Assembly (NCBI GenBank): GCA_041397105.1
Contig: JAWKXJ010000009.1
Span: 1,049-65,048, forward strand
Direction: 5' to 3'
Length of the DNA stretch: 64,000 nt
Source: Paracoccaceae bacterium
GTDB lineage: Bacteria; Pseudomonadota; Alphaproteobacteria; Rhodobacterales; Rhodobacteraceae
Shown: one piece after another, positions 1 to 64,000 of the stretch
How positions within the stretch are numbered: position 1 is the stretch's first letter
How the letters are laid out: each line of letters begins with the position of its first letter
Notes under the pieces: generated by a model
Databases searched by the model: none
Told to the model about the DNA's origin: nothing
What the model saw: the letters and a program-made list of their open reading frames with translations, nothing else
Translations under genes and position numbers: made by a program

Positions 1-452
1 TCGTAAAGCGCGGAATGAAAGATCCCTGACCGCGCCCGCATCAGGTCTTCAACCGTCGCCATCCGCTCGGCAGGGCTGAGCGGTGGGTCGCTGTCGTCGA
101 TGCCAAGCGCTTCAAGCGTAGTCTCCCGCTTCAGCCGCCCTTCAGCGATCAGCCCGCCGAGAAGCGCGTTCAGAAGCGCCTTGCGAAGGGACTGCGCCGT
201 GAAGCGCGTGTCGGTGTCGCCCCACCAGACGACCGGCCGCCCGCGATGGATGGCGACGAGCGCGGCCGAAGGTTCGGCCCGGAATAGTGCCTCGGCCTTC
301 GCCAGACCCTCTATGTCCCAGCCGGCCTCCTCCGGCGCGGGCACAGCCCAGTCCGCGCCGGGAAAGAGGTCGACCCGCCCGCAACCCGCGCCCTGGGCCA
401 GGGCGGTAACCGGCCAGATCGCCAGAACGAGGACAAGAAGATTGGTGCGCAT
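1..452 (-). CDS. serine hydrolase / beta-lactamase-family protein, N-terminal part (3' end lies beyond window start)
   Basis: Own translation of the minus strand from ATG (450-452) gives MRTNLLVLVLAIWPVTALAQG..., a signal-peptide-like N-terminus. It continues to ...TRFTAQSLRKALLN, which contains an S-x-x-K motif. The frame is open to position 1. It is absent from the ORF track because it is open-ended. Confidence 0.45.
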   Translation of the reverse strand, partial: MRTNLLVLVLAIWPVTALAQGAGCGRVDLFPGADWAVPAPEEAGWDIEGLAKAEALFRAEPSAALVAIHRGRPVVWWGDTDTRFTAQSLRKALLNALLGGLIAEGRLKRETTLEALGIDDSDPPLSPAERMATVEDLMRARSGIFHSALY

Positions 453-514
453 GACGGCCTCCGCTGGGTGACGGGGCGAAACATGCCGATGGTTCACTCC
501 GGCGCAATGGCCGG

Positions 515-1552
515 TCAGCGGCTTTCTTGTCCAGATTGCACTGGCTGGACAGGTTCACCCGACGCCCGATAGGCCGCCGGCGTGACGCCATAGCAGCGTG
601 TGAACGCCTGATAGAATGCTGCGCGCGATCCGAACCCGGCCAGAAGTGCGATCGCCTCCACCGAACTGCGCCGCTCCGCAGGATCGCGCAGAAGCGTCCG
701 GGCCGTTTCGAGCCGTGCCGCCGTGGCGAATTCGGCAAACGTCTGTCCGGTCCCCGACCGAAGGGCCGCCGACAGGTCCTGCGGGGTGATGCCGAGCCGG
801 GCGGCGGCGCCAGCGAGGGTGGCATCGCGGCTGCGGAAATAGCCATCTGCCGCGGCACGCCGCAACCGATCGAGCATGGCAACAGTGTTCTCGGGCGGAG
901 TGCCCAACGGTTCATTGAAGAGGTCGAAGGCAGTGCGACGCCGGTCGAGAAGGGTAACGAGCGTCAGCACGAAGAAGGTCGCGACAAGCAGAATCGGAAT
1001 TGCATCCCTGAGGGCCGCGACATCGGCAAATCCCGCCCGCATGGCTTGCACGGCATGTACGCAGCCAGCGCCCGCCACCAGAGCTAGCGCGGCCCGGCGC
1101 CGACGTCGGTGAAACAGGCCGCCACGCGGCGCGGCGACGGCCTGGGCGAGCGCGCAGAGCGTAAAGGCCGCCTGCACTGCGACCATCCGTTCCGCACCCA
1201 GCGGCGTCGCCAGCACGGGCATTCGCGTCGCGGCAAGAAGATGGATGACGGGCAGTGCCAGTAACAGCAAGTCCTTCGGCCCGCTCCAGCCCAGGAGACG
1301 GCGAACGGAAAGCAGCAGGAGCGGCCCGGCCAGAACCGTCAGCGCACCCTCGGCGAGATCCGCATTGAATCCTGAAGGCAAGAGCTGCGCGTGGCTGGAC
1401 GCGATGAGAAACGCCACCACCGCCGCGACGATGGCAAGCCCCCCGGTGAACAGGGCGGCACCGGCGCCCTGCCTCAAACCGCGCAGCACGAGCGCGAGGC
1501 CAAAGACCGCGCCGTTCGCAGTGGCTCCTATGCTGAGAAGGGACAGGAACAT
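515..1552 (-). CDS. AraC-family transcriptional regulator with hydrophobic (membrane) N-terminal domain
   Basis: 345-aa ORF. The C-terminus, LGITPQDLSAALRSGTGQTFAEFATAARLETARTLLRD...GFGSRAAFYQAFTRCYGVTPAAYR, is a typical AraC double HTH. The N-terminal ~200 aa is strongly hydrophobic. Confidence 0.8.
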   Translation of the reverse strand: MFLSLLSIGATANGAVFGLALVLRGLRQGAGAALFTGGLAIVAAVVAFLIASSHAQLLPSGFNADLAEGALTVLAGPLLLLSVRRLLGWSGPKDLLLLALPVIHLLAATRMPVLATPLGAERMVAVQAAFTLCALAQAVAAPRGGLFHRRRRRAALALVAGAGCVHAVQAMRAGFADVAALRDAIPILLVATFFVLTLVTLLDRRRTAFDLFNEPLGTPPENTVAMLDRLRRAAADGYFRSRDATLAGAAARLGITPQDLSAALRSGTGQTFAEFATAARLETARTLLRDPAERRSSVEAIALLAGFGSRAAFYQAFTRCYGVTPAAYRASGEPVQPVQSGQESR

Positions 1553-1806
1553 GCAAGATTATCGCCGATGCGGATAGGGCGAGCAAGGGTCGGCCTGCGC
1601 CTCAGGCCCATCGGCAAAGGTGGCACTGCATTCGCGCCTGGTCGGCGCTTTCCGGGGCATCCTCTTTGCCAAATGAGGCACCCTACCCCATTGCATGTGC
1701 GTCAAGTCGAGCGCCATCTGCAAGACCGCGCGCTGCGCCTGATCTATCACCAAGCGACCGCTAACCGTCGGCCGGAGGGCAGTTTTCTGATGTCTGGCCG
1801 GGAAAA

Positions 1807-1881
1807 TGGTGCTGCGAGAGAGGATTGAACTCTCGACCTCACCCTTACCAAGGGTGTGCTCTACCACTGAGCTACCGCAGC
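1807..1881 (-). tRNA. tRNA-Thr (anticodon GGU)
   Basis: The reverse complement GCTGCGGTAGCTCAGTGGTAGAGCACACCCTTGGTAAGGGTGAGGTCGAGAGTTCAATCCTCTCTCGCAGCACCA folds as a cloverleaf. It has a 7-bp acceptor stem, a TTCAATC T-loop, anticodon loop TTGGTAA and an encoded CCA. Confidence 0.9.
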
Positions 1882-1971
1882 CCGTTTGCGTGGGCCGCGT
1901 GTTAGACGCAAATCCGCACTCGCGCAAGGGCAATATGGACCCGCCCGGCCAACCGCGTTAGAGAGAGCGGC

Positions 1972-2136
1972 ATGGCTGAGAAACGCAAGGAAACACGCGG
2001 GGCGGGCGACGGCGCGGGGCGGCAGGACCGGCTGAAGGCGGCGCTGAAGGCGAACCTGCAGAAGCGCAAGGAACAGGCCCGCCGGCGCAAGGCGGCCGCA
2101 ACCGGTCCGGCAACGGACGACAACCAGAAAAGCTGA
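1972..2136 (+). CDS. small basic conserved protein (DUF4169-like)
   Basis: 54-aa ORF below the track cutoff: MAEKRKETRGAGDGAGRQDRLKAALKANLQKRKEQARRRKAAATGPATDDNQKS. A lysine/arginine-rich small protein in this position upstream of murA is common in alphaproteobacteria (from memory). Confidence 0.45.
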   Translation: MAEKRKETRGAGDGAGRQDRLKAALKANLQKRKEQARRRKAAATGPATDDNQKS

Positions 2137-2145
2137 GGCAGGCGA

Positions 2146-3414
2146 ATGGATTCGATCATCGTAAAGGGCGGCGGCGCGCTCAAAGGCCAGATACCCATCG
2201 CGGGGGCCAAGAACGCCTGCCTGACGCTGATGCCGGCGACGCTGCTGAGTGAAGAGCCGCTGACGCTGACAAACGCGCCGCGTCTGTCGGACATCAAGAC
2301 TATGACGCTTCTTCTGCAGTCGCTCGGCGCCGAGGTCACGTCTATGCAGGATGGCCGGGTGCTGGCGCTGTCCAGCCACGATCTGACGAGCCACCGGGCC
2401 GACTACGACATCGTCCGCAAGATGAGGGCCTCGAACCTCGTGCTCGGGCCTCTGCTGGCGCGGGCGGGGCATGCCGTCGTCTCGCTGCCGGGGGGCTGCG
2501 CCATCGGGGCGCGGCCGATGGACCTGCATATCGCGGGGCTGGAGGCACTGGGCGCGACCATCGAGCTGAAGGACGGCTATCTGCACGCCAAGGCTGCTGG
2601 CGGGTTGAAGGGCGCGGTGATCGAACAGCGCTTCGCCTCGGTCGGCGCGACGGAGAATATCGTGATGGCCGCCACCTTGGCGCGGGGCACGACGGTTCTG
2701 AAGAACGCCGCGCGAGAACCCGAAATCGTCGATCTGGTGAAGTGCCTGCGCGCGATGGGCGCCCATATCGACGGCGAGGGGACGGACCGGATCGAGATCG
2801 AAGGCGTTGACCGCCTGAACGGCGCGACCCATTCCGTCGTCGCCGACCGGATCGAGCTTGGCACCTACATGATCGCCCCGGCCATTGCCGGTGGCGAGGT
2901 GGAGCTTGTCGGCGGCAATCGCGCGCTGCTGCCGGGGTTCTGTGACAAGCTGGAAGAGGCTGGCGTCGCCATCACCGAGACGAGTTCCGGCCTGAAGGTC
3001 GCCCGCGCCAATGGCCGCGTTCATGCGGTCGATGTGAAGACCGAAGTCTTCCCCGGCTTTCCGACGGACCTGCAAGCCCAGATGATGGCGCTGATGTGTA
3101 CCGCCGACGGCACCAGCATCCTCGAAGAAACGATCTTCGAGAACCGCTTCATGCACGCACCCGAACTGATGCGGATGGGGGCCATTATCGACGTTCATGG
3201 CGGCCATGCGACCGTGACCGGGGTCGAGCGGCTGAAAGGCGCGCGCGTGATGGCCACTGACCTGCGCGCCAGTGTCTCTCTCATCCTCGCGGGTCTTGCG
3301 GCCGAAGGTGAGACGACCGTCAGCCGCGTCTATCACCTTGATCGCGGCTATGAACGTGTGGAAGACAAGCTTTCCGCCTGCGGCGCGCAGATCGAGCGCA
3401 TCCGGGCGGAATGA
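2146..3414 (+). CDS. murA: UDP-N-acetylglucosamine 1-carboxyvinyltransferase
   Basis: 422-aa ORF. It starts [26 protein letters not shown], contains [15 protein letters not shown] and ends [24 protein letters not shown], which is full-length MurA architecture. Confidence 0.95.
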
Positions 3415-3424
3415 AAGGGCAGCC

Positions 3425-3904
3425 ATGACGGAAGACGCGCGATTTGAGGACGGGGCAGAGTGGCCGCTGCACCTGAAGGCCGAAACGCCCGAGGATCTGA
3501 CTGTCGTCTCGGCACTGGTGCAGGATTCCGTGCTGACGGCGGCCGACATGAGGTGGGAGCCGAAGGCACGCCGGCTGTCTTTCCTTCTGAACCGCTTTCG
3601 CTGGGAGGATCACTCAGGCGACAAGCCGGGGCGACATGGGCCGGAACGGGTCCGGTCGCTGCTGATTATCGGCGATGTCGGAAAGGTGTCGTCACAGGGC
3701 ATCGACAGGAACGACCCCGACACGGTTCTGTCCATCCTCGCCCTGAACTGGCAGGCAGGTGCCGACTGCGCGGGCCGGGTCGAGCTGATCCTGGCCGGGG
3801 ACGGGGCCATCGCGGCGGAAGTCGAATGTCTGGAAATCACCTTGAAGGACGTGACACGGCCCTATGCGGCGCCGTCGCGGAAAATGCCCGCACATCCGGA
3901 ATGA
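3425..3904 (+). CDS. DUF2948 family protein
   Basis: The internal ATG at 3425 gives MTEDARFEDGAEWPLHLKAETPEDLTVVSALVQDSVLTAADMRWEPKARRLSFLLNRFRWED. A conserved alphaproteobacterial protein sits between murA and hisD. Confidence 0.7.
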   Translation: MTEDARFEDGAEWPLHLKAETPEDLTVVSALVQDSVLTAADMRWEPKARRLSFLLNRFRWEDHSGDKPGRHGPERVRSLLIIGDVGKVSSQGIDRNDPDTVLSILALNWQAGADCAGRVELILAGDGAIAAEVECLEITLKDVTRPYAAPSRKMPAHPE

Positions 3905-4398
3905 CCGTCCGGCTGATCGCGACCGCCGATGTGCACCACTGGCGCGACATCCGGCTGGAGGCTTTGCGGACCGAACCGCAGGCCTTTTCGACGCGGCATG
4001 AGGACTGGGCAGATCGGCCCCTGGCCGACTTCGCTGCCCGGTTCGCGACAAGCCATATCTTCCTGGCCTTCGATGGCGCGCGGCCTGCCGGTTCCGTCTC
4101 GTGGCACGCAGACCCCGATGTTCCCGGTCGTGGCTGGATTACCAGTGTTTTCGTGACGCCATCTGCCCGTGGCAAAGGCATCGGGCGAGACTTGATCTCA
4201 GCCGCGCTCGAACATGCCGGTGCGGCCGGCATTGCCGACATGTACTTGGAAGTGGGGGCCTCCAACACGTCCGCACAGGCGCTTTACCGCGTCGCCGGCT
4301 TTGCGCCTTTTGTCGGCCCTGACCGGCCCTCCGCGTCCTGCGGCGTCTGCGAGTTGACAATGCATCTAAGTCTGGTTGGCAAGGATCGCGGTGCTTGA
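3901..4398 (+). CDS. GNAT family N-acetyltransferase
   Basis: Its ATG overlaps the upstream stop (ATGA at 3901-3904). The acetyl-CoA motif VFVTPSARGKGIGRDLISAAL...ALYRVAGF is present. Confidence 0.8.
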   Translation: MTVRLIATADVHHWRDIRLEALRTEPQAFSTRHEDWADRPLADFAARFATSHIFLAFDGARPAGSVSWHADPDVPGRGWITSVFVTPSARGKGIGRDLISAALEHAGAAGIADMYLEVGASNTSAQALYRVAGFAPFVGPDRPSASCGVCELTMHLSLVGKDRGA

Positions 4399-4447
4399 GG
4401 CCGCGCAGCCCTCTCTGTAAGGGATGTCGCGACAAAGGAGTGCCCCG

Positions 4448-5761
4448 ATGCCCGTCTTCCTGACCACCACCGAACCGGACTTCGACCTTCGCTTTGCGAC
4501 GCTTCTGGCCGCAAAACGGGAGGATGCCCCCGATGTAGACGCGGCGGTTGGTGCGATTATTGCCGATGTGCGCGGCAGGGGCGACGAGGCGCTGATCGAG
4601 CTTACCGCGAAATTTGACCGGCTGCGCCTGACGCCGGAAACGCTCGCCTTCTCGGACGCCGAAATCGAGGCCGAATGCGCGAAGGTGCCAGCGGCCGAAA
4701 AGGATGCTCTCAGCCTGGCCGCCGACCGGATTCGCGCCTATCACGAACGTCAGATGCCGGAAGATCAGCGCTGGACGGACGCGGCGGGGGCCGAACTTGG
4801 CTGGCGCTGGGGCCCGGTCTCGTCCGCGGGCCTTTATGTCCCGGGCGGCCTTGCCTCCTATCCGTCCTCGGTCCTGATGAACGCCATCCCCGCCAAGGTC
4901 GCCGGGGTCGCGCGGCTCGTCATCGCCTGCCCGACGCCGGACGGCACGGTCAATCCGCTGGTGCTGATGGCCGCGCGGCTTGCTGGCGTTGACACTGTCT
5001 ACCGCGTCGGCGGCGCGCAGGCGATTGCCGCCCTGGCCTATGGCACCAAGACCATCGCGCCGGTCGACAAGATCACCGGCCCGGGCAACGCCTATGTCGC
5101 GGCGGCCAAGCGCCGCGTTTTTGGCAAGGTCGGTATCGACATGATCGCCGGACCGTCGGAGATACTCGTGATCGCAGACAAGGACAATGACCCGGACTGG
5201 ATCGCGCTCGACCTCCTTTCTCAGGCGGAACACGACGAAAGCGCCCAGTCGATCCTTGTCACCGACGATGCGTGCTTTGCCAGGGCGGTCACGAAAGCGG
5301 TCGAAGAGCGTCTTGAAACGCTCGAACGCCGGGCAATCGCTGCGGCGAGCTGGCGGGACTACGGCGCGGTCATCGTGACCCGCGATCTGGCCGAGGCCGC
5401 GACACTGTCCAACCGGGTTGCCCCCGAACATCTCGAACTCTGCGTCGCGGACCCCGATGCGCTGGCGGCTGAGATCACGCATGCCGGCGCGATCTTTCTC
5501 GGATGCTGGACACCCGAGGCCATCGGCGATTATGTGGGCGGGCCGAACCATGTGCTGCCCACAGCGCGTTCCGCCCGGTTTTCAAGTGGACTTTCCGTGA
5601 TGGATTTTCTCAAGCGTACGACTCTGGCCCGGATGACACCGGCCGCCCTTGCCGCCATCGGCCCTGCTGCCGAACGGCTGGCCCGGTCCGAAAGCCTTCA
5701 GGCCCACGGTCTTTCCGTCCGCGCCCGGCTTGATCGCCTGAACCGGGAGGCTGAGGGATGA
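4448..5761 (+). CDS. hisD: histidinol dehydrogenase
   Basis: Matches HisD over its full length (ELTAKFD, PGNAYVAAAKR, SQAEHDE, APEHLEL, GPNHVLPT). The start at 4448 is preferred because an AGGAG lies 7 nt upstream. The track ORF begins at 4424. Confidence 0.93.
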   Translation: MPVFLTTTEPDFDLRFATLLAAKREDAPDVDAAVGAIIADVRGRGDEALIELTAKFDRLRLTPETLAFSDAEIEAECAKVPAAEKDALSLAADRIRAYHERQMPEDQRWTDAAGAELGWRWGPVSSAGLYVPGGLASYPSSVLMNAIPAKVAGVARLVIACPTPDGTVNPLVLMAARLAGVDTVYRVGGAQAIAALAYGTKTIAPVDKITGPGNAYVAAAKRRVFGKVGIDMIAGPSEILVIADKDNDPDWIALDLLSQAEHDESAQSILVTDDACFARAVTKAVEERLETLERRAIAAASWRDYGAVIVTRDLAEAATLSNRVAPEHLELCVADPDALAAEITHAGAIFLGCWTPEAIGDYVGGPNHVLPTARSARFSSGLSVMDFLKRTTLARMTPAALAAIGPAAERLARSESLQAHGLSVRARLDRLNREAEG

Positions 5762-6237
5762 GCCGTATCTGCCATATCGAGATCGACGACAGCGGCCTGC
5801 CTGCCCCTACCGCCGAAGTCGAACAGGAACGCAAGGTAGCGATCTTCGACCTTCTGGAGGACAACAGTTTCGCCATTCCCGGCCGCAACGGCGCCGATGC
5901 GCCCGAAGGACCGTTCCGGCTGGCGCTGTCCATTCGTGAAAAGCGCCTCGTCTTCGACCTCGAAGCCGAAAGCCACGAAAAGCTCGCAGAATTCCACCTG
6001 TCGCTCGGCCCGTTCCGGCAGGTCGTGAAAGACTACTTCCAGATCTGTGAGAGCTATTTCGACGCGGTCAAGCGCCTGCCACCCAGCCAGATCGAGGCCA
6101 TCGACATGGCCCGGCGCGGCATCCACAATGAAGGCGCACGTGTGTTGCAGGAACGCCTTGAAGGCAAGGCGGAACTCGATATCGACACCGCGCGGCGCCT
6201 TTTCACCCTTATCTGCGTTCTGCATTTCGGAGGGTGA
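5758..6237 (+). CDS. UPF0262 family protein
   Basis: 159 aa: ICHIEIDDSGLPAPTAEVEQERKVAIFDLLEDNSF... The start overlaps the hisD stop (ATGA). Confidence 0.8.
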   Translation: MSRICHIEIDDSGLPAPTAEVEQERKVAIFDLLEDNSFAIPGRNGADAPEGPFRLALSIREKRLVFDLEAESHEKLAEFHLSLGPFRQVVKDYFQICESYFDAVKRLPPSQIEAIDMARRGIHNEGARVLQERLEGKAELDIDTARRLFTLICVLHFGG

Positions 6238-6698
6238 CCTTGCCGCGGTCGCTGCCTCAGTCGGTCCTCTTCTGCTGCGATCACAACGCCATTCGTTCGC
6301 CAATGGCCGAAGGGCTGATGAAGAAGCTTTACGGCCATGCCTGTTATGTCCAGTCGGCCGGTGTCCACAACGACCTTGAAATCGACGGCTTCGCCGTCGC
6401 CGTCTGCAAGGAAATCGGCATCGAGCTGTCGCGGCACCGGTCGCGCAGTTTTGAAGAGATGCAGCAATGGGGCGATGACCTGTCGGGGTTCGATCTCGTC
6501 GTTTCACTGTCACCGGCCAGTCAGAGGCAGGCGCTTGAATTCACCCGGTTCTTTCACCTCGATGTGGAATACTGGCCGATCATGGACCCTACGGGCATCG
6601 CCGAGGGCCGAGAGGCCAAGTTGAATGCCTATCGCCAGACGCGCGACCAGATCAGGGCGCGCATGATCGAGCGTTTCGGGCCGCCGATCGCCGCCTAG
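6234..6698 (+). CDS. low-molecular-weight protein-tyrosine phosphatase / arsenate reductase-like
   Basis: Active-site loop VLFCCDHNAIRSPMAEG (C-x5-R-S). A GTG start overlaps the upstream stop. Confidence 0.8.
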   Translation: MTLPRSLPQSVLFCCDHNAIRSPMAEGLMKKLYGHACYVQSAGVHNDLEIDGFAVAVCKEIGIELSRHRSRSFEEMQQWGDDLSGFDLVVSLSPASQRQALEFTRFFHLDVEYWPIMDPTGIAEGREAKLNAYRQTRDQIRARMIERFGPPIAA

Positions 6699-6771
6699 CG
6701 TTGGCACATGGCTAAGGGTACTGGTTTGACAGGGTCCTCCTGCAACGTCCATTCTCGGGCGGCGGACCTAC

Positions 6772-7185
6772 ATGCAAAGGATGCCTGCCATGTCTCTCAG
6801 CCCCGATACGATCAAGGCCTTTGCCGCACGATATGTCGATGCCTGGAACTCGGGCGTTCCTGAACGTGTCGCCGCATGTTTCGCGACGAATGGCGGTATC
6901 GTCATCAACAGGGGCACGCCGTCCGAAGGGCGCGCAGGTGTTACAGCAATGGCGGCAGGATTTTATGGCGACGTCGACGACATGCGCGTGGCCTGCGATG
7001 ACCTTCGGATCGCAGGCGATCACGTCGCCTTCATCTGGACCTTCACCGGACGCCACGCCGAAACCGGCAATGCGCTTGATGTTCAGGGCTGGGAAGAGTG
7101 GGACATGAGCGCTGATTGTCTGATCCAGTCGTCCCGGGGCTGGTACGACGCCGATGACTATGCACGACAGGTCGCCGGGGCCTGA
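6772..7185 (+). CDS. SnoaL-like / NTF2-fold protein
   Basis: 137 aa. FAARYVDAWNSG...DHVAFIWTFTGRH is typical of the SnoaL polyketide-cyclase-like fold. Confidence 0.6.
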   Translation: MQRMPAMSLSPDTIKAFAARYVDAWNSGVPERVAACFATNGGIVINRGTPSEGRAGVTAMAAGFYGDVDDMRVACDDLRIAGDHVAFIWTFTGRHAETGNALDVQGWEEWDMSADCLIQSSRGWYDADDYARQVAGA

Positions 7186-7296
7186 CACCGCAGCGCCGCG
7201 GCAGTAAAATTTTTTTGCACCCCATGCTCTTGCGGGCGACGACGGTGACGCGCTAGCCACGGACTACTCACCGCTCAGTCAGTCAAGGACCAACTC

Positions 7297-7695
7297 ATGA
7301 CCCGCGCCACGATCGAAGCCTACTACGACGCCTTCAACCGGGGCGATCTGGGTGCAATGCTCGACACGCTACACAACGACTTCGCCCATCATGTGAACGA
7401 GGGCCAGACACGGCTTGGCAAGGAAGCCTTCGCCGAGTTCTGCCGGCACATGAGCGAAACCTACAAGGAAGAGCTGACCGATATGGTCATCTTCTCCAAC
7501 GCCGACGGCACCCGTGGCGCGGCCGAATTCACGGTGAACGGCACTTATCTGAAGACCGACCCCGGGTTGCCGGAAGCGCATGGCCAGAAATACATACTGC
7601 CGGCGGGTGGCTTCTTCGACCTCAAGGACGGAAAGATCACGCGGGTGACCACCTATTACAACCTTCAGGACTGGATCCGGCAGGTTTCTGCATGA
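7297..7695 (+). CDS. ketosteroid-isomerase-related / SnoaL-like NTF2-fold protein
   Basis: 132 aa: IEAYYDAFNRGDLGAMLDTLHNDFAHHVNEG...GKITRVTTYYNLQDWIRQV. Confidence 0.65.
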   Translation: MTRATIEAYYDAFNRGDLGAMLDTLHNDFAHHVNEGQTRLGKEAFAEFCRHMSETYKEELTDMVIFSNADGTRGAAEFTVNGTYLKTDPGLPEAHGQKYILPAGGFFDLKDGKITRVTTYYNLQDWIRQVSA

Positions 7696-8279
7696 GCGTC
7701 GACCTCCGCGCCCTGACGGGTGCGGCGCTGGCAGAGGCCCTTGACGATGTCGCACGCCTGCGCATCGCGGTCTTCCGCGACTGGCCATATCTCTACGACG
7801 GCGACGTCGACTACGAACGGCGCTATCTGCAATCCTACCGGGACAGCGCCAATGCCCTGATTGTCGGCGCTTTCGACGGGGCTACGCTAATCGGCGCGGC
7901 CACCGGAACACCGATGGAGGATCATGGCGACGAATTCGCCGCCGCCTTTGCGGCAACATCCTACAGCCCGGGCGACATTTTCTATTGCGCGGAATCGGTG
8001 CTCCTCCCCGCCTATCGCGGGCGTGGCCTCGGCCATGCGTTCTTCGATTTCCGCGAAGATCATGCCCGCCGGATCGGCCGGACCTATGCCGCCTTTTGCG
8101 CGGTCATGCGCCCGGACGACCACCCGCTTTGCCCGCCCGGCCATCGTCCGCTCGACGCTTTCTGGGCAAAGCGGGGATACGCGCCGCTTGCAGGCGCTAT
8201 CGCAACCTATTCCTGGAGGGATCTGGGAGAGGCGGCCGAGACGGAAAAACCCATGCAATTCTGGATCAAGACGCTTTGA
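7692..8279 (+). CDS. GNAT family N-acetyltransferase
   Basis: 195 aa with motif LLPAYRGRGLGHAFFDFRE. ATGA overlap with the upstream gene. Confidence 0.7.
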   Translation: MSVDLRALTGAALAEALDDVARLRIAVFRDWPYLYDGDVDYERRYLQSYRDSANALIVGAFDGATLIGAATGTPMEDHGDEFAAAFAATSYSPGDIFYCAESVLLPAYRGRGLGHAFFDFREDHARRIGRTYAAFCAVMRPDDHPLCPPGHRPLDAFWAKRGYAPLAGAIATYSWRDLGEAAETEKPMQFWIKTL

Positions 8280-8350
8280 GATTGGCCGGAATTTCGGCTA
8301 GCTCTGTCACGACCGCCAAAGCGGCGCACCGTAACAAACCGGGGAAGACC

Positions 8351-9244
8351 ATGAAAATCGCCGCCGCCGCCTATCCGCTCGACTGGTTCGACACCTGGGC
8401 CGACTACGAGGCGAAGCTGACCCGTTGGGTCACCGAGGCGGCCGAGGCCGGGGCCAGCCTTCTCGTCTTTCCCGAGTATGGCGCAATGGAGCTTGCGTCG
8501 CTCGGCGGCAAGGTAGTCGCCGGAGACCTCGAAGGGTCATTGCGCGAGGTCGCCCGGCACAAGCCGGCGTCGGATGCACTTTACACCCGACTCGCCGCCC
8601 GGTTCGGGCTCCATATCCTTTCCGCCTCCGGCCCGGTCTTCGAGATGCCTTTCGCCAATGGCCGCCCGGTCAACCGCGCCACGCTCTTCGGCCCCGAAGG
8701 CCTGATCGGCCATCAGGACAAGGCAATGATGACGCGCTTTGAACGTGAAGGATGGGATGTTGTCGGGGGCGACAGTCTGACCGTCTTCAACACCGCCATC
8801 GGCCGGATGGGTGTGAACATCTGCTATGACAGCGAGTTTCCCCTGCTTGCCCGCGCCCAGGCCGAAGCGGGCGTTGAGATCATCCTCGTCCCATCGGCAA
8901 CGGAGGCCCTGGCGGGTTTCACCCGCGTCCGGGTTGGCGCGATGGCTCGGGCGCTGGAAAACCAATGTATCGCCGTTCATGCCCCCGTTGTCGGCAAGGC
9001 GCCCTGGTGTATGGGGATGGAGGAAAATACCGGCCGCGCCTCGATCTACGGGCCGCCCGACAAGGGCTTTCCCGCAACCGGCATCCTGGCCGAAGGCGCA
9101 ATGGGCGAACCTGGCTGGGTCTATGCCGAGGTGTCGCTCGACGCGGTCGCGGCCGTCCGCGCCGACGGGGGCGTCCTGAACTTCAGCCATTGGGAAGAAC
9201 AGCACCCCCGTGTCGCCAACCTCACCTTTGTCGGCAAAAACTGA
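8351..9244 (+). CDS. carbon-nitrogen hydrolase (nitrilase superfamily) protein
   Basis: From the internal ATG at 8351: MKIAAAAYPLDWF...LLVFPEYG...GVNICYDSEFP...ILVPSATE. This fits the E-K-C catalytic triad context. Confidence 0.85.
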   Translation: MKIAAAAYPLDWFDTWADYEAKLTRWVTEAAEAGASLLVFPEYGAMELASLGGKVVAGDLEGSLREVARHKPASDALYTRLAARFGLHILSASGPVFEMPFANGRPVNRATLFGPEGLIGHQDKAMMTRFEREGWDVVGGDSLTVFNTAIGRMGVNICYDSEFPLLARAQAEAGVEIILVPSATEALAGFTRVRVGAMARALENQCIAVHAPVVGKAPWCMGMEENTGRASIYGPPDKGFPATGILAEGAMGEPGWVYAEVSLDAVAAVRADGGVLNFSHWEEQHPRVANLTFVGKN

Positions 9245-9327
9245 CATAAGCCTTGAAATATGCCGCCATCGGGCGCAATTAGTGCGCGCCCGCGCGATCA
9301 GGCGGGCGGCATGAGAACGGAGTGAAC

Positions 9328-9546
9328 ATGGCCAAGGAAGAAGGTCTCGAATTTCCAGGCGTCGTGAAGGAACTCCTGCCCAATGCGACGTTCAGGGTCG
9401 AGCTGGAAAACGGCCATGAAATCATCGCGACGATGGCAGGCAAGATGCGCAAGAACCGCATCCGGGTTCTTGCCGGCGACAAAGTGCAGGTCACGATGAC
9501 GCCGTATGACCTGTCGAAAGGGCGGATCAATTACCGCTTCAAGTAA
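9328..9546 (+). CDS. infA: translation initiation factor IF-1
   Basis: [72 protein letters not shown], a near-canonical IF-1. Confidence 0.95.
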
Positions 9547-9547
9547 G

Positions 9548-10132
9548 GTGCGGCCCCGGCTCATCCTCGGCTCGGCCAGCCCGCGCAGGCGGGAACTTCT
9601 TGCCCAGATCGGGCTCGTGTCGGACGACATCCGCAGCCCCGACATCAACGAAGACCCGCAGAAAGGCGAGCTGCCGCGCCCCTACACGGCCCGGCTTGCC
9701 CGCGAAAAGGCCCTGTCACTGCCTTGCGCGGCGGACGAGGTGCTCCTTTGCGCCGACACGACCGTCGCGCTCGGCCGGCGCATTCTTGGCAAGCCCGCCT
9801 CCGCCGGCGAGGCGGCCGAATTTCTTCTGCTCCTGTCCGGGCGGCGCCACCGGGTCATAACCTCGGTGGCCGTGCGCCGTGGCGACCGGCTCTGGGAACG
9901 CAGCGTCGAAACAGTGGTCAAGGTCAAGTCCCTGTCGGACACTGAGATCAACGCCTATCTCGCCAGCGACGAATGGCAGGGCAAGGCGGGTGGCTATGGC
10001 ATTCAGGGCCGGTTCGGCGCCTTTATTCCCTGGCTTCAGGGGTCCTTTACCGGCGTCGTGGGCCTGCCTGTGGCGGAAACCGCCACGTTGCTTGCGGCAG
10101 CAGGCGTCGATATCTGGGCCAGCGACCGATGA
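9548..10132 (+). CDS. maf: Maf-like nucleoside triphosphate pyrophosphatase
   Basis: The GTG at 9548 gives [23 protein letters not shown]...ADTTV...[10 protein letters not shown]. The track ORF starts at 9506, inside infA. Confidence 0.8.
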
Positions 10133-11178
10133 TAGGCCGGCAGATCGTTCTTGGCGAATACCGCGGACGAGAGGCCGCCGTGCTGATCGTCGATGGCCGG
10201 CTCGAAGACCTGCTGATCGCCCCGCCTGACGGTGCGGGTTTCGGCCCCGGTGCGATTCTGCGCGGTATCGTCGACCGTCCGGTCAAGGGCCTCGGCGGCG
10301 TCTTCGTACGACTGCCCGGCCAGAACGGTTTCCTGCGCGAGGCGTCGGGCCTTGCCCCCGGCCAGCCGGTCCTTGTCCAGGTTTCCGGCCACGCCGAACC
10401 GGGCAAGGCCCAGCCGCTGACGACGCGGCTCTTGTTCAAGAGCCGCCACGCCATCGTCACGCCTTTCGCGCCCGGGCTGAACCTGTCCCGCCGCATCCGC
10501 GCGGCCGAGGACCGCGCTCGGCTGGAAGCCATCGCGGCGGCGGCCATGACCGGCTCCTCCTTCGGCCTGATCCTGCGCTCGGCTGCCGCAATGGCCGAGG
10601 AAGGCGAAATTGCAAACGACATCGCGACGATGCGCAGCCTTGCGGAAAACGTGGTGGCAGACCTTTCGGGCGGCCCCGAACTTCTCCTCGACGCGCCCGG
10701 CCCGCAGGAAGAGGCCTGGCGCGATTGGGCCGATCCCCTGCCCGATGCGGTCGCCAGCGAGCCCGGTGCCTTCAGCGCGCACGGCATCGACGACATGATC
10801 GACGCCATTCTTCGGCCCGCGGTCACCTTGCCCGGCGGCGGGCAGATGATGATCGAACCCACCCGCGCGCTTGTGGCGGTGGATGTAAACACCGGCGCCG
10901 ACACCTCGCCCGCCGCCGGGCTGAAGGCGAATATTGCCGCCGCCCGCGACCTGCCCCGTCAATTGCGCCTGCGCGGCCTTGGCGGCCAGATCGTCGTGGA
11001 TTTCGCGCCGATGCCGAAACGCGACCGTGCCGCGCTGGAACAGCAGCTTCGCGCGGCGTTCAAGGCGGGGGCGGCCGAGACCAGCCTTGCCGGCTGGACG
11101 CCGCTTGGTATGTTCGAACTGCAACGCAAGCGCGACCGGATACCATTGACCGAAACGCTGGCGCCGCCTGTCACTTGA
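10129..11178 (+). CDS. ribonuclease E/G family protein (short alphaproteobacterial form)
   Basis: The ATG at 10129 overlaps the maf stop (ATGA). [29 protein letters not shown]... continues to [10 protein letters not shown]...GGQIVVDF, which are RNase E/G catalytic-domain motifs. Confidence 0.75.
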
Positions 11179-11258
11179 CGGGCCGGCCACTGGCCATTGC
11201 ACCCGGCCCGCGGTAGTCATGTCCCCGCGGCAACCGACACACCCGAGGGCCTCGACAC

Positions 11259-11435
11259 TTGACCTGCCCGATCTGCCAGAAAGATAGCGACCCGAAATAC
11301 CGCCCCTTCTGTTCGCGCCGTTGCGCGGATGTCGATCTCGGGCGCTGGCTGAACGGAAGCTACGCCATTCCGGGCGAAGAGCCGGAGACTGGCACGGAAA
11401 CCGAACCGGGCGAGCCGCGCCCGCTGCACCACTAG
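11259..11435 (+). CDS. yacG: DNA gyrase inhibitor YacG (zinc-ribbon)
   Basis: Own translation from TTG at 11259: (M)TCPICQKDSDPKYRPFCSRRCADVDLGRWLNGSYAIPGEE... It has the C-x2-C...C-x3-C zinc motif. No in-frame ATG is available (upstream stop at 11214). The maf-rng-yacG order is conserved. Confidence 0.7.
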   Translation: MTCPICQKDSDPKYRPFCSRRCADVDLGRWLNGSYAIPGEEPETGTETEPGEPRPLHH

Positions 11436-11559
11436 CAGTTCCACCTGATGCCCCCGGGGCCTGCACCCGGCCAACGCCAACTTTTTCTCACCCACCCTCT
11501 GGACAGCACCGAAACCCTCGCCTAGAACGCGCGAGCCCGAACGCAAAGCGTTCACCCGT

Positions 11560-11634
11560 GCCCGGGTAGCTCAGGGGTAGAGCAGTGGACTGAAAATCCT
11601 CGTGTCGGTGGTTCAAATCCGCCCCCGGGCACCA
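11560..11634 (+). tRNA. tRNA-Phe (anticodon GAA)
   Basis: GCCCGGGTAGCTCAGGGGTAGAGCAGTGGACTGAAAATCCTCGTGTCGGTGGTTCAAATCCGCCCCCGGGCACCA forms a cloverleaf with anticodon loop CTGAAAA and an encoded CCA. Confidence 0.95.
11588..11634 (+). repeat. attL: 47-bp direct repeat (3' part of tRNA-Phe)
   Basis: GACTGAAAATCCTCGTGTCGGTGGTTCAAATCCGCCCCCGGGCACCA is identical to 29191-29237. Confidence 0.9.
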
Positions 11635-11701
11635 CTTAAATCCCGAAAAAAAGTGAGAAACTTCAGAGATCAAACTCGCATGTGCTTCTGGGTGCTCCTT
11701 G

Positions 11702-11720
11702 GGGCTACATATGGGCTACA
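11702..11720 (+). repeat. GGGCTACA-TAT-GGGCTACA tandem motif (candidate integrase arm-type site, attL side)
   Basis: The 19-bp string GGGCTACATATGGGCTACA is identical to 29031-29049, in the same orientation. Confidence 0.6.
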
Positions 11721-11956
11721 TTTGAATGTGGCTCGCACCCATTACGCCACGACTCGTTGATTGCTCGCCGGGACACGGTCTGACGGCCTCATGTCGATGG
11801 GGTAGCCGCGCCTCGTTTAGGGTGGGGGGCAACCACAGAGGGTAGTCCTATCGAAAAAAGTTTGGATTCGTCCGCAACCTGAAATCCGTCTTGCTATAAA
11901 TAACGCGCAACGAGCCAAGAAACTGGTTCCCGTCATTTTAGCCAATAGGAGTCCCA

Positions 11957-12169
11957 ATGGAGCAAGTTCTCCAAACGATACCATTTTACCTTACGGTCGA
12001 GCAGGTTGCATCCCGCTTCAGCGTTTCTACCGACACGATCTGGCGATGGAAGCGCAAGGGCGACTTCCCCAGAGCCGTGAAAGTTGGACCGGGCACCACA
12101 CGTTGGCGTCTCGCCGACATCGAGGAACATGAGCGCAGCCTTCAATGCTGCTTCGTCGTTTCACGCTAA
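11957..12169 (+). CDS. AlpA-family (MerR-like HTH) phage/island transcriptional regulator or excisionase
   Basis: 70 aa. FYLTVEQVASRFSVSTDTIWRWKRKGDFPRAVKVGPGTTRWRLADIEEH is the typical AlpA/Xis HTH_17 pattern. An RBS (TAGGAG) lies upstream. Confidence 0.8.
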   Translation: MEQVLQTIPFYLTVEQVASRFSVSTDTIWRWKRKGDFPRAVKVGPGTTRWRLADIEEHERSLQCCFVVSR

Positions 12170-12191
12170 ACAAACCTCACCGGAGAAAACG

Positions 12192-13958
12192 ATGCAGGAT
12201 GGATTTGAAACGGCCCACGGGGCCGAAGTGTTGAGTGTTGCTAATCGTTTGGAGATGGAGTGCATCCCCTCTGGTTTCTGTGTGCTACCTGGAGGGGTCT
12301 ACGAGCAGAGCGCGGACAACGATTCCGCGCCGGCATGGTTGTGTTCGCCTGTCGCCGTCGTGGCCAGATTTCGGGATGCTTCGGGCAAGGGTTGGGGTCG
12401 CATCCTCGAGATAGAGGATCCAGAGGGCAGATGGCAGCGCATCTCACTTTTCGACAAAGATTTCGAAGCCAGACCGAGTGCCATCCGTGCCGAACTCGTC
12501 AATCTTGGGCTGCGGACTCAGAGCGGTCCTAAGACCCGCGACGCGCTCAACCGTCTGCTACGGGGGTGGCAGCCAACTAAGATCATGACTTCGACTGACA
12601 GGCTTGGTTGGTCCGATGCTTCATGTGCCGCCTTTATGCGGGCTGATGGACGCGTCTTGGGCTCGGGAGCGTTCCACTTTGTAGGTGGCGGCCTGGAGAA
12701 CACCGCAAATTCTGTTGCTGTCGGAGGGAGTGCCGAAGAGTGGCGCGACAATGTCGCATCGCTCTGCGTCGGCAATCCGCTGATGATGGTGTCAGTGTCT
12801 CTGGCTTTTGCTAGGCCGCTTCTGGATCTCCTGAGCGAGGAGGGCGGAGGTCTGCACCTGCGTGGCGCCTCGTCTTGTGGAAAGACCACGATGCAGCGCG
12901 TAGCGACGTCTGTCTGGCGAAATCCGGCACAAGTTGGGAGTTGGCGAACGACTTCGAACGCCGTCGAAGTGGCGGCCAAGACTGCCAATTCGACTCTTCT
13001 CTCGCTCGATGAGATCGCTGAAATCGACGGGCGACATCTCTACGAGGCCACTTACAGGCTCGCTAACGGCGTGGGTAAGGCGCGTTCCAATGCGCTTGGT
13101 GGGGCAAGGCAAACTGCAGCATGGCGCATAACCATCCTTTCGACTGGTGAAATCAGCGTGGCGGAGAAGCTCGCTGAAGCGGGCTTAAATATCATGGCCG
13201 GCCAGGACATCAGGCCAATTGACCTCGAGGCGGACTGCGGCCGGCATGGTGCTTTCGATGACCTCCACGGCTGCGAGAATGGTGCCGAGCTCTCTGACCG
13301 GCTGAAGCGCGCATCTGCTCAATCGTATGGAACCGCCGGCCCGGCATTCGTCGAGAAGGTCATTCCGCACAGGGCAAAGATTGCTGTGCAGGGGAAAACG
13401 GTCATGGACCGGGTATTGGATCGCTGGTGCAAAGAGTTTTCACTTCGCGATTATGGCCAAGTTCTCCGCGTGGCCCGTCGCTTAGCCTTAATTGGGTTCG
13501 CTGGCGTGCTGGCAAGCAAACTTGGGATGACTGGTTGGCCGATTGGCGCGCCCTTAGATGCAGCGAAAGTTGCGCTCGGACTTTGGTTGGATGGTCGCGA
13601 TTCAGCTCCCGAAAACGTTGACTACGCTGCGAAAGCGAGAACGCGGGCATTTCTGATCGCCAATGAGAGCGGCTTTGCGGAGCCCGATTCAAGCGAAACG
13701 GCTGTCAATCCGGGAGCGCACGGGTGGAAGCAAGGCGACCAGTTCCTCATCAGCGGAGACGCATGGCACACGATCCACGGCGCAGAGTCCGGGCAAACAG
13801 CGCCGGATCTCAAGGTGGCTGGGTTGCTCGTGCCCGCCGACGGCAACAACCTCGGTCGTCGCGCTCCGCGTTGGGCTGAATGCAGACCCCGGGTTTATGT
13901 GGTTCGACGCAGAATCCTTGAGGACAGTGTTCCGACCATCGCAGAGGAGGCAGTCTGA
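12192..13958 (+). CDS. DUF927-type helicase/primase-like replication protein (P-loop NTPase)
   Basis: From the ATG at 12192 (track ORF 12084): PSGFCVLPGGVY...WLCSPVAVVARFRDASGKGWGRILEIEDPEGRW...TDRLGW is a DUF927-like N-terminal region. The Walker A is LHLRGASSCGKTT. Confidence 0.75.
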   Translation: MQDGFETAHGAEVLSVANRLEMECIPSGFCVLPGGVYEQSADNDSAPAWLCSPVAVVARFRDASGKGWGRILEIEDPEGRWQRISLFDKDFEARPSAIRAELVNLGLRTQSGPKTRDALNRLLRGWQPTKIMTSTDRLGWSDASCAAFMRADGRVLGSGAFHFVGGGLENTANSVAVGGSAEEWRDNVASLCVGNPLMMVSVSLAFARPLLDLLSEEGGGLHLRGASSCGKTTMQRVATSVWRNPAQVGSWRTTSNAVEVAAKTANSTLLSLDEIAEIDGRHLYEATYRLANGVGKARSNALGGARQTAAWRITILSTGEISVAEKLAEAGLNIMAGQDIRPIDLEADCGRHGAFDDLHGCENGAELSDRLKRASAQSYGTAGPAFVEKVIPHRAKIAVQGKTVMDRVLDRWCKEFSLRDYGQVLRVARRLALIGFAGVLASKLGMTGWPIGAPLDAAKVALGLWLDGRDSAPENVDYAAKARTRAFLIANESGFAEPDSSETAVNPGAHGWKQGDQFLISGDAWHTIHGAESGQTAPDLKVAGLLVPADGNNLGRRAPRWAECRPRVYVVRRRILEDSVPTIAEEAV

Positions 13959-13995
13959 TTGTGTTTGGAAATCGACCTTCACTGATCATCCGGCA

Positions 13996-14052
13996 GTCGG
14001 ACCAGTCGGACCACAGTGACCCTGCCGGTCCGACTGGTCCGGATGGTCCGAC
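13996..14052. repeat. iteron-like cluster of GTCGGACC / GGTCCGAC motifs in direct and inverted orientation
   Basis: GTCGGACCA occurs at 13996-14004 and 14005-14013. GGTCCGAC is at 14027-14034, TGGTCCGGA at 14035-14043 and TGGTCCGAC at 14044-14052. Confidence 0.7.
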
Positions 14053-14179
14053 TTACCAGGAAAGATGCACTTCGCGCGCGCGCCCCTTGCTCATGGACGC
14101 CATCCGCGACCATACGCAAATGCACACACCTTACGACCCCACAAACCTTGCAATACCAGACAGTTAAAGGAGAAGAGAC

Positions 14180-14917
14180 GTGACGATAATTCGACGTGGG
14201 CGCCTGAAGTGGGCGATAGGCTACTTGAGGGTCTCCACATACATGCAAGCAGAAGAAGGTCTTGGCCTTGAGCATCAGCGCGAACGCATCCGCGCCTATG
14301 CCCTTGAGAACGGCTACCAGCTCGAACATTTCTTCCAGGACATAGCCTCTGGGAACGACAAGCGTTCGATGATGGATCGTCCGGAGTTCAGCGAAGCGGT
14401 CTATGAGGCTAAGCGGCTCCATGGAACCATCATCGTGGCGCGGCTCGACCGGATCTCACGTAATGAGCGGAAGTTCCTCGAGTTTTGCAGCCAGGAGAAG
14501 ATCCGCATCGTTTCAACCGTCCCCGGTGAAACCGAGGGCTTTCAGCAGATGATCAACGCAGTATCCAAAGCCGAGAGGGTTCGGATAAACATCGTCCAGG
14601 GCACTAAGAAGTCGCTTCGTAAGAAATCAGCACAGGGAGCCGCACTCGGTAGTGTGACCACGGTTCTGAAGGCAAATAGGGCCTCGGCGAAATCGCGGGC
14701 CACGGCCTCGCAGATGACGGTTCTTGATATCCGGGATTTTCTCCTTCGGCATGCCGAGCTGAGGGACAGGACCACTGCTGAGATTGCGGCCGCTTTGAAC
14801 GTCTACGGACTACGGTCCGGGCACGGCCGACTCTGGAACAAGAACTCATTGCGCCGACAGCTCCGGTCGGCGCGCCAGGAACTGGACCTGTTGGATGAGC
14901 CTGATGATGATTTTTGA
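14180..14917 (+). CDS. serine recombinase (resolvase/invertase family)
   Basis: GTG start with a strong RBS (AAAGGAG). AIGYLRVSTYMQAEEGLGLEHQRERIRAY...IIVARLDRISRN carries the catalytic Ser motif of resolvases. Confidence 0.85.
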   Translation: MTIIRRGRLKWAIGYLRVSTYMQAEEGLGLEHQRERIRAYALENGYQLEHFFQDIASGNDKRSMMDRPEFSEAVYEAKRLHGTIIVARLDRISRNERKFLEFCSQEKIRIVSTVPGETEGFQQMINAVSKAERVRINIVQGTKKSLRKKSAQGAALGSVTTVLKANRASAKSRATASQMTVLDIRDFLLRHAELRDRTTAEIAAALNVYGLRSGHGRLWNKNSLRRQLRSARQELDLLDEPDDDF

Positions 14918-15136
14918 TCGAACAACTTCCCGGTGCCTTTCCAATTGAGGAGAGACCGCCATATGGCCGCTTAGAGCGCACAGGAGAGTCACTGGCGGCC
15001 ATATCGATAGTTGCCTGTAGTCGGGCCGGGTAAAGCGATCCCGGCCTTCCAACCAGCTCCAAAGAGTTCCCCGACGTCGCGTCGCTATAAATCACGTAAG
15101 CAGAAAAATCTGCGAGCGATGAGAAAGGTGACGAGA

Positions 15137-15538
15137 ATGGCAAGACGACCCTATCAAGACTCCCGGCTAGCAAAATACCTTGAGAAGCGTGTGCTTGAGC
15201 TCCGGCCGCATAAGACGCAGGCAGAAATCGCCACACAGGCCGGCTTCACACATCCCAACATGATCGCGATGCTGAAAAGCGGCGCGACGAAGCTGCCACT
15301 TGACCGGGTGCCGAGCTTGGCCACCGCCCTTGAATGCGACCCCCGGCTGCTCTTTAACCTGGCGCTCGATCAGCTCGGCGGTGACACCACTGTGCGCGCG
15401 ATAGAGCAGATCTTCGGCGTCGTCGTTACGAAGAACGAGGCAGCTTGGATCGAGGAAATCCGCAACGCGTCAGGTCATACCGACCCGGCCCTTACATCAC
15501 GTGGACGGGCGGCGATCCGGGGGATCTTCGGGAAATGA
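15137..15538 (+). CDS. XRE-family helix-turn-helix regulator
   Basis: KTQAEIATQAGFTHPNMIAMLKSGATKLPLDRVPSLATALECDP is an HTH_3-type motif. The start is at 15137, with 15119 as an alternative. Confidence 0.7.
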   Translation: MARRPYQDSRLAKYLEKRVLELRPHKTQAEIATQAGFTHPNMIAMLKSGATKLPLDRVPSLATALECDPRLLFNLALDQLGGDTTVRAIEQIFGVVVTKNEAAWIEEIRNASGHTDPALTSRGRAAIRGIFGK

Positions 15539-15732
15539 GCAAGCATTGCACACGAAGCCCCGGCAGTTCACCTGAAAGCATGCCAGAACTCACCGAGAAC
15601 GAACGGACCTGGATAGAGTTTCTGCGCCTGATTTCGAATGTAAGCGATCCCGCACTGAGGCTAAGAGACGTCCAACTGCTCCAGCGGATCATACGAAGAA
15701 AGAGTGGTCATGCCGGCCAAGGTGGGGCGTGA
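15535..15732 (+). CDS. hypothetical 65-aa protein, paralogous to the C-terminal tail of the upstream XRE protein
   Basis: Its ATG overlaps the XRE stop (ATGA at 15535-15538). TENERTWIEFLRLISNVSDPALRLR aligns with TKNEAAWIEEIRNASGHTDPALTSR of the XRE protein. Confidence 0.5.
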   Translation: MSKHCTRSPGSSPESMPELTENERTWIEFLRLISNVSDPALRLRDVQLLQRIIRRKSGHAGQGGA

Positions 15733-15769
15733 CATCCGCAGGATTATCTGGTGCAGACCGACCGGTTTT

Positions 15770-16699
15770 CTATCCACGATCCCAAGGAGAGCGTTCATCC
15801 GAAATCACCTGCCCGAAGACATTCTCGCGATGCCAACGCAAATTATGCGGATGCGGCATTTGATATGGATCTTCCGGCCTCAGCAGTTTGCCGCCGGGCC
15901 TAATGAGGCGATCGACGACATCCCCAGGAACCTTGTTTCGAGAAACGAGGATCGTCTCGTTGTCGTCAGCGACAGAAATGAGGCCGCGGTCAAACATCCA
16001 GTGCAGGGTCCCCGAGAGCGCGAGACCATTACGAACTGAGTCACTTCCATCTCTCTCAACTGGCCTGATGTGCGCCGCCTGGACCTCGGGTCGTCCTCCG
16101 CCATTCCGCAACTGCAGTCCCGACATTGCGCAGCGATAGCCGTAGGCCTCGCGGACTTTTCTGCTAAACGCAACATCACGGTATTTGCGTCGCGTCAGCC
16201 GCTCGAGCACAGGCCGTCGGAAGATCAGCGGCTCTTCCTGCATGTCATCATGATACGTTTCGTAGCGTTTCGCTTCGATCTGTTCGAGATCCTGCGGTAG
16301 ACCCAAATCGACGATCCGGGCAAAATCGTCCTCCGGCAGGCGCCGCACAGCCAGTTGCACTGCGCCGCCCGTCAAGGGTGCGCCGTTGGCGTCCGCCAAG
16401 GCCGTCTCCAGCGGTCGCCCGTTCAGCAGCCGCGGCACGTCGCGGTCGAAGGCCAGGTAGCTTCCGGATTCGATCAGGGCCAGATACCTCCCCTCCACGC
16501 CGGGCTTGGGAATGACATCAGAGATCTTGGCGGCAGCGAAATATCCGCGCGGCCCAGCTTTGACAGGCTCGTAATAGATGATCCAATCGCCAACCGCTTC
16601 TTTGACGGCCTTCAGGTAAGATCGCGGGAAGTCGTAGACGACGTCGAGTTCGTCCTCGTAGATCGAATCTGCCTTGTGCAAGAGAACGAGCTTGGCCAT
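15770..16699 (-). CDS. HNH endonuclease (HNH_2-type) with uncharacterised N-terminal domain; candidate type IV restriction nuclease
   Basis: From the internal ATG at 16699 (MAKLVLLHKADSIY...). The C-terminal YRCAMSGLQLRNGGGRPEVQAAHIRPVERDGSDSVRNGLALSGTLHWMFDRGLISV is an HNH motif. Confidence 0.8.
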   Translation of the reverse strand: MAKLVLLHKADSIYEDELDVVYDFPRSYLKAVKEAVGDWIIYYEPVKAGPRGYFAAAKISDVIPKPGVEGRYLALIESGSYLAFDRDVPRLLNGRPLETALADANGAPLTGGAVQLAVRRLPEDDFARIVDLGLPQDLEQIEAKRYETYHDDMQEEPLIFRRPVLERLTRRKYRDVAFSRKVREAYGYRCAMSGLQLRNGGGRPEVQAAHIRPVERDGSDSVRNGLALSGTLHWMFDRGLISVADDNETILVSRNKVPGDVVDRLIRPGGKLLRPEDPYQMPHPHNLRWHRENVFGQVISDERSPWDRG

Positions 16700-17049
16700 G
16701 CATCCAGAAAAGCAGGATCGCCGACGATGGCAAGCGTCATTCAACGCCCCGCTACAGCCGGACAGAGTATTGATCGTGACCAGAGATGGTTCGACCGACC
16801 GAGAGCTGCAGTTCAAGTCGGGCGCGCTGGATGGCACATTTCAGCCCCGTGCGGAAAGCATTGATCGTCCGGCCGCCAACTTGGCTCAGTCTCAATAGGT
16901 AGCTCGAGAAATCTGCCCAAAACGGTAGAAAATGATGCCAACGGGCCGAAGATGGCTCCGTGACCTGGATTGATCCAAGCAATATTAGGGTCAGGACCCA
17001 TTGATCAACCGCTCGCGGCGTGATTCAGCCTCCGCAAGGAGACTGACCG

Positions 17050-17819
17050 ATGAGCAACCTTTTCTGGCTGACGGAAGCGCAGATGGCGCGGCTGAAGCCC
17101 TTCTTTCCCAAGAGCCATGGCAAGCCTCGCGTCGATGACCGGCGAGTATTGAGTGGCATAATCTTCATCAATCGCAATGGCTTGCGCTGGTGCGATGCGC
17201 CGAAGGAGTATGGCCCGCCGAAGACTCTCTACAACCGTTGGAAGCGATGGAGCGACAAGGGGGTCTTCGCCCGGATGATGGATGGCCTGGCTTCTGAGGC
17301 CGCTGTTCCGAAGACGGTGATGATCGACGCGACCTATCTCAAGGCGCACCGCACGGCGACCAGCCTGCGGTCGAAAAAGGGGGGCCAGGCGACCAAAGGG
17401 GCCGTCTGATCGGTCGCACAAAGGGCGGCATGAACACCAAGCTGCATGCCGTTACTGATGCCGATGGCCGCCCGATCCGGTTCTTCATGACCGCAGGCCA
17501 GGTGAGCGACTACACAGGTGCGGCAGCCCTGCTGGGCAGCCTGCCCTCGGCGGAGTGGTTGCTGGCGGACCGGGGCTACGACGCCGACTGGTTCAGAGAT
17601 GCGTTGAAAGACAAAGGGATAAGGCCATGCATCCCGGCCCGCAAGTCGCGCGGCAAGCCCATCAAGCACGACAAGCGCCGCTACAAGCGCCGTAACCGGA
17701 TCGAGATCATGTTCGGGAGGCTGAAGGACTGGCGAAGGGTCGCCACCCGCTACGACCGCTGCCCAAAGGTCTTCCTATCCGCCGTCGCCCTCGCCGCAAC
17801 CGTCATGTTCTGGCTATGA
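17050..17819 (+). CDS. IS5/IS427-type DDE transposase, orfA (17050-17409) fused to orfB (to 17819) by programmed -1 frameshift
   Basis: orfA reads MSNLFWLTEAQMARLKPFFPKSHGKPRVDDRRVLSGIIFINRNGLRWCDAP. orfB reads ...IGRTKGGMNTKLHAVTDADGRPIRFFMTAGQVSDY...DRGYDADWFR...RRNRIEIMFGRLKDWRRVATRYDR. orfB lies in the -1 frame relative to orfA. Confidence 0.85.
17374..17384 (+). promoter_or_regulatory. candidate -1 ribosomal frameshift slippery run AAAAAGGGGGG
   Basis: The homopolymer run sits in the orfA/orfB overlap. Reading in the -1 frame from here gives ...EKGGPGDQRGRLIGRTKGGMNTK, continuous with orfB. Confidence 0.6.
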
Positions 17820-18448
17820 TACAAGAACGAGTCCTGACCCTAGGTGCGATCCAAACCACTGTTTGCGCGTCGAGCCCGGCAAGATAGGTCATGATCTGGC
17901 CTAGATGGTTGTGATCGCCCTCTTCAAGCTGATTTTCGATGAGAACAAGGCTATCGTCGTTCTGGTTGCGGGCAAGAATGTCGGCGGCAAATGTCTCGAC
18001 CCGGACTTCGGTTCCTGTGAGTTCCAGTGGGATGCCGATAGCATCTGAGAGATGGTCGATGTTCTCTGCTAACCATGGCGTAAATTCGATCGCCTCGTGC
18101 TTCCACGCCTCCCGGAGTGGCAGATCGACCAAGCGGCCAAAGCGAATGTCGGTCATCTTCTTTACTCCGGGATAAGGCTGACTGGAACTTTTATCACCCT
18201 TATAGCTCTCACCTGCAGCAGATATACTAACAAACATGATCTGCTGCTGGATCTCGATTGTATCGATGCGGACAGAGCAATAAGAAAGTTCGCAGAACAC
18301 CCGCCGCCGGGCCACGATCCCTTTCGGTTTACAGGGCCTTGGAGTGGCTAATTTTGCCCCTAGGCCAAGCCGATCGTAGGGCCAAACTTTCGCACGCCCC
18401 CCCGAAGAAGAACCACCTTTTGTCAGCAGTTCAGTTTAAGGAGATTGA

Positions 18449-19381
18449 ATGGGAACCACTGATATCATCCCTGATATTCATGGGCAGATCGCGAAATTGC
18501 GCGCAGCACTTGACGGGCTAAGCTGGCGCCGTGGTCCCGCCGGCTGGACCCACCCGGAACCGGACCGCAGCATTGTGTTTCTAGGCGACTTCATAGACCG
18601 GGGACACGATAACCGCGCTGTTATCCATCTAGTGCGCAACTTGGTGGACTCGGGTAAGGCGCGCGCGATCATGGGAAACCACGAGCTAAATGCGCTGCAC
18701 TTTCATACAAATAGCGGCGGCGGGCCATTGCGCGAGCATTCCCCAAAGAACCTGCGCCAACACGCAAGTTTTCTCGCCGAGTTTCCCCTGGGGGCGCCCG
18801 CGACGCGAGAGGCACTGGACTGGATGCGCAGCTTGCCGTTGTTTCTTGAAACCGTGGAATTCCGCGCAGTGCATGCCTGCTGGTCCGACGACGCCATCAA
18901 CCAGCTGCGCGCATGCACCGCCGATGGCTTGCTTTCGGAAGAGCAACTTATCCGCACCGCCGATCCCGCGGATCCCATCTTTGCCCTCGCTGAGGTCACC
19001 ACCAAAGGCCCGGAGCACAAGTTGCCGGATGGCTATTTCTTCCGTGATAAGGATGGCACACATCGCCATCACGTCCGCCTGCAGTGGTGGAACGGACGCG
19101 CTCGCACTTGGCGAGACGTTGCGATCTCGGTCCCGGCACCGGGGGATGTGCCCAATACCCCGCTGCCGGATCACTTGCTATCGCAGGCTTATGCCGCCGA
19201 TGCACGCCCGGTCTTTTTCGGCCATTACTGGCTTACCGGTGATCCGGTCCTGCAAGGACATAACGCACTCTGCCTCGATTACTCAGCCGGTAAAGACGGG
19301 CCGCTCGTAACCTATGAATTGCGCCAAGGTGAAAAGCTTCTCAACATTGATCGGATCCGAATCCACTCAGAACTTGCCTGA
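18449..19381 (+). CDS. calcineurin-like metallophosphoesterase (PPP / ApaH-PrpA-lambda phosphatase family)
   Basis: Motifs DIHGQ, IVFLGDFIDRG and AIMGNHELN are present. RBS TAAGGAG. 310 aa. Confidence 0.8.
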   Translation: MGTTDIIPDIHGQIAKLRAALDGLSWRRGPAGWTHPEPDRSIVFLGDFIDRGHDNRAVIHLVRNLVDSGKARAIMGNHELNALHFHTNSGGGPLREHSPKNLRQHASFLAEFPLGAPATREALDWMRSLPLFLETVEFRAVHACWSDDAINQLRACTADGLLSEEQLIRTADPADPIFALAEVTTKGPEHKLPDGYFFRDKDGTHRHHVRLQWWNGRARTWRDVAISVPAPGDVPNTPLPDHLLSQAYAADARPVFFGHYWLTGDPVLQGHNALCLDYSAGKDGPLVTYELRQGEKLLNIDRIRIHSELA

Positions 19382-19644
19382 ACAATGATCTGGATCGCGA
19401 CTCGCTAACGCAAACAAATGAAATCTGTAGCGGGCGGCGCCGCCTGACGAGTCATTCCCAACGTGAGGCGGATAGGGCTGACGATGGATCTCTCCGGCGC
19501 TTAAGTCCAGGCTTTCCCTCGTATCTCGGGTTGTCGAAGTCCGTCGAGTGGATATGGTGTGCCGAGAGGTCGACGGTGTGCTCCGAAGTTTCAACCTCAA
19601 AGCGAATAAGAAAACCAAGAAGATAGTATTGCCCAAGGGACCAC

Positions 19645-21165
19645 ATGAGCATTGAAAAGACCCTCTTCGCCGCCGCCGACAAGATGCGCGGCTCCATGGA
19701 CGCGGGCGAATACAAGCACATCGCCCTGGGTCTTCTCTTCCTCCGCTATGTGTCGATCTCCTTCGAACGCTTGCACGATCAGCTCGCCAAAGACGATTAC
19801 GCCGATCCGGAAGACCCGGATGAATACCTGGCCGAAAGCGTCTTCTGGGTCCCGGAAAAGGCGCGGTGGTCGACGCTGGCCAAGCAGTCGAAGGACCCGA
19901 AGATCGGCATCATGATCGACGACGCCATGCGCGCGATCGAGGCTGACAACGAAACTCTCAAGGGCGCGCTGCCCAAGGTCTTCGGCAAGGAAAGCATCGA
20001 CCGGGCCATGCTCACCGGCCTGATCGACCTCTTCACCAACATCAAGCTGCACGGCGACCGGCGCGACTTCGACCTGATCGGCCGCATCTACGAATACTGC
20101 ATCGGCGAGTTCGCGAGCTCCGAGGGCAAGCGGGGTGGGGAGTTCTACACCCCTAAATCCGTCGTCGACACGCTGATCGAGATGATCGAGCCGACCCGCG
20201 GCCGCGTCTACGACCCCTGCTGCGGCACCGGCGGCTTCTTTGTCCAGTCCGAGAAGTTCATCGAGGCGCATTCCGGCCAGCGCAACGACATCGCGATCTA
20301 CGGGCAGGAGCGCAACCACACCACCTTCGGCCTTGCCCGGATGAACCTCGCCATCCGCGGCATATTCGCTGACATTCGCTGGAACTCCGAGGGCACGTTG
20401 GTCAAGGACGCCTTCCCGGACGAACGCTTCGACTATGTTCTCGCCAATCCGCCCTTCAACATCTCCGACTGGTCGGGCGAACTCTTGCGCGAGGATGTGC
20501 GCTGGAAGTTCGGCGCGCCGCCCGTGGGCAACGCCAACTTCGGCTGGATTCAGCATATCTACGCCCACCTCTCGGCCACAGGTATTGGTGGTGTGGTCAT
20601 GGCCAACGGGTCGATGTCGTCGATGTCCGGGGGCGAGGGCGACATCCGCCGCGCGCTGGTCGAGGGCGGGGCCGTGGATGCCATGGTGGCGCTGCCGGGG
20701 CAGCTTTTCTACGGCACCCAGATTCCGGCCTGCCTGTGGATCCTGGCCAAGGACAAGTCGAACGGCATCGGCAAGGACGCCAAGCTGCGCGACCGGCGCG
20801 GCGAGGTGCTGTTCATCGACGCCCGCAAGATGGGCGCGCTGGTGCCGGGCAGCCGCAAGCAGAAGGAACTGTCGGGGGACGAGGTCGACCGGATCGCGCG
20901 CGCCTACCACGCCTGGCGGGGGGAGCCGGACGCCGGCGCCTATGAAGATGAGCCGGGCTTCTGCAAGGCGGCCTCGCTGGAGGAGATCGCGAAGCACAAC
21001 TTCGTCCTGACCCCGGGCCGCTATGTCGGCGCAGGGGCCGCGGAAGAGGATGGCGAGCCCTTCGAGGAGAAGTTCGAGCGCCTGATGCGCGAGTTGCGCA
21101 GCCAGTTCGCCGAGGGGCGGCGGCTGGAGGCCGAGATCGAGGCGCGGCTGGGGGCGTTGGGATGA
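19645..21165 (+). CDS. hsdM: type I restriction-modification system, N6-adenine DNA methyltransferase subunit
   Basis: HsdM N-terminal domain (LFAAADKMRGSMDAGEYKHIALGLLFLRY), SAM motif VYDPCCGTGGFF and catalytic VLANPPFN. Confidence 0.95.
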   Translation: MSIEKTLFAAADKMRGSMDAGEYKHIALGLLFLRYVSISFERLHDQLAKDDYADPEDPDEYLAESVFWVPEKARWSTLAKQSKDPKIGIMIDDAMRAIEADNETLKGALPKVFGKESIDRAMLTGLIDLFTNIKLHGDRRDFDLIGRIYEYCIGEFASSEGKRGGEFYTPKSVVDTLIEMIEPTRGRVYDPCCGTGGFFVQSEKFIEAHSGQRNDIAIYGQERNHTTFGLARMNLAIRGIFADIRWNSEGTLVKDAFPDERFDYVLANPPFNISDWSGELLREDVRWKFGAPPVGNANFGWIQHIYAHLSATGIGGVVMANGSMSSMSGGEGDIRRALVEGGAVDAMVALPGQLFYGTQIPACLWILAKDKSNGIGKDAKLRDRRGEVLFIDARKMGALVPGSRKQKELSGDEVDRIARAYHAWRGEPDAGAYEDEPGFCKAASLEEIAKHNFVLTPGRYVGAGAAEEDGEPFEEKFERLMRELRSQFAEGRRLEAEIEARLGALG

Positions 21166-22457
21166 CCAAGACACTTGCCGAGGCAATAGGGGGCGCACGT
21201 AGGATTATCGGTGGCCCCTTCGGTTCCAAGCTGACCACGAAAGATTACGCTTCTTCTGGAATACCCGTTATTCGCGGTTCAAATATGGAGGTCGATGGGC
21301 GTTGGATCGGAGGCGAGTTCGCCTTTGTTTCCGCTGAAAAATACGATCGTGATCTAGCATCGAACAGCGCCAGAGCAGGCAACATCATCGTGACGCAGCG
21401 AGGAACGCTCGGACAAGTGTCGATCATCCCAGACGACTCCGCCTTTCAACAATACGTTGTTTCACAAAGCCAAATGGCAATTGATGTTGATCCTTCAACT
21501 GCGGATCGGAATTTCGTTTACTATTATTTACGGTCACCGACCTTCGTAGATCATTCCCATACACAGACGATTCAAACGGGCGTCCCACACATCAACCTCG
21601 GCGTGCTACGCGAAGCTCCGTCGAACTTCCCACCACTCGACGAACAACGCGAGATCGCGGCGATCCTTGGGGCGCTGGATGACAAGATCGAGCTGAACCG
21701 CAAGACGGCGGCGACGCTCGAGGCGATGGCGCGGGCGCTCTATCGCTCGTGGTTCGTCGATTTCGACCCCGTCTGGGCCAAGACCGAAGGCCGCTCCCCC
21801 GCCCACATGCCCCCCGCCACCGCCGCCCTCTTCCCCGACAGCTTCGGCGATGATGGTCTGCCGGTGGGGTGGACTGTGCAGCCGTTGAAGTCCCTTGCAA
21901 AAGTCACCATGGGCCTTTCACCAAAGGGCACCTCATACAACGACCAAGCCATTGGCACGCCATTGTGCAATGGGCCGGTCGAGTATGGCGATTTCTTCTT
22001 GAAAAAAGCAAAGTGGACTACGGCACCAACGCGCCTCGCGGAGCGCGGCGATCTAATTATCTGTATCCGCGGGTCGACAACGGGTCGGCACGCATTTGCG
22101 GACGACCAATACTGCCTCGGTCGCGGTGTGGCTGGAGTTCGTGGCAATACTGGTTCTCAGGAGTTCATCGACAACGCGCTTCTGTTCAACATGCCTGCCC
22201 TTCTTGAAAAGACGACAGGATCGGTTTTCCCAAGCCTTTCACAGGACGACATCGGCAACTTTGAATTGACCGCCCCCGGGAATACTTCAATCGTCACAAG
22301 GTTCTGCGAATTGGTGCGCCCGTTTCGGGAAACAGCCTGGAACAACATTGTTGAAAATCAATCACTCGCAACCCTCCGCGACACCCTCCTGCCTCGGCTC
22401 ATGTCGGGCGAGCTGCGCGTGGGCGAGGCGCGGGACCAGGTGGAGGTGGTTGCCTGA
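21162..22457 (+). CDS. hsdS: type I restriction-modification system, specificity subunit
   Basis: There are two target-recognition domains. They are separated by the conserved helical spacer LDEQREIAAILGALDDKIELNRKTAATLEAMARALYRSWFVDFDP. A C-terminal repeat ENQSLATLRDTLLPRLMSGELRV follows. ATGA overlap with hsdM. Confidence 0.9.
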   Translation: MTKTLAEAIGGARRIIGGPFGSKLTTKDYASSGIPVIRGSNMEVDGRWIGGEFAFVSAEKYDRDLASNSARAGNIIVTQRGTLGQVSIIPDDSAFQQYVVSQSQMAIDVDPSTADRNFVYYYLRSPTFVDHSHTQTIQTGVPHINLGVLREAPSNFPPLDEQREIAAILGALDDKIELNRKTAATLEAMARALYRSWFVDFDPVWAKTEGRSPAHMPPATAALFPDSFGDDGLPVGWTVQPLKSLAKVTMGLSPKGTSYNDQAIGTPLCNGPVEYGDFFLKKAKWTTAPTRLAERGDLIICIRGSTTGRHAFADDQYCLGRGVAGVRGNTGSQEFIDNALLFNMPALLEKTTGSVFPSLSQDDIGNFELTAPGNTSIVTRFCELVRPFRETAWNNIVENQSLATLRDTLLPRLMSGELRVGEARDQVEVVA

Positions 22458-23200
22458 TGCCTCATCCGATATCTTTGCGCGACTACCTTCGACAGCGGGC
22501 CGCCTGGGTCTGGAATGAGCAGGGCCATGCATTCGATCACGGCCTGACTCTGCAGGAGGAAACGCTTACTGAAATGCTCCTTCTTCGCATGGCACGGGAT
22601 CATGCAAAACATGGCTTGGCGGTCACCATGTTCAACAAGACCGAAGAAGGGATCAATGGCGCCGACTGGGAATGGATCATCCGCACGCGGTCCTGCGAAC
22701 TGGGTCTGCGGGTCCAGGCCAAGCGGCTATTTCATCATGGCAAGTCGCAGGACTATGGCGGTCTCGACCCGAAATCCGACCAAGCTGACAAATTGATCAC
22801 GAAGGCGGGCCCGAACATCCCGCTGTATGTTTTCTTCAACCATGATCACGGATTGAATTCCAACCTACTGCATGGTGGCGGTGAACACCCCTATCGTGGC
22901 CGCAGCTACTGGGGATGCGCGATTGCCTGCGCCAAGGCGGTGAAAATGGCCGATTCCAACAAACTGAACTATCTAAAAAAAATAATGAAGCCATGGCATC
23001 GCCTAGTAACCATTTCCGGGAAGTGCGACGCAAAGAGCGCTCTTGGTATTTCGCCCGAGGGCATGGAGGCCTCCATGCCGCAGGAGCGCCGGGAAATCAT
23101 CGGGCGAATAACGGACCGAGATTTCATGTCTCAGTATATTCAAATCCGAGATTTGGCTGGGGTGGCCATTCTGGATTTTTCCGATTTCAGAGGTAGGTGA
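22457..23200 (+). CDS. uncharacterised 247-aa protein with Mrr-cat-like PD-(D/E)xK signature (orfX)
   Basis: Its start overlaps the hsdS stop (TGATG at 22455-22459). It carries the motif EEGINGADWEWIIRTRSCELGLRVQAKRL (D70, Q87-A-K89). I do not recognise a family name. Confidence 0.6.
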   Translation: MPHPISLRDYLRQRAAWVWNEQGHAFDHGLTLQEETLTEMLLLRMARDHAKHGLAVTMFNKTEEGINGADWEWIIRTRSCELGLRVQAKRLFHHGKSQDYGGLDPKSDQADKLITKAGPNIPLYVFFNHDHGLNSNLLHGGGEHPYRGRSYWGCAIACAKAVKMADSNKLNYLKKIMKPWHRLVTISGKCDAKSALGISPEGMEASMPQERREIIGRITDRDFMSQYIQIRDLAGVAILDFSDFRGR

Positions 23201-24335
23201 TGTTTCAAGTCAATCGTTCCGAAAACCGGCTGAAGAAACTTGAAGTCAAACGCTTCTCCGACCTCGCGCTCCGCGAGCGGGACCATCTTCAGGAATGGCT
23301 CGCCAATCAGCCCGACGCACTCGGCGAGGATCTCCTGATCATCCAGAAGGAGTTCGACGGCTTCGCGGACACGCGCGAACGGCTCGACCTGCTTGCACTC
23401 GACGGCGACGGGCAGCTGGTGGTGATCGAGAACAAGCTCGACGATTCTGGCCGGGGTGTGGCCTGGCAGGCCCTGAAATACGCGGCCTACGTGTCCAGTC
23501 TGACCAAGGCGCAGATCATCGACATCTACCAACAATATCTCGATCGACACGAGGGCGGCGGCAATGCGGTGCAGCGGATATGTGAATTTCTGGAGGTCGA
23601 CGCGCTGGACGAAGTGGTGCTGAACCCCGGTCATGACCAACGCCTGATGTTCATCGCTGCGAACTTCCGCAAGGAGGTGACATCGACGGTGCTGTGGCTG
23701 CGCGAACACCGGATCGACGCCCGCTGCTTCAAGGTGACGCCATACACTTTCGCTGATGAGATTCTGATTGATATCCAGCCCGTAATCCCGACGCCAGAAG
23801 CCGCAGACTTCATGATAGGCATGGCCGAGAAGGAGACAGAAGCCAAGAGCGCACAGGGTGCGCAACGAAAGAGCCATAAACTGCGTCTCGAGTTCTGGAC
23901 GCAATGCCTTGAGGTTTTGCGTGCCAGAGGTCTATCCCGTTACAATAATATCAGCCCCAGCAAGGATCATTGGCTCAGTTCGGGAACAGGCGTTTCCGGC
24001 TGCGTCTATAACCTGATATTTTCCCGAGACGATGTCCGAGTGGAGTTGAGCCTGCAAAAGAGCGACCAGGGTGAGAACAAGTGGATGTTCGACGAGTTGG
24101 AAGCCCAGAAGGCGGAGATCGAGCGCAGCTTTGGTGCGGCCCTGGTCTGGAAGCGCATGGATGACAGAAAGTCCAGCAAGATAGCGTTTGCACAGCCCGC
24201 CGATGGCTATAATCACGAGGACTGGCCTGTGATGATTGAATGGCTTGGGGTCCATATTGCTAGGCTTGAGGGTGCATTTCGCGAACCACTACAGCGGCTC
24301 AATCAGGTCCTGAAGTCTGGTGAAGGGGCCACCTG

Positions 24336-24336
<1 letters not shown>
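23200..24336 (+). CDS. NucS-like PD-(D/E)xK domain + DUF4268 domain protein (orfY)
   Basis: TGATG junction at 23198-23202, with a GTG alternative at 23197. The N-terminal [24 protein letters not shown] is a D...E-x-K motif. The C-terminal [13 protein letters not shown]...[30 protein letters not shown]...[18 protein letters not shown] resembles DUF4268. Confidence 0.7.
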
Positions 24337-27569
<3,233 letters not shown>

Positions 27570-27670
27570 GATCTCTTTCTAAATCCGCGAAGCGATTGTT
27601 GAATGCCTACCGCTCGCGGTCCTGGCTTCCAGTTCGTCTGGTTGTTCGGTTTTATGCACTTCGAAAGATA

Positions 27671-29020
27671 TTATCCAATGACATCGAGCATGTTCGCTAG
27701 TTCGCTTAGCGCCTCCTCTTGTGGATCTCGGATGTCCTTCATGACTCTCGTCAGCCTCAGGTAGTGCGATGCCGCAGCGCTGACGTTCTCGCGCTTGAGC
27801 GGGTTTGTGTGGCCAAGGATCTGGTCAATCGTGGAGGCTGGCACCTTCAGGGCCTGCATGATTGTCGACGCCGTTCTCCGAAGGTCATGTCGATGCCAGC
27901 CGGATGTTTCGCTGACCCGGTAGAGCGCGCCCTGCAACCTCTGCCAATTGTCCAGCTTCCCGCCCTTGGAGTTTGGAAACACATACCCGTCCGGCTTTCT
28001 AGTTGTGTGTCCAGGCAGATCGCTAAGAAGATCTATCGTCGCCTGTGACAGTGGCAGACTTTGCCCACGCGGCCCACCGCGTGTCGATTTCACCCTAGGC
28101 TTGCGCCAAACGCCATTGCCCAGATCCAGATCGCGCCATTGCATGGTCTCGACCTCTTCGCGGCGGGCGGCCGTAAGCAACATGAAGCGCATCGCGATGG
28201 GGCGATAATCCAACTCCGCGGGGATCCGCAGCCCGAGATTCTTTCGGGCAGGATAGGTGAGCCATGGAAGGATTCTGCGCAGCTCATCCTCGGAAAGCAC
28301 GCGGTCGCGGTCTCCCTTGATCGTCGGATCCTGGATTGCAGGATCATGTATCTGATCGAGCGAGACCACATCGAGACGGGGCACCCTTCCGGCGCCGACC
28401 TTTGAGAAAGACTTGCGGCTTGATGCCCAGTCGAGCACAGGCATCAGATAGGCGCGAGCGCGAGAAGCCTGACCGTTTGCCGTAGACTTGCCGTTCAAAG
28501 CGCGTTTCGGTCGGTATCCGTTGATTGCCATTCCGAGCTGCTCAAGCGTGAGGTCAGTGACCTGGTCGTCGAGCAGGCGCTCGAGGACAGACTCGATGAC
28601 GGCTCTCGCGCCGCTCCGCTCAGAGCGCTTTCCGCGTGGCGCCCAGGACTTCCGGATGGCTCTGTAAGTGCGCTCATACTCTTGGACGAGCTCGCGCAGC
28701 GTGGGGGTCTGGCTGTCGTCACGAGCAGCATGACGAACAAGGCGCTTCTCCGCGTTGATGTCTTTGCCTGCCTTCAGGTCGAGCCTAGCGCGCGTCGCAG
28801 CTTGCCTAGCATCACGAAGCGACATTTCAGGATAGTGCCCTAGAGTTACTGTCTTGAGCCTTGATGCCGCATCCCTTGCCTTGAGCAGGAATGTCTTCTG
28901 CCCCGTTTCAGCGACGCGAATGCGTAAGCCTGCGCATCCGGCGTCTGTCATCTCACTGCGCCGACCATCGTAGATCAGTTTTCGTAGATATGCGTCAGTG
29001 AAGGCTTTGCGGTCGGACAT
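27671..29020 (-). CDS. int: tyrosine-type site-specific integrase (P4-like, DUF4102 arm-binding N-terminal domain)
   Basis: The N-terminus FTDAYLRKLIYDGRRSEMTDAGCAGLRIRVAETGQKTFLLKAR is DUF4102-like. The catalytic region is LLTAARREEV...HDLRRTASTIMQAL...ILGH. Confidence 0.9.
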   Translation of the reverse strand: MSDRKAFTDAYLRKLIYDGRRSEMTDAGCAGLRIRVAETGQKTFLLKARDAASRLKTVTLGHYPEMSLRDARQAATRARLDLKAGKDINAEKRLVRHAARDDSQTPTLRELVQEYERTYRAIRKSWAPRGKRSERSGARAVIESVLERLLDDQVTDLTLEQLGMAINGYRPKRALNGKSTANGQASRARAYLMPVLDWASSRKSFSKVGAGRVPRLDVVSLDQIHDPAIQDPTIKGDRDRVLSEDELRRILPWLTYPARKNLGLRIPAELDYRPIAMRFMLLTAARREEVETMQWRDLDLGNGVWRKPRVKSTRGGPRGQSLPLSQATIDLLSDLPGHTTRKPDGYVFPNSKGGKLDNWQRLQGALYRVSETSGWHRHDLRRTASTIMQALKVPASTIDQILGHTNPLKRENVSAAASHYLRLTRVMKDIRDPQEEALSELANMLDVIG

Positions 29021-29030
29021 TCAGCATCCT

Positions 29031-29049
29031 GGGCTACATATGGGCTACA
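29031..29049 (+). repeat. GGGCTACA-TAT-GGGCTACA tandem motif (candidate arm-type site, attR side, just upstream of int start)
   Basis: Identical 19-mer to 11702-11720. Confidence 0.6.
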
Positions 29050-29190
29050 AATTCGATCCGATTTCCTGCAACTCAATGCAGCACGGTGCAGTTGGGTGCA
29101 AGTCACGGATCCTAGATTTACTTATATATTTCAGATGCATATCTCATTTATTTACAGGCCCGCAAGGGGCATCTGATAATTGGATATGAA

Positions 29191-29237
29191 GACTGAAAAT
29201 CCTCGTGTCGGTGGTTCAAATCCGCCCCCGGGCACCA
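29191..29237 (+). repeat. attR: 47-bp direct repeat (orphan 3' tRNA-Phe fragment)
   Basis: Identical to 11588-11634. It lacks the 5' half of the tRNA. Confidence 0.9.
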
Positions 29238-29375
29238 TGCATCACTCACTTCTCTGAACTGGTAGGCATTTCTGCCGTACCTGCTCCGTGCCATCTATCC
29301 AACTGGTCGTGTTAACAGAAATGCCATGCGGCACGGCCCATCGGCCCCGATCCAGATCATCTGCCACACCCGTCT

Positions 29376-30338
29376 CTACCCGACCGGACCCTTGTGGCGC
29401 TTGCGGCCGGGCACGATGTCCGCGCCGGAGATGAAAAGAAGAGCCCCGCCCAGAAGACCGAACGCTGTCAAGACGAGGCTCCATGCAAATCCAAGGGCGA
29501 AGGCCTGTTCGGCGAGAATGCCGAATTGACCATAAAGCACGACGAATGCGGTTTCGCGCAGACCCAGACCGTTTGGGGAAATCGGCAGAAGGGTGATCAG
29601 AATAATGATCGGCACCAGCACGAAATGAGACGAGAGCGCAACGTCGATCCCCATCGCTTTCGCAAGCAGGGAAATCGGGAGGATGACGGCCAGCGTCTGC
29701 ACGGCAACGGCTATCGCCAGGCAAATGGAAAGAACCCCTGGCCGCCGTGCAATCGTTTTTATGGCCGACAGAAACGGGTCAAGCCGCTCCCAAAGGCCTC
29801 CATTGAGCTGCCGCAGCACGAACGCAGCACCAGCCATCCCGACCGCAAGGGCCACCGCCGCCTTCAGCACCGCTGTCTTCGTGTCCGCCTCAACGATGTC
29901 GCCTGCCGCCAGCGCGGCAACCGCTGCAACCATCGTGACCGCGAGAACGCCGATCAGCCGGTCGACGACAATGCTCGCATAGGCCCCGCCGCGCGCGCCC
30001 ACCGCCCGTCGCAGAAACTCTGCCCGCACAAGATCGCCGCCCGCCATCGTCGGGATACCGAGATTGACGAACATGCCGACGAGATAGAGGCGAAGTAGTG
30101 CCGGAAGTGATGGCGGGGCCGGCATGATCTGTAAGAGCGCCAGCCGCCAGCGCAGGCTTGACAGGACCTGCCCTGCACCAAAAAGCGCAATGACCAGGAG
30201 GATCGTCCCGACGTCGAGTTCCGCCAGCACCTCAACCGCGGCAGTGAAATCTATCACCCGAAAGAGGGCGACAAGAAAAACCGCGGCGACACAGATGCGG
30301 ATCAGGGGCCAGACGCGGCGGGTGACGCACCCAGTCAT
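29376..30338 (-). CDS. flippase-like membrane protein (UPF0104 / lysylphosphatidylglycerol-synthase TM-region family)
   Basis: A 320-aa polytopic hydrophobic protein with ...SSLRWRLALLQ... and multiple TM segments. ATGA overlap with the upstream gene. Confidence 0.6.
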   Translation of the reverse strand: MTGCVTRRVWPLIRICVAAVFLVALFRVIDFTAAVEVLAELDVGTILLVIALFGAGQVLSSLRWRLALLQIMPAPPSLPALLRLYLVGMFVNLGIPTMAGGDLVRAEFLRRAVGARGGAYASIVVDRLIGVLAVTMVAAVAALAAGDIVEADTKTAVLKAAVALAVGMAGAAFVLRQLNGGLWERLDPFLSAIKTIARRPGVLSICLAIAVAVQTLAVILPISLLAKAMGIDVALSSHFVLVPIIILITLLPISPNGLGLRETAFVVLYGQFGILAEQAFALGFAWSLVLTAFGLLGGALLFISGADIVPGRKRHKGPVG

Positions 30339-31978
30339 GGCGCCGCCCCGCTGGGGTCAATCGCGTAGCCGTAGCCGGCATCGCCGGTCTCGAACCGGAC
30401 GCCGTTCGCGAGATATGTGCCGGCCAATGCGGCGACCTCTTCGCTCAGGACCGGGCGCGCCGCCTTCATGTCAGCGTTCGGCTCGACGACATCGTCAAGC
30501 ATCACCACCCTGCCACCCGCCGACAGAACCCTTTCGATTGCCGCACGCGTCGCTTCCATACCGGCCTCATCGGTGCGCAGCACATCCGCCGCTGCCATAT
30601 GGTCCAGATACTGCTGCAGGTTCCAGTTCGTGCCGATGACGATCAGGTCGCCCGGCCCGGTCCGTTCGATCAGCGCCGTCCCACGCGCGCGGAAGAAATC
30701 GCTGGCCGGGCTGAACTGTATTCCGATCCCCGCAAGGCCGTTATGGGCGACAAGGACAAGCGCAAGAACGCCGACAAGGCCGGCCCGACCGGCAGCCATG
30801 CAGGGACCCACGCAAAGAACGGACCAGAGGATCGTCAGGGGCACCAGCGCAAGAATCCAGCCTTCGAAGCCGGTCGGGGACAGGACCGTCATCATCGCGC
30901 CATGCAGGACGAGCCAGATCAGCAAGAGCGGCCCCGCACCAGACAGGGCGCCCGAAACCCGATGCCGGATCGCGACACGCAGCGAGACCGCGAAAAGGAC
31001 CGCGGCAGCGGGCAAGGTGACAAGGGGCACCCAGGCGAGCCAGCCCGCGCGAGTCGCGGCATAGATCTCCTCGTCGAGGATCGCGCCCGGCGACACACGT
31101 TCGAACAGGTCGCGAACCGGCGCGTGCGCAAGCAGCCAGTTGGCTGAAAGAATATCCGACCCGAGCCCGTAGGCGACGGCAAGGGCCGTTTTTGCCGTCG
31201 GAAGCTCGGGGAAGAGTTCGCGAAGCTGAAAGAGGAAACCGACGGCGCCGTCCCCGGATCGGGAACTGCCGGCCATCGCACCCGCGACCAGCCCCAATGC
31301 CACAATCGTACCGGAAATTACCAGATAGCGTGGCAGCCACCGGACATGGCCGCGTAGGAGCAGATGGATCGGGATCGCCATGCCCGACAGAATTGCGAGT
31401 GGTTGGTAAACCAGCGCCCCGACGCCACCGAGGATGGCGAGTTGCAAGGCCCCCCTGCCCCTACCTGCCTGCGGGCAGCGATCAAGCCGGAATGTCATGT
31501 GAAGGAGGAAAATCGCAACCAGGACCGCCATCGCATAAATCTCGATTTCGGTGGCGTAACGCCAGACCCCGTAGCTTGCCGCGAAGAATGCAGCGCCAAG
31601 CCAGGCGGATGCGCCGCTCACCAAGAAATGCGACCTCAGGACATGGGCAAGAAGCATCACGGCAATCGCAGTCAGAGCGGCATTCAGAACCGCGAATAAC
31701 GTGAAGATGTCCGGATCAGGCACAAGGACCGCGACGAGCCGGTAAAGGCACTGCATCGCGAATATCCAGAGCATTCCGCGAGGATGCGGCACGGACATCA
31801 GCGGTTCATCGGTGATGATACGCGCATAGTAATAGGGGTCGATGCTGATCGAGTGGTTCGCAGGCGCGGTCAGGAAGTATCCAAGCGAGAGGATCAGAAA
31901 TATGGCGGCGCGTCGGGACAAAGGCACCCCGTCAGGCCTTACCTCCCGGTCTTGTGGAGGTACGGTCCGCGCGGTCAT
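30335..31978 (-). CDS. large polytopic membrane protein, possible GT-C-fold (ArnT/PMT-like) glycosyltransferase
   Basis: The start at 31978 (MTARTVPPQDREV...) forms an ATGA overlap with the upstream deacetylase stop. There are about 12 hydrophobic segments followed by a soluble C-terminal domain. The track ORF extension to 32560 overlaps the deacetylase gene and is rejected. Confidence 0.55.
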   Translation of the reverse strand: MTARTVPPQDREVRPDGVPLSRRAAIFLILSLGYFLTAPANHSISIDPYYYARIITDEPLMSVPHPRGMLWIFAMQCLYRLVAVLVPDPDIFTLFAVLNAALTAIAVMLLAHVLRSHFLVSGASAWLGAAFFAASYGVWRYATEIEIYAMAVLVAIFLLHMTFRLDRCPQAGRGRGALQLAILGGVGALVYQPLAILSGMAIPIHLLLRGHVRWLPRYLVISGTIVALGLVAGAMAGSSRSGDGAVGFLFQLRELFPELPTAKTALAVAYGLGSDILSANWLLAHAPVRDLFERVSPGAILDEEIYAATRAGWLAWVPLVTLPAAAVLFAVSLRVAIRHRVSGALSGAGPLLLIWLVLHGAMMTVLSPTGFEGWILALVPLTILWSVLCVGPCMAAGRAGLVGVLALVLVAHNGLAGIGIQFSPASDFFRARGTALIERTGPGDLIVIGTNWNLQQYLDHMAAADVLRTDEAGMEATRAAIERVLSAGGRVVMLDDVVEPNADMKAARPVLSEEVAALAGTYLANGVRFETGDAGYGYAIDPSGAAP

Positions 31979-32985
31979 CCGCCCTGCTCCAAACCGGCCG
32001 GACCGCCGTCCTCGGCCTTCGACGCCTTGAAATCCGGGCGGCGGAGGCGGGGTTGCATCGCCGCGAGCCGCCCGGCATGCGCACCGATGGTTTCGACAAC
32101 GCATTGCCGGTCGAGAATCGAAAGAAGCCGGCGCATTCGGTCCATCTTCTCTGCCGCGCCCTGATCCATCGCCGGAAAGAACCCGAGCTGTGGCGCGTCG
32201 TCCTTTCCCAGAAAATCGAGCGGATGCAGCAGTAGCGACGGCTCGATCCCGGCCAGACGACAGGCGGACAGCGCTGTCGCGAAATAGGTTCGGGACAGGC
32301 CCTCGGACATTCCGGCAAGCCAGTGCAGATAGCTGAAATGGATCGGCATGCGAATGACCGGCATTGTCGCCACCGGAATCTCCAATAGACCTGCGCCGCC
32401 GACGTCCCAGCGATAGGGCCGCAGCGGGCGTATCCCGTCGCGAAGTCCGCCGAACAGTGCCTTGCGCTTGGCCTTCTGCGCGGTATCGAGCCGCGCGTTC
32501 AGGAAATAGTAGGCGCGCGCCAGAGGGCCGACAAAGGTCGGAAAGGTCGAACAGTCGCAAGCGTAACCTCGATCTGCGAGAACGCGAAGTACCGTTTCGG
32601 AAAGACTGTAGCCGGGGCCACGGAAGACGTTCGGCCGCTGGCCTGTCGCGCCTTCGATCGCGGCCTCGGCATTCCTGATTTCGTCGACAACCTCGGCTTC
32701 GCTATAGAGATGAAGCCAGGGTTCGTGCTTGAACGAATGGTTGCCGATCTCGTGTCCGGCCTCCGGGATCGAACGAAGCGCCGCATGATTGTACTCCAGC
32801 GCCGCATCCTGCCCGACGACGAAGACCGTGATCTTCATCGAAAACTCGTCGAGCAGCGAAAGAAAGCGGGGCACGACGATATCGAGATAGGACGGAAAGG
32901 CGTTCCAACCCGGGTCGCCATGAGTCTTCATGTAGGACCACAGGTTGTCGAGATCGAGCGACAGGCTGCCTCGGTTAGGTTTCAT
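31975..32985 (-). CDS. polysaccharide deacetylase family protein
   Basis: SLSLDLDNLWSY...ITVFVVGQDAAL...AGHEIGNHSFKHEPW are NodB-type motifs, including HEIGNH. Confidence 0.8.
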   Translation of the reverse strand: MKPNRGSLSLDLDNLWSYMKTHGDPGWNAFPSYLDIVVPRFLSLLDEFSMKITVFVVGQDAALEYNHAALRSIPEAGHEIGNHSFKHEPWLHLYSEAEVVDEIRNAEAAIEGATGQRPNVFRGPGYSLSETVLRVLADRGYACDCSTFPTFVGPLARAYYFLNARLDTAQKAKRKALFGGLRDGIRPLRPYRWDVGGAGLLEIPVATMPVIRMPIHFSYLHWLAGMSEGLSRTYFATALSACRLAGIEPSLLLHPLDFLGKDDAPQLGFFPAMDQGAAEKMDRMRRLLSILDRQCVVETIGAHAGRLAAMQPRLRRPDFKASKAEDGGPAGLEQGG

Positions 32986-34322
32986 GCGGCAGACCTCATC
33001 GCGCCATCGGGCGCGCCCAGAAGGATCGGCAGCGCGCGGTCGATGACACCAAGCGTCGCATCGACGTTAAGCGTGCCATCCGTGATCTGCGCAGAATTCA
33101 CGATATGAAGACCGGGAGTATTGGTGCTGACAGGCGGCACGATGTCGCCGTATCCGAGCGTCGGAACGGCCATCACATTGCGTACGCGCGAGACCTTGAA
33201 GGCAAGAACATCGGCTTCAGAAAAACCCGGGTAGATCCGGGTCAGCGCCGCAATGAAGAGGTTTCTTATCGTGGTATCGTCCTTGTCCCAGAACGGATCG
33301 TCCTGCGTTGCATAGCGCGGCAAGTAGACGAGGCTCTTGCCGCCGAAGCGTTCGCGTCCTGTCAGCGCCGACATTTCAACAACCGCCGTGAACGGCAGAT
33401 CGGCGTCAGTGAGATAAGTCAGATAATAGCTCGCCAGCGGGCGCGACATGACCACCGATGCACAGACGATACCCTGATAGACGACCCGCCCCAACCGCGA
33501 CGAAAGTTCGGGCGAAAGGTCGCCGCAGATCTGGCGCGTGACCGCACATGGAAGCGTCGAAACGACGTGATCGAAGTCCATCGACCCGTCCGCTGTGTTG
33601 ACCCTGATCATCGGCCCTTTCCTGGTGACCTGCCGGACCGGGCAGCCCGTCCTCACCGTGACCCCAGCGTTCGAAAGCCGCGATTCCAGCGCCTCAAGAA
33701 CCCGACGGTAGCCACCCGAAACAAATCCCAGCGTCTCCGTCTTTGCGCCTGCGCTGCGCGCCAGATAAAGCCGCCGGATCGTCGCCCAGATGAAGGCCGC
33801 CGAAGCAATATCATCGTTGGTCCCGAGCTTGGCCCGCAGAAGCGGCTGCCAGAGCCGGTCGAACGCTTCCCTGCCCGACCAGCGCGTAAGCCAGTCCTTG
33901 ACGCGGATATGTTCCAGCGGCGCGCCATCACGTCGCCGGGCCGCCATCATGAGCGTCATCGCGATGCGGGCCTTTGCAACGGGCCCGAGCGTCGGCAACC
34001 GGAGATAGTCGACCGCACCATCAAGTGGCGCAAGCCGCCCGCCGGCGAAAAATCCGGTTCGGGCGCGGCGCCACTCCACCTCACCGGAAAGGCCCAGTTC
34101 ATCAAGAAGCGCAAGTGTCCGGCCATCGCCCGGTAGAATGACGTGATAGAACTTGTCCCAAGTGATGCCATCGACCGTCTCTGCCGCCGCCAGCCCGCCC
34201 GTGGACTGCGCCCCTTCCAGCAATGTCACGCGCTTGCCGTGCTCGGCCAGGCGCAGGGCCAGCACCTGCCCAAGCATACCGCCACCCGCGACGCACCACG
34301 TTTCTCCGCCGCCTTTTGTCAT
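32982..34322 (-). CDS. NAD(P)/FAD-dependent oxidoreductase (amine-oxidase / phytoene-desaturase-like)
   Basis: The start at 34322 (MTKGGGETWCVAGGGMLGQVLALRLAEHGKRVTLLEG) carries the dinucleotide-binding GxGxxG. ATGA overlaps at both ends. Confidence 0.75.
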   Translation of the reverse strand: MTKGGGETWCVAGGGMLGQVLALRLAEHGKRVTLLEGAQSTGGLAAAETVDGITWDKFYHVILPGDGRTLALLDELGLSGEVEWRRARTGFFAGGRLAPLDGAVDYLRLPTLGPVAKARIAMTLMMAARRRDGAPLEHIRVKDWLTRWSGREAFDRLWQPLLRAKLGTNDDIASAAFIWATIRRLYLARSAGAKTETLGFVSGGYRRVLEALESRLSNAGVTVRTGCPVRQVTRKGPMIRVNTADGSMDFDHVVSTLPCAVTRQICGDLSPELSSRLGRVVYQGIVCASVVMSRPLASYYLTYLTDADLPFTAVVEMSALTGRERFGGKSLVYLPRYATQDDPFWDKDDTTIRNLFIAALTRIYPGFSEADVLAFKVSRVRNVMAVPTLGYGDIVPPVSTNTPGLHIVNSAQITDGTLNVDATLGVIDRALPILLGAPDGAMRSAA

Positions 34323-34945
34323 GGCGTTGCCACAGCGGTTTCCCGCAATCCGCCGCCGTCGATGACGTATCCTTGCCCGCAGGCATCGCAAGCCACCGGC
34401 CCGTCTGGCGCCACGCTCGGATCGCCGCGAAAGACCGGCGCGCCGCAGCGGCAGACCAGCCCAGCGGCCCGCGCCGGATGACCGACAACCAACGTATGCG
34501 GCGCGACATCTCGCGTAACAACCGCACCCATGCCAACCATCGCGAACGCGCCGACTTCCAGCCCCGGACCAATGCGGCAGCCCGCACCGAGTGTCGCCCC
34601 CGCGCGCACCGTCGTTTCTTCGGTATGTTCGTCCGGACCCGAGTCGCGAAGCGCAGAGAGATCGGCGGTCGTTGCCCTCGGAAAACGGTCGTTGGTGAAG
34701 ATCGTTCCGGCGGAAATCATCACGCCGGTCTCAATGCGCACGCCCGTCGGAATGTAGACATAGGCATTGATCTTGACCCGATCAGCAATCGTCACACCGT
34801 AGGCGACATAGGTCTTTTCGCCGATGATGCAGTCGCGGCCGATCCACGCCGGCCCCCTGAGATGAACATTGTCCCAGACCGACGTTCCCTCGCCGATCTC
34901 GACGCCGGGCTCGACGATCGCGGTCGGGTGGATGCGGACAGTCAC
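34319..34945 (-). CDS. left-handed beta-helix (hexapeptide-repeat) sugar N-acetyltransferase (WbpD/WlbB-like)
   Basis: The GTG start forms a GTGA overlap with the upstream stop. The hexapeptide repeats are IHPTAIVEPGVEIGEGTSVWDNVHLRGPAWIGRDCIIGEKTYV... Confidence 0.75.
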   Translation of the reverse strand: MTVRIHPTAIVEPGVEIGEGTSVWDNVHLRGPAWIGRDCIIGEKTYVAYGVTIADRVKINAYVYIPTGVRIETGVMISAGTIFTNDRFPRATTADLSALRDSGPDEHTEETTVRAGATLGAGCRIGPGLEVGAFAMVGMGAVVTRDVAPHTLVVGHPARAAGLVCRCGAPVFRGDPSVAPDGPVACDACGQGYVIDGGGLRETAVATP

Positions 34946-35961
34946 CGCGCGGCCCCTGCCGCGGCTGGGGCCATGTCGTCGGCGACAGAGGCCCAGGCAC
35001 CCGAGGCGATCGAACGATAGGCCGCCTGAATCACGGAAACCGAGGCCAGGGCATCGGCGCAATTGGGCAAGGGCCGATCCTCGCCACGAACGACTGCGGT
35101 GAAATGGTCGATCTGACCCGCAAATGCTGCAACCTTGTCATAGCCTGTGCCGAAGGATTCCCAGGCACCGGACCGGCCGTTCCGGCGGCGGGATCCGCGC
35201 CATCCGATCTCGATTGTCCCTTCATCGCCGTAGATCTCGATGAAGCTGCTGCGGTCCTTGTGAATGCTCCAGGAAGTTTCAGCCGTTGCCTGCGCCCCGC
35301 TTTCCGTCCGCGCAAAAAGCGTAACTCCATCCTCCACAACCAAAGGCTGGATGCGTGGCGCGGCGACCGCATGCACCTTGGAGATGGGGCCAAGAAGATA
35401 CCGGATGATGTCCGCACAATGGGTTCCGTTGTCGATCAGGACACCACCACCGCTGACGGTCGGGTTGGAGTTCCACCGGCCGGTCATGTCCACCACTCCG
35501 GTAAAGGTGTTCTCCAGCATGCGCGGCACACCGATCGCGCCGTCACGGATCATCTTGCGCGCCGCGATCACGTCATCGACAAAGCGGAACTTCGACGCCA
35601 TCGACAGGACGACGCCGTGCCGGGTTGCCGCGTCGATCATGCGCGCGGCGGAAGCGCTGTCGATGCTGAGCGGCTTCTCGCAAAGCACGGACAGACCGCG
35701 CGACACGATATCGACGACAATCTGCGCATGGGTGACGGGTGGCGTGGTGACCAGAACCGCGTCGCAGATACCGGCATCCGCAAGGCCGATATGGGTGGTG
35801 AAGGTCGCCGCCCCGCATTCCGCCGCCAATGCGCCGGCAGCGGCCGCATCGACATCGGCAATACCGGAAAGCCGCACCGAGGGCATTCCGGCGATGGCCG
35901 CGACATAGGCGCGGGCAATGGCCCCGGCGCCGACAAGTCCAAGTCGGAAGGGGCCGCTCAT
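34942..35961 (-). CDS. Gfo/Idh/MocA family NAD-dependent sugar oxidoreductase (WbpB/GnnA-like)
   Basis: FRLGLVGAGAIARAYVAAI is a Rossmann N-terminus, and there is a CEKPL motif. 339 aa. Confidence 0.8.
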   Translation of the reverse strand: MSGPFRLGLVGAGAIARAYVAAIAGMPSVRLSGIADVDAAAAGALAAECGAATFTTHIGLADAGICDAVLVTTPPVTHAQIVVDIVSRGLSVLCEKPLSIDSASAARMIDAATRHGVVLSMASKFRFVDDVIAARKMIRDGAIGVPRMLENTFTGVVDMTGRWNSNPTVSGGGVLIDNGTHCADIIRYLLGPISKVHAVAAPRIQPLVVEDGVTLFARTESGAQATAETSWSIHKDRSSFIEIYGDEGTIEIGWRGSRRRNGRSGAWESFGTGYDKVAAFAGQIDHFTAVVRGEDRPLPNCADALASVSVIQAAYRSIASGAWASVADDMAPAAAGAAR

Positions 35962-37196
35962 TCTGCCGCCTCGTGCCGTTTGTCGGTCACGAAATCCCGA
36001 ATGCGGTCAGCGATCATGTCGACATGGACCTCCTGCAGCCGTTCGTTCCAGGGCAGCACCAGCACCTGGCGAAGGAAGGCATAGACACCTGCGTAATTCT
36101 CGGCGGCATAGTCGAGCACCTCGGGCCGCGCGAGCGAGAAGGGGAAGCGGCTGTTGCCAAAGGTTCGCTGGTCCCGGATCACGGCGCATTCGAAGGCGGG
36201 TTTGCGGATGTAGCGCGGCGCCGATGCGATGTCTCCCGCGCGCAGTTCTGTCGCGAGCGCATCGGGACCGCCGAGGTCCGGGGCCACAAGCAGGGCGTAT
36301 TTCCAGAAACCCTGCCGCCCCTCCGCCGGGGCATAGGGCGTTGTCAGCCCCACAAGATCGCCGATCCGCGCCGTCATCCGTTCGGCCATGACCCGGCGTT
36401 GCGTGATGCTGAAGTCAAGCTTGTCGAGCTGAGCCAGCGCCACTGCGCCCTGCAACTCTGTCATACGTCCGTTGAGAGCGGCAAAATAATGGTCGGGATT
36501 GGGGTCGCCATAGCCCCAGGCCTTGTCGATGAAAAGCCTCACCCGGCGCGACAGGTCAGGATCGTTGGACACGACGATGCCGCCTTCGCCAGTCGTGATG
36601 TGCTTGCCCTGCTGAAGGCTGAAGCACCCGATAGCGCCCAGCGTCCCTATGGGTCGACCGCCATAGGTCGCGCCATAGGCCTGCGCGCAATCCTCGATTA
36701 CCGGGATGCCGTGGCGGTTCGCCATTGACAGGATCGCGCCCATTTCGGCCGGATTGCCAAAGAGATGGGTGACGATAATGGCGCGGGTCTTCGGGCCGAT
36801 GACACGCTCGATGGTTTCGGCGGTGACGTTGCCGGTCTTCGGGTCGACATCGGCAAAGACCGGAACGGCGGTCTGATAGATGATCGGGGTGATGGCCCCC
36901 ATATCGGTGATCGGCGAGGTCACGATTTCGTCGCCGGGCTCCGGGTCGATTGCCGCGACCGCGGCATGAATGGCATTGGTGCCCGAGGCGCAGGCCCCAG
37001 CATAAGAAACGCCAAGCAGTTCGGCAAAGCGCTGTTCGAACCGCCGCACGAAGGTTCCTTTGGTGCAGGTCAGCGTACCGCTGCGGATCGCCTCCGACAC
37101 CAGCGCGATTTCTTCTTCCCCAAGCAACCGGCCGCTTGCATCCTGATCCGACGGGATCGTCGGAACCTCTGGCCGGCCACGTTCGACTTTCGTCAT
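35958..37196 (-). CDS. DegT/DnrJ/EryC1/StrS family PLP-dependent sugar aminotransferase (WbpE/GnnB-like)
   Basis: The start at 37196 has an AGGAG RBS. FEQRFAELLGVSYAGACASGTNAIHAAV...VTHLFGNPAEM...SLQQGKHITTGEGG is the PLP-lysine context. Confidence 0.85.
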   Translation of the reverse strand: MTKVERGRPEVPTIPSDQDASGRLLGEEEIALVSEAIRSGTLTCTKGTFVRRFEQRFAELLGVSYAGACASGTNAIHAAVAAIDPEPGDEIVTSPITDMGAITPIIYQTAVPVFADVDPKTGNVTAETIERVIGPKTRAIIVTHLFGNPAEMGAILSMANRHGIPVIEDCAQAYGATYGGRPIGTLGAIGCFSLQQGKHITTGEGGIVVSNDPDLSRRVRLFIDKAWGYGDPNPDHYFAALNGRMTELQGAVALAQLDKLDFSITQRRVMAERMTARIGDLVGLTTPYAPAEGRQGFWKYALLVAPDLGGPDALATELRAGDIASAPRYIRKPAFECAVIRDQRTFGNSRFPFSLARPEVLDYAAENYAGVYAFLRQVLVLPWNERLQEVHVDMIADRIRDFVTDKRHEAAE

Positions 37197-37212
37197 TTCC
37201 TCTACTCCTTCG

Positions 37213-38835
37213 TTACCAGTACACGCGCCAAGACCTTCGCGCCGCGATACGCGCCAAAGAGATCTCGGCAAGTAATTGCAGATGGCCGGCGATCACCCTC
37301 AGAACCTTCAGTTTCGACCGTCCGATCAGGCGGCTTTCGAGTACGGCCGGATGCTCCACGATCTTGCAGCCGCCGAGATCAAGCCGCGCCAGCATTTCGG
37401 CGACCCCGATGAACCCTTCGTGACGCAGGACCAGCCCCTTGGTCGCGCTCTTGCGGACGACACGAAAACAGCTCGTATAGGTGGCAAGCTTGTTGCGCAG
37501 GATCATCCGGTAAAGGCGTGAAGCCGAGCGTGACAGGACGAGCCGCCATTCAGGGACGCCTTCGACCCTGCCCAGCGCATGGTAAGGCGAGGCCGTCACA
37601 AGTGCGACATCGGGGGCGAGCAGGGGCAACATGTCTTCGATCCGGGCGGGGTCATAGCTGCAATCGCTGTCGATGACGGCGATGGTCTCGGCAGGCGCCG
37701 CATCTATTCCTGTCAGAATGGCCGCGCCGACCCCCCGGTTACGATCATGGCGCACGAGCCGAAACCGCGCGTCCGCGCCGAAAAGACGGTTCATTTCCGC
37801 CCAGGTCGCATCGGTGCTGCCATCATCGACGATGACAAACGAAAGTTCATGCCGCCGCCCCAGACCTGTCGCGAGTCCATTCAGCGCCTTCGCAAGATAG
37901 CCAAGGCCGGCTTCCTCGTTATAGCAAGGTATGACGATGGACACCGGGGTTCCGCTGGCACCTGACAAGGTTGCCGCCTGTCGCGCGTCAAGTGACCTGG
38001 TAGATGGCTCTGCTGACTGATTCAGCGGCTCATCGGCAAGACCCATCAAGTCGCGGATCGCGACGAATTGCGCCTGCCCGAGCAGCGCTTCCAACCGATC
38101 CTCAAACTGTGAAAGGTTGCGGTAGTGGAGTTTGCGTTCCAACGGCGAGAAAACCGATAGTTCCGTTGGATCGGGGTCAAGTTCCCACAGCTTGAAATCG
38201 AAGACGGCCGGTACCGCGCGGCGTCCCCATGCGGATATGAAATGGCGCGCCAGGGGATGGGGCATCAGCCTGAGGCCCGTGCCGCTCCGCAGCCCGACCG
38301 TCGCGCCCGCGACCCGCAGGCTTGGGAGGGTGATTTCGGTCACTTGGCCCGCGGTCGCCGGTCGGATCGCGTCGGAGACATTTGCCCGCCCGGGCCGGCA
38401 GACAAAGCGGACCTGCGCGGGCAGGACATCATCGGTCAACCCGTCGACCCCGCCATCTAGGTTGGCCACCCGACAACCGTGCACAACACGACCGGAACCG
38501 TCTTCGATCCGCGAAATCAGCTTGCTTACGTCGGAGACACAACCATGCGAACGTGCCGCGCCGCGCCGGGGTAGCCGTTCGATCCGGCAGGCGATTTCGT
38601 GGCCGGCGGTGGCTATTTCCCGCAAGGCTCGCGCATGACGCTCTGCCACCCAGAGGCCGGCGAAGAACGTGGCCTTGGCGCCCCTCCGGTCGAGCACCTG
38701 TAAGGCGACATCGACATTTCTTTCGATCCGAGATGGGAAACGGTCCCAATGACGTTCCGGCACACCACGACCGCCTGTCCGAAGCTGAAACTGCTCTTCC
38801 AGATCTATGGTCAGGGCATGGTGGGTGGCGGTCAC
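37213..38835 (-). CDS. fusion protein: polysaccharide-deacetylase-like (DUF3473-type) N-domain + family-2 glycosyltransferase C-domain
   Basis: GTG start with a GTGA overlap with wecB. The N-domain reads ALTIDLEEQFQL...AKATFFAGLWVAERHA...AGHEIACRIE. The C-domain reads VSIVIPCYNEEAGL...FVIVDDGSTDAT...IAVIDSDCSYDP, an ArnC/DPM1-like GT2. Confidence 0.75.
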   Translation of the reverse strand: MTATHHALTIDLEEQFQLRTGGRGVPERHWDRFPSRIERNVDVALQVLDRRGAKATFFAGLWVAERHARALREIATAGHEIACRIERLPRRGAARSHGCVSDVSKLISRIEDGSGRVVHGCRVANLDGGVDGLTDDVLPAQVRFVCRPGRANVSDAIRPATAGQVTEITLPSLRVAGATVGLRSGTGLRLMPHPLARHFISAWGRRAVPAVFDFKLWELDPDPTELSVFSPLERKLHYRNLSQFEDRLEALLGQAQFVAIRDLMGLADEPLNQSAEPSTRSLDARQAATLSGASGTPVSIVIPCYNEEAGLGYLAKALNGLATGLGRRHELSFVIVDDGSTDATWAEMNRLFGADARFRLVRHDRNRGVGAAILTGIDAAPAETIAVIDSDCSYDPARIEDMLPLLAPDVALVTASPYHALGRVEGVPEWRLVLSRSASRLYRMILRNKLATYTSCFRVVRKSATKGLVLRHEGFIGVAEMLARLDLGGCKIVEHPAVLESRLIGRSKLKVLRVIAGHLQLLAEISLARIAARRSWRVYW

Positions 38836-40088
38836 GCTTGGCTCACCTCCACAGCCGGCATTTCGACACTTTCGGCGTTCGACCCGGCTGAGCCGCTCCA
38901 CGCCATGATCGCCTCGACGATGCGCGCGGCGCTGTCGCCTTTGCCGAAGGGGTTGTCCACCGGTCTGACCCGTGCTGCCCATGACCCCGGCATTTCGGCC
39001 TCAAGCAGCGCGTCCCTCAACCTGTCCGGCGAGGCGCCGACAAGGCGCGCGATGCCGCAGTCAACTGTTTCGGGCCTTTCGGTGTTTTCGCGCAGGATCA
39101 GGAGCGGCTTACCAAGGCTCGGCGCCTCTTCCTGAACCCCGCCGGAATCGGAGACAACAAGCCAGGCGGCCGCAAGGCAATGCAGGAAATCCGGATAGGA
39201 AAGCGGTTCCAGCAAATGCACGCGCGGCACACCACCAAGCTCTTCTGCGGCCATCTTTGCGACGGCCGGATTGGCATGTACTGGAAAGATCAGCGAAACA
39301 TCCGGCCGTTCCTGAACGAAGCTGCGCAGAACACGCAACCGTTCCCGCATGACCGCCCCGAAACTTTCCCGCCGGTGCGTCGTCAGAAGAATGACGCGAC
39401 GGCCGGCGACCCGCGCCAGAAGATTGCGGATTTCCGGGCTCGGCTCCTGTTGCCGGCGCACAAGTTCGACGGCGTCGACAACGGGATTGCCGGTGTGAAG
39501 CACGTGTTCCGGCCGCACACCTTCGGCGAGAAGGGTCGCGACGTTTCTGTCCGTGGGCGCAAAGTGCAACTGCGCAAGGCCCGTGACCAGACGGCGGTTC
39601 ATTTCCTCGGGGAAGGGACTTTCGCGCGACCCGGACCGAAGCCCTGCTTCGATATGTCCGACGGCGATCTGCCTGTTCCATGCCGCCATCGCACCGGCAA
39701 GCGCGCTCGTCGTATCGCCCTGAACCAGAACGATGTCGGGTCTTTCCCGGTCCAGAACCTCGTCAAGGCGCTGGATGATCCGGGCCATGAGGCTGTTCAG
39801 CGACTGGCCGTGGACCATGGCTTCGAGGTCATGGTCGATACGGATGTTCCACAGCTGGATGAGCGGTCGGATCAGATCGGTATGCTGGGATGTCAGAACG
39901 GCCACGGGCGTCACGCCCTGCCGGTGATCCAGTGCCCTCAGCACCGGCAGGAACTTGATAAGCTCCGGCCGGGTACCGAAAACGCACAGCACCTTGAGCT
40001 CGCGTTGTGGCGCTGTCTGGCCCGGCGGCGGCGCTGAATCCGTATCCGGCCCATGCGGACGCTTTGCGCGCAAATCAAGACCGCTCAT
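38832..40088 (-). CDS. wecB: UDP-N-acetylglucosamine 2-epimerase (non-hydrolysing)
   Basis: LKVLCVFGTRPELIKFLPV...VQGDTTSALAGAMAA...GHIEAGLRS...SDSGGVQEEAPSLGKPLLILRENTERPE. The ATG is at 40088, with a TTG alternative at 40100. Confidence 0.9.
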   Translation of the reverse strand: MSGLDLRAKRPHGPDTDSAPPPGQTAPQRELKVLCVFGTRPELIKFLPVLRALDHRQGVTPVAVLTSQHTDLIRPLIQLWNIRIDHDLEAMVHGQSLNSLMARIIQRLDEVLDRERPDIVLVQGDTTSALAGAMAAWNRQIAVGHIEAGLRSGSRESPFPEEMNRRLVTGLAQLHFAPTDRNVATLLAEGVRPEHVLHTGNPVVDAVELVRRQQEPSPEIRNLLARVAGRRVILLTTHRRESFGAVMRERLRVLRSFVQERPDVSLIFPVHANPAVAKMAAEELGGVPRVHLLEPLSYPDFLHCLAAAWLVVSDSGGVQEEAPSLGKPLLILRENTERPETVDCGIARLVGASPDRLRDALLEAEMPGSWAARVRPVDNPFGKGDSAARIVEAIMAWSGSAGSNAESVEMPAVEVSQA

Positions 40089-40602
40089 GCGCCCATCCAA
40101 TCGACATCAAAGTTTCCCGATCGAGCCGCCGCGTCAGAACAGGACACCCACATCACACACAACTCCACCCACCATCGGGGAGAGTGACCTACCCGACGCA
40201 GCACCCTTGCCGCCGGATCAGATGAATGCCCTTGACGAGCAACCGAGCCGGCAGAAAATACACCTGAGCAGCCGATCGAAACCGGATCATCCCGTCGTTT
40301 CGCCGGTGCGGTTACCCAATCATCCGCACAGGCGAAGATGTCGATTCGTGACCTTCCACCACAATGAAAATCCGGCCCAAGGCGACCCAATGTCAAGGCG
40401 ACCTACCGCCCGCTTGTCCACGCCGACGGTTTTTCTCCCCAGGGTAGATCGCGTGTTTCTGGCGCCTGCAAAAAGCGGGTTTTTTACGGTGACTGTCCCC
40501 GTCAAACGCCGCCGTTTTTTTGTAGCCTGTTGATGGCGGTTCTTGTTTCTTGTCGATCGCGTATGATCAAAGTCGGATGGGCGACCGGGGGTAGAAAGGC
40601 AC

Positions 40603-41709
40603 ATGTCCGGCAAAGACGACCCCAAAGGGCCGGTAGCGGATCGGGATGCGACCAATGCCGGCGTCTTGCGGACGGCATTGCACAGTTCCGTTCCCAGCCA
40701 TTTTCATGACCCGGTGGGGCTGACCTTCCGCATCCTGAAATCGGGGAACCGGGATGCGATTGCGGCACTTCTTCAGGCAGGGCTGCGGCTGGGGCTGGGA
40801 CCGGTCGATATGGCGCTGGCATGGTTCGCGCGACAGTCTGTCGCGAAGGGCGTCGCACCCGCCCGTCCGGTCCTTTTCGTCACCGGGCCGCCACGCAGCG
40901 GTACGACGCTGCTACACCAGCTTCTGATCCAGAATCTGCCAGTCGCCTATGTGACCAACCTGGCCAGCCTGATGCCCCACAGCGCGGCAGCCGGCGCAGC
41001 ACCACTGACAGCGTCGATTGCCAACGCCAGCGTAAGGCTTCAAAGCTATTACGGCAGGACCCGCGCCTTGTCGGGCCCGAGTGACGGGCTCGAATTCTGG
41101 GACCGATGGTTTGGCCCCGACAGGCGCGCCGTGCCGACACAGATACCGCCAGAGGCGGCGGCGGCGATGCGCTTCTTCTTCGGACGGCTTGAACAGAAGA
41201 CCGGGCGTCCTGTAGTCGCGAAGAACAACAACCTTATGGCTTCGGCCCATCTGGTCGCGGAAGTATTGCCAACGGCGCGGTTCGTCTGCCTCAGGCGCGA
41301 CCCCGTCTATCTCGGCCAATCGCTGCTGAAGGCGCGCAAGGACATCCACGGGACAAGCGACATCAGCTACGGTATCGACGACCTGGCGAGTGCCCCAAAT
41401 ATGCCGGTGGACGCGGTCGAAGATGTGTGCCGACAGGTCCGGTTCTACGACGAGTTGCAGCAACGGCAGGCTGCTCGGCTGGGTCGGGACCGGTTTATCG
41501 TGATCGGGTACGAAGACCTTTGCCGTGACCCGGCCGCAGTCGTGAAGCGGCTGGGCCATGACATTCTCGGCCTGACGAGCGATGTGCGGCCTATCGCGCC
41601 CCTGTCGGCCAGCCGCACCCGAAACCTCGACAATGACGAGTTCCGTCGTCTCGCCGAGCGGATCGGTTCGCAGGGCGACGCCCGCACGGCCCTGCCACCC
41701 GGGCGGTAA
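40603..41709 (+). CDS. sulfotransferase family protein
   Basis: The PAPS 5'-phosphosulfate-binding loop is VLFVTGPPRSGTTLLHQLL. The later FVCLRRDP fits a 3'-phosphate-binding motif context. Confidence 0.7.
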   Translation: MSGKDDPKGPVADRDATNAGVLRTALHSSVPSHFHDPVGLTFRILKSGNRDAIAALLQAGLRLGLGPVDMALAWFARQSVAKGVAPARPVLFVTGPPRSGTTLLHQLLIQNLPVAYVTNLASLMPHSAAAGAAPLTASIANASVRLQSYYGRTRALSGPSDGLEFWDRWFGPDRRAVPTQIPPEAAAAMRFFFGRLEQKTGRPVVAKNNNLMASAHLVAEVLPTARFVCLRRDPVYLGQSLLKARKDIHGTSDISYGIDDLASAPNMPVDAVEDVCRQVRFYDELQQRQAARLGRDRFIVIGYEDLCRDPAAVVKRLGHDILGLTSDVRPIAPLSASRTRNLDNDEFRRLAERIGSQGDARTALPPGR

Positions 41710-41784
41710 AAACGACGTCCTTGGATGCCCATGTGGCGCAGAACCCCGGCAAAATCAGCCGGAGAGCGACGACATGTGACCCCC

Positions 41785-42480
41785 TCAGGTCACGGCGAAC
41801 AGCCAATCCAGAAATCCGTAGAACCAGGCAGCCATCGCCGCATCATGCGCCATCATCAGGCGATCCTGTTCGGCCCTTGTCTGTGCGCCGGGTTCGCCAT
41901 AGGCCGCCCAGGGCTCATCCTGCCAGCGGCGGAACCCCTCGATCGTCACTTCCGGGTGAAACTGAACGCCAAAGGTCCGCGCGCCCATCCGGAATGCCTG
42001 ATTTCGGCATCCTTCCCCCGTTGCCAGGTGAACCGCCCCCTTCGGTATGGCGAAGGTATGAAAATGCGCCTCGACCATATGCATCTTCTGCGGGAGAAAG
42101 TCGCGCCCCGCTTCCGTCGGTGAAACAGGGTAATAGCCGAACTCGTGCAGCGGCGGGTCGCATGGTGCGACCTCTGCACCCAGAAGGCGCGCGATCTGCT
42201 GCGCTCCCTGACAGATGCCAAGAACCGGCAGATCGCGATCCATGCAGCGCGCGATCCAGTCGGCCTCATCCCGCAGGAAGGGAAAGCGGTCTTCTTCGAA
42301 AACGGCAAACGGCCCGCCAAAGACAACTGTGCCGGCGACATCCGGCCCGAGGTCATCCAAGGCTTCACCCTTGAAGGGCCGCCGGAACACGGGTTCAAAC
42401 CCGCGCGTGACGGCGAATGACACGACACGATCATCCGGCGGGTTGTCGCCGTGCCGCACCAATACGATCTTTCGCGTCAT
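41785..42480 (-). CDS. class I glutamine amidotransferase-like protein
   Basis: A GATase1 nucleophile elbow (VLGICQGAQQIA) plus FGVQFHPE. 231 aa. Confidence 0.8.
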   Translation of the reverse strand: MTRKIVLVRHGDNPPDDRVVSFAVTRGFEPVFRRPFKGEALDDLGPDVAGTVVFGGPFAVFEEDRFPFLRDEADWIARCMDRDLPVLGICQGAQQIARLLGAEVAPCDPPLHEFGYYPVSPTEAGRDFLPQKMHMVEAHFHTFAIPKGAVHLATGEGCRNQAFRMGARTFGVQFHPEVTIEGFRRWQDEPWAAYGEPGAQTRAEQDRLMMAHDAAMAAWFYGFLDWLFAVT

Positions 42481-42545
42481 TCGGTCACGCCCAGCATTCG
42501 CATTTTGCGCCAGTGAGCAGTGGTCTCACCTGGCATTTGCGGCAG

Positions 42546-42570
42546 GGCCGGCCGGTTGCTCCGGCCGGCC
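42546..42570 (-). terminator. GC hairpin immediately downstream of leuA (terminator-like, no U-tract)
   Basis: GGCCGGCCGG-TTGCT-CCGGCCGGCC is a perfect 10-bp stem, 11 nt after the leuA stop. Confidence 0.45.
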
Positions 42571-42580
42571 GCTGCCAATC

Positions 42581-44137
42581 TCAGGAGGCGGTTCTCTGTT
42601 CGTCGCGCGGCTTGGTCTTTTCACGCCGGACGACAAGGTTGTTCAGCGCATTGACATAGGCCTTGGCGCTCGCCACCACCGTATCGGTATCCGATGACTG
42701 GCCGGTAACGATCTTGCCGCCCTCCTCCAGCCGCACCGACACCGTTGCCTGCGCATCGGTGCCTTCGGTCACAGCATGGACCTGATAGAGGGCCAGCCGC
42801 GCGGTATGCGGGAAGAGCATCTTGACCGCGTTGAAGGTCGCATCGACGGGGCCATCGCCCTGCGCCGTCACCTGATGATCCGTGCCGTCAATCGTCAGGA
42901 TCAGGTCGGCCGATTGCGGCGCCTCGGTGCCGCAGATCACCCGCAGGAACTTTACCTGCATCTGGCCCTCGGACGACACGGAATCCGTCATCAGCGCAAT
43001 CAGGTCGTCGTCATAGACCTCCTTCTTGCGGTCAGCGAGCGCCTTGAAGCGAACGAAGACATCATTCAGCTGGTTGTCGGCCAGTTCATAGCCGAGATCC
43101 TTCAGCTTGGCACGAAGCGCGGCCCGCCCGGAATGCTTGCCCATGACGAGATTGGTGGCAGCCAGACCGATGTCCTCAGGCCGCATGATCTCGAACGTCT
43201 CGGCGTTCTTCAGCATCCCGTCCTGATGGATGCCGCTTTCATGGGCAAAGGCGTTCTTGCCGACAATCGCCTTGTTGAACTGCACCGGAAAGCCTGAAAC
43301 GGCGGCCACCCGGCGCGAAACGTTCATGATCTTTGTCGTGTCGATGCCCGTACGGTAAGGCATGATGTCGTTGCGGACCTTCAAGGCCATCACGACCTCT
43401 TCCAGCGCGGTGTTGCCCGCGCGTTCACCGAGCCCGTTGATGGTGCATTCGATCTGCCGCGCGCCGGCTTCAACAGCCGCCAGCGAATTGGCCGTCGCCA
43501 TGCCCAGATCGTTGTGGCAGTGGGTGGCAAAGACGATCCCATCGGCGCCCGGAACGCGTTCGATCAGCATGCGGATCAGATCGGCGCTTTCGCGCGGTGC
43601 GGTATAGCCGACCGTGTCGGGAATATTGATCGTCGTTGCCCCTGCCTTGATCGCGATTTCCACCACCCGGCAGAGATAGTCATGTTCCGTCCGCGTCGCG
43701 TCCATCGGCGACCACTGGACGTTGTCGCAGAGATTGCGGGCGTGTGTCACCGTTTCATGGATACGTTCCGCCATCTGATCCATATCGAGATTGGGGATGG
43801 CGCGGTGAAGGGGCGATGTGCCGATGAAGGTGTGGATGCGGGGGCGTTTGGCGTGGCGAACCGCCTCCCAGCAGCGGTCGATGTCTTTGAATTGCGCGCG
43901 CGCCAGACCGCAGATCACCGCCGTCTTCGCCTGTTTTGCAATGGCGCTGACGGCTTCAAAATCGCCCTCCGAAGCGATGGGAAACCCCGCTTCGATGATA
44001 TCCACGCCCATCTCATCGAGCAGTTCGGCAATTTCCAGTTTTTCGGCATGGGTCATGGTTGCGCCGGGCGATTGTTCGCCGTCACGCAGCGTGGTGTCGA
44101 AAATCACCACGCGGTCCTGCTTTGATTTGTCTTTCAT
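42581..44137 (-). CDS. leuA: 2-isopropylmalate synthase
   Basis: VVIFDTTLRDGEQSPG...HCHNDLGMATANSLAAVEAGARQIECTINGLGERAGN, plus the C-terminal LeuA dimerisation/regulatory domain. 518 aa. Confidence 0.95.
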   Translation of the reverse strand: MKDKSKQDRVVIFDTTLRDGEQSPGATMTHAEKLEIAELLDEMGVDIIEAGFPIASEGDFEAVSAIAKQAKTAVICGLARAQFKDIDRCWEAVRHAKRPRIHTFIGTSPLHRAIPNLDMDQMAERIHETVTHARNLCDNVQWSPMDATRTEHDYLCRVVEIAIKAGATTINIPDTVGYTAPRESADLIRMLIERVPGADGIVFATHCHNDLGMATANSLAAVEAGARQIECTINGLGERAGNTALEEVVMALKVRNDIMPYRTGIDTTKIMNVSRRVAAVSGFPVQFNKAIVGKNAFAHESGIHQDGMLKNAETFEIMRPEDIGLAATNLVMGKHSGRAALRAKLKDLGYELADNQLNDVFVRFKALADRKKEVYDDDLIALMTDSVSSEGQMQVKFLRVICGTEAPQSADLILTIDGTDHQVTAQGDGPVDATFNAVKMLFPHTARLALYQVHAVTEGTDAQATVSVRLEEGGKIVTGQSSDTDTVVASAKAYVNALNNLVVRREKTKPRDEQRTAS

Positions 44138-44214
44138 CGTCTTGGCTTTCCTTGTTCCTTAGCGTTTTGCCGGCGCGCTATCCGTCCTCTGAGCGGTCGC
44201 GCCAACCGGCACGC

Positions 44215-44304
44215 TCAGAGGCGGCTAAGGAGCAGAAGGTCACAGAGCGGCAGGGCGCGGTCTGCGCCCAGCATATGGCCGTGGATATGCTGGCTCGGTG
44301 TCAT
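44215..44304 (-). promoter_or_regulatory. candidate leuA leader peptide (29 aa, Leu-rich) with overlapping stem-loop
   Basis: Own translation gives MTPSQHIHGHMLGADRALPLCDLLLLSRL*, with four consecutive Leu codons CTT CTG CTC CTT (44227-44238). A 10-bp inverted repeat, CCTCTGAGCG...CGCTCAGAGG (44186-44195 / 44212-44221), spans the stop codon. Confidence 0.35.
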
Positions 44305-44399
44305 GGCGGCGACTATAAGCACGGCGAACGAAAGGAAAAGCAAAAAATCGCCTTGCGGTCACGTTCGTGGGCAAGATGTTGCGGCTTCGTGCGCGATGA

Positions 44400-45824
44400 T
44401 CAGTTGGCCGTTCCTTCGGCGGCGGCAGGTGCGGTCAGGGTACCATCCTGCCATGCGCCCTCGGCGGTTTCGCCGGTCGCGTAGCGCATGACACCCTGCC
44501 CCTGACGCTTGCCGGCGCGAAAATTGCCTTCGTAGACATCGCCATTGGCATAGGTGGCGACACCCACCCCGTCCATTTCGCCCGCAACCCAGCTGCCGAC
44601 ATACCGGAACCCGTCCGGCATCACGATTTCGCCCTGCCCTTCACGCTGCCCGCCGGAAAACTGGCCGGTATAGACCGTGCCGTCGGCATAGTTCGCCGTG
44701 CCGGAGCCCTGGCGCTGCCCATCAACCCATTCGCCGGTGTAGGAATAGCCGTCCGGGTAGGTCATCTTGCCCTGGCCGTGGTTCTTTCCGGCGACGAAAG
44801 CGCCGACATAGACCAGTCCATTGGCGTAAGAGGCAGTCCCTTCACCCTCGATCACGCCCTCCTTCCAGTCGCCTTCATAGGTCGAACCGTCGGCGTAGCT
44901 AATCTTTCCCTTTCCGTTCGCGAGATCATTGGCGAAATCGCCTTCGTAGACGGAACCGTCGGGATAGGTCACCTTGCCCTTGCCCTCGATCCGCCCCTCG
45001 GACCAGGCGCCGTCATAGACATAGCCATCCGCACCCCGGAAGACCCCCTGGCCCTGCCGCCGGTCGGCCTCGAAATTGCCTTCATAAACATCGCCGTTGG
45101 CATAGGTGAACTTGCCGGGCCCCTGCCGCTTGCCATTGACAAGCGTCCCTTCGAACACGTCGCCATTGGCCTGGGTCAGCTTGCCCTCGCCATTCATCTG
45201 GCCTTCCTGCCAGCCGCCCTCGTAGACGAGGCCATCGGCGAGCGTCAGCTTGCCCTGCCCGGCGCGCTGACCGTTGATCATGTCGCCTTCGTAGACCGCA
45301 CCATCGGGGTAGACGATGCGCCCCTTGCCTTCCTTCACCCCGTTGACCCAGTCGCCTTCGTAGCTGTAGCCGCCGGGATTTTCCATTTTCCCTTTGCCGT
45401 TGTGCAGGGCCTTGGAAAAGCTGCCGGTATAGACCACGCCATTGGCATAGCGGGCGACGCCTTCGCCTTCGATTTCGCCCTCGACCCAGTCACCTTCGTA
45501 AACGCCGCCATCCGCAAAGGTGATCTTGCCCTTGCCATGGGGCTTGCCCTTGACGAACTGGCCCTCATAGACCGACCCGTTGGGGTAGCGGGCAACACCC
45601 TGGCCGAGAATTTCGCCCTCGACCCAGTCGCCGTTGTATTCATAGCCATTCGGCAGCCGATAGATGCCCTTGCCGTGCTGAAGCCCGTCCTTGAACGTGC
45701 CTTCATAGAGGCCGCCGTCCTCATATTCCTTGCTGATGATTTCCTGGCCCGCCGCCAAACTCGCCGTAACGATCAGGGCTGCCGCCATAGCCGCCCGAAT
45801 CCCTTTGCCACCGAAACCAGCCAT
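44400..45824 (-). CDS. secreted MORN-repeat protein
   Basis: The start at 45824 (MAGFGGKGIRAAMAAALIVTASLAAGQ) looks like a signal peptide. About 18 consecutive 23-aa units of the form YxGxWxxGxxxGxGxxxxxxG follow. The track ORF extension to 46211 is rejected. Confidence 0.85.
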   Translation of the reverse strand: MAGFGGKGIRAAMAAALIVTASLAAGQEIISKEYEDGGLYEGTFKDGLQHGKGIYRLPNGYEYNGDWVEGEILGQGVARYPNGSVYEGQFVKGKPHGKGKITFADGGVYEGDWVEGEIEGEGVARYANGVVYTGSFSKALHNGKGKMENPGGYSYEGDWVNGVKEGKGRIVYPDGAVYEGDMINGQRAGQGKLTLADGLVYEGGWQEGQMNGEGKLTQANGDVFEGTLVNGKRQGPGKFTYANGDVYEGNFEADRRQGQGVFRGADGYVYDGAWSEGRIEGKGKVTYPDGSVYEGDFANDLANGKGKISYADGSTYEGDWKEGVIEGEGTASYANGLVYVGAFVAGKNHGQGKMTYPDGYSYTGEWVDGQRQGSGTANYADGTVYTGQFSGGQREGQGEIVMPDGFRYVGSWVAGEMDGVGVATYANGDVYEGNFRAGKRQGQGVMRYATGETAEGAWQDGTLTAPAAAEGTAN

Positions 45825-46065
45825 TCTCTCTCCCAGCCTCTTCACTGCGCCCAGATTTCCAAGTCGTTTCCGGGCATTGGCTCGACCCACCCGCGCGAGC
45901 GCCCCTGATCGGGTCGCCTTTTCCGGGTGGAACCCTAGTTGCCGGAACCCCCTATGACAAGATACTCGAACACGACAAGGCCGCATCCGGCAGTTGCGGG
46001 CCGATCCATGACTTTCCCTTGCCCGCAGGTCTGATAAGAGAGTGGCAGGCAAGACAGGACGACAC

Positions 46066-47724
46066 ATGGCCGAGAGATTCCGCCTGACGCTGGCGCAAAT
46101 GAACCCGACCGTCGGGGCGATTGCGGCCAATGCCGCGAAGGCCCGGACGGCCTGGGCCGAGGGCCACGCCGCGGGCGCCGACATGGTCGCGCTGACGGAG
46201 ATGTTCATCACCGGTTATCAGACCCAGGATCTGGTGATGAAGCCGGCCTTCGCCAAAGATGCGATGGCAGCGATTGAGGCGCTGGCGCGCGACTGTGCCG
46301 ATGGCCCGGCCCTCGGGATCGGCGGCCCCTATCTGGATCAAAGCGGGCTTTATAATGCCTATTGGGTGTTGAAGGACGGCAAGGTCATGGCACGTGTCCT
46401 GAAGCATCACCTGCCGAATGACACCGTCTTTGACGAAGAACGGCTTTATGAATCGGCACCGGTCAGCGGGCCTTATGCCGTCGGACCGGTCCGCATCGGC
46501 ACGCCGATCTGCGAAGATGCCTGGTATGACGATGTGACCGAGACGCTGGCCGAAACGGGGGCAGAGATACTGCTCGTTCCGAACGGATCGCCCTATTACC
46601 GCGACAAGTACGACCGCCGCGTCGCCATCATGGTATCGCGGGTAATTGAGACGAAGCTGCCGCTCGTCTACCTCAACATGGTGGGCGGACAGGACGATCA
46701 GGTCTTCGATGGCGGGTCATTCGTGCTCAATCCCGGCATCGAGCTTGCGGCGCAGTTGCCCTTGTTCGACGACTGCATCCGGCATGTCGATTTCGAACGA
46801 AAAGAGACCGGCTGGCGCGCCGTGCGGACAGAGCTAGAACCCATTCCCGACGAATGGGAGCAGGACTATCGCGCGATGGTTCAGGCGTTGCGCGACTATA
46901 TGGGCAAGACCGGGTTTTCGAAGGTCCTTCTCGGCCTTTCGGGCGGCGTCGACAGTGCCATTGTCGCCACGATCGCGGTGGATGCGCTCGGCCCGGAAAA
47001 GGTGCGTTGTGTGATGCTGCCGTCGGAATATACCTCCGCCCATTCGCTGGAAGATGCGGCCTCGGTCGCGTCGGCGCTTGGTTGCCGGCTCGACAATGTA
47101 CCGATCTCGGGCGCGCGTGCCTCCGTGACAGAGTCGTTGGCCTCACTCTTTGCCGGAACCGAACCGGGGATCGCGGAGGAAAACATCCAGTCCCGCCTCA
47201 GGGGGCTCCTCCTCATGGCGCTGTCGAACAAGTTTGGCGAAATGCTCCTGACGACCGGCAACAAGTCCGAGGTCGCGGTGGGTTATGCGACAATCTACGG
47301 CGACATGGCGGGCGGGTATAACCCGATCAAGGATCTCTACAAGATGCGGGTTTTCGAGACCTGCCGCTGGCGGAACCGCAATCACCGGCCATGGATGAAG
47401 GGGCCGGCGGGCGTTGTCATCCCGGACCGGGTCATCGAGAAACCGCCTTCGGCGGAACTGCGCGAAAACCAGAAGGACGAAGACAGCCTGCCGCCCTATC
47501 CGGTGCTGGACGCTATTCTGGAACGGCTGATCGAGGGCGATCAATCGGTTGCCGACGTGGTCGCGGCTGGCTACGACCGTGCCACTGTCAAAAAGGTGGA
47601 ACACCTGATCTATATCAGCGAATACAAGCGCTTTCAGTCGGCACCCGGGGTCAGGCTGACGAAGAAAGCCTTCTGGCTCGACCGCCGTTATCCCATCGTC
47701 AATCGCTGGCGGGACGAAACCTAG
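46066..47724 (+). CDS. nadE: glutamine-dependent NAD+ synthetase
   Basis: The N-terminal C-N hydrolase domain reads RLTLAQMNPTVG...TEMFITGY...ICEDAW. The C-terminal NAD synthetase domain has the SGGVDS P-loop. Confidence 0.93.
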   Translation: MAERFRLTLAQMNPTVGAIAANAAKARTAWAEGHAAGADMVALTEMFITGYQTQDLVMKPAFAKDAMAAIEALARDCADGPALGIGGPYLDQSGLYNAYWVLKDGKVMARVLKHHLPNDTVFDEERLYESAPVSGPYAVGPVRIGTPICEDAWYDDVTETLAETGAEILLVPNGSPYYRDKYDRRVAIMVSRVIETKLPLVYLNMVGGQDDQVFDGGSFVLNPGIELAAQLPLFDDCIRHVDFERKETGWRAVRTELEPIPDEWEQDYRAMVQALRDYMGKTGFSKVLLGLSGGVDSAIVATIAVDALGPEKVRCVMLPSEYTSAHSLEDAASVASALGCRLDNVPISGARASVTESLASLFAGTEPGIAEENIQSRLRGLLLMALSNKFGEMLLTTGNKSEVAVGYATIYGDMAGGYNPIKDLYKMRVFETCRWRNRNHRPWMKGPAGVVIPDRVIEKPPSAELRENQKDEDSLPPYPVLDAILERLIEGDQSVADVVAAGYDRATVKKVEHLIYISEYKRFQSAPGVRLTKKAFWLDRRYPIVNRWRDET

Positions 47725-49790
47725 CCCGCGGCCAGCGCAGTGACCTCGCGCCGGAAGGGCATCGCATCGCCGAACTCCGGCGCATCGAGGTCGCGGGCGT
47801 AGCGGTGCCCGGCAAATGTGGCCCAGGCGATGGGACCGGGCGCGGCGGCATCCCCGATCAGTCGTACCGACCGGATGCCGGCATCGGCCCAGTCCCCTTC
47901 CCGCACCATCAGGTCGTGATAAAGCGCGTCATCGGACCGGCGCGACGTGACGAGGATAACCGCATCGCAGGCGAGGGTTTCTCTTGTATCGGTATAAACG
48001 CAGTTCGTCTCCACACCGCCGGCACGTATCGCAGAGACACCGTGGTTCAGGATGATCCTGACACCGATACGCGCGAGCCGGCTGTGGATCGCCGCCTGCT
48101 CCAGCGTATTGCGCGCCCAGTCCGACACATAGGGCGCGGGGGTGACGAGTGTGACCTCGCATCCCTTCTGCACCAACAACTCGGCCAGAACCCCGCCCAT
48201 GTAATAGTGATCGTCGTCGTAAACGACGACCCTGCCACCCGGCAGCCGACCCTCCATGATGTCGTCCGGTGAAAAGACCGGCATTTCCAAAGCCATCGGC
48301 ATCGCCACGACATGCTGGCGCGCAACGCCATCGCGGCGCCAGACCGCGCCGGTGGCGATACAGACATTTTCGAAACCGAACTCCAGAACCTGCGCGGCAT
48401 CAAGCGCCGATCCGACATAGGTTTCGACGTTCGGGCGCTGGGAAAGCTGGTAGTGCCGGTAGTCCACCACGCGGCCCCATGCAGACAGGCCCGGCAACAG
48501 ACGTTCGCGCGCGACCCGGCCGCCGATAACCTCTCGCGCCTCGGCGACGGCCACGTCATAGCCGCGCCGCGACAGCGCCAGCGCCGCCTCAAGGCCCGCC
48601 GGGCCAGAGCCGACGACAAGCACATTGCCGCTGTTACCTTTCGGGTTCATCCGTTCGGGGTGCCAGCCCCGCCGCCATTCCTCCATCCAGGTCGGGTTCT
48701 GGGTGCAGCGCCCCATGCCCTGCGTCATGTCGCCTGTGATGCAGATATTGCAGCCGATGCATTCACGGATGTCTTCGATGCGGCCTTCCTCAATCTTCTT
48801 CGGCAGGAACGGGTCCGCGATGGACGGCCGGGCGCAACCGATGAAGTCGAGCACACCCTGCCGGATCATCCGAACCATGACATCGGGCGAGGTGAAGCGA
48901 CCGACGCCGACAACCGGCCTGTCGGTCAGGTCGCGGATGCCTTTCACGAGAACCTCTTGCGCGGCCTCGTCCTTGAACCGGGAGGGGCCGGAACAATCCT
49001 CCCACGTCCCCTGTGCAAGGTCCCAAAGGTCGGGCAGGTCGCGGTTCATGTCGATGAAGTCCCGCAACTCGGCATTGGAAAAGCCAAGTTCGCCAATGGT
49101 CTCGTCCAGCGAAACACGCAAGGTCAGCGCCATCCGGTCGCCGACGGCATCGCGCATGTCCGCGATGACTTCGCGGCAGAAACGCGCGCGGTTTTCAAGA
49201 CTGCCGCCATATTCGTCGCTGCGCTGGTTCGTGGCGCGGCTGAGGAAATGCTGAAAGATGCCGAAGCCATGCGCGCCGTAAAGGCAGATGAGATCGAAGC
49301 CCGCCGCCTTCGACCGAATTGCTGCATTCACGAACCACCGCCTGAGATTTCGAATGTCGGTCTTGTCCATCGCGCGGGCCTGCACGGGGTCATTCGTGAA
49401 GGTGCGGATCGGCAATGCGGTCGGCGCCAGTGGCACCTCCTTTGTGTAGAGGTTCGGCCCGTTGATGCCGGAATAGGCAAGCTGGATGCCGGCAAGTGCG
49501 CCATGAGTCTTCATCCGCTCCGCCATGCGCGCGATCGCGGGAATATCCTGATCCTCCCACAGGCGCAGCTCGATGAAGGGCGTGATTTCCGAGGAATGGT
49601 GCATTTCGGTCTGTTCGGTGAAGATCACGCCCCAGCCGCCTTCGGCCTTCACCCCCCGCATCTCGGCTGCCGCCGACGGATCGCGATAGCCGCCGCCATT
49701 GCAATGGGGAACCTGATAGAAACGGTTCTTCGCCGTTACCGGGCCGATCCGCATCGGTTCGAACAAGATATCATAACGAGGGTCGCGCAT
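47721..49790 (-). CDS. trimethylamine/dimethylamine/histamine dehydrogenase-family FMN + 4Fe-4S + ADP-binding flavoprotein
   Basis: The N-terminus FYQVPHCNGGG carries the Cys used for 6-S-cysteinyl-FMN in TMADH. The CIGCNICI...C Fe-S motif and the VLVVGSGPAGLEAA dinucleotide fold are present. 689 aa. Confidence 0.8.
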   Translation of the reverse strand: MRDPRYDILFEPMRIGPVTAKNRFYQVPHCNGGGYRDPSAAAEMRGVKAEGGWGVIFTEQTEMHHSSEITPFIELRLWEDQDIPAIARMAERMKTHGALAGIQLAYSGINGPNLYTKEVPLAPTALPIRTFTNDPVQARAMDKTDIRNLRRWFVNAAIRSKAAGFDLICLYGAHGFGIFQHFLSRATNQRSDEYGGSLENRARFCREVIADMRDAVGDRMALTLRVSLDETIGELGFSNAELRDFIDMNRDLPDLWDLAQGTWEDCSGPSRFKDEAAQEVLVKGIRDLTDRPVVGVGRFTSPDVMVRMIRQGVLDFIGCARPSIADPFLPKKIEEGRIEDIRECIGCNICITGDMTQGMGRCTQNPTWMEEWRRGWHPERMNPKGNSGNVLVVGSGPAGLEAALALSRRGYDVAVAEAREVIGGRVARERLLPGLSAWGRVVDYRHYQLSQRPNVETYVGSALDAAQVLEFGFENVCIATGAVWRRDGVARQHVVAMPMALEMPVFSPDDIMEGRLPGGRVVVYDDDHYYMGGVLAELLVQKGCEVTLVTPAPYVSDWARNTLEQAAIHSRLARIGVRIILNHGVSAIRAGGVETNCVYTDTRETLACDAVILVTSRRSDDALYHDLMVREGDWADAGIRSVRLIGDAAAPGPIAWATFAGHRYARDLDAPEFGDAMPFRREVTALAAG

Positions 49791-49868
49791 TCCTGAAACT
49801 CCGGCCGGGTCGACAAGCCGACCTTAGGCCGGGAATGAGGGGTTCGGGAAGGGGCCGGACGCGTGTCG

Positions 49869-51350
49869 TCAGGTACCGCAATAGGTGGTGTAGCGGCCGA
49901 AACCTTCCGGCGCGGGCAATGCGTAGGCCTCCAACCCCGGTCGCATGTCGTAGGGGTGGGCGACAGCCACAAGCAGCCGGTCGAATGGCGCCATGTCGCC
50001 GGCGACGGCGGCCTCCAGCGCCGCTTCGACCATGTGGTTGCGCGGGATATAGAGCGGGTTCACCCGGTCCATCGCATCGGCCCGCGCCTCTGCCCCCGCC
50101 CCGTCGCTTGCCGCGCGTTCCTCGTAGCGCGCGAGCCAGGTGTCGAGCCCCGCCGCGTCGTCAAAGAGCCTTCTTATCGGGTCAGCTTCCCCACGCAGCC
50201 ATCTGGCCAGATGACGGAAGAAAAGCGTGAAATCGACCCCCTGCCCCGTGAGTGTGTCGAAGAGCCCATTTGCAAGCGCGTCGTCGCCATCCTGCGCACT
50301 GCCAAGGCCAAGTTTGCGGCGCATACCGGACAGCCAGGCAGCCTGGTAGGCTTGCGGGAACGCGTTGATCGCATTCGTCGCCTGCCGGATCGCGTCCTCA
50401 CTGTCGCCAGGGTTGATGAGGTCAAGAAATGTCTCCGCAAGTCGCGCGAGGTTCCACTGCGCGATACTCGGCTGATTGCCATAGGCATAGCGCCCGAACT
50501 GGTCGATGGAACTGAAGACCGTCTTCGGGTCATAGGCGTCGATAAAGGCGCATGGCCCGTAGTCGATGGTCTCGCCCGATATCGTCATGTTGTCCGTGTT
50601 CATGACGCCATGAACAAACCCGACCAGCATCCATTGCGCAACCAGCGCCGCCTGACGGTCGCAGACGCGGCCGAGAAAGGCGACATAACGATCCTCACGA
50701 CCTGCCAGATCGGGGTCATGCCGGTCGATGGCGTAGTCGGCAAGCTGGCGGAGCTTGTTCGTCTCGCCGCGGGCTGCGAAGAACTGGAAGGTGCCGACGC
50801 GCAGATGGCTCGCCGCCACCCGCGCCAGAACGGCACCAGGTTTCGGCCCCTCGCGGAAAATCGCCTCGCCCGTCGTGACAGCGGCGAGCGCCCGTGTCGT
50901 CGGGATGCCCATCGCATGCATCGCCTCGCCGATCAGGTATTCCCGCAGCACCGGGCCAAGCACGGCCTTGCCGTCGCCACCGCGTGAAAAGGGCGTTCGC
51001 CCGGAACCCTTCAGGTGAATGTCACGCCGGTTGCCGTTGCGGTCAATCACTTCGCCAAGAAGAAGCGCGCGGCCATCGCCAAGCTGCGGTGAGAAACCGC
51101 CAAACTGATGCCCGGCATAGGCCATGGCAAGGGGTTTCGCACCCTCAGGGCTTGTGGCCCCGGCTAGGATGGCCGCGCCATGATCCCCGTCCAGCGCATC
51201 GGCATCGAGGCCCAACTCGGCCGCAAGGGGCTGGTTGAGGCGCAACAGTTTCGGTCTTGGCACGACAGCGCCCTGCCAGGGAACGTAGAAACCTTCCAAT
51301 TCGCGGGCATAGGAGTTGTCGAACCGAAAATTTGGGTCGAGTGCCGTCAT
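49869..51350 (-). CDS. selO: protein adenylyltransferase SelO (YdiU family)
   Basis: LAMAYAGHQFGGFSPQLGDGRALLLGEV...DIHLKGSGRTPFSR...FVHGVMNTDNMTISGETIDYGP. The start at 51350 is preferred (track start 51389). Confidence 0.9.
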   Translation of the reverse strand: MTALDPNFRFDNSYARELEGFYVPWQGAVVPRPKLLRLNQPLAAELGLDADALDGDHGAAILAGATSPEGAKPLAMAYAGHQFGGFSPQLGDGRALLLGEVIDRNGNRRDIHLKGSGRTPFSRGGDGKAVLGPVLREYLIGEAMHAMGIPTTRALAAVTTGEAIFREGPKPGAVLARVAASHLRVGTFQFFAARGETNKLRQLADYAIDRHDPDLAGREDRYVAFLGRVCDRQAALVAQWMLVGFVHGVMNTDNMTISGETIDYGPCAFIDAYDPKTVFSSIDQFGRYAYGNQPSIAQWNLARLAETFLDLINPGDSEDAIRQATNAINAFPQAYQAAWLSGMRRKLGLGSAQDGDDALANGLFDTLTGQGVDFTLFFRHLARWLRGEADPIRRLFDDAAGLDTWLARYEERAASDGAGAEARADAMDRVNPLYIPRNHMVEAALEAAVAGDMAPFDRLLVAVAHPYDMRPGLEAYALPAPEGFGRYTTYCGT

Positions 51351-51435
51351 TGTCCGCCCTTTAGCATCCCCATACGGGCAGCGCTCCACCGCGCCCCCTT
51401 ATTTGCCCAGCCATCGGACCCGCGCCGGCGACCGG

Positions 51436-51945
51436 TCATTCGGCGGCTTCGCGCCGGGGCAGAACCCAGTTCGGACGGATGAAATGGCAGGTGTAACCGT
51501 TCGGGAGACGTTCCAGATAATCCTGATGCTCTGGTTCCGCCTCCCAGAAGTCGCCCACAGGCTCCACTTCCGTCACGACCTTGCCGGGCCAGAGGCCGGA
51601 GGCATCGACATCGGCGATCGTGTCCACCGCCACCGCCTTTTGTGCATCATCGACATAGTAGATGGCCGACCGGTACGAGAGGCCGAGGTCGTTACCCTGC
51701 CGCATGGGTGTCGTGGGGTCGTGAATCTGGAAGAAGAATTCAAGCACCCGGCGGTAGCTGAGGAGGTCAGGATCATAGATGATCTCGATCCCTTCGGCAT
51801 GTGTGCCGTGGTTGCGGTATGTGGCGTTCCTGACATCGCCGCCGGTATAACCGACGCGGGTCGAGATTACCCCCGGCAGCTTGCGGATCAGGTCCTGCAT
51901 CCCCCAGAAACAACCGCCCGCCAGAACCGCGCGTTCATGTGCCAT
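51436..51945 (-). CDS. msrA: peptide-methionine (S)-S-oxide reductase
   Basis: The start at 51945 has a [26 protein letters not shown] carries the GCFWG active site, followed by GYTGG...[11 protein letters not shown]. The upstream part of the track ORF (to 52191) is rejected. Confidence 0.92.
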
Positions 51946-52229
51946 CGGAAGTCCTCCAATCATCCAGTATTGCCAACATAGCGTTCCACCTGGTCCACGT
52001 CGCGGCGAATATTTCGACACGGGGGGGGCGCGTCGAGATTTTCTGCCTAGGCAATTGCGAAGACTGCTGGGCGTTCTGGCCATACATGGGTGCCGCAGGG
52101 TCGAAAATCCAGCCCGCCAATGATCTGCCCATCCACACGAAATCGCGCAGGGCCATCTGGTGCCTGCAATTTCCGGCGTTATTCTGGCCATCGTCGTCCG
52201 CTATAGGCTTGCCGGGAAAGGAGCGCTGG

Positions 52230-53288
52230 ATGGATGTCGTCTCTGCCGGCGGATTGCAGGCCGCACTTGACCCGGTCGCTCCGGCGGATGCGGCCGCGTT
52301 TCTTGCGGCACGTTACGGGATCGCTGGCAGGCTGCGGCGAATGGCGACAGAAAAGGACGACACCTTTCACGTCGATGCCGGTCCGACAGGGCAGTTTGTG
52401 CTGAAGATCGCGAATGCGGCCGAGGATGCTGCCGAAATCGACCTGCAGGTCGCGGCGCTCGCGCATGTCGCCCTGTCCGACCCGTCGCTGCCCGTGCCGC
52501 GCGTGGTGCCGGATGTCGCGGGCGCACCCACGTGCCTTTACGAGGGTGGTCGGGACGGCAGGCGGATCGCACGGCTGATGACCTACCTTGAGGGGACGCC
52601 GCTCGACCGCACCACCAGCACATTGCCGGAGCGACGCACCATCGGCAGGCTTTGCGGCCGGCTGCGGCTGGCCATGGCCGGATTTTCCCACCGGGCAGAA
52701 GGTCGGCTTCTGGCCTGGGACACGCAGCGCCTGCCGGGGCTCGCGCCACTGCTCGCCGAGATCGGGGACCGGACCCAGCACCGCATGCTTGCCGAAGGCA
52801 TGGCCCGGTTCGCCGAGATCGAGGCGCAATTGCCGGGTCTCCGGACACAGGTGCTGCATAACGACTTCAACAAATCGAACCTGATCGTCAACCACGGACA
52901 TCCGGACTTTGTCACTGGCATCATCGACTTTGGCGACACGGTCCGCACCGCCATTGCCGTCGATCTGTCGACTGCGATGATGAACCAGATGCCGGCGGGC
53001 GCGGAGGAGCCGATGATGGCGGGTCCGGAGGCGGTTCTGGCCGGCTACATCGAAACCGCCGATCTGACCGGTGATGAGATCGCGATCTTGCCGATGCTGA
53101 TGATGGGCCGGGTCGTTACGCGGGCATTGATATCGGTATCGCGTGCCCAGCGCTTTCCCGAAAATGCCGACTACATCCTGCGGCACACCGCTCAGTGCTG
53201 GTACCAGCTCGACTGGTTTCTGGCGCGCAGCACGGACGATATCGCCACCACTTTTGACGCCTACCAGACTCGAGCCATCCACCCCTGA
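52230..53288 (+). CDS. aminoglycoside-phosphotransferase-fold kinase (hydroxylysine-kinase / homoserine-kinase type II-like)
   Basis: The start at 52230 has a GGAAAGGAG RBS. The Brenner-type motif is VLHNDFNKSNLIV and the downstream motif is IIDFGD. Confidence 0.75.
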   Translation: MDVVSAGGLQAALDPVAPADAAAFLAARYGIAGRLRRMATEKDDTFHVDAGPTGQFVLKIANAAEDAAEIDLQVAALAHVALSDPSLPVPRVVPDVAGAPTCLYEGGRDGRRIARLMTYLEGTPLDRTTSTLPERRTIGRLCGRLRLAMAGFSHRAEGRLLAWDTQRLPGLAPLLAEIGDRTQHRMLAEGMARFAEIEAQLPGLRTQVLHNDFNKSNLIVNHGHPDFVTGIIDFGDTVRTAIAVDLSTAMMNQMPAGAEEPMMAGPEAVLAGYIETADLTGDEIAILPMLMMGRVVTRALISVSRAQRFPENADYILRHTAQCWYQLDWFLARSTDDIATTFDAYQTRAIHP

Positions 53289-53307
53289 AAGCAGAAGGAC
53301 ATCGCCG

Positions 53308-54666
53308 ATGACCATCCCAGCGCCAAAGCCGGCCGCACGTCGCGGCAAGATGGTCAACGGGTTCGACCCCGCGACACTTTCGGAATTGCCGGGCGACATT
53401 TCGGATCTGGTCGGGCGTCGGCAACGGCTGCTCGGACCGGCCTATCGGCTCTTTTACAAGACGCCCGTTCAGGTCAGCCGGGGCGAGGGCGTCTTTCTTT
53501 ACGATGATGACGGCCGCGAATATCTCGACTGCTACAACAATGTCGTCTCTGTCGGTCATGCAAACCCCCGTGTGACGGCCGCCATCAAGGCCCAGATCGG
53601 CACACTTTCCACCCACACACGCTATGTCCAGGCCGCGATCCTCGATTTTGCCGAAGACCTGCTGTCGACTTTCGAGGCAGAACTGCAGCACGTCATGTTC
53701 ACCTGCACGGGAACCGAGGCCAACGATCTGGCCCTTCGCATGGCGATGCATCACACCGGGCGGCGCGGCATCGTCATCACGTCCGAGGCCTATCACGGCA
53801 ATTCATTTCTTGTTGCGGGCTGCTCACCCTCGCTGGGCGACAATCAGCCGTTGTGGCCCTGGGCGCGCCGAGTTCCTGCGCCGGACCCCTACCGCGTGAC
53901 GGGGCGCGATATCGGCGCCTACATGGCCGCGCAGGTCTTCGACGCCATCGCCGATCTGGAGCGGCAGGGCGAGGGTATCGCCGCCTTCATGGCGGATTCC
54001 CTTTTTTCCTCCGATGGGGTGATCAGCGATCCTGTCCCCGTTCTCGCCCAGGTGGCCGAGGTTGTTCGCAAGGCGGGCGGCGTCATGATCGCCGACGAGG
54101 TTCAGGCCGGTTTCGGACGGTCGGGCAGCCATCTTTGGGGCTATCAGCGCCATGGGTTCGTGCCCGACATCGTGACGATGGGCAAACCGATGGGCAACGG
54201 CTATCCGGTGGCCGCTGTCGTGATGCGCGGCGATGTCGTGGAACGCTTTGGTTCCGAACTGCGCTATTTCAACACGTTCGGCGGCAACAACGTTGCCATC
54301 GCGGCGGCGCAGGCCGTGCTGGATGTAGTACGCGATGAAGGTCTTGTCGCCCATGCGGGCCAACTCGGCGCAGCCCTTCGGACCGGGCTTGAGGCATTGG
54401 CCGGCCGGCATGAGGCGATCGGCTGTATCCGGGGGACGGGGCTCTACTACGGGGTAGAGATGGTCGCCGACCGTGACAGCAAGACCCCCGATCCGACCGA
54501 AGCCCTGCGGGTGGTCAACCGGCTGCGCGACGAACGCATCCTGATTTCAGCGACCGGCCCACATGCCAATGTTCTGAAGATCCGCCCCCCCCTCGTTCTC
54601 CAGCAGGCCCATGTCGACCGGTTTCTCGACGGGCTAGACAGGGTTCTGTCAGAGGGTCGCACCTGA
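53308..54666 (+). CDS. class III PLP-dependent aminotransferase (AGXT2-like / phospho-lyase-like)
   Basis: GEGVFLYDDDGREYLDCYNNVVSVGHANPRV...IADEVQAGFGRSG...DIVTMGKPMGNGYP includes the PLP lysine. Confidence 0.85.
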   Translation: MTIPAPKPAARRGKMVNGFDPATLSELPGDISDLVGRRQRLLGPAYRLFYKTPVQVSRGEGVFLYDDDGREYLDCYNNVVSVGHANPRVTAAIKAQIGTLSTHTRYVQAAILDFAEDLLSTFEAELQHVMFTCTGTEANDLALRMAMHHTGRRGIVITSEAYHGNSFLVAGCSPSLGDNQPLWPWARRVPAPDPYRVTGRDIGAYMAAQVFDAIADLERQGEGIAAFMADSLFSSDGVISDPVPVLAQVAEVVRKAGGVMIADEVQAGFGRSGSHLWGYQRHGFVPDIVTMGKPMGNGYPVAAVVMRGDVVERFGSELRYFNTFGGNNVAIAAAQAVLDVVRDEGLVAHAGQLGAALRTGLEALAGRHEAIGCIRGTGLYYGVEMVADRDSKTPDPTEALRVVNRLRDERILISATGPHANVLKIRPPLVLQQAHVDRFLDGLDRVLSEGRT

Positions 54667-54882
54667 GCGGCCCCGTTTCGCAGAGCGATTGCATCGGCAT
54701 TCCGCTTTTACTTCCCGCCCGGGCTGTTGCACTCTCTTCCCGTAGACGACGGGACGAGGCGTTGCGGGCGCCGGCGCGGGCCGGTGTTCGGTGGCATTTC
54801 GGCCGGCAAGCAGCCGGGCACCGGCGCCGCAAGGAAAGCAGCGTCCTCCGCCCGAACGACGAGAAAGAAACGGAAATATTCG

Positions 54883-55731
54883 ATGTCTGACCAAAGCCCG
54901 ACCAACCCCTGCATCATCTGCGTCGCCATCACAGGATCGGTTCCGACGAAGGCAGACAACCCCGCCGTACCGATCACGATTTCCGAACAGATCGAAAGCA
55001 CGCAGGAGGCGTTCGAGGCCGGCGCCACAATCGCGCATTGCCATGTCCGTGACGATGACGGCAAACCGACACCCGATCCGGAACGGTACGCGCGGCTGAA
55101 AGAGGGGTTGGAAAAGCACTGCCCCGGCATGATCGTCCAGTTGTCGACCGGCGGGCGGTCAGGCGCCGGACAGGCGCGCGGGGCGATGCTGAGCCTGCGC
55201 CCCGACATGGCCTCGCTCGCGGTCGGATCGAACAACTTCCCGTCAAGGGTCTACGACAATCCGCCCGATCTGGTAGACTGGTTGGCCGGCGAAATGCTGG
55301 CCCATGACGTCAAGCCAGAGATCGAGGCCTTCGACCTTAGCCATATCTTCAAGGCGGCCGAGATGCATGGCAAGGGGCAGATCAGGGACCTGCCCTATGT
55401 GCAGTTCGTCATGGGGGTGAAGAACGCCATGCCGGTCGACCGTCCTGTCTTCGATTTCTATGTCGCGACGGTGAAGCGGCTCTTTGGCGATGTGCCCTGG
55501 TGCGCCGCCGGGATCGGCGCCAATCAGATCGTGCTGAACGAATGGGCGATTGCGGCCGGTGGCCATGCGCGGACCGGGCTTGAGGACAATGTCCGGCTCG
55601 ACAAGGAACATCTTGCGCCTTCGAACGCGGCACTCGTCCGGCGCACGGCTGACATCTGCGCCCGAAACGGGCGGCCTGTCGCAAGCTGGCGCGAGGCGCG
55701 CGCCATGCTCGGCCTCAGGCCGGTCAACTGA
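54883..55731 (+). CDS. 3-keto-5-aminohexanoate cleavage enzyme family (BKACE, DUF849)
   Basis: IICVAITGSVPTKADNPAVPITISEQIESTQEAFEAGATIAHCHVRDDDGKPT...QLSTGGR. Confidence 0.85.
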   Translation: MSDQSPTNPCIICVAITGSVPTKADNPAVPITISEQIESTQEAFEAGATIAHCHVRDDDGKPTPDPERYARLKEGLEKHCPGMIVQLSTGGRSGAGQARGAMLSLRPDMASLAVGSNNFPSRVYDNPPDLVDWLAGEMLAHDVKPEIEAFDLSHIFKAAEMHGKGQIRDLPYVQFVMGVKNAMPVDRPVFDFYVATVKRLFGDVPWCAAGIGANQIVLNEWAIAAGGHARTGLEDNVRLDKEHLAPSNAALVRRTADICARNGRPVASWREARAMLGLRPVN

Positions 55732-55873
55732 CGGCGGCTGCGCCACCGGCCAGGCGGTGGCACCCCGGCTGGGCATGTCAAGATTACCAGCGATGGTGGC
55801 TGGACCGCCGGCGAGGCAGGGCCTTGAAGCTTGCTGCAATTCAACGCGAAAGGCAGGCGACTTGCCCTGAAGG

Positions 55874-56776
55874 ATGGGGCGGACTAGTTTTTCCCTTGAG
55901 GCAGGCACAAACAGGAACAGTCGATTGGAGCTGATCGAGGGATTTCTTGCATCCAGCGGATCGCAGATACTGCTTGCGCTGAAGGCGCTCGCGCCGCCGC
56001 TTGCGTTCTTCGTGACCCTCGGTCTGCTCTTGAAACGTGGGGCGATCCTCGACGATCTCCGCCGCGTCCTGCCCCAGACCGGACTGAATGCGCAGATTGC
56101 CCTCCTGGATGTCATCGTCGTCGTGCCGGCGATTGCCGTGATTTCAACGGCGCTGTCGGATGCGCTGCAATGGGCTGGCCTGATCATCGCGGGACCTGCC
56201 TTCTGGGCCGGCTTTCCTGCGGCGCTTGTGGTGTTTCTGGCCGTTCTGGCGGGTGACGCCATCGGTTACTGGCGACACCGCCTGGAACATACGGCCGTTC
56301 TCTGGCCCTCCCATGCAGTGCATCATTCCGATACCGAGATGACGTGGTTCACCCTGCTCCGGTTTCACCCGATCAACCGGCTCAGCACCTTTGTCATCGA
56401 CAGCGGTATCCTGATGATGCTCGGCTTTCCGGTCTATGCGGTCGTGGCCAACAATCTTGTGCGCCACTACTACGGCTACCTGATACATGCCGACCTGCCC
56501 TGGACCTATGGGCCGCTGGGCAAGATATTCGTCTCTCCGGTGATGCACCGCTGGCATCATGCCGCCGACCCGCGTGCCTTCAACACGAATTACGCAACCG
56601 TCTTTGCCTTCTTCGACTATCTCTTCGGCACCTGGCGGGTGCCTGGCCTTTGCACCGTCCCCTTGGGCGTTACCGACCGTATGGAACCGACGCTGAAGGA
56701 CCAGATGCTTTACGCGCTGCGCCCGTCGTCCTACCGCCGCCTCTTCCGCCGGCGCGGCCCGAAGGCGCCCAAATAG
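55874..56776 (+). CDS. fatty acid hydroxylase / sterol desaturase superfamily membrane protein
   Basis: The histidine boxes are HRLEH, HAVHH and HRWHH, in a polytopic membrane context. Confidence 0.8.
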   Translation: MGRTSFSLEAGTNRNSRLELIEGFLASSGSQILLALKALAPPLAFFVTLGLLLKRGAILDDLRRVLPQTGLNAQIALLDVIVVVPAIAVISTALSDALQWAGLIIAGPAFWAGFPAALVVFLAVLAGDAIGYWRHRLEHTAVLWPSHAVHHSDTEMTWFTLLRFHPINRLSTFVIDSGILMMLGFPVYAVVANNLVRHYYGYLIHADLPWTYGPLGKIFVSPVMHRWHHAADPRAFNTNYATVFAFFDYLFGTWRVPGLCTVPLGVTDRMEPTLKDQMLYALRPSSYRRLFRRRGPKAPK

Positions 56777-56800
56777 AGGCGGGTGACTGCCCTGCGCCTG

Positions 56801-57277
56801 TCAGCCGGCGGGCATGATCAGCAGCGATAGCGGCAGCAGCAGGCCCGCGAGGGCGATCGAGATGCCCATGGGGAACTTGGTGCTGCCGGAAAGCGCCTTC
56901 CAGCTTTCGCCGCCAGCGAATGGCAATCGGCGCATCGTCAGGATCGCCGCGACGCCAAGGATCATCGACACAGAGAAGATGTAGCTGAATTGGGCCAGGT
57001 TCTCTGACGGCACAAAGAGCACCAGCGCGGCCAGCACTTTCACATCGCCCCCACCGAAAAGACGGAAACAGAAGGCGACGAATCCGACCGCGAAGACGAG
57101 CGCCGCCGCGGTCAGGCGCGGCGCCAGATCCGGCATTGGCAGCACGAGGCTGCACAGCCCGAAGACCGCCACCATAAGGAGGCTGATGGCATTCGGAATT
57201 CGCATGAACCGCATGTCACAATAGGCGACGGCCACCATCAAGGGCGCGATGAGCACAAGCGGTACGACAGAGGACAT
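56801..57277 (-). CDS. cpaA: A24-family prepilin peptidase (CpaA/TadV)
   Basis: A 158-aa membrane protein. It has the CDMRFMRIPN and GGGDVKVLAAL aspartate motifs. Confidence 0.85.
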   Translation of the reverse strand: MSSVVPLVLIAPLMVAVAYCDMRFMRIPNAISLLMVAVFGLCSLVLPMPDLAPRLTAAALVFAVGFVAFCFRLFGGGDVKVLAALVLFVPSENLAQFSYIFSVSMILGVAAILTMRRLPFAGGESWKALSGSTKFPMGISIALAGLLLPLSLLIMPAG

Positions 57278-57296
57278 CCGGGCCGGGTTCCTTTCG

Positions 57297-58157
57297 TCAC
57301 GCGATCCAGGCCAACGGCTCTGACGTGGTCCTGTCCGGCTGGATCAGTTGGAAGACGAGTTCGGCGAGGCTTCCCGCGCCGGTCTTGGCGTAGATGCTGC
57401 GCAGATGCGAACGGATGGTCGCCTCCGAAAGGCCAAGCTCCTCGGATACACCGTCCACCGAAAGGCCGCGGCTGAGCAGGAGGCACACGCGAAACTCCGC
57501 CCGGCTGAGGCGCGCGGGATTGGCGACACCGAGCAATTGCGGCCGGGGCGCGTCGCTGACGGCGCGCCTTTCGGTCAGCGCCTCGCCGGTGATCAGACCG
57601 GCCTGCCGCGTCGCCCAGGTCCGCGCCATTGTCGGCAGTACGGCCGACAACGCGGCCAGCGTATCGGCCGAAAGCGCATCGCGGAAATGCAATTCCACAT
57701 GGTCCCGCACAAACGGCCCGCCGCTGAGAACAAGAACCACAAGCTCGCTCATGCGGCGCGCGGCCTGCCAGTCATGCAAGGCGACAGCATCGCGGGCGCA
57801 TTTTTCGTCCGCATGGGCCGATCCCAGCCAGATCGTCGCCGCCCTGGGCTTGATGAGATGGGGGCCGAAATATTCGTCCGCGAACGACGATTTCAGCGGA
57901 CATATCGACGAGACCGCCCTGTCATAGGTAACGACCCGCGTTGGACGGAGTTCCCGCAACCGGGTCCGAACGATCATCCCGGCTTCAGCGCCCAATGCTT
58001 GCAGCAGGCCTGCAAAGGCGTTCTGAAGCGGAACCTCGCGATGCAAGGCATCGCACCAATCGGCCATGGCGTCGAAAACCGACGACGTCACACCGCCCGG
58101 GGCCGCAACCGGCCGCCCCGGATTCACCGGAAATTCGTGTCTCAAGAAAATCACCAC
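57297..58157 (-). CDS. LuxR-family (GerE-type HTH) transcriptional regulator with unassigned N-terminal domain
   Basis: The C-terminus is LSRAEFRVCLLLSRGLSVDGVSEELGLSEATIRSHLRSIYAKTGAGSLAELV. The exact start is uncertain. Confidence 0.75.
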   Translation of the reverse strand: MVIFLRHEFPVNPGRPVAAPGGVTSSVFDAMADWCDALHREVPLQNAFAGLLQALGAEAGMIVRTRLRELRPTRVVTYDRAVSSICPLKSSFADEYFGPHLIKPRAATIWLGSAHADEKCARDAVALHDWQAARRMSELVVLVLSGGPFVRDHVELHFRDALSADTLAALSAVLPTMARTWATRQAGLITGEALTERRAVSDAPRPQLLGVANPARLSRAEFRVCLLLSRGLSVDGVSEELGLSEATIRSHLRSIYAKTGAGSLAELVFQLIQPDRTTSEPLAWIA

Positions 58158-58435
58158 TGGTTAATCCCACAGAAAGACGCCCTAAGACACCCTCACGTCT
58201 TCCCGTCCGAATCTATCCTTTGCAGTTGGGCCAGATGGCCGGTTTCCGTTGTCAGTTTCGATGTGCGATGACATCAGGAAACATGATTTCGGCATGGAAA
58301 CGCCAACATTCGGCCATATTCGCGCGGAAATGCAACCTGTGGTGGAAATATTCCCCGCCAATCCGCTAAGAATTCCTGTCCGGCCGCGAATTGTTTCAAT
58401 GCAGTGGCTGTCCGCAGGATCGGCTTTCGCGGGAA

Positions 58436-59437
58436 TCAGCCGTGCAGGTAGCGGATATAGCGAATGACGACCGGGCCCAGGGTCAGCATCAGAAGCGCGG
58501 GCAACATCAAAGATGCCATGATCGCCGACATTTTCACGGGCAGCTTGTTGGCCATCTCCTGCGCCTTGAGTTCGCGGTTCTTGCGCATCTCTGTCGCATA
58601 GGTCGACAGGGTTTCCGACGTGCTCGTTCCGAACTGCATTGATTGAAGGACAACATTGGCAAACGAAACGACTTCGCCGACACCTGTGCGCGCCGCCATG
58701 TCGAGAAGCGCCTTGTCGCGGCCCCGGCCAGCCTGAATTTCACGCTGCGCGATCAGCATTTCCTGCGAAATCGCAGGTGCCGTCGTCTCAAGCTCATTGG
58801 CGACCCGGATCATGGCCGCGTCGAAGCCCAGCCCGGCCTCGACCGAAATCTGGATGAGGTCGAGCGCATTCGGAAAACTCTCCTCGATGGCGCGAACCCG
58901 TTCGGCAGTGCGCGAGCGGAGCCAGATCGCCGGGCCGAAGAACCCAAGACCGACAAGAAGGCTTGCCACCTGCAAGAGCCGCGCCGGGCTCCAGCCGCTG
59001 ATCGTCGCACCAATGGAGTCCGGCAGCGTGACGAGCCCGGTGCGGGAAGCCCAGCTGACCGCGACCAGCGCGCAAGGCAGCATCAGGCCGAGCAGCAGGC
59101 GCACAAGGTAGTAGTTGCGCACGGCATGAGGGCCACTCAACCCGGCCTGGGCTAATTGCCGCTGAACCTCGGTGCGTTCGGCGCGACTGCTGGGGATCAG
59201 GGTCTTCAGAATGCCGGTCGGATCGGCCGACGTCGGCCGCAATATCCCCCGGTCCGCGGTTCTGGAAAACCCGCGCGCGCCCTGCCGGGCCATCCGTTCC
59301 AGTGCCGGATCCCTGCCGGCAAAGACACCTGACAGTCCGAACACCACCAGAAGCGCGCCGAACCCGACGCCGGTGATGGCGAGTGTGATCATGGAGGGCG
59401 AAAACTGCGTGATCAGGTCTTCGATCAGATAGGCCAT
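58436..59437 (-). CDS. tadC: Tad/Flp pilus assembly inner-membrane protein TadC (type II secretion F family)
   Basis: 333 aa with a T2SSF domain (FPNALDLIQISVEAGLGFDAAM) and TM segments at both ends. Confidence 0.85.
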   Translation of the reverse strand: MAYLIEDLITQFSPSMITLAITGVGFGALLVVFGLSGVFAGRDPALERMARQGARGFSRTADRGILRPTSADPTGILKTLIPSSRAERTEVQRQLAQAGLSGPHAVRNYYLVRLLLGLMLPCALVAVSWASRTGLVTLPDSIGATISGWSPARLLQVASLLVGLGFFGPAIWLRSRTAERVRAIEESFPNALDLIQISVEAGLGFDAAMIRVANELETTAPAISQEMLIAQREIQAGRGRDKALLDMAARTGVGEVVSFANVVLQSMQFGTSTSETLSTYATEMRKNRELKAQEMANKLPVKMSAIMASLMLPALLMLTLGPVVIRYIRYLHG

Positions 59438-59449
59438 GTTAAATCCCTC

Positions 59450-60414
59450 TCAGAACCTGAAATTCACGAGCCTGCGCATCGCGATGAAATTCGCGATCAT
59501 CAGCACGAAGACGGTAATGGCGATGGGCCGGAACAGCGGATCGCCGCTGACGCCGCCGTAATATTCCGGCGTGGTGATCGACGTGAAGGCAAGGATGGCC
59601 AGCGGCAAGGCAGACAGAAAGTTGGAGGTCAGACGTCCCTCCGACGAAATGGCCTGAATGCGCTTGCGCATGGTGATACGGTCGCGGATGACCTTTGCCA
59701 GTGTCGTCAGAACCATGGCGAGGTTGCCCCCCGTACCGGCCTGAATCGCGACACTGACCGACAGGTAGTGAACGTCTTCCAGATCGGTGCGTTCGGCAAA
59801 ATCGCCAAAGGCGTCAACCAGGTCGTCGCCATAGCTGATCTGATCGACCATGACACCGAATTCTGACCCGATCGGGTCCTGCATGTCGCGCGCGACGGAG
59901 GCGATGGTGGTGTTGAGCGGATGGCCGACGGTCAGCCCGCGCGCCATGAGGTCGAGCGCATCGGGAAGCTGCTGGATCATCGCCGTCATGCGCCGGGTCT
60001 GGGCAACCCGCACGATGACGACCGGTGTGACAAAGCACAGAAGCACGGCGATGGCGAAAGCCGCAGGTGCCCAGATGATGGTCGCGGCCGCGCCGCCCAG
60101 CGTCAGCGTCCCGCAAAGGCAGGCCAGGAGAAATATCCTCGGGCGGATCGTCAGACCCGCCTGGCGCAGGGCGACAGGCAAGGGACCGATGAACGGCAGA
60201 CCGGAAAGGCTCCACTTGCTGCGGGTTGGCTTCAACAGCCGTAGCACGTCTTCCGGCATCGCGCCTTCGGCGATCATCCGCATGCGGCGATTGCGGGCCT
60301 CGCCCCGGGACTCGGTCCGACTGAGCGATTGCCTTATCCCCTCGAAGGCCAGCAGGACGCCCAGGAAGATGCCCACATAGGCAAGCGTGGTGATCTCGAA
60401 TTCGTTGAGGAAGG

Positions 60415-60418
<4 letters not shown>
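59450..60418 (-). CDS. tadB: Tad/Flp pilus assembly inner-membrane protein TadB (type II secretion F family)
   Basis: 322 aa with LPDALDLMARGLTVGHPLNTTI. ATGA overlap with cpaF. Confidence 0.85.
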
Positions 60419-61806
<1,388 letters not shown>

Positions 61807-61816
61807 GGTCCACCTC

Positions 61817-63019
61817 CTAGTTGTGCTTGTGTTGGGATTGCGTTTCGAACCCGGCCTTGGTCGATTTCGCCAGGCGGGAAATGGCTTTGCTGAGCGGCGA
61901 TCTCGGCGCTGTTCGCAGCAGCGTCTTGCCGCTGTCGGCCGCCGCGGCGGCGGCGCGCGGGTCATGCGGCAGCCAATGGTTCAGCTTGCGGTCCAGCGCC
62001 TTCGAGGCTTCCTTGTGCATCCTCGACTGGAACCAGGGCCGCTTTTCGTGGTTCACGATGACCTCGATCGGCAAGGCGCCGTTGTCGGTCGTGAAAAAGT
62101 CGATCAGACGGCGGCAGTGACGTATGGACGAAACGGAAATGTCGGTGACGACCATCAGTTCGTCCGCACGTTCCACAATCGGTTCGATCCAGCCGACAAG
62201 GGCGCGCGGAAGATCAAGGACGATATAGTCGTTGCTGCCGCGCAGCGTGTCGAGAATGGCTGCGACCTGCGTCGGCTGGAGCGAGTCGAGCGGCGCGAAT
62301 TTCGACGGCGAGGCCAGAACGGAAAGACCGTTCGGCATGACCGTCATGGATTGCGACAGAAATGTCTCGTCCGGAATTGTGCCGTTCAGGGCAAGTTGCA
62401 GAAGCGCGTCCTGTTCGCCGAGGTCAAGCATCGTGCCGACTGTTCCGAACTGCAGGTCTAAGTCGACCAGCGCGACGGCGTCGCCACCTTTCTTGCCGCG
62501 CCGGGCTGCCTTGCCGGCAAGCTGGTCGGCAAGATTGACCGCAACGGTCGATGAACCGGCGCCCCCACGCGCCTGGGTGACGGCAATGATGCGGCCCGCG
62601 CGCGAACGACCGCTGTGCGATTGGTGGGCCTTCTGCGTCAGCGCCGCGAGCTGGCCGACGATGTCCGTCTCGATCGTGGCGATGGGCAGCACATCGTCGA
62701 CACCGGCACGGTTCAGTGCGCGCGCCTGCGAAAGCGATATGTCGCCACTGGCGAGCGCGATCAGAACGCTGCCGCTCCGCCGATTGCCCGCGAGGGCGCG
62801 GATCGCGTCGATGTCGGCATCGTCCGACGGGTCGGTCTGGAACAGAACGACATCGTGCTCCGACATCATCTTGACCGCGCGGCCGTTCATCTGGGCGAGC
62901 GTGGATGTCTGCGCCTCGACGACGACATCGCTGTTTCCGCCGAGCGCGGCGGCGACTGTTGCCGAAATTCCTTCGTCTTGCGAGATCACAAGGACTGATT
63001 TGGGTCTGGCGGTCATCAT
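61817..63019 (-). CDS. cpaE: CpaE/TadZ: receiver-like N-domain + ParA/MinD-type ATPase
   Basis: SVLVISQDE...VVLFQTD is receiver-like. The deviant Walker A context is IAVTQARGGAGSSTVAVNLA. Confidence 0.85.
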   Translation of the reverse strand: MMTARPKSVLVISQDEGISATVAAALGGNSDVVVEAQTSTLAQMNGRAVKMMSEHDVVLFQTDPSDDADIDAIRALAGNRRSGSVLIALASGDISLSQARALNRAGVDDVLPIATIETDIVGQLAALTQKAHQSHSGRSRAGRIIAVTQARGGAGSSTVAVNLADQLAGKAARRGKKGGDAVALVDLDLQFGTVGTMLDLGEQDALLQLALNGTIPDETFLSQSMTVMPNGLSVLASPSKFAPLDSLQPTQVAAILDTLRGSNDYIVLDLPRALVGWIEPIVERADELMVVTDISVSSIRHCRRLIDFFTTDNGALPIEVIVNHEKRPWFQSRMHKEASKALDRKLNHWLPHDPRAAAAAADSGKTLLRTAPRSPLSKAISRLAKSTKAGFETQSQHKHN

Positions 63020-63059
63020 TCTGTCCTTCCTGAAACGCCGTTCGTCGCCTTGGGCCTGG

Positions 63060-63710
63060 TCATCCGTTTTCCCCCATGGCGAGGTCCTCGGCCGGAAGCG
63101 AGGTGCTCATGGCCGGGAATGGCAGGGTGGCGCCGGGCACCGGCCCCCCGCCCGTCAGCGCCGCAAGCCCCGTCAGCGGCGTCGTGAAGATGAAATTGAG
63201 GTTCTGGATCTCAACTGTGACCACCGGCACGTAGGGCCCGCCGAGAAATCCGAGATTTGCGTCGAAGGCGTAGCTGAAGCGCAGATTGGCGGGCGTCGCA
63301 TGGGTGGGCATCAGAACCGATGTCGCGTTCCAGATTTCCGCGACGGTCGAGTTGTTGATGTTACCCGTGCAGGTGATCGTGCCCGGATTGGCGCAGATCG
63401 ACGCGCCGGCCGAACACATCGTGCCAAATCGCGGCGGCGCGGAGCCGGGCGGGACCGTGCCGCGCAGGTTGAGGTTGGGCACACCGGGGCAGGCCGCCGG
63501 GCGGGTCGCGGCGGTCCGCGCCGCCAGTTGCAGCGCCTTGTCCGCCATCACGTATTCCGCGCCCATGCGGCCGAATTCCACAAGGCCGATGAAGACCAGA
63601 AGGAAAACCGGCAGGATGATCGCCATTTCGACAAGCGTTGTGCCGTGTTCCTCTTTCAGGAACCGGGCCGGACGCGCGGCGACAAAGGTGATGAGGTGGC
63701 GCAGGTTCAT
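63060..63710 (-). CDS. TadE/TadG-like pilus assembly protein
   Basis: The N-terminus FLKEEHGTTLVEMAIILPVFLLVFIGLVEFG is a TadE-like pseudopilin leader plus TM segment. Confidence 0.8.
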   Translation of the reverse strand: MNLRHLITFVAARPARFLKEEHGTTLVEMAIILPVFLLVFIGLVEFGRMGAEYVMADKALQLAARTAATRPAACPGVPNLNLRGTVPPGSAPPRFGTMCSAGASICANPGTITCTGNINNSTVAEIWNATSVLMPTHATPANLRFSYAFDANLGFLGGPYVPVVTVEIQNLNFIFTTPLTGLAALTGGGPVPGATLPFPAMSTSLPAEDLAMGENG

Positions 63711-64000
63711 GAGCCGAACACCCGTGACGAATCCGTCACGTCCGTGGTGATCGGGGCGAGGCTGCCGCCGACCAGTGTAAAGACGCCGGAAAACGGAAAG
63801 TTGACGGTCACGTTCGCTGTCACCTGCGCGACGGGCGCCGGGCTGACCCGGTAGGTGCCGACCACACAGGCCAGAGACGGCGTGACAGAGTTCACGGTAA
63901 CAAAGGACGGAAAGACCGAATTGCCGGAAACGCTCTGGCTGACAATGGTTTGTAGCTGCGTGGTATAGGAATTGAGGTTGCCGCCCGAGGTGCAGATGTC
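63707..64000 (-). CDS. C-terminal part of a further Tad-locus protein (TadE/TadG-like); 5' end beyond window
   Basis: Own translation shows the frame is open from the window edge to the stop at 63707: ...TQLQTIVSQSVSGNSVFPSFVTVNSVTPSLACVVGTYRVSPAPVAQVTANVTV... ATGA overlap with the downstream gene. Confidence 0.5.
   Translation of the reverse strand, partial: DICTSGGNLNSYTTQLQTIVSQSVSGNSVFPSFVTVNSVTPSLACVVGTYRVSPAPVAQVTANVTVNFPFSGVFTLVGGSLAPITTDVTDSSRVFGS

Follow-up and report, generated by a model that had tools for sequence, protein, structure and literature searches.

The gap between hsdS and hsdR in a type I restriction-modification (R-M) operon of a marine Rhodobacteraceae genome appears to be a cargo slot that holds two separable single-gene nuclease modules, orfX and orfY, co-transcribed with the hsd genes. 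We give this reading a probability of about 0.6. OrfY is predicted to be a conserved NucS-like PD-(D/E)xK nuclease (D63 and E77-x-K79) joined to a DUF4268 domain that diverges rapidly. Homology suggests that it would cut hypermodified phage DNA and so act on phages that evade type I restriction, and its placement beside hsd would follow the same logic as hsd-mrr-mcrBC in Escherichia coli. OrfX is predicted to be a Mg-dependent PD-(D/E)xK nuclease that stands alone, with E34/E35/E39 on a helix, followed by D70 and Q87-x-K89. It may be a further independent defense nuclease, the alleles of which would be swapped by recombination in the slot, as with the TRDs of HsdS.

Two additional genes are located within a type I R-M operon

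Five same-strand ORFs, hsdM, hsdS, orfX, orfY, and hsdR, lie head to tail in the window, which is the whole 64,000-nucleotide stretch of DNA that was analyzed (Table 1). The initial annotation had described these ORFs as joined by one ATGA junction and three TGATG overlaps, and we find exactly these junctions: ATGA between hsdM and hsdS at 21162-21165 and TGATG at 22455-22459 (hsdS/orfX), 23198-23202 (orfX/orfY), and 24334-24338 (orfY/hsdR). Strong family matches or numerous homologs show that all five ORFs are genuine genes. Judged from the profile matches of each subunit (Table 1), HsdM, HsdS, and HsdR are a type I R-M system, and both additional genes are indeed embedded in its operon, in the slot that is used by PrrC. 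In HsdS, the two TRDs are variable and the central region, near 21650, is conserved; its DNA identity to related operons is 0.3 to 0.55 in the TRDs and 0.80 to 0.95 in the central block.

The length first given for orfX is correct, but orfY had been listed as 379 amino acids, which would require a GTG start at 23197. We place the orfY start at the ATG at 23200 (378 amino acids) because its homologs all begin MFQV, with M1 invariant; the TGATG overlap implies the same start. Shine-Dalgarno-like motifs (GGAGG, GAGG, and GAAGGGG) are present 6 to 10 nt 5' of the orfX, orfY, and hsdR starts. Tight gene junctions are usual in R-M operons. Related loci have orfX/orfY junctions that vary from a 4-nt overlap to a ~11-nt gap, and thus the exact TGATG is not conserved. 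The initial annotation had stated that orfX and orfY must be co-transcribed with the hsd genes. Promoter-like sites (4 versus 2.4 expected) and terminator-like sites (8 versus 7.8 expected) in 19000-28000 are at chance level, which makes the scan uninformative, so co-transcription is plausible. Transposase and integrase genes are located on either side of the operon (Table 1), and no tRNA was found in 14000-32000.

Table 1. Coordinates of genes, domains, and motifs at the hsd locus (positions in the window)
Feature	Position	Strand	Basis or remark
IS4/IS5-family transposase, two ORFs, island left edge	17050..17819	+	Pfam DUF4096 1.2e-21, DDE_Tnp_1 7.9e-17
hsdM, type I methyltransferase subunit, 506 aa	19645..21165	+	Pfam N6_Mtase 1.4e-100, HsdM_N 1.5e-22; PADLOC MTase_I 4.5e-176
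hsdS, specificity subunit, 431 aa	21162..22457	+	Pfam Methylase_S, 2 stretches; PADLOC Specificity_I 1.4e-84
orfX, DUF6615 protein, 247 aa, predicted PD-(D/E)xK-type nuclease, candidate defense gene	22457..23200	+	
orfX helix motif E34-E35-T-L-T-E39	22556..22573	+	Within model helix 34-47
orfX G-A-D70-W-E-W motif, start of core strand 2	22658..22675	+	Within model strand 70-76
orfX R-V-Q87-A-K89-R motif, core strand 3, QxK variant of ExK	22709..22726	+	Within model strand 81-93
orfY, PDC-S11/MdgA-family (by homology), 378 aa, NucS-like N-term + DUF4268 C-term	23200..24336	+	
orfY putative catalytic segment D63 ... V-V-I-E77-N-K79	23386..23436	+	D63, E77, N78, K79, L80, D81, D82 invariant among homologs
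orfY DUF4268 domain, residues 228-362	23881..24285	+	Pfam; model pLDDT ~90
hsdR, restriction/translocase subunit, 1077 aa	24336..27569	+	Pfam HSDR_N, SWI2_SNF2, T1R_D3-like, T1RH-like_C; TIGR00348 1.2e-177; PADLOC REase_I E=0
Tyrosine integrase, directly 3' of hsdR	27671..29020	-	Pfam Arm-DNA-bind_3 9.4e-16, Phage_integrase 4.5e-15

OrfY resembles the antiphage nuclease MdgA

OrfY matches the PADLOC profile PDLC04913 (PDC-S11) at 7.2e-172, with residues 1 to 373 aligned to profile positions 1 to 373 of 375, and it has more than 7,300 homologs. It also matches Pfam DUF4268 (5.5e-38), and residues 16 to 101 match the NucS model weakly (5e-4, ~19 bits versus cut-offs of 216 and 252), which bears out the NucS/DUF4268 architecture that had been proposed for it. 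We rejected the possibility that orfY is a NucS/EndoMS ortholog, since the match is far below the equivalog cut-offs and the catalytic-domain region alone aligns. By these profile comparisons, orfY has a NucS-like fold without being a NucS ortholog.

MdgA is a modification-dependent antiphage nuclease encoded by a single NucS-plus-DUF4268 ORF (Cell Host Microbe 2025, PMC12366544). T4 DNA is degraded by MdgA and T4-GT7 DNA much less so, and an E77A substitution abolishes activity (PMC12366544). The E77A primer, KJF_555, encodes V-I-V-A77-N-K-L-D-D (PMC12366544). The orfY sequence V-V-I-E77-N-K-L-D-D matches this primer motif at the same residue number, so that the two single-ORF proteins have x-x-V/I-E77-N-K-L-D-D in common, and in L112, a homolog with 55% identity to orfY, the motif around residue 77 is identical to that of MdgA. 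Of 118 homologs, 113 have the motif glutamate at this residue number, and E77-N-K79, which the initial annotation had singled out, is invariant. MdgA differs from orfY in that its source is a human fecal metagenome insert, while orfY is known from sequence alone. We classify orfY as MdgA-type, a homology assignment that rests on 9 residues, residue numbering, and domain architecture. By analogy with MdgA, orfY most likely cleaves hypermodified phage DNA, and among the roles initially suggested for the two genes, modification-dependent nuclease is the best reading for orfY.

A substrate recognition role has been proposed for the DUF4268 domain, and its variability in orfY fits such a role. Protein identity between orfY and its relatives is 42 to 69% in DUF4268 versus 72 to 91% for residues 1 to 210, and DNA identity to related operons drops to 0.43 to 0.57 in this domain. 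Based on this pattern, DUF4268 is probably a variable substrate recognition domain. The AlphaFold model of orfY is usable for DUF4268 only, the N-terminal part being of low confidence and the alignment too shallow (66 to 80% identity), and Foldseek searches with it gave only weak YbjN, T3SS-chaperone, and ARPC-like matches. In PHROGs, orfY matches one phrog of unknown function, through its DUF4268 part.

OrfX belongs to DUF6615 and is a predicted PD-(D/E)xK nuclease

OrfX matches Pfam DUF6615 (PF20320) with 40.9 bits versus a gathering threshold of 23.8, and all 127 orfX-family representatives match the same profile. The family comprises ~2,770 clusters at 50% identity (among 1.84 billion proteins), and a protein 100% identical to orfX is present in a Rhodobacteraceae MAG. 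OrfX has no match in PADLOC, NCBIfam, or PHROG, so that PADLOC recognizes orfY but not its upstream neighbor, and a literature search for DUF6615 and PF20320 found no paper. The description "uncharacterized," which had been applied to both genes, therefore still suits orfX, but it no longer suits orfY, which has the PDC-S11 match and the architecture, motif, and residue number of MdgA.

Conservation was scored across the 127 diverse relatives, which have 22 to 57% identity. E34, T38, E64, D70, and K89 are invariant, which includes both orfX residues that the initial annotation had named (D70 and K89), and E35, T36, E39, G68, A69, W71, R85, Q87, and A88 are conserved in at least 90%. The AF2 model of orfX is confident (pLDDT 83.7, pTM 0.85) and has an alpha-beta-beta-beta-alpha-beta core (helix 34-47, strands 55-60, 70-76, and 81-93, helix 109-116, and strand 121-128). 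In this model, the fold topology is that of the PD-(D/E)xK core, with acidic residues and QxK on strands 2 and 3. Based on the confident core model, the invariant E34, D70, and K89, and the near-invariant E35, E39, and Q87, orfX is likely to be a PD-(D/E)xK nuclease. DUF6615 is probably a new family of defense nucleases. The view that both genes look like nucleases of this type is upheld, by motifs and model for orfX and by the motif for orfY. An hhalign comparison detects no relationship between the orfX and orfY profiles, and therefore the two predicted nucleases are not paralogs.

OrfX had also been called Mrr-cat-like. Neither orfX nor any of the 127 relatives matches Mrr_cat (PF04471) at E<=1; the D...QxK motif type, which we take to resemble that of Mrr/MspJI, is the only feature that recalls Mrr. 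MspJI is among the weak fold matches of orfX. OrfX has no recognizable modified-base reader domain.

It is highly improbable that orfX is an inactive derivative of PD-(D/E)xK nucleases that serves in binding or as a scaffold, or that it has a role outside defense. Such a protein would be expected to give no significant nuclease match in structure or family, as is the case for orfX: Foldseek matches to Hjc, RecU, HincII, MspJI, and DrdV are weak and nonsignificant (E of 0.1 to 3), as are structural matches to phage PD-(D/E)xK and resolvase proteins (E of 0.16 to 0.9), and 0 of the 127 family members match a Pfam nuclease family. Single-sequence and profile searches of PDB sequences with orfX and orfY returned nothing useful. 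The sole recurrent weak sequence match of orfX is vertebrate Rep15, a non-enzymatic Rab effector, and metabolic genes are found among some neighbors of the family. However, Rep15 does not have the QxK, R-M and defense loci repeatedly harbor the gene, and the canonical acidic residues and lysine show strict, active-site-like conservation in 127 representatives that sample the ~2,770 clusters, all of which favors a catalytically active defense nuclease.

OrfX and orfY are separable passengers of the hsdS-hsdR slot

The initial annotation had treated orfX and orfY as a two-component module. As an obligate system, this does not stand: each gene occurs without the other, the history of orfX is linked to neither orfY nor hsd, and the two genes are separable passengers. 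An orfX-family gene is upstream of orfY in only 4 of ~63 assessable orfY loci; those without it include 38 hsd-linked and 21 solo loci. Plasmids carry hsdMS-orfY-hsdR without orfX and also stand-alone orfY. Conversely, hsd-embedded orfX occurs without orfY in L005, L014, L027, L051, L053, and L071, with DUF262, FRG, or IrrE plus PIN-like cargo nearby. In 52 of 80 species, DUF6615 is located away from hsd (no hsd gene within 10 kb) and has no conserved partner. These non-hsd copies often adjoin HmaA, MkoA, PDC-S06, HerA, EcoEI-like HsdR, or Mrr_cat genes. Some DUF6615 neighbors are ordinary metabolic genes.

The two genes also do not diverge together. The identity of orfX to its relatives is uncorrelated with that of orfY (rho 0.18, p=0.42), HsdM (0.01), HsdR (0.04), or HsdS (0.21), while the identities of orfY, HsdM, and HsdR co-vary (rho 0.56 to 0.92). 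The DNA identity profile of the operon against its relatives is a mosaic, in which orfX varies as sharply as the neighboring HsdS TRDs. Hitchhiking of orfX with exchange of HsdS TRD2 was considered and rejected, since L004, Ruegeria denitrificans CECT 5091, which has this operon, resembles the window in orfX (81%) and not in TRD2, and since rho between HsdS and orfX is only 0.21.

A looser form of partnership, in which orfX and orfY are a true two-component system within Rhodobacterales, has some evidence in its favor but is doubtful. In that case, orfX would assist orfY, whether as an additional nuclease or nickase, as a subunit for specificity or sensing, or in regulation; orfY might act alone elsewhere, while this subfamily of orfX would need orfY. 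The association is asymmetric: an orfY-type gene shares the slot in 20 of 26 hsd-embedded cases of orfX, and in the close orfX subfamily, orfY is immediately downstream in 18 of 21 genomes, with junctions of up to ~12 nt. The orfX-orfY pair, whose adjacency is common within Rhodobacterales, also travels jointly to a position beside a type III Res gene, at loci that have no hsd (L003, L087, and L088). Among these, L087 and L088 have near-identical orfY genes but retain very different upstream orfX alleles (75% versus 35% identity to the window's), and in L030, L062, and L074, distant members of both families, DUF6615 and orfY-like, are paired. Adjacency in the close orfX subfamily, the joint type III position, and the retention of divergent orfX alleles by near-identical orfY could reflect a functional link.

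Several observations favor separable modules over this partnership. As hsd cargo, orfY is very common: it is present on 362 plasmids versus 647 plasmids with any related HsdR (a rough guide only, as clonal Klebsiella plasmids dominate), and co-occurrence may simply arise because both genes often ride in the same slot. The closest relatives of the orfX-linked orfY genes have no orfX, and other genes fill its position (L081, L104, L138, L090, L091, and L093). OrfY is absent from the neighborhood of most DUF6615 genes, the L062 pair is split by a dGTPase-like gene, and co-divergence is absent, as described above. In addition, MdgA by itself suffices for defense against T4 (PMC12366544).

Very unlikely, in our estimation, is a role for orfX as an Hsd-linked accessory that is not autonomous, whether as a PrrC-like backup that senses type I inhibition or as a modulator of HsdS or HsdR. 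OrfX is situated in the PrrC position, it abuts or overlaps the hsdS stop codon in 20 to 21 of 26 hsd-embedded cases, it occurs in at least two type I families (L014 versus the rest), and it is as variable as the adjacent TRDs, all of which would suit such an accessory. On the other hand, the majority of species have DUF6615 at a distance from hsd, family members also adjoin type III, Hma, Mokosh, and PDC-S06 genes, allelic variation in orfX does not follow that in HsdS, and Pfam detects no ATPase, HEPN, or other sensor domain in orfX.

Comparison with other defense genes in R-M loci

PrrC, which EcoprrI holds in check, is an anticodon nuclease of the ABC-ATPase type. OrfX and orfY resemble PrrC and the Rlo genes in occupying the hsdS-hsdR slot and in adding a second defense function (predicted here) inside a type I operon. 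We rejected a PrrC-type anticodon nuclease for both genes, as neither has an ABC/NTPase or ACNase domain. PrrC is cited as almost exclusively type I embedded, in contrast to the orfX and orfY families, which also live outside hsd.

In the immigration control region of E. coli, hsdRMS-mrr-mcrBC, a type I system is likewise accompanied by modification-dependent PD-(D/E)xK nucleases (predicted at our locus), but the extra genes here are inside the operon, with overlapping codons. The locus is thus a concrete example of layered restriction from what would be one transcript, with the type I enzyme acting on unmodified DNA and the MdgA-type enzyme probably acting on hypermodified DNA.

Defense genes embedded in type I R-M systems have already been described and systematically mined, and PDCs were defined by embedding in RM-I, BREX, or DISARM, or "guilt-by-embedding" (Payne et al. 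2024 bioRxiv). OrfY agrees with the PDC-S11 definition in its full-length HMM match and its type I embedding, and loci of its family are found both embedded and solo. PDC-S11 is a single-gene candidate, unlike the locus described here, where a DUF6615 gene that is in no PADLOC model lies upstream. The strings PDC-S11, DUF4268, and DUF6615 are absent from the available portions of the supplement to Payne et al. 2024 bioRxiv. The arrangement is therefore of a known sort, combining a module already known with a new candidate family, and since such embedding has been published, the gain is incremental rather than conceptual. It consists in the nomination of DUF6615, with its ~2,770 clusters, as a defense candidate that current tools miss.

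A more far-reaching proposal, which we regard as tentative and on balance unlikely, is that DUF6615 nucleases form an as yet unrecognized antiphage family, with alleles that are exchanged between hsdS and hsdR in the manner of specificity cassettes, and that, in Rhodobacterales, a DUF6615 protein and the MdgA-like orfY may work together as a type IV-like module of two nucleases, able to dock on type I or type III R-M operons. Apart from this proposal, the conserved catalytic parts of the operon, set against the variable TRDs, orfX, and DUF4268, suggest that, within one operon, several determinants of specificity are diversified simultaneously by recombination.

Operon organization and the surrounding island

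As the initial annotation held, hsdM, hsdS, orfX, orfY, and hsdR are five same-strand ORFs without intergenic DNA, joined by ATGA (21162-21165) and TGATG (22455-22459, 23198-23202, and 24334-24338). The orfY length of 379 aa given there, from a GTG at 23197, has to be corrected to 378 aa, because the homologs all begin MFQV, which places the start at the ATG at 23200. The starts of orfX, orfY, and hsdR each have an SD-like motif upstream, and a scan of the operon found promoter-like and terminator-like sites at chance level only. Domain and defense-profile matches identify all three Hsd subunits unambiguously. Since the operon lies between a transposase and a tyrosine integrase, we conclude that it is part of a mobile island. 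A Rhodobacteraceae MAG encodes a protein identical to OrfX.

Table. Coordinates of features in the window and in loci of relatives (L-numbers; positions within each locus)
Location	Feature	Positions	Strand
Window	IS4/IS5-family transposase, one operon flank	17050-17819	
Window	170-aa ORF	17803-18315	minus
Window	metallophosphoesterase gene	18449-19381	
Window	hsdM	19645-21165	same for all five
Window	hsdS	21162-22457	same
Window	orfX	22457-23200	same
Window	orfY	23200-24336	same
Window	hsdR	24336-27569	same
Window	hsdR 3' end	27410-27569	
Window	tyrosine integrase, other operon flank	27671-29020	minus
L071	slot occupant	10762-12906	
L051	slot occupant	10716-12848	
L062	slot occupant	10841-12112	
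L053	slot occupant	10773-12104	
L005	slot occupant	8775-12461	
L105	slot occupant	4741-6861	
L159	slot occupant	3052-5250	
L138	protein pair upstream of orfY	5989-7001	
L104	protein pair upstream of orfY	2395-3479	
L081	protein pair upstream of orfY	6540-7001	
L003	Res-orfX-orfY	6708-11880	
L044	stand-alone DUF6615 gene and neighbors	4938-15840	
L047	stand-alone DUF6615 gene and neighbor	10001-14635	

Inside the island, directly 5' of hsdM, is a gene for a 310-aa calcineurin-like metallophosphoesterase (Pfam Metallophos, 3.4e-10). The 170-aa ORF abutting the transposase has no match in a Pfam search; its residues 59 to 157 align at 53% identity (E=1e-32) with the N-terminal nuclease half of a 330-aa OrfY-like protein of L062, and it appears to be a second NucS-like/DUF4268-type gene cut off by IS insertion. 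At the opposite end, the T1RH-like_C match of HsdR ends at residue 1025 of 1077 and leaves the last ~50 residues uncovered; from about 27350 on, DNA identity to related operons drops sharply. The HsdR ORF probably continues into island-specific sequence beside the integrase gene.

Family assignment of OrfY

OrfY, previously listed as uncharacterized, matches PADLOC PDC-S11 end to end (PDLC04913, E=7.2e-172), one of the phage defense candidate families defined by mining genes embedded in type I R-M, BREX, and DISARM loci (Payne et al., bioRxiv 10.1101/2024.01.29.577857). Its C-terminal domain is Pfam DUF4268 (5.5e-38), and its N-terminal region weakly resembles the NucS catalytic domain (5e-4, far under the equivalog cut-off). 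A functional-metagenomics study described MdgA, a modification-dependent antiphage nuclease that degrades T4 DNA when purified, and T4-GT7 DNA much less, that also protects against Mu, and in which E77A abolishes both cleavage and defense (PMC12366544). The E77A primer encodes V-I-V-A-N-K-L-D-D (PMC12366544), and the OrfY motif is V-V-I-E77-N-K-L-D-D, with E77, N78, K79, L80, D81, and D82 invariant in the homolog alignment. In 113 of 118 homologs, the motif glutamate occupies position 77; one homolog (L112, 55% identical to OrfY) has the exact MdgA motif there. We therefore place OrfY in the MdgA/PDC-S11 family, the comparison with MdgA covering motif, residue number, and architecture. The OrfY family has >7,300 matches and is present on 362 plasmids.

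Family and predicted fold of OrfX

OrfX belongs to Pfam DUF6615 (40.9 bits; cut-off, 23.8) and has no match in PADLOC, NCBIfam, or PHROG searches; a literature search returned no paper that mentions DUF6615 or PF20320. The family contains about 2,770 clusters at 50% identity, nearly all of them single-domain proteins of 250 to 300 aa. In the AlphaFold model (pLDDT 83.7, pTM 0.85), a helix (34-47), three strands (55-60, 70-76, and 81-93), a helix (109-116), and a strand (121-128) follow one another in the order of the PD-(D/E)xK core topology. Among 127 representatives (22 to 57% identity), E34, T38, E64, D70, K89, and Q109 are invariant and E35, E39, and Q87 nearly so; the model puts E-E-x-x-x-E on the first helix, D70 at the opening of strand 2, and Q87-x-K89 on strand 3. 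Structure searches gave no significant match, and the weak ones are mostly Hjc, RecU, HincII, MspJI, DrdV, and phage PD-(D/E)xK or resolvase proteins. A Pfam search of the family matched no nuclease family, Mrr_cat included; of the Mrr-cat likeness described earlier, only the D...QxK motif type holds. Based on predicted fold and conservation, OrfX probably represents a catalytically active, divergent member of the PD-(D/E)xK nucleases.

Pfam Rab15_effector weakly matches 20 of the 127 representatives (best E, 0.006). Rep15 is the top PDB match by profile (E 0.7; a GADWxW motif and a helix in common) and by Foldseek (8a4b_A, E 0.04), but it lacks the QxK motif. A literature search found no link between Rep15 and nucleases. 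Rep15 (Rab15 effector), a vertebrate protein, may be a remote homolog of bacterial DUF6615.

Genomic context of orfX and orfY

In a survey of 80 species from the orfX side, the DUF6615 gene is embedded in a type I operon in 26, abutting the hsdS stop codon in 20 to 21 of them; L044 and L050, with only an HsdM-like match 4 to 5 kb off, were left out of this count. An orfY-type gene is also carried by 20 of the 26, including L062, where a dGTPase-like gene lies between orfX and orfY. The remaining six (L005, L014, L027, L051, L053, and L071) carry no further cargo or else DUF262 GmrSD-like, FRG-domain, or IrrE-peptidase and PIN-like genes. In L003 of this survey, which lacks hsd genes, orfX-orfY lies directly 3' of a type III Res gene (PADLOC REase_III, E=0), an arrangement also present, again without hsd genes, in L087 and L088. 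The other 51 species have neither hsd nor orfY, and no conserved DUF6615 neighbor was found among them; frequent defense neighbors are HmaA, MkoA, PDC-S06, HerA, EcoEI-like HsdR, Mrr_cat, and CBASS-type effectors. Stand-alone DUF6615 genes lie between EcoEI-like HsdR and Mokosh MkoA genes in L044 and beside the Hma helicase gene hmaA in L047. These two loci suggest that DUF6615 is embedded in several kinds of defense system besides type I R-M.

From the orfY side (4 plasmids and 80 metagenome contigs), an orfX-family gene is upstream at only 4 of about 63 assessable loci, the others being hsd linked (38) or solo (21). X-linked orfY genes are confined to one alphaproteobacterial clade of the orfY tree, interleaved with X-less relatives, and the sister of the window's orfY, on Paracoccus yeei pYEE5, is preceded in the X position by an unrelated gene of 150 aa. 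At loci with both genes, identity of OrfX to the window is uncorrelated with that of OrfY, HsdM, or HsdR (rho 0.18, 0.01, and 0.04), while OrfY, HsdM, HsdS, and HsdR covary (rho 0.56 to 0.92); L013, for example, is 96% identical in HsdM, 91% in HsdR, 72% in OrfY, and 39% in OrfX. Both surveys, the tree, and the uncorrelated OrfX identity argue for two separable modules in a common cargo slot, and the two-component module proposed initially is not supported as an obligate system. Evidence on the other side comes from the orfY gene immediately downstream of 18 of 21 close orfX homologs, from the pairs outside hsd, and from the very different orfX alleles (35% identity to the window in L087; 75% in L003 and L088) retained upstream of nearly identical orfY genes. 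We give a functional link specific to one clade a low probability.

Mosaicism and proposed function

DNA identity profiles of the operon against four related operons show conserved blocks (0.7 to 0.95) in hsdM, the central hsdS region, the 5' nuclease half of orfY, and hsdR, and variable blocks (0.3 to 0.6) in both target-recognition regions of HsdS, orfX (its 3' half most), and the DUF4268 half of orfY. OrfY is 72 to 91% identical to relatives over residues 1 to 210 and 42 to 69% over residues 225 to 378, a pattern that fits DUF4268 as the putative substrate-recognition domain proposed by the MdgA authors (PMC12366544). The profiles suggest that recombination diversifies several specificity determinants of the operon. 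GC3 is 0.63 to 0.70 in hsdS, orfX, and orfY, 0.89 in hsdM, and 0.77 in hsdR.

A single transcript would encode three or four layers of nucleic acid surveillance. The type I enzyme would methylate self DNA and cut unmethylated foreign DNA; OrfY, by homology to MdgA, would cut hypermodified phage DNA that escapes it; and OrfX may add a further nuclease layer. In logic, the hsd-mrr-mcrBC region of Escherichia coli comes closest among known systems; in position, PrrC does. The embedding of defense genes in type I R-M is already published, and the OrfY family is catalogued, with a characterized homolog; new are DUF6615 as a defense candidate, the swapping of its alleles, and an orfX-orfY adjacency that is frequent, though not obligate, in Rhodobacterales.

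The hsdS-hsdR gap

In this type I lineage, the gap between hsdS and hsdR is a hotspot for cargo; several of its putative occupants were assigned from motifs alone. The occupants include a GmrSD-like DUF262 protein (714 aa), dGTPase-like, FRG-domain, and IrrE-peptidase plus PIN-like genes, DUF3800-like plus Fic-like genes, and an Abi-like gene. In three close relatives without orfX (L138, L104, and L081), genes for a pair of ~190- and ~177-aa proteins lie upstream of orfY, and pYEE5 has the second type alone in the X position (150 to 153 aa). None of these proteins has a match in a Pfam search, and the pair may be another embedded candidate cassette.
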